Origin: Amphiscolops sp. MND2022
Lineage: Eukaryota
Length of the DNA stretch: 64,000 bases
Reading direction: 5' to 3'
NCBI GenBank assembly: GCA_964187785.1
Contig: OZ076409.1
Span: forward strand, 43,712,001-43,776,000
Position 1 is the first letter of the stretch, and every line of letters starts with the position of its first letter. The position numbers and the translations under genes were made by a program. The notes under the pieces were generated by a model, which worked only from the letters and a program-made list of their open reading frames with translations, made no database searches and had not been told where the DNA came from. Of the stretch, positions 1-64,000 are shown piece by piece.

Positions 1-391
1 AAAAACATTCTAAATGTATTCCTATCTTAATACATGCAAATCGACGAAATTATACTTTTCGAGCATGATATTTCAAAAACGGTTGATTATTTTTGAAATC
101 GAAAAACATCCATAGATTCAGTAGATTTGTGCGAGTTATTTGAGCATAAAACTTGCCTAAAAAAGTGTGGATAAAACGGTTTAAAATTTGAAAAACGGAA
201 GAAAAGCTTCAAATTTGCTCAAAATCAATTATATGTAACTTTCTCAACTTTTGTCCCAGAAATATTTAAAAACACTAAAATAAACTAGATGGAATTCTAA
301 GAAACTTTTATTTCTGATGTTTTTCAAAATTTTCAACAGATTTCGAGAAAATGGAGCCTAAAATCGCCCCGTTTTCTTAATCACAGTACTG
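1..391 (-). mobile_element. Partial MITE copy, inverted relative to the copy at 561-1233
   Basis: 1-391 is the diverged reverse complement of ~561-945. It ends in the same terminus (gttttcttaatcacagtactg) followed by TA. Confidence 0.75.
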
Positions 392-560
392 TATTTCATC
401 GAATTTTAAAAAGCGTGTCAAATTGCTCTCCAGCGAAAAATGCTATATTTAGTTACTACGTACCATCGTTTAGCTTGTTTAGAATAGCATTATATCATTT
501 ATTGGTAATGTCTCATTATCATGCTTTGTTATTTCATTGTTGAAACTGTTATTGTAAGTA

Positions 561-1233
561 CGGTACTGTGATTAAGAAAACGTCCCCGGGGCGATTTTAG
601 GCTCGATTTTCTCAAAATCTGTTGAGAATTTTGAAAAACATCAGAGATAAAAATTTCTTAGAATTTCATCTAGTTTATATTAGTGTTTTCAAAATTTTTC
701 TTGAACAAAAATTGAGAAAGTTACTAATAGCTGATTTTGAGCAAATTTGGGACTTTTTTCCGATTTTCCAATTTTCGACCGTTTTATCCACAGTTTGTTC
801 GGCAAGTTTTATGCTCAAATAACTCGCACAAATCTAATGAATCAATGGATATTTTTCGATTTCAAAAATTATCAACCGTTTTCGAAATATCATGCTCGAA
901 AGGTAAAATTTCATCGATTTACATGTATTAAGATAGGAAATGAACATTTGGCGGCGAAAAACTGCGGTTATTTCATCATTCAGAATGTTTTTGAAACAAA
1001 AAATATGTCATTGAATTCTATTCAATCTGCAGTTTTCGATGAATTTAAAATGTTCACGGAAAATTATTTCAAAAACCTGCCAATAACTGGGAAACTAGCA
1101 GAAGTGTTCTTTTTTCACCGGAGATTTCACTTGATGCGCCAATCAGAATTAAAATAGAGAGCAAATACACAATTCTAATTGGTTGATAACGACGCTCAGC
1201 GCATAGGGGGACGATTTCTTAATCACAGTACTG
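561..1233. mobile_element. Non-autonomous DNA transposon (MITE), Tc1/mariner-like TA target duplication
   Basis: TIRs cggtactgtgattaagaaaacgtcccc ... ggggacgatttcttaatcacagtactg, flanked by TA at 559-560 and 1234-1235. No transposase. A further copy of the terminus lies at ~22822-22845. Confidence 0.8.
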
Positions 1234-1702
1234 TATTGACAGCAAAAAGCTCAGGTATATGTAGCGAAGTGGAACGTAAAAATTTCACTCTGCGCATCAT
1301 AGATTCAAAGTATCAAATGTTTAAGGAGGTTTTTCTTCAAAGTCAGACCCCTTTCCAAAATAATGCATTAAAAATAATACCATTACCTTCTTTCCTACAG
1401 ATTTCTTTCGCGTCATTTATCTCGACTCCTCATTGAATAAACCTTGAATCGAAATCAGGCCCTAATGAAGCGCTTCGTGGGTTTTTGCTTGGAAAAAATG
1501 CTTTTCTAACAAAAAACAAATGTTGGAATGTTTTTTTGCGGTCATGAAGTGGATTGAGGTGTTGAAATTTTGAACGGTTGCAACACTTAGTGTCTTTTGC
1601 AATGGTTCGAAGCACCAAAACCTTTACATAATACTTGATATAGTTGTTCACGTGAAGGCTGTAAAGGCATGCAACCAAGTCTCTGTACCTTGTGCTTCGC
1701 AG

Positions 1703-1888
1703 GAAATTCTGGTCAAGACTGCAGGTGTAGGGGATGACATGTCCGCGGGAGATGTGCTTGCGGCCGAGAGGGGAGACAAGAGTGCCATGATGAGGGGTGG
1801 AGTGTACACTGCACGGACTCTCCGACCCTTGGATGGGGAACGCCCTAAAACTCCACCTGTGGCTAACCTGGGCCCATACACTCCGGAG
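1703..1888 (+). CDS. CCDC105: Internal coding exon of tektin-like CCDC105/TEKTL1 homolog (upstream exons not identified)
   Basis: cag acceptor; EILVKTAG...ERPKTPPVANLGPYTPE; gt donor at 1889. Phase 0 joins the next exon. Confidence 0.65.
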
Positions 1889-2619
1889 GTTAACGCCACT
1901 TTCACGTATAACCTGAAAAAACTTTCCATAAAAAACCATGTAGATTTTAATAAGTCAATTATGGTGATGTATGAAAACACTTCAGTCATACAATGACCAT
2001 ACAAGAAAAACCATCAAATCATACAATGATCATTTATGTCATTCTATGGATTAGATGTTTTCCATACTAGATCCATTTATGGATTAAATCGTTTCCATTT
2101 ATGGCAAATTCGCGACAGGACAATAATGATAACAAAACTTTTTTCGAATTGTAATTCCGGCATTTCATATACGTGAGTGCATGAACTAAGTCAGTGGAGG
2201 TTTTTTGGATCTACAAAATTCCGAAACTTTTTTCTGTCGAATTGAGACTAGAAAGTGTTTGATATTTTCTAAGGCGTAGAAACAGCATATACGAAAAATA
2301 TCGCCTGTTTCATCTTATGATATTAATTATAATACTCATCTAAGATAACTGCAACCACTTTTATTACTTCAAAACCTGTTGTGAATGTGTGTAGAACAAT
2401 AAATCAATGCGTCATTTCTGTCAACTAATTTCATTCTAGCTCTAGCTGGAAACAAAGAATTTCCATATTGTCCACTATTCGGGGGATTTGAATGAATGAA
2501 TACAAAGAATTCCATCTGAAGAGTGATCTAAGTTGTGCTTCCATGAATGATGGCAGAATGAATGAGGTGTAGTAAGTATGAATCATCGGTTTGGGAATGG
2601 AAATTGTGGTGGTTTGCAG

Positions 2620-2784
2620 GCAGCTGAAGCGATTGATGAGTCCAGGGATCTGATCCAAACTTCGAAGGACATGCGAGGAGACGTGGCCGTTGCTGTAGAC
2701 TACGCGGAGAGGGAGGAGAAACGACTGCACAACAGTGTGAACGACGCCCTCACTCAGAGATTAGCTGAAACTGTCACTCTCATG
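2620..2784 (+). CDS. CCDC105: Coding exon of CCDC105/TEKTL1 homolog
   Basis: ttgcag acceptor; coiled-coil-like AAEAIDESRDLIQTSK...SVNDALTQRLAETVTLM; gtaagc donor; phase 0. Confidence 0.75.
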
Positions 2785-3479
2785 GTAAGCAAAACATTTA
2801 ATATCAGACTTTGAATGCTCTGTTTCTATTTTCACCACCTTTTTAAAATGGCTAATCACAAAAGAGCTAATTATTGATACATCAATACCCGGATCCAAAT
2901 TCATGAGACTTCCATGCAATTGTGTGCAATTACATGGAATCAAATTCAGGAATGAAAGGAAATTTATTTTACGGAACCATATGGTTTCATGTAAGGGCTT
3001 GCATGAGATCGCATATCGCATGTTGCATTCAACGCGGGTAGTTTTTTAAAGGTTCTAATCAACAGTTTTCATGGGATACTCAAGGCAATGAGAAGTGGTC
3101 CATCTTTTCTAAAGCTTTTAATCATTCATGTCATTGTAATCCTAATTTTAATGAAGTTGATTTTGAATACATTTTTGTGCAAGTTTATGAAACGCAAGCT
3201 TCAAGTATCCCCAAAAACTCTAAATTTGATGCATTTGTCGATCCCCGACCATAATTTTTGATTTCGTGCAATAACCAAATAACAATAGCAATTACTAACA
3301 ACTATATGAATACTTTGAAGCACGACAGAAAAAACGTAGAAATCGTAATGACTAAAGAATGAAAAATCACTATTTGGAACTCAAAGACTCCTGGATAGCA
3401 TATGTTCAAATCACTGGTTGTCCTTGAAAATCGTCACTTGTTTCATCATGAGTAATTCAAGATGTTGTTTGTGTTTCAG

Positions 3480-3689
3480 CAACACTTGAACATGGGCGAG
3501 GCAGATAACAGGACGGCGTTCAACAAGAACGTGAGGCACTACGAGATCACTGACGTCACAAGAGGATACAACTTGGGTCCAGTGTCCTACAGAGACTTAC
3601 AGACCAGAGAGCGTCTAGACAGACCCATGGTCAAAGTGTACCAGAGACATCCTGGAACCAACGTCCCCGACGCCAGAGATCTCATTAGG
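3480..3689 (+). CDS. CCDC105: Coding exon of CCDC105/TEKTL1 homolog
   Basis: tttcag acceptor, gtgagt donor. The motif ERLDRPMVKVYQRHPGT matches the CCDC105 signature as recalled (EKLDRPLVRMYQRHVGT). Confidence 0.8.
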
Positions 3690-3940
3690 GTGAGTGCCTA
3701 TCTGTATGTGGTCTCAATAGAAGTACTTAATAGAAGCATGAGGTTGTAGGATTGTATTGATATCTGTTGTATCTGATATTGTAACCAAATTTCTTTAGCA
3801 AATTTTTGAGTTCAAGTCATCGATCCACGAGATTTTCATCCATGCAGATATTTTCCGCACATCATTCTACTCAAAACCATTTTGCATTCCCCCTTTTCCA
3901 TCGACTTAAACTACTCTAAATTACTAGTTCATCACTCTAG

Positions 3941-4120
3941 GGCAACAACATGCTGGAAGAATCGCTGGAAAACACTCAAAAGAATTTGGCACTTCTTCAC
4001 TTGTCGCACATCCGGGTGAAAGAAGACCAGAAAGACAAGAAAGCTGCAGCCGACATTGATGCTAGCATTATCCGCTTCAGACGAAAGAAGGCCGATCATC
4101 GCTGGGTACCCGAGCAGTGA
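3941..4120 (+). CDS. CCDC105: Terminal coding exon of CCDC105/TEKTL1 homolog
   Basis: ctctag acceptor; GNNMLEESLENTQKNL...KDKKAAADIDASIIRFRRKKADHRWVPEQ* (tektin-like C-terminus). TGA at 4118-4120. Confidence 0.75.
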   Translation, partial: GNNMLEESLENTQKNLALLHLSHIRVKEDQKDKKAAADIDASIIRFRRKKADHRWVPEQ

Positions 4121-5284
4121 ATAGCCAATCACAGCAACCGCCAGAACCACCGAGAACCATGACGTCACAGATTATGTCTGAAGATTACATACAAACGTCA
4201 CAAAAGAAGCCCTTTTACTGAACTGCCTTAATTGCGTGCTTTCAAAAACTTGAGCTATTCATCCACCACCTGTGCTATATTTCTGCACTAGCATTTTGGA
4301 CCATGCTCAACAAGAGGTGGAAAATTGTAAATTAGCTAATTAATTAAATCAATACTTACATATTAATCCTCTTACATGGGATTATTTAATGAACTAAGCT
4401 AATTAATTTTCCTAGCACTTGCCACCTTTACTAGAAACAAATTCGAAACGTGGAAACAAAGCATGCATACTGGTGGAATGCCTGACAATCCAGTGTTTGC
4501 CATCTAGATATTATGAAGTCTTCTGAAACCAAAAACAAAGTTTCCATGGCATTGACCTACCTTTGTTGAAATTGCTTGAATTTGCAAAATTTGTTGATTA
4601 TCAAGCAAATTTTTCATGATTTCATAAAAATTGGACGAGAAGGATTGAAGTTTCCCCTTTTACTAGAATTTCATTTTGAGGTTTCCCAACCAAGCTGATC
4701 ATAATTTATACCATATAAGGAACTGTTCGAATCATCGAAACTTTCTTCTATGATTTTACTGTGATCAAGCTGGAATCATATATGGCTAACAGTATTGGCG
4801 AACTGAAATCTAGAGTCCGAGTGGCCTGAAATCAAAATGACCGATTACAGAGAAACTATCACGAAAATGTTGGACATAACTCTTATGATAACACTTATCT
4901 AGGTACAAAATTAATGAGAAATGATATCCGAAATCCTCATGCTGTTAAAAATCTTTCTCAAAAACAGTTAAAATGACGGATAATCCTATTTTTGGCGTCA
5001 CTTCGATGCTTTGCAGATTTTGATTTGGAATAATTTTTCAAAACAACGCAGATTCAGTTTATCACTTTTATCACCAATACTCAGCAAAGGAGTTTCAGTT
5101 TCTATTTGAGGAGTTTCTATTTGAGATGCAAATGAGCGTCACCTTGAGAGTGCAATATAAGTAAAGATGAAAACTTCATTTCAGTAGTTAAGAGCTGAAA
5201 ATATAAACACAAAAAGATTGATTCGGCAACCGAGTTGAAAAATTTTCAATTTATTTGACATGATTGAACATACCTGTACTGAGA

Positions 5285-5410
5285 TCCCATGGACTCCCAT
5301 GCATGGCCATGCATGGTCCACCCATGGGCCATCGATGGGTGAAGTTTGAATCCAAAAAAAAGCTTTTCCATGACGGCCCATCGATGGGCCATTGATGGTC
5401 CATCGATGAG
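5285..5410. repeat. Cluster of short palindromes (ccatgg / ccatcgatgg), probable MITE fragment
   Basis: Repeated ccatgcatgg, cccatggg and ccatcgatgg motifs; no clear termini found. Confidence 0.4.
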
Positions 5411-5511
5411 GGAGAAAAACTGACATGTCTGAAAAATTCGAATTGCGCCGGAAGCTTGGTTGATTTTCTATAAGCGTGTCTCTTCAATATTTTTTTGGTT
5501 GTTTGGGTTAC

Positions 5512-7653
5512 TGTTACGACTATTCATCGGAGTTGTTTTAGAACTAGTCGCAGTTTGTGTCTTGACTGGGGTGGACGTTCTCGTTACGGAGATGTTTTCT
5601 TGGTCAGAATCAGAATCTTGTATGTTCGAACTAACTGAGCGTTTCTTGCACGCAGGTGCTATTAATTTAAGCATTTCTTTTTGATTTTCGACGAGTACTT
5701 TCGTCAAGTCAGACATAATCTCTTTCCTTAGAGTTGTCTTTAATTCTTCTAAATCCTCAGGCTCAAGTCTAGGGTTTTTACTAGAACTAGCTATCAGGTT
5801 TTCAGTAGAATTGTTCTCAGTTAAAGAAGCTTCGAAATCTCCTGACACTAACTCAGCTACAGCTTTCCTCTTCTGGCTTCTGGTAGTCATTTTTTAATGT
5901 TAGAAAACGATTCTTCGGCAATAGGTGAATTCTTCGAAGATGATTTTTTTCAACGTTGAAACAACGAAACAGTTTAAGTTTATTACAACTTGCAAACACA
6001 ACTAACTAACTTTACATGCCTCGTCTAAGTATATATACCTTCTTAGCGTCATTTGTTCCTCAACTAAAAATTCCTAGGAATCGCAAAAATCAGGTTTGTT
6101 CATCAAAAAACTCTAATGATTCAGATTATTTCAACTCGGCGTCATAAATTCAGGTATTGAGATTCCTAGTTGCGTCACTATTCCGTAAAACCTTGTTGAA
6201 ATCATTTTTGTTCAGGTAACCCATTTCCTGTTTGAACTTCAAAATTGCGGCAAAATAGAAGTCTAGCTTACATTTTCATCAGCGTAGGCACGCCGGCGTG
6301 ATCAATTAGTCAGCGTTCAAGTTGGGAAATTGAGATTCGAAGCAAAAGAATGACTCGCAAAAATTGTAGCGAAATTGAAACGAGGCAAAAGGAACTTTGG
6401 ACTAAGGATATTTGAATATTATTGAGGAACAAGCAACGCTAAGAAAAAACATAATGTTGATTAATCGGTTAATTTTGTAAACTGAACAACTGCACCAACA
6501 GTAAACTCAACTTTGACCTATACGTGGCCATAACGTAACAAGCACGAATTGCAAAGTACAAATAGATAGGAAAAATACATTTGCAGGCAATAATTATTCT
6601 GCACTCGATTGGACTTCGTATATGAATAAATAGAGCAGACATCCCGCAACAATAGCACTTGGTTTGGGTTTCGACGTTGACCTTACGTTACGTTCTGTGA
6701 AACATTTTAATGATAAACAACTAATCACTGAATACATAAAACTCTTAATGTAACGTAAGGCATACGTGATTCGAGAAACTGTTGTAATAGCATCGTTACT
6801 CTTCGATCATTGTTTTAGCCCCTTTTTACAGTACAACCTTTTACATGTGGACTTGTTTCCAGAACCCTTTAAGTGCGTCGATTCAGAAAAATCCTTATTT
6901 GATTTCGGTTTAAACTAATGCTTCATCGCTATTATATTACGAATTGTTCCGTACGTATTAAGATTGGTTATAGCTGAGCGGCGGAATACAATTTTACAAT
7001 CCGCTCCGTAGCTGCCCCGTACGTATTAAGATTGCTCATAGCTTAGCTGTCGGACCAAGCGGAGAGAAAGCGGAGTGCGTAGGTGAATTCATTCTCTTTC
7101 TCTTATTCCGATTGGTGTTGCTAGGGGCAACCGAAATTAATTCTATTCGACTTAGCTGAGAATAGTTCTATCAATAGAGTGACGTTATTGGTCCGTAGAA
7201 GCAAAATTCCTAATATTAGCTCAGTAGATTGACGTTGCCATAGCGTTGTAAATATTTGCCTAAATCACTTGGCTGTGCTTTAAGTGAATATTGACAACTA
7301 CTTCATCTCTGGAAAACAATTCCGCTCTATTATTTGTCTGTTCTTTTTCATTTTAGATTGTATGAATTCCGTTGGGATCTCGGAATTGAATTTTATTTTA
7401 AAGTTTTCATTTTAGTGTGGACCAGTGGAAAGAATGATCCCAATTATAAATGTTCATTTTAGTGTTTAGATTAGTATGGCAGAAAATCAGAAAATCATAC
7501 CGGAAATGAAAAATCTTATCACGCGTGGAGAATATTTAACCGGAAGTTTTAGCTAAAAATCATTTCTGAAAAAAGTTCCGTAACGTTTACGTTAGGTTTT
7601 GTATTCGGAAAATTATCTGCAATCGATTTAGCTGTACTGTAAGTAGAATTTAG
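5512..7653 (-). repeat. 3' LTR of element A (inner boundary unresolved; 7653 is the limit of the match to the gapped 5' copy)
   Basis: Matches 19419-21560 over 2142 bp with about 8 substitutions by eye. Ends ...gtcgtaaCA on the minus strand. Carries the first 126 gag codons, which give the 5468-5890 ORF. Confidence 0.85.
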
Positions 7654-7665
7654 ATTAGTTTAAGA

Positions 7666-8544
7666 TTAGATTAGTTTAATAGAGTTTACCTCGGCCTTGT
7701 CCTCGGCCATTTTCGAAACCAGTATCCCGCTGCAGCAGCTATAATCCCGACCGGGAGCGGGTCGTGACAGGGCCCCTCTTGAAGCAAGAGACAAGGGTAT
7801 AGCTCGGCAATGGGGGATTTCTTTCCTGATGATGACAGGGGGACGGCCGTTGAAAATCCGCGTGCCGCGACTACGTCCTCTTCCCGATGTCATTTTGGTT
7901 ATGAGTCTCTCTTCTTCCTCCATTTCTCGGAGCTCCTGTTCTCTTCGCGTCGACTCAATAGGGCATATTTCTGGCGGCTTAGTAGGGTCGCTTAACGCAC
8001 ATCTGCATTGCTCTCTTTTGGTCGGAGGGGGGGCATTCTCTTTTGCTCCGTAGTGAGTGCGTCCACGACCGACTGTTGCGAAGAACTGCCGGTCTTCTAT
8101 GTCTAAACCATGTAGAGCGTCCAATTCTGCCAGCGAAGGCTCATTCAAGTCATTCAGCTTGACTGTATTTGGAGCTCTTTCATTTCCCAGCTGGGGAGTG
8201 TTTGCCTTTTCTTTTAGAACTGGTGTTGGTTTTGTTTGGGGCTGGCTCGGCGGCGTGTCCGGTTCTTCGTAGAAGTCGGTATCTGAGTTAGGGTTTACTG
8301 CTGGCGGTAGATTAAAGCTTACTCTCCCTAGCTTTTTCTTTTTGCTGGGGATAGGGCCGCGCCTTTTCGGAGAACAGTCAGACTCGGACGTTGAATTTGT
8401 TTCAGCTTCGCTCCCACGGAATACTTCCGTGGACGAGTCACTAAGAGTGCTGATCGTATTGAGGGGTAGTGTCTTCAATGGCGTGCTGCAACGGTTATTA
8501 TCTTCGTCGGAAGATATATCTATCACCAACGAGTATCCGTTCAT
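7666..8544 (-). CDS. Accessory ORF of element A, 292 aa, low complexity, unknown function
   Basis: ATG-started intact ORF in the 3' region. Contains VIDISSDED, PSKKKK and RVSF motifs. Confidence 0.55.
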   Translation of the reverse strand: MNGYSLVIDISSDEDNNRCSTPLKTLPLNTISTLSDSSTEVFRGSEAETNSTSESDCSPKRRGPIPSKKKKLGRVSFNLPPAVNPNSDTDFYEEPDTPPSQPQTKPTPVLKEKANTPQLGNERAPNTVKLNDLNEPSLAELDALHGLDIEDRQFFATVGRGRTHYGAKENAPPPTKREQCRCALSDPTKPPEICPIESTRREQELREMEEEERLITKMTSGRGRSRGTRIFNGRPPVIIRKEIPHCRAIPLSLASRGALSRPAPGRDYSCCSGILVSKMAEDKAEVNSIKLI

Positions 8545-9131
8545 GATTGCAGAGATTAAATTTTGTAGGATTTTGGCTTATGTCTTCTTTGACTAGGTCA
8601 CGGAGAATTAGTTTGGCAAAGGATGCTGGTCAAGCTTTTATGAAAATTGGACGACAAATGAACGTTTCAAATTCTTTTCCTTCGTAATTTTTAACGAAAT
8701 TCTATTGGTCGGTTTTCCGTTTTCGTTCCGGTGCGTCTCGAGTTGAAAGAAACAAGTTCTTTCTTACTGCGTTGTGATTGGTCGAAATAATTGAGGAAAA
8801 CTTCTAATTCTAGTAGCCGTCCTCTTTTCGGTTAATGGCGTAATGACGTCACACAATTTCATAGGTGTATTACGCCTATGTTCCGTGATCTCCTGATGAT
8901 TTTCCTAATTCTTCTTTAGCATTTCTTGGTGGATTTTTATCCATCTCTAGGATCTTTGGAAACGTTTTGTTCCGTCAATGCCATAATAGGCTTTTAAAGG
9001 GAAAAAGGAAATTGAAACATAGATAATTTTCCTTCCTGTAAAAAAAATGATGCTGTTGATCCTTTTCTTGGCTTTTACGTTCGCTTTGCGTAGTTTCCTT
9101 CTTGATTTTTCCTTTTGTTTTAGATTTCTGG
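8545..9131. promoter_or_regulatory. Putative bidirectional promoter between two divergent accessory genes
   Basis: ATTGG (CCAAT) boxes at 8704-8708 and 8777-8781; TGACGTCA (CRE) at 8844-8851. It lies between head-to-head start codons. Confidence 0.4.
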
Positions 9132-12100
9132 ATGGATGGTGATTCTGGCCCTCCTGCTGGTACTGGCACAGGGTTCGTCAGTGGAAACGAGACAACATTC
9201 AATTTCACCGATGATGATGTTGTCCCTTCTGACATCGATATTTCTCGTTCTGCTTCGGGTTGGTAAAATCTTTCTGACTTCCTGGGTAATAGGACTATTG
9301 TTTTGGTGATCAGCCTTTTATAGTCTTACCCGTAACTCTGACGCGTCTGAACCAGATCTTGATTTTCAGTAACTCAACCCATTGCGCTGCCCGGGCTTAG
9401 TACCAATACGGAAGCTAGTCGTTCTTTGGTTCCCGTGGGACTCCCTTCCATTACCGAGGCATTTCCGGTTGTCTCTGTCAATGCTATCCTGACGACTGTT
9501 CCTGCTGGTTCTTGGCATGCTGCTTCTTTCCAGCCTGGTTCCTCTTCTTTGTTAGAGGCTCCCGACGTCAGTACTGGTGTTTCGCAAGATGCCACAGGAT
9601 TTGGTTCTCAGCTTCAAGATGCTGCTGTTGTTAGTGAGCCTCGTGGAGGCGAGGCCATTCCGGCTTCCCCAAAAGAAAGTGGGGGAGGAAAAAATGATGA
9701 GGAAGCTGCGACTGTCGATGTCATGGAGCCGAGTTGTTCCCGTGAGCGGGCTGTGAAGTTTTCGACTCCGCCACCGCAACGTCAAGGTGGTCGTTCACCT
9801 ACCTTACAGGAGCTTATGGTTGAGGGATGGAGCAGTTAGTTGTTTCTTTTTTTTCTCATCCTTTTCTTTTCTCTTCTCTTTGTTTTGTAGAATGCTTGTA
9901 TGGAGTTGTTCAATTTAGTCTTCTGGTTGGGTTTCTCTGGGTGATTCGGGCGTCCATATTGTTTCCACCTAATTGTTTTGGTGTTTGTTATAGGTGATCC
10001 AGAAGCGAAGGAGGAGGTGTTAGCTTTCCCCGGCAATACTCCGTTGAGTCCCATTGACTTGGCGCAATTTGGTCGTCACCTGATTTCGGAGGTGGAGACT
10101 CGGGCAGTACAAAGTATCGAGACAGGTACGTTGGTATTTCATAGTTAATAGGGGGTTGTTTAGGTGTGGTTGGGGTTTTGGGGTCGTAATATCGTGTGTC
10201 ATATTTATAGATGGTTGTGTTATTGTTTGCAGGTTTCACGAAATTATCTAAGAAGATTGGAGATCGTTGCCAGCGGCGAGTGCGAACTTATGGAAATCGC
10301 AAGCATTTGAAGAGACGCATGTTATCTTTGCATCCTGCATATTCTGACTTTGTCAGTGGCCCTAAGTGCGGGGAGCCTACGTCCTTCTTTTGTCGGGTGT
10401 GCAATCGAGATGTGCGGATGAAGGCACAAGGATCTGGCGAGTTTAAACGTCACTTCGCATCTGATGGGCACTGGTTTCGTGACGTGCGCTACAGGGTACA
10501 TTCGGGGTTGCCCGTATACAACAGATGGTTGGAGCCTATGGAACTGACTGCCGCCCAGATTGCGGAATACAAAGCTCAACCTTTTGTGGACTTGGCAGAG
10601 GGGTTTCCCTTTCCAGAAGATTTGGTGCCCAAGCATGCCCAAGTTGATTCAAAGGTTCCGTTTATGACAATGATCTCGTCCGTCTGTGAGTGGCTCCGGA
10701 GTGGCGGCGATTTCACGTTGCTGCGACGTTTATGGGCGTGTTTCCGAGCTTCTTTGGGTGAGAGGGCGCCCGAATATCAGCTGAATTGGAGTCGTGCTGA
10801 GACGGTGGTAAGTAGGGGTATTATATATTTTTTGTGGTCTTTGGGTTTATGAGCTTTTGTCTGTCTCGTTTTTTTTTCTCGGGGGGGGGGCAGTAGTAGT
10901 ATGGTTTTGTAGTCATGGTAGTTGTATATTGTTTCAGTCCCTGCTGTGTCGTGGCCTTGCTCCTCGGGTGTTGCGTCTGGTTCTCAGTGCAGTCGGGACG
11001 CGCAATGAATATGCATTGTTCTATGAGAAAGACGCGGATGTTGAGCGATGCTTTGTTGTGTGCTGGTTGGATAATGCTCTGCGGAAAATCTGCATTGGTC
11101 AGGAAGTTTTGGACCAGCCTATGCCTAAATCCGAGTTGGTTCCTTTGGCACAGTTCGTCCACAGTGTGCAAAATGCGCGCCTTCCCTTTTGTGTCAGCGG
11201 TGCTAGTCCGGTGCTTCTTCGAGTGATAGAGGACAATCGTACTGATGGGAAACGGTTTGTTATGCATCAACAGTTTTCCGAGGAGGTGTTCTTGCAGTGT
11301 GTGCGTCAGGCACATCAGGATGTTTTCGGAATGGTGGAGGTGACAAGTTTGGTGGACTATGTCATTTTACGGCTGAAGAGCGCTGTTTACGAGGACTGGA
11401 CAGACGGCAAGGTGTTGCTGCGTAAGGCCATTCGTCAAGGTTCCGTTGCCTTCAAGGATCTTCGTGAGGTTCTGACTGATTTGGTGGACCTGTGGCCTTC
11501 AATTCGTCTGTTCATTCGGTGTACTGGGTTGCCTCATGTGAAAAATCAAGCCGACAGTGTGAGTTTGTTGCATGATTTTTCTTTTTGCGGGAGGTTCTTA
11601 ACGGTCGTCTTGTTGGTCATCTATTATTTTCCGTCTGCTTAGTTATTTTGTGTTGTTGTTTAGTTGAGAGGGATGGATTCAACTGTGATCTCGGACGGAC
11701 TGGTGCCGTATCGTTTTGGGCTGTTGCAATTGATGCTGGATACTTTCCATATTCATTTGCCGAAATTGAGACAAAGTCGAAGCGATTATGCATTCCATGG
11801 TTATGGTGAATTGTGTAATTTCATATACTGTTTGTTGATGAAGACACGCCAGTTATCAAGTCTTCCAGCTATTCACGATTGGGATGCGTACATGGACGTG
11901 GAAAAAGTGGCAAGTTTCCCTGTTGCACCTATAGATGAGTTCTTGGCTCACTGTGATTATGGGAAGTCTCTTTTGTCATCGAAAGCAAGTGAAATGCCAA
12001 AGTTTCGTGGTCGCTGCAGAGAATTTATCGATCGCCTCGCCACTCTGTTAGTGGAGAGCGCCAGCACTCGTTCCATTGTGTCGAAAGGTCTGTGCAGTTT

Positions 12101-12956
12101 CTGCCCTGAACTGATGTTGGAAGGTGACGATAAGTGTGCATTTGATTTGTTTTCTGAGCTGTATGATGGTCTGGTGAGGTGCGGCGCTTTATCTCGAGAA
12201 GAATGCATTGCTGCTGTGGATGAGTATAGTGCATACGTGATTGAGAAACGCAGGCAGCATAGTCGATTGGAGCGTTCTGCCAGTTCTATTACGGACATTC
12301 GCCGCTATTTGCTGGATGATTTTGGGTTCCAGTCACGACGACATGTACTTCGTGTCTTCAAGTTGTGTTGTCTGCTTGTTGGTGAGCCCAACCGTGTTAG
12401 TCCTCCGTTTACTCTTGATCTGTCGAGTTGTAAACAGGCTGAAGGAAGTGTTCTTCTGTGTTGCAGAGTTGTTCAATCGTATGTTTTGAGCGACGGTTAT
12501 TCTCCGCAGTCAATGTTTACTGAGTCGTCTATGGGCCTAATTCGAGATGCTGTTTCTGATGCTGGGCTATTCTATATTGGCTCTGATTTTAATGTGTGGA
12601 AAGATCTGTGTGATGCTGGCGTGGACTCGTTTATTGCAGCTTTTTGCGAGCTGTATCAAGAATTTTTAGTAAAGCGACGTCAATCCAGTGATGAGCATTA
12701 TACCGAGTGTAATCGGGTCAATCGTTTGTCTCGGGCAGAGCAGGGGTCTCGTAGCAGTTCCGTTGTGCAGAGTAGTTCTAGTTCTGCTAGTGGAAAAGGG
12801 AAAAGTGGTGGAAGTAAAGTTAGTGAAAAGAGCACTGATGGGAAGCAAGTCGGGAAAACGAAAAAGGCTAAAGTTCAAGCTGGTGGCAGTAAAACGACTC
12901 CGAAGAAGAAGTCGAAGAAAGACACTGATCCTCCCGTACATCATCATGTCAAGTAA
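9132..12956 (+). CDS. Six-exon antisense gene inside element A; ~1070-aa zinc-finger protein, possibly derived from a hAT-like transposase
   Basis: Exons 9132-9258, 9370-9834, 9994-10125, 10233-10807, 10938-11558, 11664-12956. All introns are GT-AG, with phases 1,1,1,0,0, giving 3213 nt open. Contains CRVC-x16-HFASDGH. Confidence 0.75.
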
Positions 12957-13102
12957 CTTGTGTTGTGACAATTTGTAGACTTTTATTATGTTTTGATGAT
13001 TCTGAAGGAACTATAATTTTGGCTTTGTTGCTGTTCTTTTTAGTTTAGATGATAATTTTACGTAGCTACTCCGGTTCGGTTTAGCCTGTTGATTGTTTTC
13101 AT

Positions 13103-14779
13103 TTAGTTTTGATTTTGACGTAGATCGTCCGTGGTAGCTGAGTCTAGCATTCTGAAGTCAGGATCCACGTTGGGTCTCGGATTAGGTCTCAAATTGTATC
13201 GTCCCACTTTTCTAGGATTGTATCCAACGACTATAGGCGGTAATTCGGGTGTTTTGGGAGGGCTGTGTATCGGTGGTGGGGTCAAAATATATGGGTTATC
13301 GCTGACATCTAGGTCAAATGACGTTATATTGTCGGAAGGTGCTTTATCTTCTGCAGTATTTTCATTTGTGGCTGTTTGAGCCACGTCGTTTTCCGTTGTA
13401 GCTTCGTCTGTGGTTGTTTTAACCACGTCATTTTCCACTGTACTTTCTTTGGTGGTTGTTTTAACCACATCATTTTCCGTTGTAATTTCGTCGCGTCCTG
13501 TTGTGTCTGTGATTTCTGTAACTGTGGCTTCTTCTGCGGCGTTTTCGGTATTGTTTCCGAACAGAACTTCTCCGAATTCGGTTTCCCAAGCTTGCGCGTA
13601 CCAATCATTGTGGGTTGTTTTAACCTCTGGGTCTGGAAGATAATCTTCCCTTCTGACTGTTACGTCAGGTACTCGCTGATTGGGCGCATATAGCCTTAGG
13701 CGAATTCTGTGGAGGGTTTGGGTATACCTAGTTCCCGTGCGGCGTACGACGTAGTTGTTGTTCGAGAGTACTTTGACTACTATGTAGGGTCCAGTCCAAA
13801 TGCAATCTTTAAAGGCGAATTTCATCGACTGGTTGTCTGCCTTCGGATTGAGGACGTAGCAGTAGTCATTGACTTTGAGCGGTGTAGCTGTTGCTTTCTT
13901 GTCATAGTACTGTTTGTATTTGAGGTAGGATTGCATTAGGTTCTCTTTGGCAGCTTGGTGTATTTCGGCTATTTGTTTCTGTAATTGATCCAATAGTTCT
14001 TCGTTGCTATCTTTTTCCCATTTAGGTTTCAGTCCAAGTTTTATGTCCAAAATGTTGTACGGGATGCGTCCGTGAAACACTGTTGTAGGTTCACAACCTA
14101 GGCTTTCATGGTAACTTGTATTGTAATTCATGACTGCAATCTGGACGTATTTGTGCCACATGGAACGCCGTTCTCCCGTTGATATCTTTAAAGAAGTTTT
14201 TAAAGAAGCATGAGTCCTTTCTAGGATGCCAATTGTTTGGGCGTGTTTTGTCGATGCGTGGCTTATCCGTATATCCAATGTTTGTGCTATGTGGTTGACT
14301 ACTTCTGATCTGAATTGTGATCCTTTATCTGTTAGAATGACGGACGGTAGATAGCAGTGTCGTGTCATGACGTCTATTATGCATCGTGCGACTGTTTTTG
14401 CTGTCATGTCCTGTGTCGGGTAAGCGAAAAGGTAACGCGAAAAAACATCCATCATCGTTATGATGTGTTGGTATCCATTTGAGGAAGGTAGATTTGGTAA
14501 GATGTCTACTTCTAGGCAGTCTTCTGGTCCCATTGTGAACTCAGTGTTGCTTAGCATTTTTGGGCGTATTTGTCTTGTGTCAATTCTTTTATTGGCAATG
14601 CAGTCTTGACAGCTGGTTACCCAAGCTCTGATTTTACGTGCAAGACCCGGGAAGTAGTATTTCGCTCTGCATTCTTGTATCATTTTTGTGATTCCTGGGT
14701 GTTTATTTGTTTTTCCATGTAGAGTGGCCAAGAGTTCTGGGACTAGGTGTTTCGGAATTATAATTTGATTATGGGTGAC
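13103..14779 (-). CDS. pol: Integrase part of pol, element A (cut off from RT/RH by one in-frame TGA)
   Basis: HHCC (LHGKTNKHPG...CQDC), DDE core (EVDIL, TDKGSQF, ERTH), WTGPY module, 14-aa repeats and RYNLRP tail. Same frame as upstream pol. Confidence 0.9.
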   Translation of the reverse strand, partial: VTHNQIIIPKHLVPELLATLHGKTNKHPGITKMIQECRAKYYFPGLARKIRAWVTSCQDCIANKRIDTRQIRPKMLSNTEFTMGPEDCLEVDILPNLPSSNGYQHIITMMDVFSRYLFAYPTQDMTAKTVARCIIDVMTRHCYLPSVILTDKGSQFRSEVVNHIAQTLDIRISHASTKHAQTIGILERTHASLKTSLKISTGERRSMWHKYVQIAVMNYNTSYHESLGCEPTTVFHGRIPYNILDIKLGLKPKWEKDSNEELLDQLQKQIAEIHQAAKENLMQSYLKYKQYYDKKATATPLKVNDYCYVLNPKADNQSMKFAFKDCIWTGPYIVVKVLSNNNYVVRRTGTRYTQTLHRIRLRLYAPNQRVPDVTVRREDYLPDPEVKTTHNDWYAQAWETEFGEVLFGNNTENAAEEATVTEITDTTGRDEITTENDVVKTTTKESTVENDVVKTTTDEATTENDVAQTATNENTAEDKAPSDNITSFDLDVSDNPYILTPPPIHSPPKTPELPPIVVGYNPRKVGRYNLRPNPRPNVDPDFRMLDSATTDDLRQNQN

Positions 14780-17700
14780 TCATCCGTCTTCTCCGTAGTA
14801 TTTCCGCATCAGAACTCCATCTTTCATTATGATTCTTTCTTCGTGGCGTAATAGGTTTCGTCCTCGTGGTTCAGTTTTGAGAAGGTGTTTGCCATATTCT
14901 TCGTGTGAGATCCGTTGTTTCAGTGCTTTGAGGAGAGGGTCTGCATCTTGCTCGTTTCTGATCCGTGCATTTTCCTTGATTGCACCGAAGGAGTAGACTG
15001 CGGAGTTGAGTGGTATCTTGATGACTTCGGTTACTTTTGTTGATAGTTCTCTCTCATGTTCGTCTAGGGCGCGTCGCTTGCTGAGTGCTTTTCGGGCAAA
15101 GATTTCTTGTTCAGATTCATCTTCGTCATCAGGTAGGAAGAAAAGTTGTTCTTCGTCAGCTACATCTGATGATTGTAGATTGACCTCAATTGGGGACGTT
15201 AGGATGTCGTCTCGTAGTTTAAGTTGGACCTTTTCTTTCGGTGTAAGTTCAAGTCTTGAAAGAAAATCTGCTGCTGTGTTTTGGGAGCCTGCTACGTGCA
15301 TAATTCGAAACTTGAACTGTAATACATAGTGGCAGGCATTCCAGAGTGCAGGGGGTGTCGTTTTGGTCTGGAAGAATCTCGTTACTGAGCGGTTGTCTGT
15401 TAAGACCAGGGTTGGAATTGTTGCTTCCCATAGTATGTGGCTGTATTCGAGGAATGCATGGTAGATTGCTAAGAATTCCTTGCAGTAGATAGACATTTTC
15501 AGTTGTGCAGGTGAAAAAACTCGTGATCCGAACGCTACTGGTGCGAAGGTTTTCCGTTTGGAGAGTATTTTGCGTTCATCGTTCTCCTCAATCATGAGGG
15601 CGTAGCCTGACGCACGAAAGCTTGCGTCCGTCATTAGAACGTACTGTTTTCCTGCTATAGGCTGTCTTAGTGCGAGTCCACAAGCTTCCGCTAAACTGGC
15701 GTTGATTTCCTTAAAGTTATCGACAAGTTCTTCTGAAATTCTGATCTTGGAGTCTGCTTTAAGAAGTTCGTACATGCCGATGAGTTTTTCTGATAAGCGC
15801 GGTATGTAGTTGCGGTAATAGTTAACAAAGCCAATGTATTTTTGAACTTGTTTTTTGGATTTGGGGAAGCGTACTTTGGAGAGGAAATTTTTGACTTTTT
15901 GATCTTGCGGGGCTACTCCGTCGGGGGTGATGGTTCGGCCAAGAAATTCGATTTGGGTTACTCCAAAATGACATTTTTCGATGGTTAGTTTTAGTCCTGC
16001 TTTCCTAATGCATTTGAAGACTGCTCTGATGTTTTTTATGAGCTGTTCCGTTGTGTTTGCGGCAATGCCAATGTCATCTACGTATTGTGCACATTGGTCG
16101 GCTTTGATGACTGAGTCCAGATACTCACGCATGAAGCTCGAAAAAGCTGATAGGGCTCTGCTTAGTCCTTGTGCCAGGCGACGGTAGGCGAACGTCCTAC
16201 TAGCAAAATTAAAAGCGAGTAACTCTACTGACCTTTGGTCTGCCATTTGAAGGCAGTGATACGCCTGGGAGCAGTCAAGCTTGCAGAATAGTTTTTTTCC
16301 TGCTAGGTGTTGTGCCGCATCTGAGAGGGTGCTGACAGGGTGGTTGTTGTTGATGTAGTCATCTGCTATGAGTGCGTTGATTTTGCGCATATCCACCAGT
16401 AGTCTCAGTTTGCCGTTGGGTTTCCGTTGTGCAAATATAGGACTGGCGTACTTGGAGAAGGGGAGTGTCGTGATGATACCGTATCGGTGCATGAGGGCCA
16501 GTTCTACAGTCAGATCTTCTTTGAGGTTGATGGGTACGGGTAGGCTTTGCGTGTAGACTGGTTTGTCGTCTTGTGGTGTTAGGCTGACTTTGAATTGTGT
16601 ATTCATTCCTATGTCTAGCCGGTGTCGAGCGAAGATGTCATTAAATTCGACAATGGTGTCCTCAAGGTTTTCACGGTCTTTGCCCGCAATTAGTGAATCT
16701 GTCCATTTGAACATGGATAGGAATTTGTTGCGGGATTCTTCGCTTTCGGTTGGGTCGAGTTTTTCTAGTTCGGCAAGGTCTCGCAATTCTTTCAAGATGC
16801 GCTTTTGTATGGGCGAATGTTCCTGTTCGTTGCCGGGGTGTTCTGGGGTCGGAAACCAGAATTTCTCTTCATTGTCGTCGGGCCGCTCTACTTGCATTAG
16901 TGCATTGATGTAAGTGACCACATCGTCATGGTCAGTGAGGAGGTTTAGGGCGGCTATGTCAACTGAGCGGATCATCTTCGTTTCTTCGGGTTTCAGGATT
17001 TGCAGTTCTGCCATTTTGGTATTGGTGGCTATTGTGTATGGAAAATCCGTAGTGTTGGCGATTTTAATTGGTATCTTTTTGTCTCTGGCTGTGGTAATCG
17101 CTGGAGCTACTATTACCTTCGCGCATTCATCGAATTGTGGTAGGGGTTGTATAGTGCCCGTTATTGGGTGTTCAATACTCACAGGGATTGTTGCGTAGAT
17201 GACTCGGGTAGAGTGCGCTGGGATTGTATGCTTGGCTTCGGTCTTTATCGTGATGGGTTTGGGATTGCACTTTTGTCTTTCGTCTGTGAGCGCCATCGTG
17301 ATTTGGATCTTGGGAAAGTCGATGGTTCCCTGTGCCGTGTCAAGGATTGCGGCATGCTTACGTAGAAACGCTAATCCAATTATGGGGAATGACGTTTGAT
17401 TCATGATGATGAATGTTTCTTCAAAAGTGTAATCCCCTATTTTGAAGCGTAGGGTGTACGTGGCAAGTGGTTGTTCTAATTCGGCATTGGCATACTGCAC
17501 TTTGAAAGGGGGTGGGGGTGCCTTATTGACGATGCACTGTCTAGCGTGCTGTCGGAGTTTTTCAACGTCCCTTTCACTAATGGCGTTAATGTACGCACCT
17601 GAGTCGACTAAAGCGTCGATTTTGACCGTGTTGAATTCGACTGGAAGGAAGAGCATTCGTTTTTTCTTGAGCGCGATGGAAGACATTAACGGAATGTAAT

Positions 17701-18397
17701 CGTCATCTTTGTCGTGTTGGATGAATTCTTTGATGGCGTCTAGATCTTCAGGCAGTTTTGAGGGACATTCCGAGATTTCTACGTCGTCGTCCATCAGGGC
17801 TGTGACTGGCGCAGTTTTTGGAGGGGTTGCTGGGGAATCAACATTGTCTCGTTTACGTCTTTCTTGATGTGCCCATATTGTTTTATCTTCAATGCAGATT
17901 ATATTTTCTGCGTCTATTGGTGTGGACGTGATGGTGACGGGTACTGTTGGGGTTGGTGTTGTGCTTTTGAGGATCGGTGACGGCGGTGATGGTAGGTTTG
18001 TGATCCCTGTGGATTGCGCTTGAGGGTTTGAGACTTGGATTTTGAAGGAGAGTTTGTTGGTATCATAGATGGTTGGTTCATCCCAAGGGTCACATCTGTA
18101 GTCTCTGTCATATATATAAATTCGGTCTGTTTTTGATTCCGGCAACGGTCTTTTGAGTGTCGCATAGTTATCGGGCGATTCTGTTATCCACTGGGGTAGT
18201 GGCGTTGGATCTTCTGGGTGTCTGGCGTTATGCCTGAGTATCATGCCTACGTTCCAACGGCGTTGCCAGTCTTGAGTTGGTTCTTCATTACATTCGGTTA
18301 AAAAATCTTCTTCATACCTGTTTGGGGGGTCCTCTATCGTGTACGCCCTCGCGTCTACTTTTTCCCCAAATCGTAGGCGCGGCGACTTTAGTTTTTT
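14780..18397 (-). CDS. pol: Pol (protease, RT, RNase H) of element A, expressed via -1 frameshift
   Basis: ALVDSGA protease, QYVDD RT, TDAS and ADFLSR RNase H. The frame is open from the slippery site at 18397 to TGA at 14782-14780. Confidence 0.92.
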   Translation of the reverse strand, partial: KKLKSPRLRFGEKVDARAYTIEDPPNRYEEDFLTECNEEPTQDWQRRWNVGMILRHNARHPEDPTPLPQWITESPDNYATLKRPLPESKTDRIYIYDRDYRCDPWDEPTIYDTNKLSFKIQVSNPQAQSTGITNLPSPPSPILKSTTPTPTVPVTITSTPIDAENIICIEDKTIWAHQERRKRDNVDSPATPPKTAPVTALMDDDVEISECPSKLPEDLDAIKEFIQHDKDDDYIPLMSSIALKKKRMLFLPVEFNTVKIDALVDSGAYINAISERDVEKLRQHARQCIVNKAPPPPFKVQYANAELEQPLATYTLRFKIGDYTFEETFIIMNQTSFPIIGLAFLRKHAAILDTAQGTIDFPKIQITMALTDERQKCNPKPITIKTEAKHTIPAHSTRVIYATIPVSIEHPITGTIQPLPQFDECAKVIVAPAITTARDKKIPIKIANTTDFPYTIATNTKMAELQILKPEETKMIRSVDIAALNLLTDHDDVVTYINALMQVERPDDNEEKFWFPTPEHPGNEQEHSPIQKRILKELRDLAELEKLDPTESEESRNKFLSMFKWTDSLIAGKDRENLEDTIVEFNDIFARHRLDIGMNTQFKVSLTPQDDKPVYTQSLPVPINLKEDLTVELALMHRYGIITTLPFSKYASPIFAQRKPNGKLRLLVDMRKINALIADDYINNNHPVSTLSDAAQHLAGKKLFCKLDCSQAYHCLQMADQRSVELLAFNFASRTFAYRRLAQGLSRALSAFSSFMREYLDSVIKADQCAQYVDDIGIAANTTEQLIKNIRAVFKCIRKAGLKLTIEKCHFGVTQIEFLGRTITPDGVAPQDQKVKNFLSKVRFPKSKKQVQKYIGFVNYYRNYIPRLSEKLIGMYELLKADSKIRISEELVDNFKEINASLAEACGLALRQPIAGKQYVLMTDASFRASGYALMIEENDERKILSKRKTFAPVAFGSRVFSPAQLKMSIYCKEFLAIYHAFLEYSHILWEATIPTLVLTDNRSVTRFFQTKTTPPALWNACHYVLQFKFRIMHVAGSQNTAADFLSRLELTPKEKVQLKLRDDILTSPIEVNLQSSDVADEEQLFFLPDDEDESEQEIFARKALSKRRALDEHERELSTKVTEVIKIPLNSAVYSFGAIKENARIRNEQDADPLLKALKQRISHEEYGKHLLKTEPRGRNLLRHEERIIMKDGVLMRKYYGEDG
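18340..18397 (-). promoter_or_regulatory. -1 programmed ribosomal frameshift signal (A AAA AAC plus stem-loop)
   Basis: CCA AAA AAC TAA ends gag. The -1 frame runs without a stop into MILRHN of pol. A downstream cgcgcctac...gtagacgcg hairpin follows. Confidence 0.8.
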
Positions 18398-19797
18398 GGC
18401 TGAGAGGACGTGGTAGGTACAGGTTGTTCACTGATTTTGTTGGTTGGAATGGTGAATTCTCGTTTCTTCTTTCTGGGGTCATTTACTGCATTGGCTCCGT
18501 TCCAACAATTCTCAGTTTTGTGCATCTTGCCACATGTATCACACTTGGGTTTGGGTGCTTCGTTTTGGGCTGGGTCTTTTGTGTTTGTTTTGGCGGTATT
18601 GTAACGTTCTCGTTGAAGTTTGCGACACTGTGCTTTGTAGTGGCCATATTTGCCACAGTGAAAACAATGGCCTCGTTGTTGTTGGTCTTTTTTATCGTCC
18701 GTCACTACAGCGTCCACTGTGTTGAGTGGGACTAGGATTGTTTCATCGGGCGCACCTAGTCCGTTTAATCTCATTTCCCTCTCAAGATGTAAAACTATGT
18801 CAATGTAGGGTTTATCTTCCAAATATGCTCTGTTGAGGATCTTTTTGACGTGATCCGGCATTTTGGCGTAGATTGCTTTATCAATGAATTTTTGTGCTTC
18901 TGAGCCGAATGCTTCTTTTGCAGTTTTTTGCAGGGCGTCAAGGAACTCATGGAGTTTCTGTTTACTGGGGTCAAAATGCAGGGCGTCCCACTCACATCTC
19001 GCTTTAGCGGATGATTGGAAATCACCAAAGCGGCGTTTAAATGCCGTTATGACTTCTTCTAGGTTGTCTTTTTTGGTGTCATCTAGATTACAATACGCTT
19101 GTAGTGCGTTTCCTCGTAGGAGTGAATGGAAGTAGTTGATCTTTTGTATCTCGGTTAGGTGAGGATACATTTTGATATTGTTTCGGAATAGGTCCTCAAA
19201 AAGTTCAAACTTTTCGGACTTACCATCGAAAACTGGGAGCGAAGCAGTGAGTGCTTTCGGCATCGGAAGTAGATTGGTTGATGGGAATGTCTGTGGTTGT
19301 GGCGCGAACAGGATCTTTGATGTGGAGGGACGGTCTTTTTGTTGTTCGTTGAGTATACGTTGCGTTTTCGGTCTTTTCGTGGGTTGGTTGGTAGAGTCAT
19401 TGAGGACTCCTGTCACCATGTTACGACTATTCATCGGAGTTGTTTTAGAACTAGTCGCAGTTTGTGTCTTGACTGGGGTGGACGTTCTCGTTACGGAGAT
19501 GTTTTCTTGGTCAGAATCAGAATCTTGTATGTTCGAACTAACTGAGCGTTTCTTGCACGCAGGTGCTATTAATTTAAGCATTTCTTTTTGATTTTCGACG
19601 AGTACTTTCGTCAAGTCAGACATAATCTCTTTCCTTAGAGTTGTCTTTAATTCTTCTAAATCCTCAGGCTCAAGTCTAGGGTTTTTACTAGAACTAGCTA
19701 TCAGGTTTTCAGTAGAATTGTTCTCAGTTAAAGAAGCTTCGAAATCTCCTGACACTAACTCAGCTACAGCTTTCCTCTTCTGGCTTCTGGTAGTCAT
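18388..19797 (-). CDS. gag: Gag of element A, 469 aa
   Basis: LPVFDGK capsid-like region; knuckles CFHCGKYGHYKAQC and CDTCGKMHKTENC. Confidence 0.9.
   Translation of the reverse strand: MTTRSQKRKAVAELVSGDFEASLTENNSTENLIASSSKNPRLEPEDLEELKTTLRKEIMSDLTKVLVENQKEMLKLIAPACKKRSVSSNIQDSDSDQENISVTRTSTPVKTQTATSSKTTPMNSRNMVTGVLNDSTNQPTKRPKTQRILNEQQKDRPSTSKILFAPQPQTFPSTNLLPMPKALTASLPVFDGKSEKFELFEDLFRNNIKMYPHLTEIQKINYFHSLLRGNALQAYCNLDDTKKDNLEEVITAFKRRFGDFQSSAKARCEWDALHFDPSKQKLHEFLDALQKTAKEAFGSEAQKFIDKAIYAKMPDHVKKILNRAYLEDKPYIDIVLHLEREMRLNGLGAPDETILVPLNTVDAVVTDDKKDQQQRGHCFHCGKYGHYKAQCRKLQRERYNTAKTNTKDPAQNEAPKPKCDTCGKMHKTENCWNGANAVNDPRKKKREFTIPTNKISEQPVPTTSSQPKN
19406..19418 (-). promoter_or_regulatory. 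Primer binding site of element A (TGGTGACAGGAGT, tRNA-Leu-like)
   Basis: Directly follows the LTR-terminal CA. One mismatch to the recalled tRNA-Leu PBS TGGTGTCAGGAGT. Confidence 0.7.
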
Positions 19798-21560
19798 TTT
19801 TTAATGTTAGAAAACGATTCTTCGGCAATAGGTGAATTCTTCGAAGATGATTTTGTTCAACGTTGAAACAACGAAACAGTTTAAGTTTATTACAACTTGC
19901 AAACACAACTAACTAACTTTACATGCCTCGTCTAAGTATATATACCTTCTTAGCGTCATTTGTTCCTCATCTAAAAATTCCTAGGAATCGCAAAAATCAG
20001 GTTTGTTCATCAAAAAACTCTAATGATTCAGATTATTTCAACTCGGCGTCATAAATTCAGGTATTGAGATTCCTAGTTGCGTCACTATTCCGTAAAACCT
20101 TGTTGAAATCATTTTTGTTCAGGTAACCCATTTCCTGTTTGAACTTCAAAATTGCGGCAAAATAGAAGTCTAGCTTACATTTTCATCAGCGTAGGCACGC
20201 CGGCGTGATCAATTAGTCAGCGTTCAAGTTGGGAAATTGAGATTCGAAGCAAAAGAATGACTCGCAAAAATTGTAGCGAAATTGAAACGAGGCAAAAGGA
20301 ACTTTGGACTAAGGATATTTGAATATTATTGAGGAACAAGCAACGCTAAGAAAAAACATAATGATGATTAATCGGTTAATTTTGTAAACTGAACAACTGC
20401 ACCAACAGTAAACTCAACTTTGACCTATACGTGGCCATAACGTAACAAGTACGAATTGCAAAGTACAAATAGATAGGAAAAATACATTTGCAGGCAATAA
20501 TTATTCTGCACTCGATTGGACTTCGTATATGAATAAATAGAGCAGACATCCCGCAACAATAGCACTTGGTTTGGGTTTCGACGTTGACCTTACGTTACGT
20601 TCTGTGAAACATTTTAATGATAAACAACTAATCACTGAATACATAAAACTCTTAATGTAACGTAAGGCATACGTGATTCGAGAAACTGTTGTAATAGCAT
20701 CGTTACTCTTCGATCATTGTTTTAGCCCCTTTTTACAGTACAACCTTTTACATGTGGACTTGTTTCCAGAACCCTTTAAGTGCGTCGATTCAGAAAAATC
20801 CTTATTTGATTTCGGTTTAAACTAATGCTTCATCGCTATTATATTACGAATTGTTCCGTACGTATTAAGATTGGTTATAGCTGAGCGGCGGAATACAATT
20901 TTACAATCCGCTCCGTAGCTGCCCCGTACGTATTAAGATTGCTCATAGCTTAGCTGTCGGACCAAGCGGAGAGAAAGCGGAGTGCGTAGGTGAATTCATT
21001 CTCTTTCTCTTATTCCGATTGGTGTTGCTAGGGGCAACCGAAAATAATTCTATTCGACTTAGCTGAGAATAGTTCTATCAATAGAGTGACGTTATTGGTC
21101 CGTAGAAGCAAAATTCCTAATATTAGCTCAGTAGATTGACGTTGCCATAGCGTTGTAAATATTTGCCTAAATCACTTGGCTGTGCTTTAAGCGAATATTG
21201 ACAACTACTTCATCTCTGGAAAACAATTCCGCTCTATTATTTGTCTGTTCTTTTTCATTTTAGATTGTATGAATTCCGTTGGGATCTCGGAATTGAATTT
21301 TATTTTAATGTTTTCATTTTAGTGTGGACCAGTGGAAAGAATGATCCCAATTATAAATGTTCATTTTAGTGTTTAGATTAGTATGGCAGAAAATCAGAAA
21401 ATCATACCGGAAATGAAAAATCTTATCACGCGTGGAGAATATTTAACCGGAAGTTTTAGCTAAAAATCATTTCTGAAAAATGTTCCGTAACGTTTACGTT
21501 AGGTTTTGTATTCGGAAAATTATCTGCAATCGATTTAGCTGTACTGTAAGTAGAATTTAG
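19419..21560 (-). repeat. 5' LTR of element A, truncated by the assembly gap
   Basis: Direct repeat of 5512-7653; followed by the PBS. Confidence 0.88.
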
Positions 21561-21760
21561 NNNNNNNNNNNNNNNNNNNNNNNNNNNNNNNNNNNNNNNN
21601 NNNNNNNNNNNNNNNNNNNNNNNNNNNNNNNNNNNNNNNNNNNNNNNNNNNNNNNNNNNNNNNNNNNNNNNNNNNNNNNNNNNNNNNNNNNNNNNNNNNN
21701 NNNNNNNNNNNNNNNNNNNNNNNNNNNNNNNNNNNNNNNNNNNNNNNNNNNNNNNNNNNN
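21561..21760. other. Assembly gap (200 N)
   Basis: Run of n. Confidence 1.
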
Positions 21761-23047
21761 CTGAGGTGTTAAGATGAAGAACACGTGAAACCGAAGTCAA
21801 TTTCGTCGATTTACAAACAGAAGCTGTTACTTTCAGTCGGCGCTTTTCGTAAGAGAAAAGTGTCCGACTATTACAGTGGCTTCTTAGTCGGCGCTTTCTC
21901 GAGAATTTGTTTTGAATCAGAAAAAAATGCCCTGTATTTTCAGTCTAATAGCTTAGAAGTACATGTATTATGATAGGCTATAAGAATTGCATTTAGAAAG
22001 TTGATTTTTATTTGAAATCGAAAAAGTTTTTTTATCAACTCATTAGCATCATCAGGAGATTTGGAGGCAAATGATTGGGTGAAAATTTGTCAAATTCTTT
22101 TTTTACACCTAAAATCATCTCCTTATCGTACGTGATCCTCTTGAGGTCTATCGATGGATAGGAGATCAGATCAGCGATGTATTATGCAACTTGAACCATA
22201 TCGTTTTGTTATTTGTTTCCAAATGAAAGCATTCCCAACACGAGTGCGAACAGTTAGAAAAGCATCTAGCTCTGGTATGTTTGACATCATTTTTTGTCCC
22301 TGGGATCAGATCTGTTGCCAGTGGTTTCCTTGTCTGGGTCCATGTAAAAATAGTTTGGCTGCTGGGAAAGCTTGGATGCATTGTAAGTTGATTATTTGCT
22401 CTTACTTTCAAAGGTGGTTGGCATCATTATGAAAATTTGAAACCCAGAATAACCTATCAGATGATTTTTCTATTTTGAGCTACCCAATTTTAAGTTCTAT
22501 GGATTCTACAAACTGTCTAGAATCCAGTGTTGTGTTTTTTGTCTGAAGCATTTTGAATGAATTGATAACCGCTGTTTTCCATTGTAAAAAATTAAATATC
22601 AATCTTGAACATATTCTTCAAGATTTTTCTTTTGAGCCTTGTTACCACTTCTTACACAATTGCTTATTTTTGAAACCAAAACATTATATCCATGGTTTCA
22701 ATGGTTTTGGGTGAGTTGATTGAATATAAAATTTGCCAAAATCTAACTTTGCTCAATTTTGGCCTTTTTTAACTTCTGAATTTTTTGTCACAGATTTTTC
22801 AACTAAAATCAATATACACTATACGATTTCTTAATCACAGTACTGAATTTCCGTTACTTTGGTATCATTTACTGTAACCACAGCATAAATTTGAAAATTA
22901 ATAGGATTTCACTGGATTGTTTTCAGTTGAGCTAACGTTGCAAAAGATGTTGTGTGAAATAATTATTCAATAAACATCTAACAAATCACATAACGGCAAC
23001 TATTCTACTCGTAGCTACTGGTACAAGGGAAGAGGAAGATTATGTGG

Positions 23048-23248
23048 TTATAAGAGACACCACTCGTTGGCAAATGTGTTGATGCGAACTGTCTCATCGT
23101 CCGCGATGTCTCTGTAGTCTCGGGGAGTCATTCTCTGCTTGGTTATTGGGTCCTCAAACGACATCTGCGTCTGAAGCGGTGAGTGTGGCCCAATGCTGAT
23201 GCTTCTTGGTTTGTAATCCGTATCAATCAAATCTAAATACAAGCCCAT
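23048..23248 (-). CDS. Possible small host ORF/exon (66 aa, ends NEWCLL)
   Basis: GC-richer island in AT-rich DNA, with a ttttacag acceptor ~40 nt upstream of the ATG. No recognised homology. Confidence 0.25.
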   Translation of the reverse strand: MGLYLDLIDTDYKPRSISIGPHSPLQTQMSFEDPITKQRMTPRDYRDIADDETVRINTFANEWCLL

Positions 23249-24479
23249 ATTTTATATACATTCCAATCTGGTATCCGTTTCGGTATCCTGTAAAATACAA
23301 AATATCCGAGATCCATGGATTGATCCATGGATTGAGCTGCAGCTATCCAATATCAGGTTAGAAAAAAGTGGCCAGATATTTTACTCAAAAACGGTTCAGA
23401 GTTGGTAAAACTGTTTTTTTAATGACTACGGCGCCATTGAGTAATTGACAGAATGGTTGAGACCATATGTCATCTAGAACCACCCCCAGCCCCCAGGCAC
23501 ACCTTGTTGGGAATATTCCCCCAACACGAAAGCATATTTGAATAAAAATATTTCACTAATGAGAGAATATTAGATGAATGTAAATACTTAAAGGATTGTT
23601 TCTACAACTATTTGGACGCTTCAGGAAAAATTACCCTAATTTTTTGATGCTATCGTACAAAATAGCAGAAATTCACGTTTGGAACAAGGTACAATCGTAT
23701 AAAAAGCCCCTATTTAGCGCAAATTTTGTCTCCTATAAAATCTAATAGGCAACTTTTACCTGACAGTCAATGTAATTGATAGGATTATGTCGACATTAAT
23801 TATTTTATTGGACCAAAATTTCAACGCAAACGATGTCGACATAATGATATTTGAACCTTCTGTCTTATTTCCCCGCAGTTTGGGGGGGGGGATAGGTGAC
23901 ATGGTCCGATGGTTGCCTTGCTCCAGTTGTTTTTCTTTGCAATCCGACTGATTGCACTGAGCTTTAAGATCCTCTACAGCGGAAAAAAATCCCAAAGTTT
24001 GTCAGTACGTGTATCCATTGATCTGAAAAATTCATTTATTCTTTACCACCAATCCTCTCCCACCCAACAGTTTCAGCAGTAGGATCTTTAGAAGGATCAA
24101 GCAAACCCTATATTGTTCCACGATTGCACGATGGAACATGAAAGCCTAGCATGGATCTTGGAATTACATAGTTATCTTTCAGCATTCCCGTCGCTTTTCA
24201 TTTCTTTTCCTTCTTCGGGTTCAAATTTAACCTCTAGATTGACACACGGATCCAATGCAACATGGATTTCCATGCAATCCCATACATTATTTTTTCATGC
24301 AACACTTTCAGACAGTTGCTTTACGCGGTTTAGCTGAATTGGGCGACCACTTAACTAGCCGATTGATCAATTGGAAGTCTAATGGCTGCTTCTAAATTAT
24401 CATTGGTTGAATCAGATTTGCTGAAACATTTCGATTACGCAATCATTACGGTAATCAAGATTGCTATGCTGGAAACATT

Positions 24480-25300
24480 CCCAGTGACACGAATCTTGGC
24501 ACGCTTGCCAAGATGCATGGGTATGCTTGCCAAGATCTTGGCAAGATCTTGCCAAGATCTTACCAAGGCTACCATGATCATGCAAGATCATGGCAAGGCT
24601 GACCATGCGTCTTACCAAGCGTACCAAGATTTTCCATGTATCTTACCAAGCTTTTCCATGTGTCTTGCCAAGCATACCAAGATTTTTCTATCCATCTTGC
24701 CAATCCAACCAGGATTTTTTCATGCATTTTTCAGTAATTAGAACCCGTTATCTCAATAGATCAGGTAATAGCTAATTCTAAACAAATAATAGCTAGAAAA
24801 GTTGGTTTTCACACCGATATCGCAAACCCGCAAGTTGCAATAACTTGATTCGGAGTTTGCTTGGTATGATAAGTCATGTTAGTAGTAACAATGCCGTGCT
24901 CTCAAGTAACAAAACTCGGTCAATAAGTGCAGCAAATTATTGAGCAAATTTTGGATAATTTTCAATTAAAAACTATTTTCAATCAATAAATATTATGTTA
25001 TTAAGTTATTACAATGGCTAATTCAAAAATTGCAGACGACAAAGAATTTTTGCGAAAAGAATAAATTATGCACAATTAATACCAGCTTACATGTCTTACC
25101 ATGGTTATCTTGTCAAGATCTTGCCATGATCTTGCCATGATCTTGGCAAGCATTTCCACATGGAACGCTTGTCAAGATCTTGCCAAGATCTTGCCAAGCG
25201 TAGCATGCATCATGTTTTTCCATGCGTCTTGGTAAGCCTACCATGCGTTTCCATGTTTTTCCAAGATCTTGGCAAGGCTACCAAGATTCGTGTCACTGGG
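24480..25300. mobile_element. MITE with CCCAG termini and 2-bp TSD (CMC/EnSpm-like), subterminal cttgccaagat arrays
   Basis: TIR cccagtgacacgaatcttgg / ccaagattcgtgtcactggg, flanked by TT on both sides. Repeated gccaagatcttggc motifs at both ends. Confidence 0.75.
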
Positions 25301-27972
25301 TTGCGCTGAAGCATCAGAATAGTTGACAAAGATACATAGGTTATACACAAAGTGTTAATAGGCCCATCATTAAATAATAGACAATCATGATTGGGAAAAA
25401 TTTTGATAGAAAATTTTGTCACTGGATTTCTATCCCAATCACGATTATTGGTTTTTAAATAAGCGATGCACTGTGAAGTACTCAAAACGTAAAAAGGCAG
25501 CGTCATTATGATCACATTTGAATGTGGTATTAAAAATAATATAAACAAGCCAGGAACGTCATAAGTCTCCGCCCGCTTCATCTCAAAAAGAAGAAAAAAA
25601 TACTTCAAAGCGTTAAGGATTCTCTTTTAAACAAATTCCCAATTTCACAGTAAAGAAAAAACTCAAACGAGAACCCTTTGGGTTAAAAATGGCTTTTTGG
25701 ATTTTATTCTCAACAGAAAGATCAACAAACCAAAACTTTTTTCTCTTCACATCAGAAATCATGCAATCCACGCGAAAAAAATATTCGAACAAGAAGAAAC
25801 TCCCAAACAAATTGCATAGTGCCAAAGAAACCCAAAAAGGTCACAACTTCTTGGACTTGGATTTAAAAACGCTGTTTCTATCCAAAATCCAGAAGGGGGA
25901 CTCCTTTGAAAATTTTTTATGAAAAAAAATCTCACATGTCCAGCGCCGACTAAAAACTAGTCACAGTCTACTGCCTAAATTTATTTAAGTCTTTCAACTA
26001 AAGTTTCCAAATTGAACTATACTAATACTGTTTTCTGACAAACTGTTCTAAAAAAAATCTACAAAAGCGTCATTTTGTATTGGAAAAACTTGCTAATTTG
26101 GCAAGTGGCCAGCACGCGAGGTTCAGATGCATGAGTACGTGGGTGCTGTAAGGACTTAGGTCCGTGTCTTCTCTAATGTCGTAAGCGGATCTAAAATACT
26201 TCTTTGATAACTTCATTTATGACCCACCTGGCTTATCGCCGAGGCCCTGATAGCAAATGGACGTACTCGTCCCAGTGTCTTTTTCTTCCAAAGGCAATTT
26301 GTTAACTATGTTTTTAATCACTGGGATAACCCTGCCATTTATGGCAGAGACAATCGCCACATTATATTCAACATACATCACACTCATCATTGAGTCCATT
26401 TCCCGAGAGTCTTAATTTCATTTCATCGAAAAATATTTCCATAGATTCTGAAAGTCTTTTAGGCCTAGAGGTCTCATTCCCCGTTCTCCATATTTCTGAG
26501 CTGGGAAGACCTCAATTGCTTGAGCTGACTTTTCTCTATGTTGGGGATTGGCCCTAGAGTCTTTTTGACTGGCCGGTCCGCCCATTATAATCTATAATTC
26601 GCTGTTAATTGAATTCGAGTTGTTTTCCCAAAACATTGGGTCCATATTATTGTAATTAGATAAAATATCCTCTTTTTTTGGTGCGTCTTGCTCGAGCTTT
26701 CTGTTTTCTTCTTGAAGGCATTGGAAAGGTTTTTTTCAGAATAAAAATTGTAATTTGCTGTTTTTATCGTGATATTAACATTCCAAGAGTTTACTGATAG
26801 TCCAGAACGAAAACGTTAAACGTATCAATATGTTACTGCAAATTTTCAAAGAATTGTGTCTGACGCCTCACAAACTTGGGTTTATATATCCTGAGCGGGA
26901 TGATTCTCAAATTATGCGAAGCCATGCTACTAAATACTGCTCCGAAAAAATCTAAAAACGGCAACTATCATCATCGTCAAACTAAAAAGAACTTCCAAGG
27001 AGACCTCACACCCATTTGTTTACTTAGCCTTCTTCGGCCAAGAGTATTTCACGAGAAGATTATGGTTAACAAATCAGCCTTCACATGTGAAAGAATAAAA
27101 CACTTTTATGAATGTTTTTAATGAAATCGTGTAGCGTCAAATCTTGGCCTGTAAATAGAAACGTACCATCGGTCCATTTCCAAAGTTGGTTTGGAACAGT
27201 TTAAAAAACAGTTTTGGAATGTATCTTCCGTACAAAAATTTGGCCACATAGCTTCATCACATGGCACTTGTCTTTGTTGTTTCATTTTATTGGAGGGTGA
27301 AAATGAAATATTTGAAGAGCACCTTTATGCATAAGTTGAAAAGAGGCCGTTCCGGGCTAATTGCCTTAATGGCTATTCCCTTGAAGGCGGCTAGCCTTAC
27401 TCGGTTGAAAGCGCACATTATATATAAATTAAAATGTATATCTCAAATGCAAGCACTGTATGACTGTACTGGACAAGCAGACATTCGAACACTTTTCCTG
27501 CCTGTCAGTAATCGTTTGACGTCAAATGATTTTACATCCACATATGTATAACATACAAGAATAATGTATTAACAAAAGTTTTGAATTTAGTTCTAAGCTT
27601 TGCAGGTTCTTTAGTTAAGGGGTCGATCTTGGCAGGGCTCTCTCGTAGCTTTGGTAAAACGAGTACCAATTCCCATTACAGGTGGCAATCACGCCCAGGG
27701 CCGAAATTTAAATAATTTTTCCAAATTGAACTATACTAATACCGGCTTGTGATAAAACGTTAAAAAATGACAAAAGTGTTATTTCTGATCTATGGAAATG
27801 CAAGGAAGAAGGCGAGATTTCGAACTTGAGCAGTTCCGAATTTTTGAATAAATGGAAAAATTTTGTTATTCATGTAACTCAATGAAGATAAACGATGTTC
27901 TATATCCTAAATATTTACGTTCCTTCTGTATGTGAACCAGGTTTGACCAGGAAGTAGGCAAAAGACGCTCTC

Positions 27973-28074
27973 TTTAAAAATGCCATTTCTGAACACCTAA
28001 TGCAAGAACTAGTTTCAAGATCGCGATCTTGAAACTTGTTCTTGCATTAGGTGTTCAGAAATGGCATTTTTAAA
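27973..28074. repeat. 102-bp near-perfect palindrome with no spacer
   Basis: 51-bp arms centred on tcg|cga (28023/28024), one mismatch. Confidence 0.9.
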
Positions 28075-29356
28075 ATGAGTGTTGTAGTATGCGAAAAACA
28101 TCGCAGTTTCCTTGCGCTCCCTGGGTGACGACAAGATTGGAATGAGAAATCCTAGTTGACGCAGACAAAATTCATTGAATCACAAAAGATTGATCAGTAT
28201 TGAATTGTCAGTCAGGAACAATCCTGAATCAAAAACTGGGAAGAGAGGAACGGGTGGGGAGAAAGAAAAGATACTGGCAAAAGTTTTTCTAGAAAGTAAC
28301 CGAAAAACTAAAGGAACAGTGGCTGATTTTCCGGCGTTGAGATTATGCGCAAAAAATTATAGCAGTAACAAATTTAATCATCTGAAAGATGAAAGATTTT
28401 ATCAACTTCAATTTAAATTCGTTTTTATGAAATGAGCAACTTCGGTTTCGACAGCGACATCCAATGTCAGCGTCATCCAATTCGACAGTCTACAGCTGCT
28501 TGTGGAAAGCTGATGTATTATTCGTAATACCTTTTGTTCACACTTTTTATATAAAGAAGATTATAATTTGTTTTGAAGTGGATAAAAACCTCTCTGGAAG
28601 AACTCAAAAGCTTCATTGGGCCACAAAATGGGGAAAGCGAAAAAAATTAAAAAACGAAGGATTTTAGCGCAAGATAGTTTCATCGTAATTTTCAACTGTT
28701 GCTGTCTCCTTCTCGCTAATTTCTTCTCATTTCCATAGCAGTAACAAATTCATCTTAATTCATGTGATTAATCTAGCAAACTTGGACAAAATATCTAAAT
28801 CTGGAATATGACTTTGAAAAGCTGATTCGCTTAAGCGGTCAACAAAATCTGCTCGTATTTTCAAACTGATGATGTCAATTAGAGGGAAGTATAAGAAGAA
28901 AATCATCTTATGAACTGAAGTCTTTCCTTTTTTCAAATCTACTATGTGTTAAGTCTGCTTCACAATGATAATTATCAAGCCAGTATTTTAAAAACGCAAA
29001 CAGGATGCTGCTAAAAACATTAAATCAGTGACGAAAAAAAAGCGAACTAAACATTGAGCAGTGGTATTGCTAAACCAACACATACATTTTCTCTGATGTA
29101 TCCTTCAAGAACAATTGATGATTCGCAAAGGAATATTCCTGAGCTTTGGGCAATTTTTGGCCAATTAGATTCAAAATTCATTGAACAATTCAAAATTTAT
29201 TGCCGCTACATTATATCACTGCAGTAGAAAAACACAATGAGAAAAATTGTCCAACGTCATAGCTATTCAGTCCATATCAAGTTCTCAAATCAAAAAACTT
29301 TACTTTATCAAACAAACCACTTCACGCGAAATAAGATTCGATGCAGATAATTTAAT

Positions 29357-32300
29357 TGTAGGATTTTTGACTTTTCGCTCATGATTTGGTGTTTATTAAA
29401 TTTTAGTTCATCAGCAAGGTAGATTTTACGGGGTGATATCGTATAAAAGTAAAGATTACAATAAGTACCTCAAGTACCTTACACTATTGTTTAATGTCAA
29501 TAATATTGTCTTTAGTCTCGCGGACTACTAAAAGAACCATTCTTAGCTGCTATGAAGCGACCGCGCAACGTATTAATGCAGTGAGACGGCCGCCACCACC
29601 TAAACCTATGTAAGAAAATTCTATTCGGAACGAAACTTTAACATTGAATTTCTCAATACCTATTGCGAATATAAGAAAAATTAAACCACCAAAATGTTCC
29701 TTTTTGACCTGACTACGTGTTGAGTAAACCTTTAAGAACTTTTCAGTAATGAATTTCCACAGAAAAAGCATTAGAAGTCATAAAATACTGTGAAAAGAAA
29801 TTTAGTCAAATTACTATGTTAATACATGTATTTGAGGGTATGCGAGAGTGAAACTTCACAGTACGCGGTATAAGCATTGAATGCAACTCACCTAAGCGTG
29901 TCAGAAAGCGAAAGGAATGAAAATTAGAACGCGCTGTGAGTGGCTGTACGCGTAGCTAATAAGAAAACGGCCGCCGCACACTTTGAATTAATCCCCCCTC
30001 TTAATAGAAATTAAAAATCAAAACCCGATTTCTCGAAGATGAAAAAAGATAGCAACAAACGGTTTTCAACATTCGAAAGCCCATCCACAGGAGAGCTTAA
30101 GTTGAGAATATGAGCGTTGTGCGACCCCGGGAACCTATCGGGGGGAAGCTTTGAAAATAAGTGCATTTAAAATTTTGACGATTTTCCAAAATTGAGTTTC
30201 GTTTAAAAATTTCGTGTGATCGCTACAGTTGTCAGAAAATGTTCGGATATGGCTCAAATTAAAGATAAATGGATGCCCTAACTTGTGTTAATTGGAAAAT
30301 AAATAATCTTCAGTAGTTGTTGAGAACTGAGCCAGCAAACGTTAAAAACAGCCCTAAAATGGCCTAAAAAGCCGTTTTTCGCATGTTATCGCTTAGTACT
30401 CAACGTGTAAGCACACAATAGCCGCCCCCTTCACAGCGTACTTGCGAATTGAAGTGGAAAAGTGAATAGAATAATAAATAGAGTGCTGCGGCGCGCTAGC
30501 GAAGAACCCCCAAGAATTTAAAGTTGTGATTTCTTTCTGCCGATAGGGATGTCGACCTACCAAAATGCGAACCCCCCCCGCACGTTTTGGGCGATATCGA
30601 GCTGAAACTTTCAGTGTAGACGCACAAGACCCAGGCGCACAGCGTTTAGCAGAAGCGTTTTTCCGAAAAATGCCCTGGTTTCGAGATATTGGCCTCCAAA
30701 GTTGAAAGTCCAGACATAAAAATCGGGAAAATGACTACTTTCAGAAAAAGTACTATCAAATTTTGTTGAGAAAAGATAGAGACCTCATCTAAAGTGCAAA
30801 ATACTCCTAATGGCTTGGGCTAACGATGTATATAAGCCCCAGCCTGTATCTTTCAAATTGACTGAGTACTAGCACTCCAAAGTTGAGATTTGCGTGAAAA
30901 CCGATGGGTGATTTTTGACTACCAAACTTTAAAGGCGTTTTTCATTGTGAAGGAGTTGAAATAGAAAGAAAACCATGGAGTAAGTTTTTGTAGCCCACGA
31001 TTTGTACTCCCCGTGAGTTTTTGCTCCCCGTGATCGGAACACCTTGTTTTAGCCCTTAGAAGTTGTAACACGAAAATCGACTTTTTTGATATGAATTGAA
31101 ATCGCCTTTTAGGTCATTGTAAATTGTAGAAAATTGTTTCCTTCAGCCATTTTTAGCTGAAGAGAGTTGCCAGGAACCGCGTGAGAAAAAGAGACCTGGC
31201 AAAAAGTGCAAATGTCAATCAGTAAGCCGAAGTTCAAGTCGTGCTTACAAAAGTGGGAAACACTGAGTCAGTAGCACCACCCCTTAAATTCTATTGAAAA
31301 CGAAGTAAAACCATCAGTCATGATTGACAAGGAGGTGGAACTAGGACCGACTCGTGCTGAGAAAATGTACTTCTGATGAACTTTCAGTACCGAAGTAGGA
31401 AAAAACTGTATTGCTCAACACTTAGTCAGAACCGGAAAAAGGAAAGATGATAAACTATGAATAATGATATGACTAAACTGCCGAAAAAGTAACTTAGGCC
31501 GAAGTGTGCGCCATTTTAGCGACACACAAAGTGAGTTGAAATCTAGAGAACGGTTTGCTGCTTTGCGTCCGATAGCATCCCGCATCAGACACCGGACTAT
31601 CGAAATTGCAGATTTACTTCGTCTGGCCGGTTAGCCCGTGCCTTCAGCCTTACAACCTGAAGTTGCCTGATTTGTTGCTACCCCGCTTTTCGCTAGTACG
31701 GATTTCGACCCGGGAGTAGGGTGGACTGCTGGTCTATCGTATTACATGTAAAAGAGCCTAAGTGGGCTGATAATACACGGTTGAGCCTAAGTGGGCTGAT
31801 AATACACGGTTGAGCCTAAGTGGGTTGATAATACACGGTTGAGCCTAAGTGGGCTGATAATACACGGTTGAGCCTAAGTGGGCTGATAATACACGGTTGA
31901 GCCTAAGTGGGCTGATAATACACGGTTTAAGCCTAAGTGGGCTGATAATACACGGTTTAAGCCTAAGTGGGCTGATAATACACGGTTGAGCCTAAGTGGG
32001 CTGATAATACACGGTTGAGCCTAAGTGGGCTGATAATACACGGTTGAGCCTAAGTGGGCTGATAATACACGGTTTAAGTCTAAGTGGGCTGATAATACAC
32101 GGTTTAGGCCTAAGTGGGCTGATAATACACGGATTGTTGTTTTCACTCCAAGACCGATAGAGATTTTGCGGCGAGTTGATTCTTCCGATATCTTCGATAT
32201 CACCCCCATCCTTACGGATACAAAAAACTTAACCTTGCTGAAATCCTTGTATACTGTTCTCTTGTGTTATATGCCTCCTAATATGCCTCCTAATATGCCT

Positions 32301-32722
32301 CCTAATATACTCAGTAATATTCTCCGCTATTATCGATGTTATCATATTATTCATTCTATTATTCGTGGATGTGAAATTGTATTTGTGTCTATTACTCGAC
32401 TTATTTATTTGATGTGTAGTAATTAAAGTTCAACCTGCTTCTTTTCATCAGCGAAAAGATAATTTCAAACAGTCCAAGAGTAGCGAGACAAACCCCTGAA
32501 AGAGGGAAAAATAGCAAAGTTGTAAAGATCGTGATTTCCTTGTCACACTTACCCCCACCGCCTTCGATTAAGTTGATTCGTCTCTTCTTCGGAGTTAATA
32601 AAAATTTATGTAGATACTCAGCCAGTCCTTGTCTCGTGCATGGTACCTACGGGTTTAATTGAGTTGTAGTGGAGCTATTCTCAACAAATAGTTAAAGCTA
32701 CTGGAAAACTAAAAATCTTACA
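29357..32722 (+). repeat. 5' LTR of element B (3366 bp)
   Basis: tgtagga...tcttaca; repeated at 40579-43923. Confidence 0.95.
31754..32132. repeat. Tandem array, 13 x 29/30 bp (gagcctaagtgggctgataatacacggtt), in 5' LTR
   Basis: Counted directly; no spacers. Confidence 0.95.
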
Positions 32723-32723
32723 T

Positions 32724-32741
32724 TGGCGCTCCTGGGTGGGC
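32724..32741 (+). promoter_or_regulatory. PBS of element B (TGGCGCTCCTGGGTGGGC, tRNA-Asn-like)
   Basis: One nt after the LTR. Resembles the complement of the tRNA-Asn 3' end (TGGCGTCCCTGGGTGGGC as recalled). Confidence 0.75.
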
Positions 32742-32833
32742 TTTCTTTGCGTCTTTGTTAGTTCCTCTTTCTTTGCTTACTTCTCTCCCTTATCTTCCCT
32801 TCACCCCTTTTGAGTTGCTGAACCCTTTCAACG

Positions 32834-34228
32834 ATGTCTGGAGACGACGACAACGATCAGCAGATCTCCCCCGTCACCCAAGAAGATTCCAACGGCACCC
32901 ACACTCCCGTCACAGGTTGTAGTAAACCACTCCTCAGTAAGTCCACTAAATTTTCCTTCGTAGGATTGGCCGACACGGAAAAGGAGTGTAAACGAGATGC
33001 TTATCGGCGATTGAAAGAAATGGAAAAAGAAATAAAAAGATTCAAAATTGAAGCAGACCTAGATTCTGACGACTCCATGGTTCTTGAAAATGAATCCAAA
33101 AGAAGACAAAAACCTTTATATGAAAAGTCGCCAATAAAACCAGAAAAGTTCCCCGGCAAAGATTACAACCTCTGGGAAAATTGGGTAAAACACTTCAAAG
33201 CAGTTGCCAAAGCCAATGGGTGGAATGATAGTCAAAAAATTGCTGCAATACCTACTTGTTTAACATCTTGGGCTATTGAAGAATTTGAAACTGTCCCCAA
33301 AAGATATATTGAAAAAGAACCCGGTTCTTACCCCCCACGTTTTGATGAACTCCTTGAATTTTTGAAACCCAAAATGCAGCAAAATCGCAGCCAGCGAGCT
33401 ACGCGGTCGGAATTTAAAGCAGTTAAACAGTGGGAAAATGAAGACCTAAGAGACTACCCGAGAAGAGTACGTCAACTCGCTGATATAGCCTTTCCTGAAA
33501 AATCGCTCCGGGAAAGAGAACGCGATATGAGAGATCAATTTATTGAAGGGCTTTTTGATTCGCGAATACAACTTAGTTTGTATGAAGACGAGCGTGACCG
33601 TGATTTCGGGGAAACTTTGCAACGAGCACAGGAACTCGAAATAATCCACAAGACTCATGAATCAAAAAGAGAGCGGAAACTTGATAAATTGCGCTATTCG
33701 TATGACGAATATGAGGATCCCGATCTAGTGAGAGCTGGCTATTCGAGTAACAACCAAATCGAAGAAAAATTTGCCGCCCTTCAAACATCTTTAACCAATG
33801 TGGCAAGTCGCTTTGATCGATTTGAAAATTCCATCTGTCAGCAAATATCCAAGCAAACCGATCAAATAACGAAAAACTTAGAACAAAGTTCCTCGAAACA
33901 AGTCGAAATGATGACCAGACAAAACGAAATCCTAATGCAGGGTATGAAAGACATGTCATCTGCGATCGTAGGAGCGTTAGGAAGTTCGCAAAGGCCGGTT
34001 GGTGGGCAGCCTCAAAGTTGGCAAGCTCCCCGTTTTCAAGCCCCTCTCAATCCTAACTATCGCGCGCCTCTAAATAGGGCAGGATCGTCGGGTCAGCTAA
34101 ATGTTTCGCACCCTCCCCCCGAAGAAGCGGAATGTTTTAATTGTAAGGCGATAGGTCACTACGCTAAGCAATGTCCAAGTCTTCCGCAGTCTAATTCTTT
34201 AAACTATCGACAGCCGAGTATGCAGTAG
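32834..34228 (+). CDS. gag: Gag of element B, 464 aa
   Basis: KPEKFPG...HFKAVAKANGW capsid-like region, RDQFIEGL, and the knuckle CFNCKAIGHYAKQC. Slippery T TTA AAC at 34198-34204. Confidence 0.92.
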   Translation: MSGDDDNDQQISPVTQEDSNGTHTPVTGCSKPLLSKSTKFSFVGLADTEKECKRDAYRRLKEMEKEIKRFKIEADLDSDDSMVLENESKRRQKPLYEKSPIKPEKFPGKDYNLWENWVKHFKAVAKANGWNDSQKIAAIPTCLTSWAIEEFETVPKRYIEKEPGSYPPRFDELLEFLKPKMQQNRSQRATRSEFKAVKQWENEDLRDYPRRVRQLADIAFPEKSLRERERDMRDQFIEGLFDSRIQLSLYEDERDRDFGETLQRAQELEIIHKTHESKRERKLDKLRYSYDEYEDPDLVRAGYSSNNQIEEKFAALQTSLTNVASRFDRFENSICQQISKQTDQITKNLEQSSSKQVEMMTRQNEILMQGMKDMSSAIVGALGSSQRPVGGQPQSWQAPRFQAPLNPNYRAPLNRAGSSGQLNVSHPPPEEAECFNCKAIGHYAKQCPSLPQSNSLNYRQPSMQ

Positions 34229-37200
34229 CAGGCTCTACTCGCGCTTGGGATTCCATCCCTTCCCCAGCTGCTACAAATTTTCCGCAAACAAGTCAGCGTG
34301 TTCGTTCTAGGTCTAGGAGTAACGATAGCCGTTTGCGACAGCGCAATCGCAGTAGGCGGATCGACCCCGAAACTTGGAAACAAATGTGTGATGAGTTTGG
34401 CCCGGGAGGTTTTTTTCCCAAAAGAATCCCATACCCTTGTTGTAAATAGTCCCCCAATACAAAATCTTTTTGAGGATAAACAAGCGGAGCCTGGCTCCGT
34501 GAAAATTTTGTACAAGAAAGAGTCAGAATTTCCAAATCAGGCCCGGTCTGATGAGGTAAAATCGAGAAAACTGACCCATAGTCAATACATTCCAGGGGCC
34601 ACGCTTTTAATCCCCTATGAAGTCGAAAGCCTACGCTGTTGGGCCATGATAGACACTGGTGCGAGTAGAAGTTTGATGAGTTTGGAATTGGCTAAGACTA
34701 TTGGTAACCCAATAGCCCCCAATCCCAGTCGTTTAACGGGCCCAATAGCTAATGAGATGCCTACCAAAGGTATCGTAAAAGCAGAAGTTAAAATCGGAAC
34801 GTGCGTCGCTTCCGATGAATTCGTGGTTGTAGAAGATCTCTACCCTGAGATCATGATTGGCTTAAAATTCATGATGGAAAATCAATGCTCGACTGACTTA
34901 GTCGAACAGAAACTAACGATCCCCAAAGACGATGGTTTCATCATCAAAGTACCCATGCAAGTCCTAAGCGGTCATGTTCCCCCGCCGGAAGATGACGCAT
35001 TTGTTTGCGAAACGGTACCCGGTCCTGACACAGTATCAGCGGCCTCCGAAATAAACGAAAAACTCGAACAGGAAGTTGACGAAATTTTAAATTTAGCCAC
35101 CCCTGGACTCGAGAACGCCGAAATAAAGGAAAAATTGCGAGATTTGATTCGTGATTACAGAGATGTGTTTTCACTGCCTTCAGACCCGTTAGGAACCGCT
35201 GTAGGAGTAGAACACCGCATAGACATAGGCGATGCGAAACCGTTCAAAATTTCGCCTTACAAAATTGCTCCGCATAAATTAGAAGCCGTTCGTGAAGAAA
35301 TTCGCGAGATGCTTGAGAAAGGAGTGATCGTACCGAGTAAAAGTCCTTTCAGCAGTCCCATAGTAATGGTACCGAAGAAAGATGGCTCAAACCGAATGTG
35401 TATAGATTATCGAAAGTTGAACGACCTTACCGTAAAGGACGCGTATCCGTTGCCCCGGATCGGTCAAACGATTGATGCACTGCAAGGAGCGGGAGTCTTC
35501 TCGTCTCTCGATTTAGCAAGTGGCTATTGGCAGATTCCAGTCGCGGCCGAAGACCGGCACAAAACGGCGTTTTGTACTCCGGATGGAGGATTATATGAGT
35601 GCTTGAAAATGCCGTTTGGCTTAACGAACGCCCCGCCAACTTTCCAAAGGAACATGAACGACATTTTTAAAGAAGATCTATATAAACATGTGCTCATATT
35701 CCTAGATGATGTGCTAACGTTTAGCAAAACTCCAGAAGAACATTTGGAGCATTTAGAAAAGGTGTTTATAGTTTTGCGCAAAGCCGGTTTACGTCTTAAA
35801 CCGAAGAAATGCAACTTATTCCGCACCGAGGTCCACTATCTAGGCCATGTGATTAACAAGGAAGGGATCCAACCGGATCCGAAAAAGTTAGCGGCAGTAC
35901 GCGAATGGGAGCCTCCGACCGACGTCACCGGAGTTCGCTCATTTGTTGCCTTCTGCAACTATTATCGGAAGTTTGTCCAAAATTTCGCGAAAGTGGCTCG
36001 ACCACTTTATTTGTTGACGAGCAAAGGATTAAAATTCACATGGACCGAAGAACATGACAAGGCGTTCCGAACGCTGAAGAAAAGATTGTTAGAAGCTCCA
36101 ATTTTGGCATTTCCAAATTTTGAACTTCCGTTCATTATTGATACCGATGCTAGTGATACGGCGCTCGGCGCAGTTTTGTCGCAAGTGATTGAAGGGATAG
36201 AGTATCCAATTGCCTTTGAGTCGCGAGTTCTAACTAAAACGGAGGTAAATTATGCAACAACCAAAAGAGAAGCGCTAGGTGTAGTTCAAGCCGTCCAGTG
36301 GTTCAGACCGTACATTTACGGATCCAAATGTATTATTCGCACAGATCATGCAAGTCTTCAATGGTTGTTTAGACAAAATGCGGATGGAATGACTTTTCGA
36401 ATGGTTCAAAAACTTCAGGAATATGACTATCAAATAGTACATCGTCCAGGTGATAAACATTGTAATGCGGACGGCCTTAGTCGACGACCGAATGACGTAC
36501 CCCAATGGCTCCCCGGCGAAGAAGATGCGTTAAGGGGACCGATCCCCGAATTCACCGAATTTGATAGTGCTTTGTTTGAAGCCGAACGCGATCTTCGAGC
36601 CGCCCGAACCAAAGCTCGTGAGGAATTGGAAAACTCAGAGGATGTAGCTCGGCATTTGAAAATGCAATATTCTCACCCACCTAGAGAGGTAGTCCGTTAT
36701 CGAGAAGGGGATTTTTTCGAATCCCCCGATTCCTTAGTATTGTGTGTATCTGCCGACATGAGAGTAGCCACTGCTCCCATGAAATCGTTCGTAAAAAAGT
36801 ATTCCCATTTACCACCTCTCGCAGAGTCGGTAAATCGTGTTGGAGGCTTTCTAGTGTACCGAGATGTCACAAAAGGACGATATTTGTATATACTGATCAC
36901 CAAGCATTGCCACGGAGAAGTTGCTAAATACGATGTACTAAAAGAAAGTCTATTGAGAGTGAAAGAACATGCTAGTTCCCATGGAATTTCCAAACTTGCA
37001 ATGCCTAGAATAGGTTGCGTCGATGACGAATTGGAGTGGGTGAATGTAGCTATTTGTCTAGAGGTAGTGTTTCAAGATTCGTATTTTACGATCTCCGTGT
37101 ATACACCGAGAGACCAAGAGCAATTCTACCCTTCGACTTCGGCAAGACGAGGTACCCCGCGTTCATCAAGTGTAGATTCCGCCTGTTCCGTCGTTACCCC

Positions 37201-39032
37201 TGAAGAAATGTTAGTATCAGAGCAAGTGGGGGGGGGGGCATATCTCATGGACTAGATCAGATAGCGACCTAGCGTATGGTCAGAGAATGGATCGTGGTAC
37301 GGGATTACTATTCCGTGAAATGGTTAGACGTGGAATTCGGATAGATGGTACATTGGAAGATTTAGGGCCCAACCCCATCCCCAGAGAAGTAGCATTAGGA
37401 TGGAGTTGTCCAGAGGCGTTAGAACTTTGGAGTAATTGGGATCAGCTAGCGCTGGCCAATCGAGTCCTTTATCGAAAATGGAAACCTAGCAATCGTGAAC
37501 GTGAAATATGGCAGGCAGTAGTTCCTTCGACTATGAGAGCTGAAGTGTTACATCAGTTACATGACTCCCCTCTTAGCGGAGGTCATTTTGCAGCCGAGAA
37601 AACGTTATCAAGGATTAAACAGAGATTTTGGTGGCCTGGTCTCAGGTCAAGTGTAGAAAAGTATATTGCAAAATGCACGCGTTGCGCAGCTAGATCAACG
37701 GCGGGAAAAAGTCGAAAAGCTCATTTGCAAACAATTGAAGCAAAGGCGCCGTTTCGTATTGTTGCAGCAGATATCTTGGGACCCGTAACGCTAGCGAAAA
37801 AGTCACAGGCGCGATACATTTTAGTCATATCGGATTTGTATACAAAGTATGCGGTTGCCGTTCCTTTGAAAGACATGACGGCTAAGACGGTGGCCACGAC
37901 TTTAGTCGAAGAGTGGATTTTGAAATTTGGGGCTCCCGATACTTTACATACGGATCAAGGAACTAACTTCAACAGTGAAGTAATGAAAGATATTTGCCAA
38001 GTTTTCATGATCGATAAAACTAGGACTTCTCCGTATCATCCTCAAGGAAATGGTCAAGTAGAAAGATTCAATAGAGTCATTGCCGATACTATCTCTAAGT
38101 ATTGTGCCGAAAAACCGCAGGAGTGGGATCTCTACTTACCCCACGTCAATTTTGTGTACAATACCACCGTACATAAGACCCTCGGTACGACCCCGTTTTC
38201 GATGTTGTACGGGAGAGAAGCACAATATCCGATCGACTTATTCTATCCGAAACCTCCTGGCGACCCCCGTTTAGAACTAGGCGAGGTAGGAGCCGAGTTG
38301 AGTGATAAACTATTCGAAGTACATAGTCATGCGCAACTGACTATGGGGAAAGAACAACGTCGTCAGAAGGATTATTATCAGAAAAAAGTCCATGGAGAAG
38401 GTTTTAAAATAGGAGACCGAGTGTGGTTATTCGAGCCACACAAAGCGAAATCCCGAAAGTTCCATCTCCCTTGGCACGGTCCATACGAAGTATTGAGTCA
38501 GACCAGTGAAGTGAACTATCAGATTTGCAAGCCAGGTTGCCCGGAAAAGTGGTAAAATATCCATTTTAATCGTCTCAAACCGTATCTTGGCGAATCCCTC
38601 CCGAAACGATCCGAACGAGTGGCGACAAAAACGCTACCGAGTTATGAAGAAGTCCCAGATGAATCCGATTCATCCGACCAAGAGACCGAAAATAGACCGT
38701 ATCATGTGTTCCGCCCTACTTCGGCGGAAATCCAAGCCAATAAAAACCGGCCGCACGTGTCATTTCATGACGTTCCCCGCGTGATAAACGCCGAAAGCGA
38801 CGAAGAGACTACTCTGACTAATTGCCCGTTGTATATAGACGTCCCCGTACCGTCAGAGGAGTCTTCATTTCCTGTTTATGAAGAAATAAACGACAATAGA
38901 AATACTTCGCCTCCTTCAGACGAGGAGGACAACGAAAGCGAGCGTTCAGATTCGCTGATAATCGAAACGACACGGAATCGTCGACCGCCAGTACGCTTTG
39001 GCATAGACGAGTACGTGGTAAAGCCAAAATAA
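34198..39032 (+). pseudogene. pol: Pol of element B (PR-RT-RH-macrodomain-IN), interrupted
   Basis: MIDTGAS, FLDD, TDAS, NADGLSR, HHCC, TDQGTNF, ERFNR and WHGPY motifs. Apparent frameshifts at T7 (34410-34416) and G11 (37228-37238), and an in-frame TAA at 38553-38555. Confidence 0.88.
36686..37105 (+). CDS. TARG1/OARD1-like macrodomain within Pol B
   Basis: YREGDFF..DSLVLCVSADMR..RYLYILITK..YDVLKESL..ISKLAMPRIGC..LEWVNV..EVVF..ISVYT is colinear with recalled OARD1 (YVKGDLF..DSLAHCISEDCR..RYIYYLITK..LSMPRIGCGLD..ITVYT). Confidence 0.88.
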
Positions 39033-40565
39033 CATTAATGTCTTCGGGTGATGGTCAGGTGAGTTGAGTCCTCCGAAGTAGTGAAGCTCATCATTCGATT
39101 AGCCGTTCGCGAGCATGACTAATCGAATTACTTGTAAGCTCGGACCGTCAATCATGAGGTGATGAGTTCGAAAAGTAGTGTCATCCGTGTCGCTACCGGC
39201 TCTCCTTCATTTAGTTTTGCCTTAACCTAATTGCCTCAGTCGCCAGAATTGGAAAATTGTAGTCATCGTCCCTACAATTAATTCGATTGACTTACAAAAA
39301 AAACCGTATTTAACCTCTATATGTCTATGTGTTGTGTTGTCCGGATTTTTTTTCCCGTGATTAAATCATTCGACTCGCTAGTATAGTCGGAAGATTATGT
39401 AAATGTAGTATTTGTGTTGACGTAATCGGGTACCGGCGTGAAAAGTAAGAACTCGTTTGGAACCAGCGATGAGGATTGTCCGCCTAGGTTCGCGCGAATG
39501 ACCTTTCGTAACTACGAAATCGCAGAAATGACATGTCAAAACAATATCGCTAACCAAGTCTCGGTACGTTAACTGAAGAAGATCCCGAAGAGAGATTATC
39601 TCCCCTTCATGGCGATATCTGAGTACCGGTCACACAGAGTTCTTGCCACGAATGACTTGCGAAGGGAGATTGCACGTTTATTCCGTTGTATTGACTCTGC
39701 AACCTGTCTCAGGTAAACTCAGCGAAGTAGTCTACTTCTCTTCGACTGCTATTCAGAAAAGTGAAAAGTATTCCTCTTCAATGAAATATCACAATTTTGG
39801 GGTGTGTTAATATTGTGTGGGATGTTATATATGTCGATTGAAAGAACAACCAACAATTGTGCGAACTTTGGACAAAGATGTGTGCCTCGACCTCAGCAGC
39901 ATTGCCGTCGACGAAGTTCCACACTCTCCCTACCAACGAGATGACAAGATGTCCCGAGATGATCCGAAGGCTATTTTGTGTGAAGAAAGCTTGCCAGCGC
40001 TAGTACGGAATCCTACACGTGAGACGAACCTTTTCACAATGAATAATTGTATCCAGATTAAATCCGTAACCATTAAACCCCCCCTGTATTTATTTGCCCC
40101 AAAGAAAAGCTCGAAAACTATATTTTCCTTGCTTGGACAGAAAATTGAATTAAATATTGAAATATTAAAACTTAGGAGAATGAACTAAGAAATCCAGTCA
40201 GTAAAGAACTTAGTTATAACAGAAAAGAGATTGTTTTAAAATTGACCACACTTCACTCCCAAAATCTTATATTGGATAGAAAAGGGATACAATTTGTGTG
40301 AGAGAATGGAAAATTTTGATGAAATTAATGTGATTTAAGTGGTATAATAGATTTGTATTTAATTAAGAGGATTGTTAAAAGAGTGTAAAGTGATTTTAAT
40401 ATTAATATCATTGTATTTCAAGCACTTGTTTACAAAATAAAAGAGATTAAGTTGATGAAACAAGGCTACATTACAACCTGACTGGACTACGAATTAACGA
40501 ATCAGAACGCCCCTACTAAAGGAATAAAATTTGAATAAACCAACTACTCAGGAGAGTAGTAGTCC

Positions 40566-40578
40566 AAGTGGGGGGGAA
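40566..40578 (+). promoter_or_regulatory. Polypurine tract of element B
   Basis: aagtgggggggaa immediately before the TG of the 3' LTR. Confidence 0.85.
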
Positions 40579-43500
40579 TGTAGGACTTTTGACTTTTCGC
40601 TCATGATTTGGTGTTTATTAAATTTTAGTTCATCAGCAAGGTAGATTTTACGGGGTGATATCGTATAAAAGTAAAGATTACAATAAGTACCTCAAGTACC
40701 TTACACTATTGTTTAATGTCAATAATATTGTCTTTAGTCTCGCGGACTACTAAAAGAACCATTCTTAGCTGCTATGAAGCGACCGCGCAACGTATTAATG
40801 CAGTGAGACGGCCGCCACCACCTAAACCTATGTAAGAAAATTCTATTCGGAACGAAACTTTAACATTGAATTTCTCAATACCTATTGCGAATATAAGAAA
40901 AATTAAACCACCAAAATGTTCCTTTTTGACCTGACTACGTGTTGAGTAAACCTTTAAGAACTTTTCAGTAATGAATTTCCACAGAAAAAGCATTAGAAGT
41001 CATAAAATACTGTGAAAAGAAATTTAGTCAAATTACTATGTTAATACATGTATTTGAGGGTATGCGAGAGTGAAACTTCACAGTACGCGGTATAAGCATT
41101 GAATGCAACTCACCTAAGCGTGTCAGAAAGCGAAAGGAATGAAAATTAGAACGCGCTGTGAGTGGCTGTACGCGTAGCTAATAAGAAAACGGCCGCCGCA
41201 CACTTTGAATTAATCTCCCTCTTAATAGAAATTAAAAATCAAAACCCGATTTCTCGAAGATGAAAAAAGATAGCAACAAACGGTTTTCAACATTCGAAAG
41301 CCCATCCAAAGGAGAGCTTAAGTTGAGAATATGAGCGTTGTGCGACCCCGGGAACTTATCGGGGGGAAGCTTTGAAAATAAGTGCATTTAAAATTTTGAC
41401 GATTTTCCAAAATTGAGTTTCGTTTAAAAATTTCGTGTGATCGCTACAGTTGTCAAAAATGTTCGGATATAGCTTAAATTAAAGATAAATGGATGCCCTA
41501 ACTTGTGTTAATTGGAAAATAAATAATATTCAGTAGTTTTTGAGAACTGAGCCAGCAAACGTTAAAAACAGCCCTAAAATGGCCTAAAAAGCCGTTTTTC
41601 GCATGTTATCGCTTAGTACTCAACGTGTAAGCACACAATAGCCGCCCCCTTCACAGCGTACTTGCGAATTGAAGTGAAAGAGTGAATAGAATAATAAATA
41701 GAGTGCTGCGGCGCGCTACTGAAGAACCCCCAAGAATTTAAAGTTGTGATTTCTTTCTGCCGATAGGGATGTCGACCTACCAAAATGCGAACCCCCCCCG
41801 CACGTTTTGGGCGATATCGAGCTGAAACTTTCAGGGTAGACGCACAAGACCCAGGCGCACAGCGTTTAGCAGAAGCGTTTTTCCGAAAAATGCCCTGGTT
41901 TTGAGATATTGGCCTCCAAAGTTGAAAGTCCAGACATAAAAATCGGGAAAATGACTACTTTCAGAAAAAGTACTATCAAATTTTGTTGAGAAAAGATAGA
42001 GACCTCATCTAAAGTGCAAAATACTCCTAATAGCTTGGGCTAACGATGTATATAAACCCCCAGCCTGTATCTTTCAAATTGACTGAGTACTGGCACTCCA
42101 AAGTTGAGATTTGCGTGAAAACCGATGGGTGATTTTTGACTACCAAATTTTAAAGGCGTTTTTCATTGTGAAGGAGTTGAAATAGAAAGAAAACTATGGA
42201 GTAAGTTTTTGTAGCCCACAATTTGTGCTTTCAAACGGTGTACTTGGTTTTTGCCCCCCGTGATCGGAACACCTTGTTCTTGCCCTTAGAAGTTGTAACA
42301 CGAAAATCGACTTTTTTGATATGAATTGAAATCGCCTTTTAGGTCATTGTAAATTGTAGAAAATTGTTTCCTTCAGCCATTTTTAGCTGAAGAGAGTTGT
42401 CAGGAACCGCGTGAGAAAAAGAGACCTGGCAAAAAGTGCAAATGTCAATCAGTAAGCCGAAGTTCAAGTCGTGCTTACAAAAGTGGGAAACACTGAGTCA
42501 GTAGCACCACCCCTTAAATTCTATTGAAAACGAAGTAAAACCATCAGTCATGATTGACAAGGAGGTGGAACTAGGACCGACTCGTGCTGAGAAAATGTAC
42601 TTCTGATGAACTTTCAGTACCGAAGTAGGAAAAAACTGTATTGCTCAACACTTAGTCAGAACCGGAAAAAGGAAAGATGATAAACTATGAATAATGATAT
42701 GACTAAACTGCCGAAAAAGTAACTTAGGCCGAAGTGTGCGCCATTTTAGCGACACACAAAGTGAGTTGAAATCTAGAGAACGGTTTGCTGCTTTGCGTCC
42801 GATAGCATCCCGCATCAGACACCGGACTATCGAAATTGCAGATTTACTTCGTCTGGCCGGTTAGCCCGTGCCTTCAGCCTAACAACCTGAAGTTGCCTGA
42901 TTTGTTGCTACCCCGCTTTTCGCTAGTACGGATTTCGACCCGGGAGTAGGGTGGACTGCTGGTCTATCGTATTACATGTGAAAGAGCCTAAGTGGGCTGA
43001 TAATACACGGTTGAGCCTAAGTGGGCTGATAATACACGGTTGAGCCTAAGTGGGCTGATAATACACGGTTGAGCCTAAGTGGGCTGATAATACACGGTTG
43101 AGCCTAAGTGGGCTGATAATACACGGTTTAAGCCTAAGTGGGCTGATAATACACGGTTTAAGCCTAAGTGGGCTGATAATACACGGTTGAGCCTAAGTGG
43201 GCTGATAATACACGGTTGAGCCTAAGTGGGCTGATAATACACGGTTGAGCCTAAGTGGGCTGATAATACACGGTTTAAGTCTAAGTGGGCTGATAATACA
43301 CGGTTTAGGCCTAAGTGGGCTGATAATACACGGATTGTTGTTTTCACTCCAAGACCGATAGAGATTTTGCGGCGAGTTGATTCTTCCGATATCTTCGATA
43401 TCACCCCCATCCTTACGGATACAAAAAACTTAACCTTGCTGAAATCCTTGTATACTGTTCTCTTGTGTTATATGCCTCCTAATATGCCTCCTAATATGCC

Positions 43501-43923
43501 TCCTAATATACTCAGTAATATTCTCCGCTATTATCGATGTTATCATATTATTCATTCTATTATTCGTGGATGTGAAATTGTATTTGTGTCTATTACTCGA
43601 CTTATTTATTTGATGTGTAGTAATTAAAGTTCAACCTGCTTCTTTTCATCAGCGAAAAGATAATTTCAAACAGTCCAAGAGTAGCGAGACAAACCCCTGA
43701 AAGAGGGAAAAATAGCAAAGTTGTAAAGATCGTGATTTCCTTGTCACACTTACCCCCACCGCCTTCGATTAAGTTGATTCGTCTCTTCTTCGGAGTTAAT
43801 AAAAATTTATGTAGATACTCAGCCAGTCCTTGTCTCGTGCATGGTACCTACGGGTTTAATTGAGTTGTAGTGGAGCTATTCTCAACAAATAATTAAAGCT
43901 ACTGGAAAACTAAAAATCTTACA
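40579..43923 (+). repeat. 3' LTR of element B (3345 bp)
   Basis: Direct repeat of 29357-32722; followed by the TSD. Confidence 0.95.
42984..43333. repeat. Tandem array, 12 x 29/30 bp, in 3' LTR
   Basis: Counted directly; one unit fewer than in the 5' LTR. Confidence 0.95.
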
Positions 43924-44865
43924 TTAATTAAGAAGTAGGAAATTCTGGTGCATAATAGAATTGGCCCAATAATACATAAACTTGATCCAATAAATCAAAG
44001 AGAATACGTTAAACGTCATTGCTTACCACTAGAGGTTTAATTAAATTATAGAATCTGTGTTCAAAATTGGTTTCTCGGTCGTGGAAATTCTTTTTTGTAA
44101 CATTTTTCATCATTTTCCCAAACAATTGAATACGGAAAAGTGATTTTCTTTCGAATTAACATGAAATCAATTGTTCATTTACATGTTTAAAGATAAAGAG
44201 TAGTTGAAAGACTTCCGTTTTCAAGATACATTCAAATTTTATTGGAATGCTTTATATTCATTGATTGTGACGTGCCAAGTTACAATAATTTACCGCAGAT
44301 TTACAGGTCATGACTTTCCAATTCATGACTCTTGGGTTCGGATGTTCGGATATCCATGATCACAGTAAACAACAGGACGTAATAAAAGAAAAATCATGAT
44401 GCCATGGATAATCATGAATGAAAAGCAATGACCAAACATATTTTTCAAGATATCAGTAGGCTCTTTTATCTTTGGCAATCCTGTGTGCTCAGGACATGTC
44501 GGCGAAAAGCACGTCGAAACTTTTTGAACCATTTTACAAAAACAAACTGCATTATTCGAATTGATTGTTTTTTTTGTTGAACATTTGAAAAATGCACTCC
44601 AAGGAGATGATGAAGTTCGTCAACAGATAATTTTGGAAAAAAATTGCACTGGAGTTGGGTTTGAGTAAATTGCCTTTGGCAAAAAACAATTATGGCAGTG
44701 AACATGGATCTCAAGGGCGACCCAGAGTCGTTACCAAAGTGCATGATTTGCGGTTAAAATGGAAATAACCCGGTTGAAGCGACATCAAAAAAGGTCACTG
44801 ACACATCCAGAAGGTGGCACATCAAGAAAAAATTTGAAAAACTGTATTGAGGGAGCTGTTAGAAG

Positions 44866-45260
44866 AACAAGCCGGGAACGGCCCAAGTCGGCGCCATATC
44901 TAAGGCTCAAAAATAGCAGAAGGACTTGAAAATGTCAAAGTATTGGTGAATTAGGGACCCTTTTAAGAAAAAACAACAAAAGCTCTCAAAAAACTAAAAA
45001 TTAAGAAAATTTTTTTTTGAAATTTTTTTTCGAAGTTTCCGGTAAGTCGCATATTGCCGAAAAATGTAAAAGGGGGACGCTTTTTATTTCATGTTTGACG
45101 CTTTGGATGCGTTGAAAATGAAGTACTAAGTACATATGGTAAAAGTTGGTAAATGTGCATTAATTGGATTAATGCACAAAAAGTGGACGTACGCGTTGAA
45201 CTGACGAAAAAAAAACTAGCCACTGTAAGAGTCGGGATTTTCGTCGAAAACGCCGACTAA
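44866..45260. mobile_element. Short interspersed repeat, HINE/Helentron-like
   Basis: Starts aacaagccgggaacg. Subterminal agtcggcg / cgccgact inverted repeat and terminal agtcgg...ccgact hairpin. Related pieces at ~25544-25951 and, inverted, at ~21830-21900. Confidence 0.45.
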
Positions 45261-46068
45261 TAACAATACAGCGGGAACTGAAGCTTTTCTAGAAAAACGA
45301 CAAGAACATAAAAACACTAACGAAAAACCAAAAAAATGGTCTAAAAAGACGCACTGACTGAATTCGATGGAGGACCGATAGGGAAAAAAAGCTGTTCCTC
45401 CAGACGAAAAGAATTTAACCTGGATGGCCGGATAATTGGAGAACAAACAACAAAAACAAATTAGGGAATCTTCAAAGTTTTAGAACCAAAAGGCAAGCTG
45501 GAGATGATGGTTTGATGTTTTGGGGCATGCTTATATCCAATGGCAGCATGCTTTTCTTCGAAAAAGTTTCAAGCAGGGTGATTTTCATGGAATACCAGTC
45601 ATTTTAATCTGGATTTGCTGTGACCTTGATTAAGGATATCAAGTATAATGATTATATTCTCTAACAGGACAAATGTAGTATTCACATTGCCAAATTGAGA
45701 ATTGAACTTTTCGAACACCTTAGAATTGATCTCCTCAATTGGCCCAGTAGAGCCCTGCTTTGAACAGGATGGAGAATTCCTAGAGTATGTTGGGCAATTT
45801 TGGTGTATTGCCCGCAACATCGAAATGTGAAAACCAAGCGGTTATGGACATGAATTTGAGGTGTTCTATTCAATTGGTTAAGTTATTTGACTTTATGCCG
45901 GTTCGTACTGATTTTTGAGAAAAAAATATAACGAAAATCCTTCATAAAATATATCTGGCGGCGTAATTTTTAGTCGGTGTTTTCCGTTGGAAACGCTTAC
46001 TATAGCAATGGCTTTTTCGAATACCGACAAAGTGACAGGTTCCACATACATAACCGGATATAACGTTC

Positions 46069-46852
46069 TGTAACGACAAGCTCTTACCATTGTCGCCGTA
46101 ACCATAAGAGTTAGCATAAGAGTTAGAGGAACACATGATATGGGTATTTGCCCGGGACAGGCGCCCATGACCATGAGCTCATGTTGCCTCTTTCGGGTAA
46201 AAACTGTCCCGTCAGAGGAGGATTCCGCTTCTTGTGAAGTGCTCGCCGGTCTGATCCAGTCTTTAATTGCTGTCAGTAGCGCGAATTACGCTTTTTCATC
46301 GAAACCATCACTTAGACAGCCTTTAAAAACGTTCCGAAAGGAAATTATGTTAAATTTTCGTTATTCAGGGTGACTTGGGAATAATATCTAAAATTACGAA
46401 ATAAGATCTAAAATTGTCAAAGTAGCCATAAACTTACAGCAATGTACAGCAATCTCGTCCACAACAGCGATTTCGCAACATCCACATTCAGCTCGCAAGC
46501 TGGGGCACCACAGGCACAGATTTGTGAATTAGACGAAAAGACTCATTTTTACGGTTTTCACTACTTAAGGTAGCATGCTGCTAAAATCAAGGTTAGCACC
46601 TTCAAAAGAGTCTAATTTCAGAGGTTTTTGCAGTCTCTGGCGTCTGTTCGGGCGGCTGGCTTTATGTTTTTTCTCGATCTTCGCTCTTGTTGTCGAAGTA
46701 CCTGCCAATTTCGTTGAAACAGCGAAAAGAGCAATCACATGCTCAGTGCCACGTCAAACATTGAATAAGAATTTTTCAGAAATTTTCTGAACATGTTCAA
46801 ATCCAAAATTCCAATATCGACTAATTTTGCTGTCTCAGAGGGTGCCGTTACA
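46069..46852 (-). repeat. 3' LTR of element C (784 bp)
   Basis: tgtaacg...cgttaca inverted termini. 46069-46386 matches 52886-53191. Confidence 0.85.
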
Positions 46853-48016
46853 CACTCCCCAGACTTTATGCATGACGTCCCTGTCATGCGGAGAAGCTGG
46901 CAATGAAAACATCTCCACATCATCTTTGCAATTGACTGGGAGTTCAAACTGGTGATGTTGCAATGGCCCAGTGGCACTGTCATCTTTCGCTGATTGGGCA
47001 ACCTTGAGGTCTTGCTTCTTGCAATCTATCGAGCCTGCATCATCCACTGACTGCTGTTACTGGAGCAAGCCCTGGGGCTATAAAACGAGCACTCAAAAAT
47101 TCACCTTCAAACAAATCAAAATCTTTGTTCTATATATCAATCTGAGAGCATCATTGGGTTGGCAAATGTTTTCTGCACTATGTTTGGATAGGATCTTGAT
47201 AGCATTGATGTTTATGTTGTTTAAGAATTTTTTTGGAGCCCTGGGGTTCTCTGGCGCGGTTTTGCTCAAAAACTTCTTTTCCACGCCGGTAAAAGTTCAG
47301 TTTGCAGAACAGTTAAAACTTGTTTTCAGTAAAACTTCTTTTCAGCGGAAAGACCACTGTTTAAAAGGAAAACAGGTAGTTTCTGATATTCTTTGTTCAA
47401 AGTTTGACTAGGTTTGGGCAGCACGCACTGATGTGCAGCTCCATATCAAAACAAAAATTAGTAGCATCCGTTGAGGAGAGTATGAAAGGCGATTTACCAA
47501 TTGACTGCATGTGAGATTTAGCACTGAGACAAAATTAGACAAGATTCTGTAATTGAAAGTTTTGGGGCTAATGAGCTCCATTGAACAAGTTAATCCGTAG
47601 AAAAGCCACTGAATCAAAGGAAAATTGACATTGAAACTTCAAAGAATATAACTATAGAGATTACGAAACTAAAGAAGAAACCATAAAAACAAGCCTCTGG
47701 CCAAAGTTGCACTAACGAGGACTTTTTTTATCTTTTTTTGTTTTTTTTTTGTTTTTTGTCAAGCCTCGCTGATAGCCTTGAAAATGTCATATCAAATTAA
47801 TTTTTACGAGGAACAAAAAACAAAGTTTTATTATCAAGCTGTGGTTGTATACATCGGAATCGATTGAGAGTCATGTGCAGTCGGGTTTTCATTACTTTAG
47901 ATTGTGGACAATTCCGTGGGTGGTCAGCGTGGAATGTAGAGAATAGAGTGTTGTCTCCCATGGGACTCCCCGGACCTTAGAAAACTCCCCGGACCTTAAT
48001 CGTTGATCATTTTTTT

Positions 48017-49399
48017 TCATATGAGGATAGCGAGGAATAGACAAACTTGAATGCCTGAAACAAAAAGTGCGGAATGATAAGTTGAGCTTTGACGACACCT
48101 CCTCCCCCCTTGAAAAGAAATGGAGTGTAGCTCAGGCAGTGGATCGGCATCCTTATTCGGTAGTAGCAGGACATACAAAAAGCATGAAAAATCAGGACAT
48201 CCAATAAAGAAGGAAACTGAGGCTGGGTCTGTCTCAAGACTGTGACAATTGTTCGGAGGACGGCCACGCCTAGGTCCCTTTGGTCGATGCGACCATGGTA
48301 GTAAGAGGATTGAGCGTGGTGGACGCCCACGGCGACGTCTACGATGAAGCGAAAGCAGAACTTTATGCCACGAGAGTTCATCAGAAGTCCGCGGTGGTCG
48401 ACCACGTCTATGTCCAGTCGGTCGAGATTTGGTTGAACCACTATGCAACCATTTGATAATCATTGGCTGGTCCACCTGAATATAATCATGTAGACCACGT
48501 TCAGCAGACGTTGGCTCAATAGAATATCTCAGGAAACTCGGCAGGAACTGCGAAGTGAATAATAGGGACTTTGTTCCAGGGAAGTGAGAGTTGCTTACAG
48601 AATCCTGCGATAAGGAAATGGAGGATGAGATTGATATTCGTTCATTTGTCGTATCACTTGAGTAGAGGTTGCGCTCGCGCAACCTCTTGTCACCGGCGTG
48701 ATATTTAGGCAAAGTGTCAGCAATAATCATGGTTGAAGTGTTCAAAGATATTGGGTCCACTCCCATGTCTTTTGTTGGCGGTGTCATTGGTTCTGCTTCA
48801 GCGTCGCTTGGAATATTGATAGTGGCACTTCTAAGGTGTATTTGCTTATCTGCATTTATCGACTGCATTTGTGCAGGCACTCGTGCTAACAATTTCTCCC
48901 TGCGAAGTCCGCTTTGTGCCATCAAGTTTGATATTTCATCCATCTGCTGCTCCAGGGCCTCTAATTGTTGATCCTGTTTCTGATAAATCTGAATGGTGGT
49001 TTTTTGGCGAGATTTGTCCGACGACGATACTGAACTAGGACTGGCAGTCCTGATGCTTCTCTCCGGCTCGGTATCCTGTGTGTTAGATGGCATTGAGTCT
49101 CGAAAATCGGAGACAATTTTGAAACTACCCTCCAAAGTCCAATCTTCCAAGTTCAAATCGTCTAACTTCGTCGATCGGTCATGTTCATCTACTATTTGGG
49201 ATTCATTTTGAGGTTGAACATCATGAACATCCATTGGTTGTGCTGCACTGACACCCTTTTTCCGTTTAAAAAAGGAACGGATGCGGTGGAAGACTTTCCA
49301 ACGTTTCATTTCAGCTTCAGAGGCTTCCAACTGCTTGACTAGAACCACCAGTGTATCCAAATTTGGTGTCAGGGTCAAAGTCAAGAGAAGTTCTAGCAA
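48017..49399 (-). CDS. ORF of element C: Gag-N-terminus-related protein with three AT-hook-like motifs
   Basis: TKDMGVDPIS resembles TRDQGVDPMS in Gag of D, with a coiled coil. Three RRGRPP motifs. No CCHC and no capsid core. Confidence 0.6.
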   Translation of the reverse strand: MLELLLTLTLTPNLDTLVVLVKQLEASEAEMKRWKVFHRIRSFFKRKKGVSAAQPMDVHDVQPQNESQIVDEHDRSTKLDDLNLEDWTLEGSFKIVSDFRDSMPSNTQDTEPERSIRTASPSSVSSSDKSRQKTTIQIYQKQDQQLEALEQQMDEISNLMAQSGLRREKLLARVPAQMQSINADKQIHLRSATINIPSDAEAEPMTPPTKDMGVDPISLNTSTMIIADTLPKYHAGDKRLRERNLYSSDTTNERISISSSISLSQDSVSNSHFPGTKSLLFTSQFLPSFLRYSIEPTSAERGLHDYIQVDQPMIIKWLHSGSTKSRPTGHRRGRPPRTSDELSWHKVLLSLHRRRRRGRPPRSILLLPWSHRPKGPRRGRPPNNCHSLETDPASVSFFIGCPDFSCFLYVLLLPNKDADPLPELHSISFQGGRRCRQSSTYHSALFVSGIQVCLFLAILI

Positions 49400-52300
49400 T
49401 CATCGCGTGCTGAAAACTGTTCAACGCTTTACAAGCTGCTCAGAGGGTAAACAAAGTTGTTCTCGAGCAAATTGCTGTAGTCAAGTTGGATAGTGCGCAT
49501 CAAACAGACAGTCGAGCGGTTTATTGACCTCTCAACCTCAATGGATTTGGGTATGTTGTGATTACCCAAAAGAAATCTCTGCAAATTTGACGTAATATTC
49601 GGGGCTTGTGCTGCTTGATACTGCTGAATGAAACCAAATAGAGGCACCAGAGAGTTCACAAAAGTTCGCAATCCGGTGAAAATATTGTCACTAGGATGTT
49701 GCTCCGCTCAAAATCTCGTGATTTTGGCTAAGTCGGAACCCTCAGAGTCTCTTTTGGATATCGAAAAGGCTGCTTAGGCTCACAGCGTAACGCCTAGAGG
49801 TTTTTTGTGGGAAAAATGTAGTCCTGAGTGCGTAGCAGGCACTCAAAACTGCTGAATTGGGCTTTTTAGGATCAACTTTCAAAGTCTCAGATGAGTTCAA
49901 AATTTATGACCCCTGCCGGCAATTTTTTGGAAACGTGGGATTTGCCTCGTTTGCACCCAGGAAGGCTTTCCGGGTCTCTTCGGTTGGAAAATGAAGGCTT
50001 TTGGTCTCTGCTTTTCGTATAGTGGGAGTACTGAGGTTTTATGTTTTCGTTTTTTTTGACGGTTTTCCGGAATTTTGGCCAAAATGCGTGTCTGGGAACA
50101 GTCAACATCAGTTTTATCACGCGTATTGGGTAGAAAATTGAACAGCACGTTTGTTCAGTTACACAAATTTGAAAAATGACCTCCCGAGGCCGATAATTAC
50201 CTCCAGCTACAAGCTAGAAAGTCTTTAAAGGATTTTTGAAACTTTTAAAAAATTTAGAAAATTACTCAAGTGGCTCGTACCAAGACTGGGAACGTAAGAT
50301 CGGGCTCAAAAATAGCCACGCGGCCCCACCTGTAGCCAGGTACACTGTGACAAGCACGAATTGGGGCTCAGACTATTGAATGAGTTGCAGATGCTGTACA
50401 GGCTTTCCGTATCACCGTATCTTATGGGGATACGATTTTTCACGTGCAACCAGAGACTCTTGTCCACAGTGATGAGCTCGCAAGCTCACTTTTTCAGCAA
50501 CAGTGCATCAAACGACACTGACAACAATGGTCCAGAGAAATGTAGTCCCAACGTTCCGATCAGGTGCGGCGACAACTCCCAAAAATGATCCAACTCGTTA
50601 CAATACACAGGATATCACAACTGTAAGTAACAAAATGCTATGTTGCAGCAAAGCAGCACATTCGATATTGACCACAAATTGCACGCACAGCAAGGAATTC
50701 ACAAATAGGAGTTCAGACCAGGGGGTTTTCACAAGTTTCCAACACGTAAAACTGGGTTTTGTCCCACTTCCCAAATTTTCGTCTCAGTGAGGACTTAAGC
50801 CAGAATAAGGGTATGCACGTCTCAAATGGGTCGAAATCACATCTAGGGGTCGTAGCGAGTTCAAATTCACTCAAGCAGTTGTTACCAATCGACAAGCTCA
50901 GAAAATGAGTTTGATTTGCAGCTAAACTTTCGCTAAGACAATCACGCGACGTTTACAACAAATTTTGAACCTTTTCGGAGAGTATAAAAAAAGACAACTG
51001 GCTCGAAATCGTCACTGAAGAGTCGAATCTGGCTCAAAATTGACCAGAAGATCCTACACACACGTAGGTACACGGAATTGAGCACGTATTTGGGTTCCGA
51101 GGCTTGTACACTGTTTCGCCTTTGTACAGACGTGCGTTACACCTATGTCTCAGTAGGAGTCAAAATGCACGCTTATTATACAACTTCTGAGCACTGGTAT
51201 GAGTTAGCAGTTCGGTATTCTCTCTAACAATGCACCAAGTAGCACAAATTACGACGGTGGGCTACAATTTGTCCCCACTTTTCGATTAAGGTGTTCAGGC
51301 TTTTCAAAAAAATTTCAAAAAAATTGCCTTTTTGCACCTCTTTTTGTGCAGTACGTTTTTGCCAATTTCTGAACGAATATTGAACCAAATGGCTTGAAAC
51401 TTGGCAGGCGCTGCCAGTGGGCAGTCAAAATGCTGGTTCAATGGTTCGATGAAAGCTCGCGAGCTTTCCTAGGGTTACGACTGAGTACAGACACTATTTC
51501 AGCAAAAACATTCTTTTTTTGACACTTTTTTCACAAATTGGATTTGTGGAAATTTGGTCAAATTCAGTGCGTTTTTCCACTTTTCTCAGCACTGAAAAGG
51601 AATTTTTTGACGCGGTTCTCACCCTCACACGTTATTTTTACCATATAAACTGAAAATGAGAGCTCGGAAGCTCCTAGCTAACAAAAAGACAGAGTGCCCA
51701 GGGGGTTTTAATTTGTACTCACACACTCCTGAAACTGACTAAAATACAAGGTTTTTCAAAGTTTTCCAGTTACGAACACGTAAACAAACTACTCAAACGT
51801 TAATTTCTGTCCCGTGAAAGGTGCCCCAAGCTCTTAGTAGCACGGAAGAGGCGATTGCAATGCTATCCAGCACTCTTCCGGTAGCATTTCATAGTGGTTT
51901 TTTGTCAATTTTGCCAAAAATCGGGATTTTTTTTCATACAAAATGCGTCCAAAAATGGACTCCAACTCCTTTTCTGGTGGACAATACATTATGTAGCAGC
52001 ACCCTAGAGGTCTTGCGCTACTTTCCATACATTTTTGCAACTGTTGTGACTAACATCTAGAGCGCTCGCGCTCGTACCAAGAAAAACACTCAAAAATGCC
52101 AAAATTGACGTTTTTGCTACTTTTGCATCCAAAATCGGACTTTTCTCACCGAAAACGGCTGCAAAAGCACACACTAAGTTGCAGCAGGGAAAAACTAGCA
52201 TGAAAAAACGATTCCCCATCAAAAAATGCACAATCGAAAAATTTTTCTATACCATAATCCGAAAAACTGATACTTCTGGAATGAGTGGTGGTACATTCGG

Positions 52301-52849
52301 CGTCTTTTTTCTCAACACTCAGACCAGCTAGAGAGAAACGGTTTGGATTGTCGGCAATGTCAGCAGTTGTTCTACCTTTCCACCAAAAACCATCCCTCTA
52401 GGACGTCTCCACGAGAAATGGGAAAGGAGAGTCGGGAACACTCGTTTCAGCTCATCTATCAGTCGGATGGAACATGGTTCAACTATCAATTTCACCGCTC
52501 GTACACAAGCGCAAATCACTGAAAACAGCTAGAAAAACCTGTTAAACACCAGTAGCGACGTGCTACTGTCCACTACGCTTCTAAAAAGAGGACCCGCTGA
52601 TGGGAACCTTGCAATTTTAGACGATTTCTGTCAACAAATACCGTTTACTAATATACCATCGGTATTTGGGGAAGTGAAGTCACCTGAAAAACGGACAGAA
52701 AACCTGCCACAGTAAACCTGTCAATACATCAAACTTTAAAAAATGAAGGAAAACTCTGCGTTAACATCTCCAACCAGAGCCAGGTCGTACTTGGCGTTAA
52801 TCACCAGAGGGTCGGCTCTTTTAAAACCATTAAGGGAAGCACTTCGAAG

Positions 52850-52869
52850 CGATCCCTCTGTGGTCGCCA
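52850..52869 (-). promoter_or_regulatory. PBS of element C (TGGCGACCACAGAGGGATCG, tRNA-Arg-like)
   Basis: Identical to the PBS of element D; 16 nt from the LTR end. Confidence 0.7.
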
Positions 52870-52885
52870 AAAAATGATGTCTCTA

Positions 52886-53191
52886 TGTAACGACAAGCTC
52901 TCACCATTGTCGCCGTAACCATAAGAGTTAGAGGAACACATGATATGGGTATTTGCCCGGGACAGGCGCCCATGACCATGAGCTCATTTTGCCACTTTCG
53001 GGTAAAAACTGTCCCGTCAGAGGAGGATTCCGCTTCTTGTGAAGTGCTCGCCGTCCTGATCCAGTCTTTAATTGCTGTCAGTAGCGCGAATTACGCTTTT
53101 TCTTCGAAACCATCACTTAGACAGCCTTTAAAAACGTTCCGAAAGGAAATTATGTTAAATTTTCGTTATTCAGGGTGACTTGGGAATAATA
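52886..53191 (-). repeat. U5-side remnant of 5' LTR of element C
   Basis: Near-identical to 46069-46386; stops at the insertion point of D. Confidence 0.85.
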
Positions 53192-53923
53192 TGTAACGGC
53201 AAGCTCTGGTACAGCAACATCAACTTCGACATGTTCAGAAAATTTTGTCAAAAATTCGTTCAAATTTGACGTGGCACTCAAACATGCTCAAGACGAAGTA
53301 CCTGCCAGAAAAAGCACCCCAGAAAAGCAGAAATCGCCGCTCGCGACGAACAAGCACCGGAGACGACTAAAAAGACGTCCCCAACGCATACAGAACACGG
53401 TATTGTGTCAATCTCTAGGAGATATCCATTACTACAGTAAAGGAAACCAGTGTTCCAGATGTTCGCCTGAGCATCCTTGCGGTATCCTGTGTGGCAACTA
53501 GCGCTAGCGCTGGGAACCTGAGGTCAATCTTCATCAAATGACTCTGAACTCTTGATTTCTTGTTGTATTTTTCGATGTGGTAAATTAATATGCTCGAGAG
53601 CTGTTGTTTAACATCTGTTTATCCAATTTGGCGATTTTATCAGATTCTCCAATATTACGGTTCAACCTTCATCGATTTTCAGCCCAATTTTTAAAGGCTA
53701 GTTGAGCAGTGGTCTTGAGTCTTGCAAGATGCCTGTTACTTTTAGCAGTTACAGACTAGGACCAGGCCAGAGAGCGTCCTACAAGACGGTTCCCCCACCT
53801 TGGGACTGGCTCTTTCGGAGGGAAAATGAGCTAGGGCCGCGGAGATCTAAGTCCCAGATTACATTCGCTGTTCTAGTTCCTCCACTCTACGTTGCGGTTC
53901 AAGCGCCAGCGCTTATCGTTACA
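53192..53923 (+). repeat. 5' LTR of element D (732 bp)
   Basis: tgtaacg...cgttaca termini. The start is homologous to the start of C's LTR. Confidence 0.8.
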
Positions 53924-53938
53924 TAGAAACTCATTTTT

Positions 53939-53958
53939 TGGCGACCACAGAGGGATCG
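53939..53958 (+). promoter_or_regulatory. PBS of element D (tRNA-Arg-like)
   Basis: TGGCGACCACAGAGGGATCG, 15 nt after the LTR. Confidence 0.7.
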
Positions 53959-56628
53959 TCTTGGGAAGCTTTCCCTAGCGGTTTTTAAAAGATCTGGCCC
54001 CCTGGTGTTCAGCGCCAAGCCCGTTTTCGACTCTGGACAGGAGAGAAGAGCAGAGTTTTACCTCTTTTTAGTCGTATTACGTCTTACTGGAACTGGGAGA
54101 GGCGTTGAACCAGTGAAAATGCCGAAGAAAACATGTTTTCAGGTGCGAAAATGGCATTTTTGGGCATTTTAGAAGGAAATCGCTCTTTATGTGTGATGTG
54201 TTGTACACCCATCAGCGGGTACTTTTTTGCAGGTGTAGAGGACCGTAGCACGTGGCTACGGGTGTCTAACAGGTTTTTTGAGCTATTTTCAGCCATTTTA
54301 TGCCATGCAAGAGGGTAACGGATGGATGGTTGACCATACTCCAGCGAGGCGAAGGAGGGGACAAATCTTGTGTTGCCTACTTCCTATTCCCATTTCTCGT
54401 GGAGACGTCCTAGAGGCATGGTTTTTGGTGGACAGCAAGTACAACGACAGACGGTGCTAATGGTCCCACCCGCGTGTTTCTATCTGGTCTAGAAGTGGAG
54501 AAATAACGTGGTGAAGATGCACCCCCTAGGAACAGATGAGTCGCTCAGATGGCGTATGGTTGGCGAAAATTTTGAAAATACACCTCTTTCGATGGAGAAT
54601 CGATGGTGCAGGTCAGTGACGTTCTACCATAAATGTAACGGCACCCTACGAAGTGCTTTTCTGCGAAAAAGATAGCACTTTGAGAAAAAAACCTCATTTT
54701 TGCGTTTTTTTGGTGTTTTTCTTGGTTTCGAGCACTAGTGCTCACAGAAGCCAGGAAAGTGTGGTGGAAAGTTTTGAAAAAGCAGCTGCAAGGCTCGAGA
54801 AAGCCGGCACGAGGCACGAAAGGCGAAGTTGAAGCCTTTGATTGTGATAAAAGTGCCAACTTGATGCCGAAAAATGTGAAAAAAGCGGAAATTTGGCCAA
54901 AAAGGCACCCAAAATGTGAACGTACACGAGAGTGGAAGTGTAAAATGACAGTGTACGGCACTATCCCAAGTGTAGTTGACCCTCAGGATACGAATTGTAA
55001 TTTTTGTAGCGGACTCAGGCAGCCTGGGGCTGATACAGTGCGAAAAACTTTTGATTTTTGGCATTTTCGAGCAGAGAAGGTGCATTAACCGAAAACACCC
55101 AGAGCGAAGCTTATTCGAAGAGAGCGGGCTCGAGCGCTCTCATTTTCAATTGTAGCAGCAAAACCGACGCATTGTGGTGAAAACCGCGTGCGAAAATTCC
55201 TTTTCAGCGTCGAGAAAAGCTGAAAAACCTTGAATTTTGGCCAGTTTCAGGAGTGCCAGAGTGCATCATCAAAACCTCCAGGGCACTCAGTGTTTTCGAG
55301 ACCGGAGAGCCCGCGCGCTCCTATTTTCTGTTTTTATAATACAAACGACGCATTGTGGTGAAAACCGCGTGCAAAAACTCTTATTCAGTGCTGAGAAAAG
55401 TGGAAAAACGCACTGAATTTGATCAATTTTCCACTAAACCGGACTGTCTCTGAGCTAGGGTCGGGTCATCGATTCCTGAACCCTAGCCAAAAAGTGGTTG
55501 CCTTTTCGTAACCACCACAAAAAACAACGTTAGTGCCGAAAATTTGATGGGCGTATCGCTCACCAAAGTTGAGAGAAACTCTCTGACGTTTCGACTGCAG
55601 AGAAGCATAAAAGGACCAAAAAATTCCAAAACTGCAGGACTGACAGTGCCCTTTACCTAACGGGCACAACCAATTGAGGGTTTATCCCAGTGCTACGGAT
55701 AATGGGGCGACACGTTGGTCCCATTTTGCCTGCCGTATCACTTTCTGAGGTGATCCTCTTGGTCAATTTGTGAAAAAAGTCGTCAAAAACAGTGTTTTTT
55801 CGTGTACAACCTACGTAGTGGGTCGAAACCTCAAATAAGCGCTCGCGCTTCAATTCGACCATATCAGTGGCATTGTAGGTGCCTACTGGCATAGACTACC
55901 AAGTTTGGTGCCGATCTGTGCGATACTTGTTGAGAAAATAGGAAAAACGTGGCACCCAAAAAGGCGTGCAAAAAGGCAGTTTTTTCCAAATTTTTCCGAG
56001 TAACCCGGGCACCTTAGCCGACGGGTGGGGCTATATTGCAGCCCACCATCGTATCCTGTGCTAGTTCCTACGTTGCTGCAGAGAATTTGAGCTTGCTAGC
56101 TCTTTCCAGTGGATCGCAATCTTGAGAAAGACGTGAGAAACAGTGTATTTCGGTACATAGTGGTACCGCACGTCTGTACCTAGGTGAAACTGTGTAGAAA
56201 GGGCGCAACTCAAAACTGTGCTCATTTTCGTAAACCTACGTGTACCTAAGATCTGCTGGCCAATTTTGGGCTGGATACGGCGCTTCCCGTGCATACCCGA
56301 GCCTTTGGAGAGTTATCGTGCCAATTTTGAAAAACCCGAAAATTTCTTGAAATCCTTCCTCTGGGTGACTCGAGACCTTTTGCCCCAAACGAAGTTGATT
56401 TTCCAGCCCAGTGTGCTTGTGGAAAAACGCTGTGCAAATTTGAACGGCCTACGAGCCCTAGAACGTGTTCCGAAAAATCTAGAACATTGAATATCACCAA
56501 AATTCTTAAGTGCTCACCGGGACGACCAAGGGATCAGCTTTGGAGTGAAGACCCTGGTACGTTCGGCGACCCAATTTGAGTCTTCCGAGTAATCGTGAGC
56601 GGTAACTCGATCGCTATCGATAAACGCG

Positions 56629-59600
56629 TTGGCCACCGAACCGATGGCGGTGTCCCATACTGGTTCACAATCATGGGTCACGATAGAGGGTTCGTGTTTT
56701 TCAGACAACATGTCTGACGAAGTCACTATCGAACAACAGCGAAAGGAGGAATTGGCCGCTATGGTTCCTCCCTCAGAAAACTCCAGTACTTCTGCAAATT
56801 CGCGTCGAACTGAACAGTGGGTCGACGAAACCTGCCGCGACAGAGCTAATGAAGTGGAAGAGGGCTGGCCTAATTCGAACATGACCGATGAACTGGCGGC
56901 TGAGGAAGGGTGCTCGCGCGCACCCCCGGCTGGAGAAATACAACTTGGCTCACAGACTGACATAGAGCAGGACCTCACTTATGTGGGAGGCATGAGTTAC
57001 GCGCGACAGCGGGGGCTCGGGACCACTCGAGGACCTACCCGGGTCTGTGCCTACGGAAAGCACAAGAAGGTACGACCACCCCTACTACAGGTAGGCGAGC
57101 CACGTCAAGAGGCATCCCGTGTCAGGAGTATGACAGGCTCATTGGCCTCATCGCAACGGTCTTCAGTATACAAGGCAGCGTTATTGGATGCCCAAGCCGA
57201 AACCCAACGGGCCCTAGCAGGTCTGGCCAGCACTCGTGCTGAGTGCAATGAGCAACACCTGGCTATCGTAGAGAACATTAAAATGATGCAGACGACGATG
57301 CGTGAAGGCCTGCAGGTCAGTGATCAATTGCGCACCGCGCAGAATGTGCAAACTGCTCGAGTGGACACATTGGGTCACCGGATAGGCGAGATGAATGACA
57401 CGTTGATGTCTCGCGAGCTGCGCGTGGAAACGCAGATCAACGACTTAAGCAATCAGATGCACACGGTACTCAATGCCATTGAGGTCATGAGGCGTGAGAG
57501 GTCACTCCCGCGGCAGTCCAGTGCAAGTGGAGGCGTGCGGAGCGGAGGTACAGTCCGTGTCTCGGAGCCGACGTGCCCGAGCCAGGTAGTGAAGTCGGAA
57601 CTGCCGAGCGCGCTAAAGCCTAGCACTTCCAGTCCGGCGGTGCCTGTGACCCGAAAAGATGAAGGAGTAGCCGGAAATTTGGTGACGGCCATGCCTGAAG
57701 CAGAGCGCAAGCCTGCACGAGTGCAGATGAGGGGGCATCACGACTCAGCAGAATCATCGATGCCTTCTGCAACCCAGAGTACCACTCGAGATCAAGGCGT
57801 GGACCCGATGTCGACCATCTATCTTGATTCCTCAGTCGAAGTCGACCCATCTAGCACCAAAGCAACCCTAGGCTCTCAAACCGAGGGAGCAATGTTTGCA
57901 ACAGCCCCTGTTTCGATGCCAGGACCAGATTCTTTATACTGGACCGCGGACTTGTCAGCCGAACATGGACTGCCCTCGGGCACTCCCTGTGCTAGCAGCA
58001 CTCGTAAAAAGGACGAAATCGCTGACCTGTCGATACAAGCTACTCTTGGTAGTCATGACAGGACACGCGAAGAGGAGGCCAAGGCCGATGAAGGAGAAGC
58101 CATATCCCCCGAGCAGCTGAGATTCACGGCCGCCATATCGAAGGCGATGTCCAAAGAGTTAGCGCCCTTACTCGCCGGCAGAGACTTGGCTCAGGCGAGG
58201 CCCAATGTATATCGCGGGTCCAAAGAAGGATCCATTGATGGGTGGATCCTTATCATGCAGAGATACCTGAAGAGAACACAAGCCAAGGTTTCAGCCGAGG
58301 ACCAGGCTTGGAGCATCATCGGTCACCTCGAAGGTGAAGCCCGCAACTACATTATCAACAAAGCGGAATCCGAACGTGACACCCCCGAAAAGGTGTTCGA
58401 ATTGTTATCCAGCCGCTTTGGCGCTGGAGGAAACCGTATGCAAGTGCGACAAGCTTTCCAGAGCCGCATTCAACAAGAGAAAGAAGACTGGATGCAGTAT
58501 TTAGACGCTCTAGAGGGTCTTCGAAGTCAAGGATTCCCACAAGAGGCAATCACCACCAAGCGCTATGAAATCCTCCAGCGCTTCATGGAAGGAGTGCGAG
58601 ACCCAGCGCTGAGGCGAGAGCTGGCCATAGTTTATGCCTCGGAAGTCTTCCTGACCGAGCCACCCACGGTGGAATCCCTCCGCTTCACCACCCGCCAATT
58701 GCAACGCAACCGTCCAAAACCTAACCAATTCCCTCAACCTTATGACCCCAGACTAGCGATGAGGTCTCGACCTCATCCCTTCGCGCCACTACCCCCCAAC
58801 AAAATGGTATTACCACAAGGAGTAATGCCTCCCCCACCTGCGAGTAATGCCCCCAATCAAGCAGCAGTGCAGCCTGCGGCACGCCTACCCGTTGGCGCGT
58901 GCTATAATTGCGGACAAGCTGGGCATTTTGCCCGGGACTGTCCTGCCCGTGATCAAGCTCGCAAACCAGTCCCAGCTCCTGAACCAGAAGGCGTGAAAGT
59001 CACTGCCGAAGACGTAACTGATGGCGTGTTGGAGAGCTATCCAAGCATTCATCAGTGTGCGCACTGTGGAGTCTATGACCATGTGGATGTCCCTTGTGGT
59101 GAGCATTCCCAAGCTCCGAGGCCTAATGATGAATTGGCCTACAATCGATGGGCTGAAGTGGAATCCGCTGGTGTGGCCGCCCACACGGTACCCCTGGACG
59201 ATGATCGCGTATTGATGCTACACCCAGCGGAGCCCCCAGCGTTTCACCCCCCACTGATAGTTACATGTGGGACAAAGCAGATTCAGACGTGCCTAGAGCC
59301 CACCACGTTCGACCCACAAGGGAGGACGTTGATCTCGATTCATCTTATGCTGGCAGCCGAGCAGGTGCGCAGACCAACGTTAACTTTGGCAAAACTTTGG
59401 GTTGAGCTATCTGTCCTCTACAACCGGATGGAATTGCCCCGCCCAAAACAGTGGCACGTCCCCGGAGAGTCAGAGACCCTGACTACATACTCGCCAGTAC
59501 CAGTCTGTGCAACGATGGACGGCGTGGACGTGAAATTCGAGGCCTGTGTGGTGGTAGATGTATTCCCACCCGGCTTATGCTTGGGACCTCAAGAGCTGAA

Positions 59601-60945
59601 ATGCTATAATATCAACCACCAAGAACCCACCGGGGAAGCGCGAATAGATGAGCGTGCGTCGCTCGTTGTCTCCTTTGTGGTGCCACATGCGGCACCTATC
59701 CCACTGCGAGGCCTGGTGGACACTGGTTCTGGAGTATCAATACTGACCTTCTCCGCCTTCAACCGGGTAGCTGCGCGGACCGGAGCGGTCCTGAAACCCT
59801 ATCAAATTGATTTGTACGCTGCCAATGGGAAGACAATAAAGACTTTTGGACTGGCTGAGCAGATACGCTTCCAGTTGGGAGGGTATGAACTCGAAACCAA
59901 TTTTGTCGTGGTAGATGACGCAATGGGCGTGGAGGACTTTCTGTTGGGTCGAAACTTCCTTCGTTCCTACCAAGTCTTGGTAGATCTGACCTCCATGAAG
60001 ATAGTGGTGCGAGCACCAGTGAAGCCCGTCTGGCATCATGCACACACCCAGGTAGGTGATGCTTCACTAACTACCCCCATTGCTCTGGACAGTGACTTAG
60101 TCCTACAGCCTTTCGAGCGTACAGTGGCAAAGGCCAAACTTATCACCAACGCGCTTGAACCATTAATCTTTCAGATCGTGGCGCTTAACGCCTCGTTGTC
60201 TGATCCCTCATTGCAAAATACCATCTTTTTAGAGGACAGCGTGGCCACTGTCAGTGAGACAGGAACACTGTATGTGAGCCTGGTAAACCTCACCAGCAAC
60301 CAGCAGCGTGTACGATGTGGTGCCCACCTAGGCACGGTAGTGCCTGTGTCTCTAGTATACCAGGCTGTGCCCCAAAAGCTGGATGCTACAGCGGAAACTG
60401 ACCACAAAACTGAAGCCGACAACAGTCGAGCAAATTTTGTTTATAAAGTGTACAGTGAAATGAATCTATCTACTGCTTCTGAGTTAACCTCTTCATCTGA
60501 ATTTGAGTTTTTGTCTTCTACGGATCCAAGTGATGCGGGGCTTTCGGAGCGCGAGATTCGCAAGCGCGTCGATCCCGACCTATTGGCCCCGATCCCTGGG
60601 CCCGATTCTCAATTGCAAGAAGTCAAGAAACTCTGGGGCGCTAGCGCCTGCGAGTCCTTAGACAACATTCTTAACGAGTTTGATGACCTGTTCATGAAAC
60701 GCAAAGCGGATATTGGCCGCTGTACCATTGCTAAACACACCATAGAGGTAGAGCCTGAGGCTGTACCGCACCGTGAAGGTGCTCGAAGAATGTCCCCCGA
60801 AAAGGCTGAACGAGCCAACCAGGAGGTTCGGAGCTTATTAGCCTTAGGGATGATACAACCTTCACTGTCCCCATGGGCAAGCGGTATCGTAATGGTAAAA
60901 AAGAAAGCGGGGAGTTGCGCTTTTGCTGTGACTTCCGACCGCTGA
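56629..60945 (+). CDS. gag-pol: Gag-protease-start of RT of element D (single frame)
   Basis: CYNCGQAGHFARDC knuckle, LVDTGSG protease, SPWASGIVMV RT start. The frame shifts at ~60906. Confidence 0.9.
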   Translation: MATEPMAVSHTGSQSWVTIEGSCFSDNMSDEVTIEQQRKEELAAMVPPSENSSTSANSRRTEQWVDETCRDRANEVEEGWPNSNMTDELAAEEGCSRAPPAGEIQLGSQTDIEQDLTYVGGMSYARQRGLGTTRGPTRVCAYGKHKKVRPPLLQVGEPRQEASRVRSMTGSLASSQRSSVYKAALLDAQAETQRALAGLASTRAECNEQHLAIVENIKMMQTTMREGLQVSDQLRTAQNVQTARVDTLGHRIGEMNDTLMSRELRVETQINDLSNQMHTVLNAIEVMRRERSLPRQSSASGGVRSGGTVRVSEPTCPSQVVKSELPSALKPSTSSPAVPVTRKDEGVAGNLVTAMPEAERKPARVQMRGHHDSAESSMPSATQSTTRDQGVDPMSTIYLDSSVEVDPSSTKATLGSQTEGAMFATAPVSMPGPDSLYWTADLSAEHGLPSGTPCASSTRKKDEIADLSIQATLGSHDRTREEEAKADEGEAISPEQLRFTAAISKAMSKELAPLLAGRDLAQARPNVYRGSKEGSIDGWILIMQRYLKRTQAKVSAEDQAWSIIGHLEGEARNYIINKAESERDTPEKVFELLSSRFGAGGNRMQVRQAFQSRIQQEKEDWMQYLDALEGLRSQGFPQEAITTKRYEILQRFMEGVRDPALRRELAIVYASEVFLTEPPTVESLRFTTRQLQRNRPKPNQFPQPYDPRLAMRSRPHPFAPLPPNKMVLPQGVMPPPPASNAPNQAAVQPAARLPVGACYNCGQAGHFARDCPARDQARKPVPAPEPEGVKVTAEDVTDGVLESYPSIHQCAHCGVYDHVDVPCGEHSQAPRPNDELAYNRWAEVESAGVAAHTVPLDDDRVLMLHPAEPPAFHPPLIVTCGTKQIQTCLEPTTFDPQGRTLISIHLMLAAEQVRRPTLTLAKLWVELSVLYNRMELPRPKQWHVPGESETLTTYSPVPVCATMDGVDVKFEACVVVDVFPPGLCLGPQELKCYNINHQEPTGEARIDERASLVVSFVVPHAAPIPLRGLVDTGSGVSILTFSAFNRVAARTGAVLKPYQIDLYAANGKTIKTFGLAEQIRFQLGGYELETNFVVVDDAMGVEDFLLGRNFLRSYQVLVDLTSMKIVVRAPVKPVWHHAHTQVGDASLTTPIALDSDLVLQPFERTVAKAKLITNALEPLIFQIVALNASLSDPSLQNTIFLEDSVATVSETGTLYVSLVNLTSNQQRVRCGAHLGTVVPVSLVYQAVPQKLDATAETDHKTEADNSRANFVYKVYSEMNLSTASELTSSSEFEFLSSTDPSDAGLSEREIRKRVDPDLLAPIPGPDSQLQEVKKLWGASACESLDNILNEFDDLFMKRKADIGRCTIAKHTIEVEPEAVPHREGARRMSPEKAERANQEVRSLLALGMIQPSLSPWASGIVMVKKKAGSCAFAVTSDR

Positions 60946-63900
60946 ATGAGGTAACCATTAAGGATGCCTATCCTTTGCCCCGTATCGATGAAAGCCTGGC
61001 ACGACTGGGAAATGCAAAGATCTACACCAGCATAGACCTTGCCTGGGCTTTCTGGCAAATTCCCTTGCGAAAGGCGGACCGCCACAAAACAGCCTTTGCC
61101 TGTGAGTTGGGACTCTTTGAATGGCGAAGAATGCCATTTGGCTTGTGCAATGCATCAGCCACTTTCCAGCGAGCAATAGCGCGAGCGCTGCAAAAAATAG
61201 TCAATCGCAAAGGCAGCATGGTCATGGCATACATCGACGACATAGTTATCGCAACTGAGACTGTGGAGGATCACATGGCGCGCTTGCGCGAGGTTTTTGA
61301 GTGCCTCCGCGAAGCTGGCTTCAAGATGCGCGTAGCCAAATGCGACTTCATGAAACCAGAAATCAAATATCTGGGACGCGTGGTCTCAGCAGAAGGTGTC
61401 AAACCGGACCCGAAAGCTGTTGCCAAACTGCGCGATTGGGACATTCCCCGCAACAAAACTGAAATGCAAAGCTTCCTGGGATTCGCTAACTATTATCGCG
61501 AATTCATCCCATGGCATGCCAAGCTGGTAGCCCCCCTCCACGCCGTTACGGGACTGAATGCCACATTCGCATGGGGTCCTGACCAACAAAAAGCCTTCAA
61601 CGAAGTCAAGACAGCATTGATCGAGGCGACTGCGCTCGCGCAGCCTGATTCCGAAGGAGAGTTCGTGCTGGACACCGATGCCAGCGCTGTTGCCATTTCC
61701 GGTATCCTACACCAATGGCAAGGAGCTCCCGGAGAACGACGCCTACGACCAATCATGTACGGCAGCAAGAAACTGACCACCACCCAAGCCAAATATGGGG
61801 CACCCAAGCTGGAGATGTTTGCTGCCTACTACTTTATCCTCAAGTACCACAGCTACCTTTGTCACCGCAAGTTCACCCTGACAGACGACAACCAAGCCCT
61901 ATCCTGGTTGAAAACCTACTCCACGGACCAAGCATTGATTGGACGTTGGATTATGACACTGGACAGGTATCACTTTCGCGTGGAACATAGACCACGAACG
62001 CAGCACCGCAATGCCGATGGCTTGAGCAAACGAACCAATGAATATCGATGCCGAGAACAGCAGCTTGCGCAGCTGCCAGCTAGTGGAGAGCGTTGGAACT
62101 TCCTCTCTGCCGAGGAATTCGATAACCTCCCCATAGCCCCATGGTTCGACCTGCAAGGTCGAATCATTCCAAATCACCCTGACCTACCACCGCATCTGCA
62201 GAACTTGGAGCCTAAGGCTCCTGACCAGGCACTCCGTGTGCTTCGCCGTGTGCAACGTGCGAACAAACGAAAACGACAGGCGGAGGCGTTAGCCGCGCCT
62301 TTACCGCCTCAGCCTCCACCCGTGTTGCAAAAGCACGAAGACTTCTACCCAGACTATCCTGAAGACTGGATAGATGTCACCACTGAGGCCAGCGAGGATT
62401 ACCTACTACCAACACATGCAGTAAATGTCCCCTCGCGCACCATCTATTCTGTGACGGAAACGAGTAACGCTATGCTACAGAATTCTCCTGGTGGCGTGCG
62501 CGAGTCGATCATGGCTCTCAAGGATATCGACACCGAGCTCCATGAACACACACACACCGTGCATGGGATCAAGGACTTGGTTTTAGCCCAAAACCGCGAT
62601 GTCCATGTGCTAGCATTGAAAAAGCTCGTGCAGTGTGAGTCCGTGTTTCCCGACAACGTGCGCGAGTTCGCACGAAATTACTTCCGCCAGAAAAAGGATC
62701 TCTTGTTCATAAACAAGAATCATGTCCTTTGCGTTCAATACTCCCCCACCCAACGCCCACTGCACGAACGTCCGTGCATGATTATAATGCCTCAATTGTA
62801 CCAGCACGAGATTCTGTTCCGTGCACACGACGCAATGGGACACCAAGGCATCTCAAAGGTGGTAGCTCGAATTCAAGAGCGCCACACTTGGCCCGGCATA
62901 AGGCGCAGCGTCGGTCGGTACGTCGGCCAATGCCTCACCTGCCAACAAGTACGTGACAAGCCTGGCGACGTACGATTCCAACTGAAAAACATTCAGAGTG
63001 GCTACTTCAACGAGTTGGTCCAATATGACCACTTAAAAATTTGCCCCTCTGATGACAACAACACCGGCATTTTGGTCATCATTGACCATTTCTCTAAATT
63101 TGCAGAGGCAGTCCCTTGTAGTCATCATGACTATGACGCAGTGACTACCTCACGATTGCTGCTGCAGAAACGGTTTGCCCGCCACGGCACCCCCACTCGC
63201 ATGCAATCCGACAATGCCCCCAACCTTACTGCTGAAGTCTCTAATGAGTTTCTAAAGGCAGCTCACGTCACTAAAGTGACCTCCACTGCCGGACATCCAC
63301 GAACTCAAGGCTTGGTGGAACGACAAAACCGTACCCTCTTAACCTTGTTGCGAGTCTTTTGCTCACGTCGCATGCGCGACTGGGACCAGTGCTTAGATGA
63401 AGTGATCGGTGCCTATAATTCCACCAGGCACGCCACTACAGGCTTCTCGCCCTACATGTTAACAAGGGGTGTTGAGAAAGCAATTCCCCTCACCTTTTTA
63501 TACCCTGAATTTGCAGCCAAGTCCTTCGATACGCATGAAGCATACGTGGATCATGTGTTGGCTCGCCAACAAGAAATTCACGACTTGGTTCGGCGCAACA
63601 CGCACCAAGCCCAATTGCGCCAAAAACTGAAATATGATCGTGCTATCCGCGCACGAGCTTACCAGCCGGGAGAGCTCGTCTGGGTTTTTTGCCGCTACGT
63701 GCCGCAAAAAGGCTCTCCAAAATTGATGCGCGCCTGGCGTGGCCCGCACAAAATAGTGCAAGTTTTTCAAGAAGAACGTGTCTATGTATTGGACACAGGC
63801 CAAAAGGTTCATTTTGAGCGCCTGAAACCTCATAATAGTGGGCCCCTTGAGCTCGCCACCGCGCAAGCGGACAGCGGCGAAATCGTGGTACTCATGGACC

Positions 63901-64000
63901 CTGATCCTGAACGTTCTATTGAAGCAGTTGACGACGACAAGTCCCAGCCTTCATATAAAACTGAACAACTACTTTCAGAAGCATCTGACGTATCCTTGCC
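60906..64000 (+). CDS. pol: RT-RNase H-integrase of element D, after an apparent 1-nt deletion; spot-checked motifs stay in frame to the window end
   Basis: GELRFCCDFRPLN, YIDD (61230), DTDAS, NADGLS, HDAMGH...CLTC, SDNAPNL, ERQNRTL and WRGPH are all in one frame. Confidence 0.9.

What the first reader, a model, noticed from the sequence alone, without database searches (positions are those of the whole stretch)
36686..37105. TARG1/OARD1-type macrodomain fused in Pol between RNase H and integrase
Seen: a ~140-aa domain in frame with RT/RH that aligns end to end with TARG1/OARD1 as I recall it. Established: TARG1 and bacterial DarG remove ADP-ribose from acidic residues and from thymidine in DNA, and viruses use macrodomains against PARP defences. 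Inference: the element may carry an ADP-ribose eraser or reader into its cDNA/integration complex, which implies an ADP-ribosylation-based host defence against retrotransposons. The equivalents of catalytic Lys (LITK, 36902) and Asp (37025) look retained. The Gly-rich loops have changed (GAGIA to ATAPM; GCGLD to GCVDD), so ADP-ribose binding may be altered or lost.
Basis: partly seen in the sequence, partly recalled or inferred. Interest (0 to 1): 0.82.

Follow-up and report, generated by a model that had tools for sequence, protein, structure and literature searches.

The report
Disarmed ADP-ribose eraser inside retrotransposon Pol
A very abundant jumping-gene family carries a captured copy of the ADP-ribose-removing enzyme TARG1 inside its replication protein; here the binding pocket is altered and likely inactive though the domain is preserved, while other jumping genes in the same genome keep intact, likely active versions, hinting that the host may fight them with ADP-ribose tags.

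Summary
Confirmed: 36686-37105 is a TARG1/OARD1-type macrodomain (E 1e-21, TM 0.85 to human TARG1) between RNase H and integrase of a Ty3/gypsy element with at least 150 near-identical copies (family A; this copy is broken). The domain is under purifying selection. Its catalytic Lys and Asp are kept, but the three pocket positions whose mutation abolishes ADP-ribose binding in TARG1 (G43, I44, G123) are replaced in 52 of 52 copies; sister family B also lost the Lys. The context is the larger result. The same genome holds other gypsy families with intact-pocket TARG1 domains in the same slot, about 110 copies of an RT-less Gag-protease-macrodomain element, and a macrodomain-free sister family. 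A weevil element captured its own host's domain independently. TARG1 domains have therefore entered LTR elements repeatedly, which suggests but does not show an ADP-ribosylation defence. Macrodomains were reported in fish endogenous retroviruses, and this scan noted a bacterial-type one in another gypsy element. I found no paper on TARG1 in gypsy Pol. No activity or expression data.

The parts
29352..29356 (+). Target-site duplication TTAAT (second copy 43924-43928)
29357..32722 (+). 5' LTR (TG...CA, about 3.4 kb, holds a 29-bp tandem array); 34 mismatches in 3335 aligned bases (1.0%) to the 3' LTR
32724..32741 (+). Primer-binding-site-like 18-mer; 631 exact matches in the genome; shared by families A, B, D and G
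   Evidence: for family G, places beside the Gag hits
32822..34228 (+). gag (CCHC zinc knuckle)
34229..37255 (+). pol, 5' part: protease (about 34613-34873), RT (35369-35854), RNase H (36041-36424), linker, macrodomain. Frame breaks against other copies near 34420 and at the G run near 37230
36686..37105 (+). TARG1/OARD1-type macrodomain with remodelled ADP-ribose pocket. H32 to L at 36740, G43 to A at 36773, I44 to P at 36776, K84 kept at 36902, G123 to V at 37019, L124 to D at 37022, D125 kept at 37025 (TARG1 numbering read off the alignment)
37215..38555 (+). Integrase (H2C2 zinc finger, core, C-terminal part) in a shifted frame, ending at a stop at 38553 in this copy
38556..39032 (+). Acidic C-terminal tail of Pol, in frame behind the stop
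40570..40578 (+). Polypurine tract
   Evidence: sequence
40579..43923 (+). 3' LTR

Best explanation
The element carries a captured TARG1-type macrodomain as a predicted flexibly tethered bead between RNase H and integrase, and in this lineage it is likely a non-catalytic pseudo-enzyme whose ADP-ribose pocket is likely closed but whose fold and a lineage-specific surface are kept, probably to bind a protein partner. SHOWN: fold, position, pocket substitutions fixed across the lineage, purifying selection, intact-pocket versions in other families, and a macrodomain-free sister family. INFERRED, step 1: the domain was first captured as an active eraser, made with Pol and packaged in the particle, to strip host-added ADP-ribose from the element's RNA, cDNA or proteins; families C, E and D would still use it so. 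INFERRED, step 2: in the A/B lineage the pocket was lost and the domain was kept as a binding module. My preferred partner is a host ADP-ribosyltransferase or other restriction factor that it would block by contact, as catalytically dead DarG, TARG1 and SCO6735 still inhibit DarT. The partner is a guess; no partner was tested.
For: Pocket: G43, I44 and G123, each of which abolishes ADP-ribose binding and catalysis when mutated to Glu (PMC5928194), read A49/T3, P52 and V52 in 52 family-A places, and L/P/I with K84 to R in 7 of 7 family-B places. Among 141 other homolog rows they read G 135, I/V 130 and G 133. His32 is Leu in 52 of 52, and an Asp replaces Leu124 beside the diphosphate loop in all A and B copies. 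The Asp of the N-terminal GD motif (adenine contact, recalled) varies D/H/E/N/I across the clade. In other members of the clade the Lys is R or I. Selection: family A shared variants 10.5 replacement against 20.5 silent, pN/pS 0.15, p 2e-7 against neutrality. A against B: 61% amino-acid identity with silent sites saturated (pS 0.79). 21 positions are nearly fixed in the 6-8 clade sequences and rare elsewhere. Low-confidence linkers flank the domain, pTM 0.34. Precedents: interaction-inhibition by dead ALC1-like macrodomains (PMC9411070); recurrent loss of activity in viral macrodomains (PMC10221186).
Against: K84, D125, S35, D37 and G121 equivalents are invariant in 52 of 52 family-A places. 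Gly to Ala and Gly to Val are milder than the Gly to Glu changes that were tested. SCO6735 is active without the TARG1 dyad, so motif loss does not prove inactivity. No ligand docking or assay was done. The domain is the least constrained measurable part of Pol among family-A shared variants (10.5 against 0 replacements in RT+tether+RH, Fisher p 3e-5). Between A and B it is no better conserved than the RH-macro linker (61% against 62%), which also fits a fold-only constraint. The copies were picked by similarity in this domain, which biases within-family pN down. No partner is known.
Confidence: 0.5

Rival explanations
1. Still an ADP-ribose eraser or reader in family A, with a reshaped pocket and altered specificity.
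For: The catalytic Lys and Asp, plus Ser35, Asp37 and the GD motif, are kept in family A. The fold is intact. ALC1-class hydrolases vary in mechanism (PMC7050489, PMC9411070).
Against: All three tested pocket positions are replaced, one by Pro, and an Asp is added next to the phosphate site. Family B, at 62% identity with open Pol frames, has Arg in place of the nucleophile. The basic RNA-docking residues R86 and R126 are C and E.
Confidence: 0.2
2. Entrenched passenger: an enzymatically dead insert kept only because it must fold, and be spaced and processed correctly, inside the polyprotein.
For: A-against-B conservation equals that of neighbouring linker regions (59-62%). Sister family G lacks the domain and has open gag-pol-env frames. 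The domain has the highest within-family replacement rate among the measurable Pol regions.
Against: It persists in every A/B subfamily seen and in relatives with no close match in this genome (P0015, P0031: best 45% and 54%). It carries clade-specific fixed residues at positions that are polar and variable in intact homologs. Family G shows that a short RH-IN spacer exists in a close relative, yet deletion has not spread in A/B.
Confidence: 0.2
3. Pocket-independent nucleic-acid binder that holds genomic RNA or cDNA for RT or integrase.
For: TARG1 binds RNA through surface patches even when G43E or G123E kill the pocket (PMC5928194). The domain sits between two nucleic-acid enzymes.
Against: The family-A domain is neutral (pI 7.0, K+R 19, D+E 19) against pI 8.8-9.7 for the intact element and host domains. 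Two of the three RNA-binding residues K50/R86/R126 are lost, one of them charge-reversed.
Confidence: 0.1

Closest known systems
Human TARG1/OARD1/C6orf130 (ALC1-like macrodomain hydrolase; PDB 4J5Q/4J5R/4J5S)
   Same: End-to-end alignment, E 1e-21, 36% identity, TMq 0.85; Lys84 and Asp125 equivalents kept in family A.
   Different: Embedded in a retrotransposon Pol. His32, Gly41, Gly43, Ile44, Gly123, Leu124, Arg86 and Arg126 are replaced; the surface is neutral.
Macro-domain proteins of teleost Epsilon-like endogenous retroviruses (Basta et al. 2009, seen only as cited in PMC4977317)
   Same: A retro-transcribing LTR element that has captured a macrodomain.
   Different: Those are Retroviridae-like; the review describes additional reading frames and names neither the macrodomain class nor a place in Pol (the original paper is not held). 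Here it is Ty3/gypsy, TARG1 class, inside Pol between RH and IN.
Viral macrodomains of alphaviruses and coronaviruses, including inactive ones (PMC10221186)
   Same: Mobile-element macrodomains in a polyprotein; recurrent loss of activity while the domain is kept.
   Different: Those are distant from this domain (10-14% identity for the alphavirus structures in the fold search) and occur in RNA viruses; this one is TARG1 class in a DNA-integrating element.
DarG and SCO6735 (bacterial ALC1-like DNA ADP-ribosyl hydrolases)
   Same: Same fold class (TMq 0.72-0.78; DarG HMM E 7e-6, far below cut-off). Dead mutants still inhibit DarT by contact.
   Different: 14-18% identity; no cognate ADP-ribosyltransferase domain was found in this element.
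dUTPase between RNase H and integrase of non-primate lentiviruses (recalled, not checked by any search)
   Same: A captured housekeeping enzyme in the same Pol slot, packaged to protect cDNA quality.
   Different: A different enzyme; active there, likely inactive in this family.

Membership tests
TARG1/OARD1 (ALC1-like) macrodomain | Minimal ALC1-like macro fold, closest to TARG1 | tested here: met
   PDB sequence hits are TARG1 only, E 1e-21; Foldseek ranks 1-8 are TARG1, TMq up to 0.85
TARG1/OARD1 (ALC1-like) macrodomain | Catalytic Lys84 | tested here: met
   K in 52 of 52 family-A places; R in 7 of 7 places of sister family B
TARG1/OARD1 (ALC1-like) macrodomain | Catalytic Asp125 | tested here: met
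   D in 52 of 52 A and 7 of 7 B places
Active TARG1 hydrolase | ADP-ribose pocket residues Gly43, Ile44, Gly123 | tested here: not met
   A/T, P, V in 52 of 52; their requirement shown in PMC5928194
Active TARG1 hydrolase | Basic RNA-docking surface K50/R86/R126 | tested here: not met
   K kept; R86 is C (51) or W (1); R126 is E (52); pI 7.0
Active TARG1 hydrolase | ADP-ribose binding and hydrolysis | not testable with these tools
   needs purified protein
Ty3/gypsy (Metaviridae) LTR retrotransposon | gag, then PR-RT-RH-IN order | tested here: met
   one 1610-aa frame in other copies
Ty3/gypsy (Metaviridae) LTR retrotransposon | TG...CA LTRs, PBS, PPT, target-site duplication | tested here: met
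env-bearing (errantivirus-like) gypsy element | Third ORF related to baculovirus F | tested here: not met
   No env hit in the window or in L088. Families B, C, E and G carry a 750-810-aa ORF3; Baculo_F E 4e-5 for E only, the others by similarity to each other
DarTG toxin-antitoxin | Paired ADP-ribosyltransferase and DarG cut-off score | tested here: not met
   25.6 bits against a cut-off of 250; no transferase domain in the element's ORFs

The most novel reading that the evidence does not exclude
LTR retrotransposons are in an ADP-ribosylation arms race with their host. They have captured TARG1 erasers several times: into the RH-IN slot, behind integrase, and onto Gag of an RT-less element with about 110 copies that shares this family's primer site and could supply active eraser in trans. 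The window's lineage has turned its copy into a dead decoy that blocks the host transferase.
Probability: 0.25. Interest if true: 0.88.

Novelty: new variant of a known kind. Interest (0 to 1): 0.66.

Why it matters
ADP-ribosylation is an established battleground between hosts and RNA viruses or phages, but I found no paper treating it as a defence that LTR retrotransposons counter with their own macrodomain. Repeated capture of the one eraser class that removes base-linked ADP-ribose from RNA (TARG1; bioRxiv 10.64898/2026.03.31.715305) points to a base-modifying restriction of retroelement nucleic acid and makes it testable. One genome supplies a natural panel: intact (C, E, D), remodelled (A, B) and absent (G).

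Tried and rejected
Neutral decay: rejected. Chance or a wrong frame: rejected. A single origin of all element macrodomains: rejected, p-AU 0.0016; the weevil domain nests among beetle host proteins. One clade of macro-bearing Pols in this genome: rejected by the RT-RH tree, p-AU 0.0014, because macro-free family G is sister to A/B at 99/99. Whether the A/B domain shares its capture with C/E/D stays open (p-AU 0.38). Capture from this host's own TARG1-like gene (L085): not supported, as it groups with neither element clade, but the tree is poorly resolved. Fixed packing on RH or IN: not predicted (only 17 sequences). Expression: no RNA holder listed, so no reads were laid. Complex prediction was not run, as there was no defined partner. 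Two searches for more diverged A/B-type families in the genome returned only A/B-like copies. Papers not held: Basta 2009 and Sharifi 2013. PMC6431247 has no mention of macrodomains. The tree was only the quick one. The motif tallies hold duplicate places and were replaced. The host species was not identified.

Full report
OBSERVATION. The window holds a complete Ty3/gypsy LTR retrotransposon: LTRs 29357-32722 and 40579-43923 (1.0% apart), a TTAAT target duplication, primer site, polypurine tract, gag and PR-RT-RH-IN. The segment 36686-37105 is in frame with RT and RNase H. Against the PDB it hits only human TARG1/C6orf130, end to end, E 1.2e-21. Its AlphaFold model (pLDDT 92.6, 40-sequence alignment) superposes on TARG1 with TMq 0.85, ahead of DarG, Poa1p and viral macrodomains. 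Pfam Macro scores only E 0.05, so routine annotation misses it. This copy is broken near 34420, near 37230 and at 38553. The genome gave 1044 candidates; all 150 scored places are 93-100% identical, and about 56 of them (hand count) have a single 1602-1612-aa Pol frame with the domain between RH and IN.

POCKET. TARG1 numbering comes from the alignment. The catalytic dyad is K84/D125 (PMC9411070, passages; PMC7050489, passages). G43E, I44E and G123E each abolish ADP-ribose binding and catalysis (PMC5928194, passages). In 52 distinct family-A places K84 and D125 are invariant, but H32 is L (52), G41 A/V, G43 A (49) or T (3), I44 P (52), G123 V (52), L124 D (52), R86 C/W and R126 E. Sister family B (62% identical; four places with 1614-1619-aa frames) has G43 L, I44 P, G123 I and K84 R in 7 of 7. 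Among 141 other homolog rows these columns are G 135, I/V 130, G 133, K 138, D 133 and H 130 (domains under 105 aa and 24 near-duplicates were left out; the 141 include a few second domains and one fragment of the remodelled clade). Relatives with no close match in this genome (P0015, P0031) share the remodelled loop as far as they reach. The change is old and fixed, not damage to one copy. The domain has also lost its basic character (pI 7.0 against 8.8-9.7) and two of the three residues TARG1 uses to dock RNA (bioRxiv 10.64898/2026.03.31.715305, abstract and section 7).

SELECTION. Among the 27 family-A places with long open frames (of 51 considered), variants shared by at least two copies are 10.5 replacement against 20.5 silent in the domain (pN/pS 0.15; p 2e-7 against neutrality), and 0 against 49 in RT, tether and RH. 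The domain is constrained, but less than the core enzymes. These copies were picked by similarity in the domain, which favours low pN. The A-against-B comparison is free of that bias: 61% identity, pN 0.26, silent sites saturated (pS 0.79). The RH-macro linker and pre-IN region are equally conserved (62%, 59%), which keeps the passenger rival alive. A fold of RH-to-IN from a natural copy shows the domain as a confident bead between low-confidence linkers, pTM 0.34.

CONTEXT IN THE GENOME. A search with an intact TARG1-like protein uncovered other families. C, E and F are gag-pol-env elements with the domain in the same RH-IN slot and the pocket kept (C: G43 14 of 15, G123 and K84 15 of 15). 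D has about 110 places, LTRs, and one Gag-protease-macrodomain frame, with no RT/RH/IN hit in four full loci. Its pocket is kept in nearly all of 30 places, and the domain is more constrained than its linker and tail (shared pN/pS 0.23 against about 0.56, p 0.03; 22 of 30 places used). D shares the primer site with A, B and G; its Gag is 53% like G and its macrodomain groups with C/E (100/99). G is env-bearing, has no macrodomain, and is sister to A/B in an RT-RH tree (99/99); macro-bearing Pols of this genome are not one clade (p-AU 0.0014). The domain is therefore likely accessory, and it was gained twice or lost in G. The host has its own TARG1-like genes (L085, L098).

OTHER ORGANISMS. Of 150 best hits among 1190 at E 0.001, the 54 longer than 300 aa were scanned. 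Five are gypsy Pols: two with the domain between RH and IN (weevil P0121, unnamed P0134) and three with it behind IN. One more has a divergent RT. All keep G43, K84, G123 and D125. The weevil domain nests among beetle host proteins, and one origin for all element domains is rejected (p-AU 0.0016). An unchecked note of this scan (e1-7470572) reports a bacterial-type macrodomain on Gag of another gypsy family; I did not test it.

MECHANISM. Shown: fold, place, fixed pocket changes, constraint, repeated capture. Inferred: captured TARG1 domains ride in the particle and remove host-added ADP-ribose from element RNA, cDNA or protein (families C, D, E). TARG1 is reported to be the selective eraser of uracil-N3 and guanine-N1 ADP-ribose on RNA. 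For the window's lineage I commit to a non-catalytic binding module (0.5), most plausibly a decoy that blocks a host transferase, by analogy with dead DarG, TARG1 and SCO6735 inhibiting DarT and with inactive viral macrodomains (PMC10221186, passages). Rivals: altered but active enzyme (0.2), fold-only passenger (0.2), RNA binder (0.1). No partner, activity or expression was shown.

NOVELTY. Macrodomains in retroelements are not unprecedented. PMC4977317 (passages) cites Basta 2009 for fish ERVs; that paper was not held. I recall, unchecked, Repbase notes of macro domains in some non-LTR elements. Searches (listings only, plus passages of 10.1101/2021.11.30.470311 and PMC6431247) found no paper on TARG1-class domains in gypsy Pol. 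Subscription journals, Repbase Reports and supplements (such as the domain tables of that preprint) were not seen and could hold a mention. Verdict: real, a new variant of a known kind; interest 0.66.

Noticed in passing
L083, L087, L089, L090, L099-L128 (family D): LTR element (about 1.8-2 kb LTRs) with one 834-845-aa Gag-protease-macrodomain frame and no RT/RH/IN hit in the four full loci checked; about 110 places (hand count). The TARG1 pocket is intact in nearly all of 30 places, shared pN/pS 0.23. Its Gag is 53% like family G, its macrodomain is of C/E type, and it has the same primer site as A, B and G.
   Followed up: yes
L081, L082, L086, L062-L076 (families C, E, F): gag-pol-env gypsy elements with an intact-pocket TARG1 domain between RH and IN; C and E have a different primer site and about 0.7-kb LTRs.
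   Followed up: yes
L164, L166, L168, L169 (family G): Macrodomain-free, env-bearing (L164, L166, L168) sister of families A and B with a short RH-IN spacer.
   Followed up: yes
P0138: Gypsy Pol with a TARG1 domain behind integrase followed by a weak Tpt1/KptA hit (E 3e-6): a possible ADP-ribose writer and eraser in one element.
   Followed up: no
P0121, P0160, P0232 (Rhynchophorus ferrugineus); P0134; P0079, P0108; P0111: Other retroelement proteins with TARG1 domains: between RH and IN (weevil, P0134), behind IN (P0079, P0108), or behind a divergent RT (P0111).
   Followed up: partly
L085:4557-5501(-) and L098: Host TARG1-like genes side by side: one intron-free 315-aa frame and one apparently spliced paralog.
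   Followed up: partly
L165, L167, L170: Further elements with G-like Gag, no Pol hit, and (L167, L170) an unassigned 450-525-aa second frame.
   Followed up: no
window 36860-36913: Four of seven shared replacement variants of the family-A domain cluster at residues 62-79 beside the catalytic Lys, one with three states H/K/N; possibly a diversifying surface, not tested.
   Followed up: no
window 5512-21560 (-) and 56599-63998 (+): Two other LTR-type elements without a macrodomain hit; the second has a 270-aa unassigned RH-IN spacer and a PNMA-like Gag.
   Followed up: partly
window 46069-53196 and 51017-56286: A direct-repeat pair enclosing an unassigned 460-aa frame (48020-49399, -), and nested long inverted repeats.
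   Followed up: no
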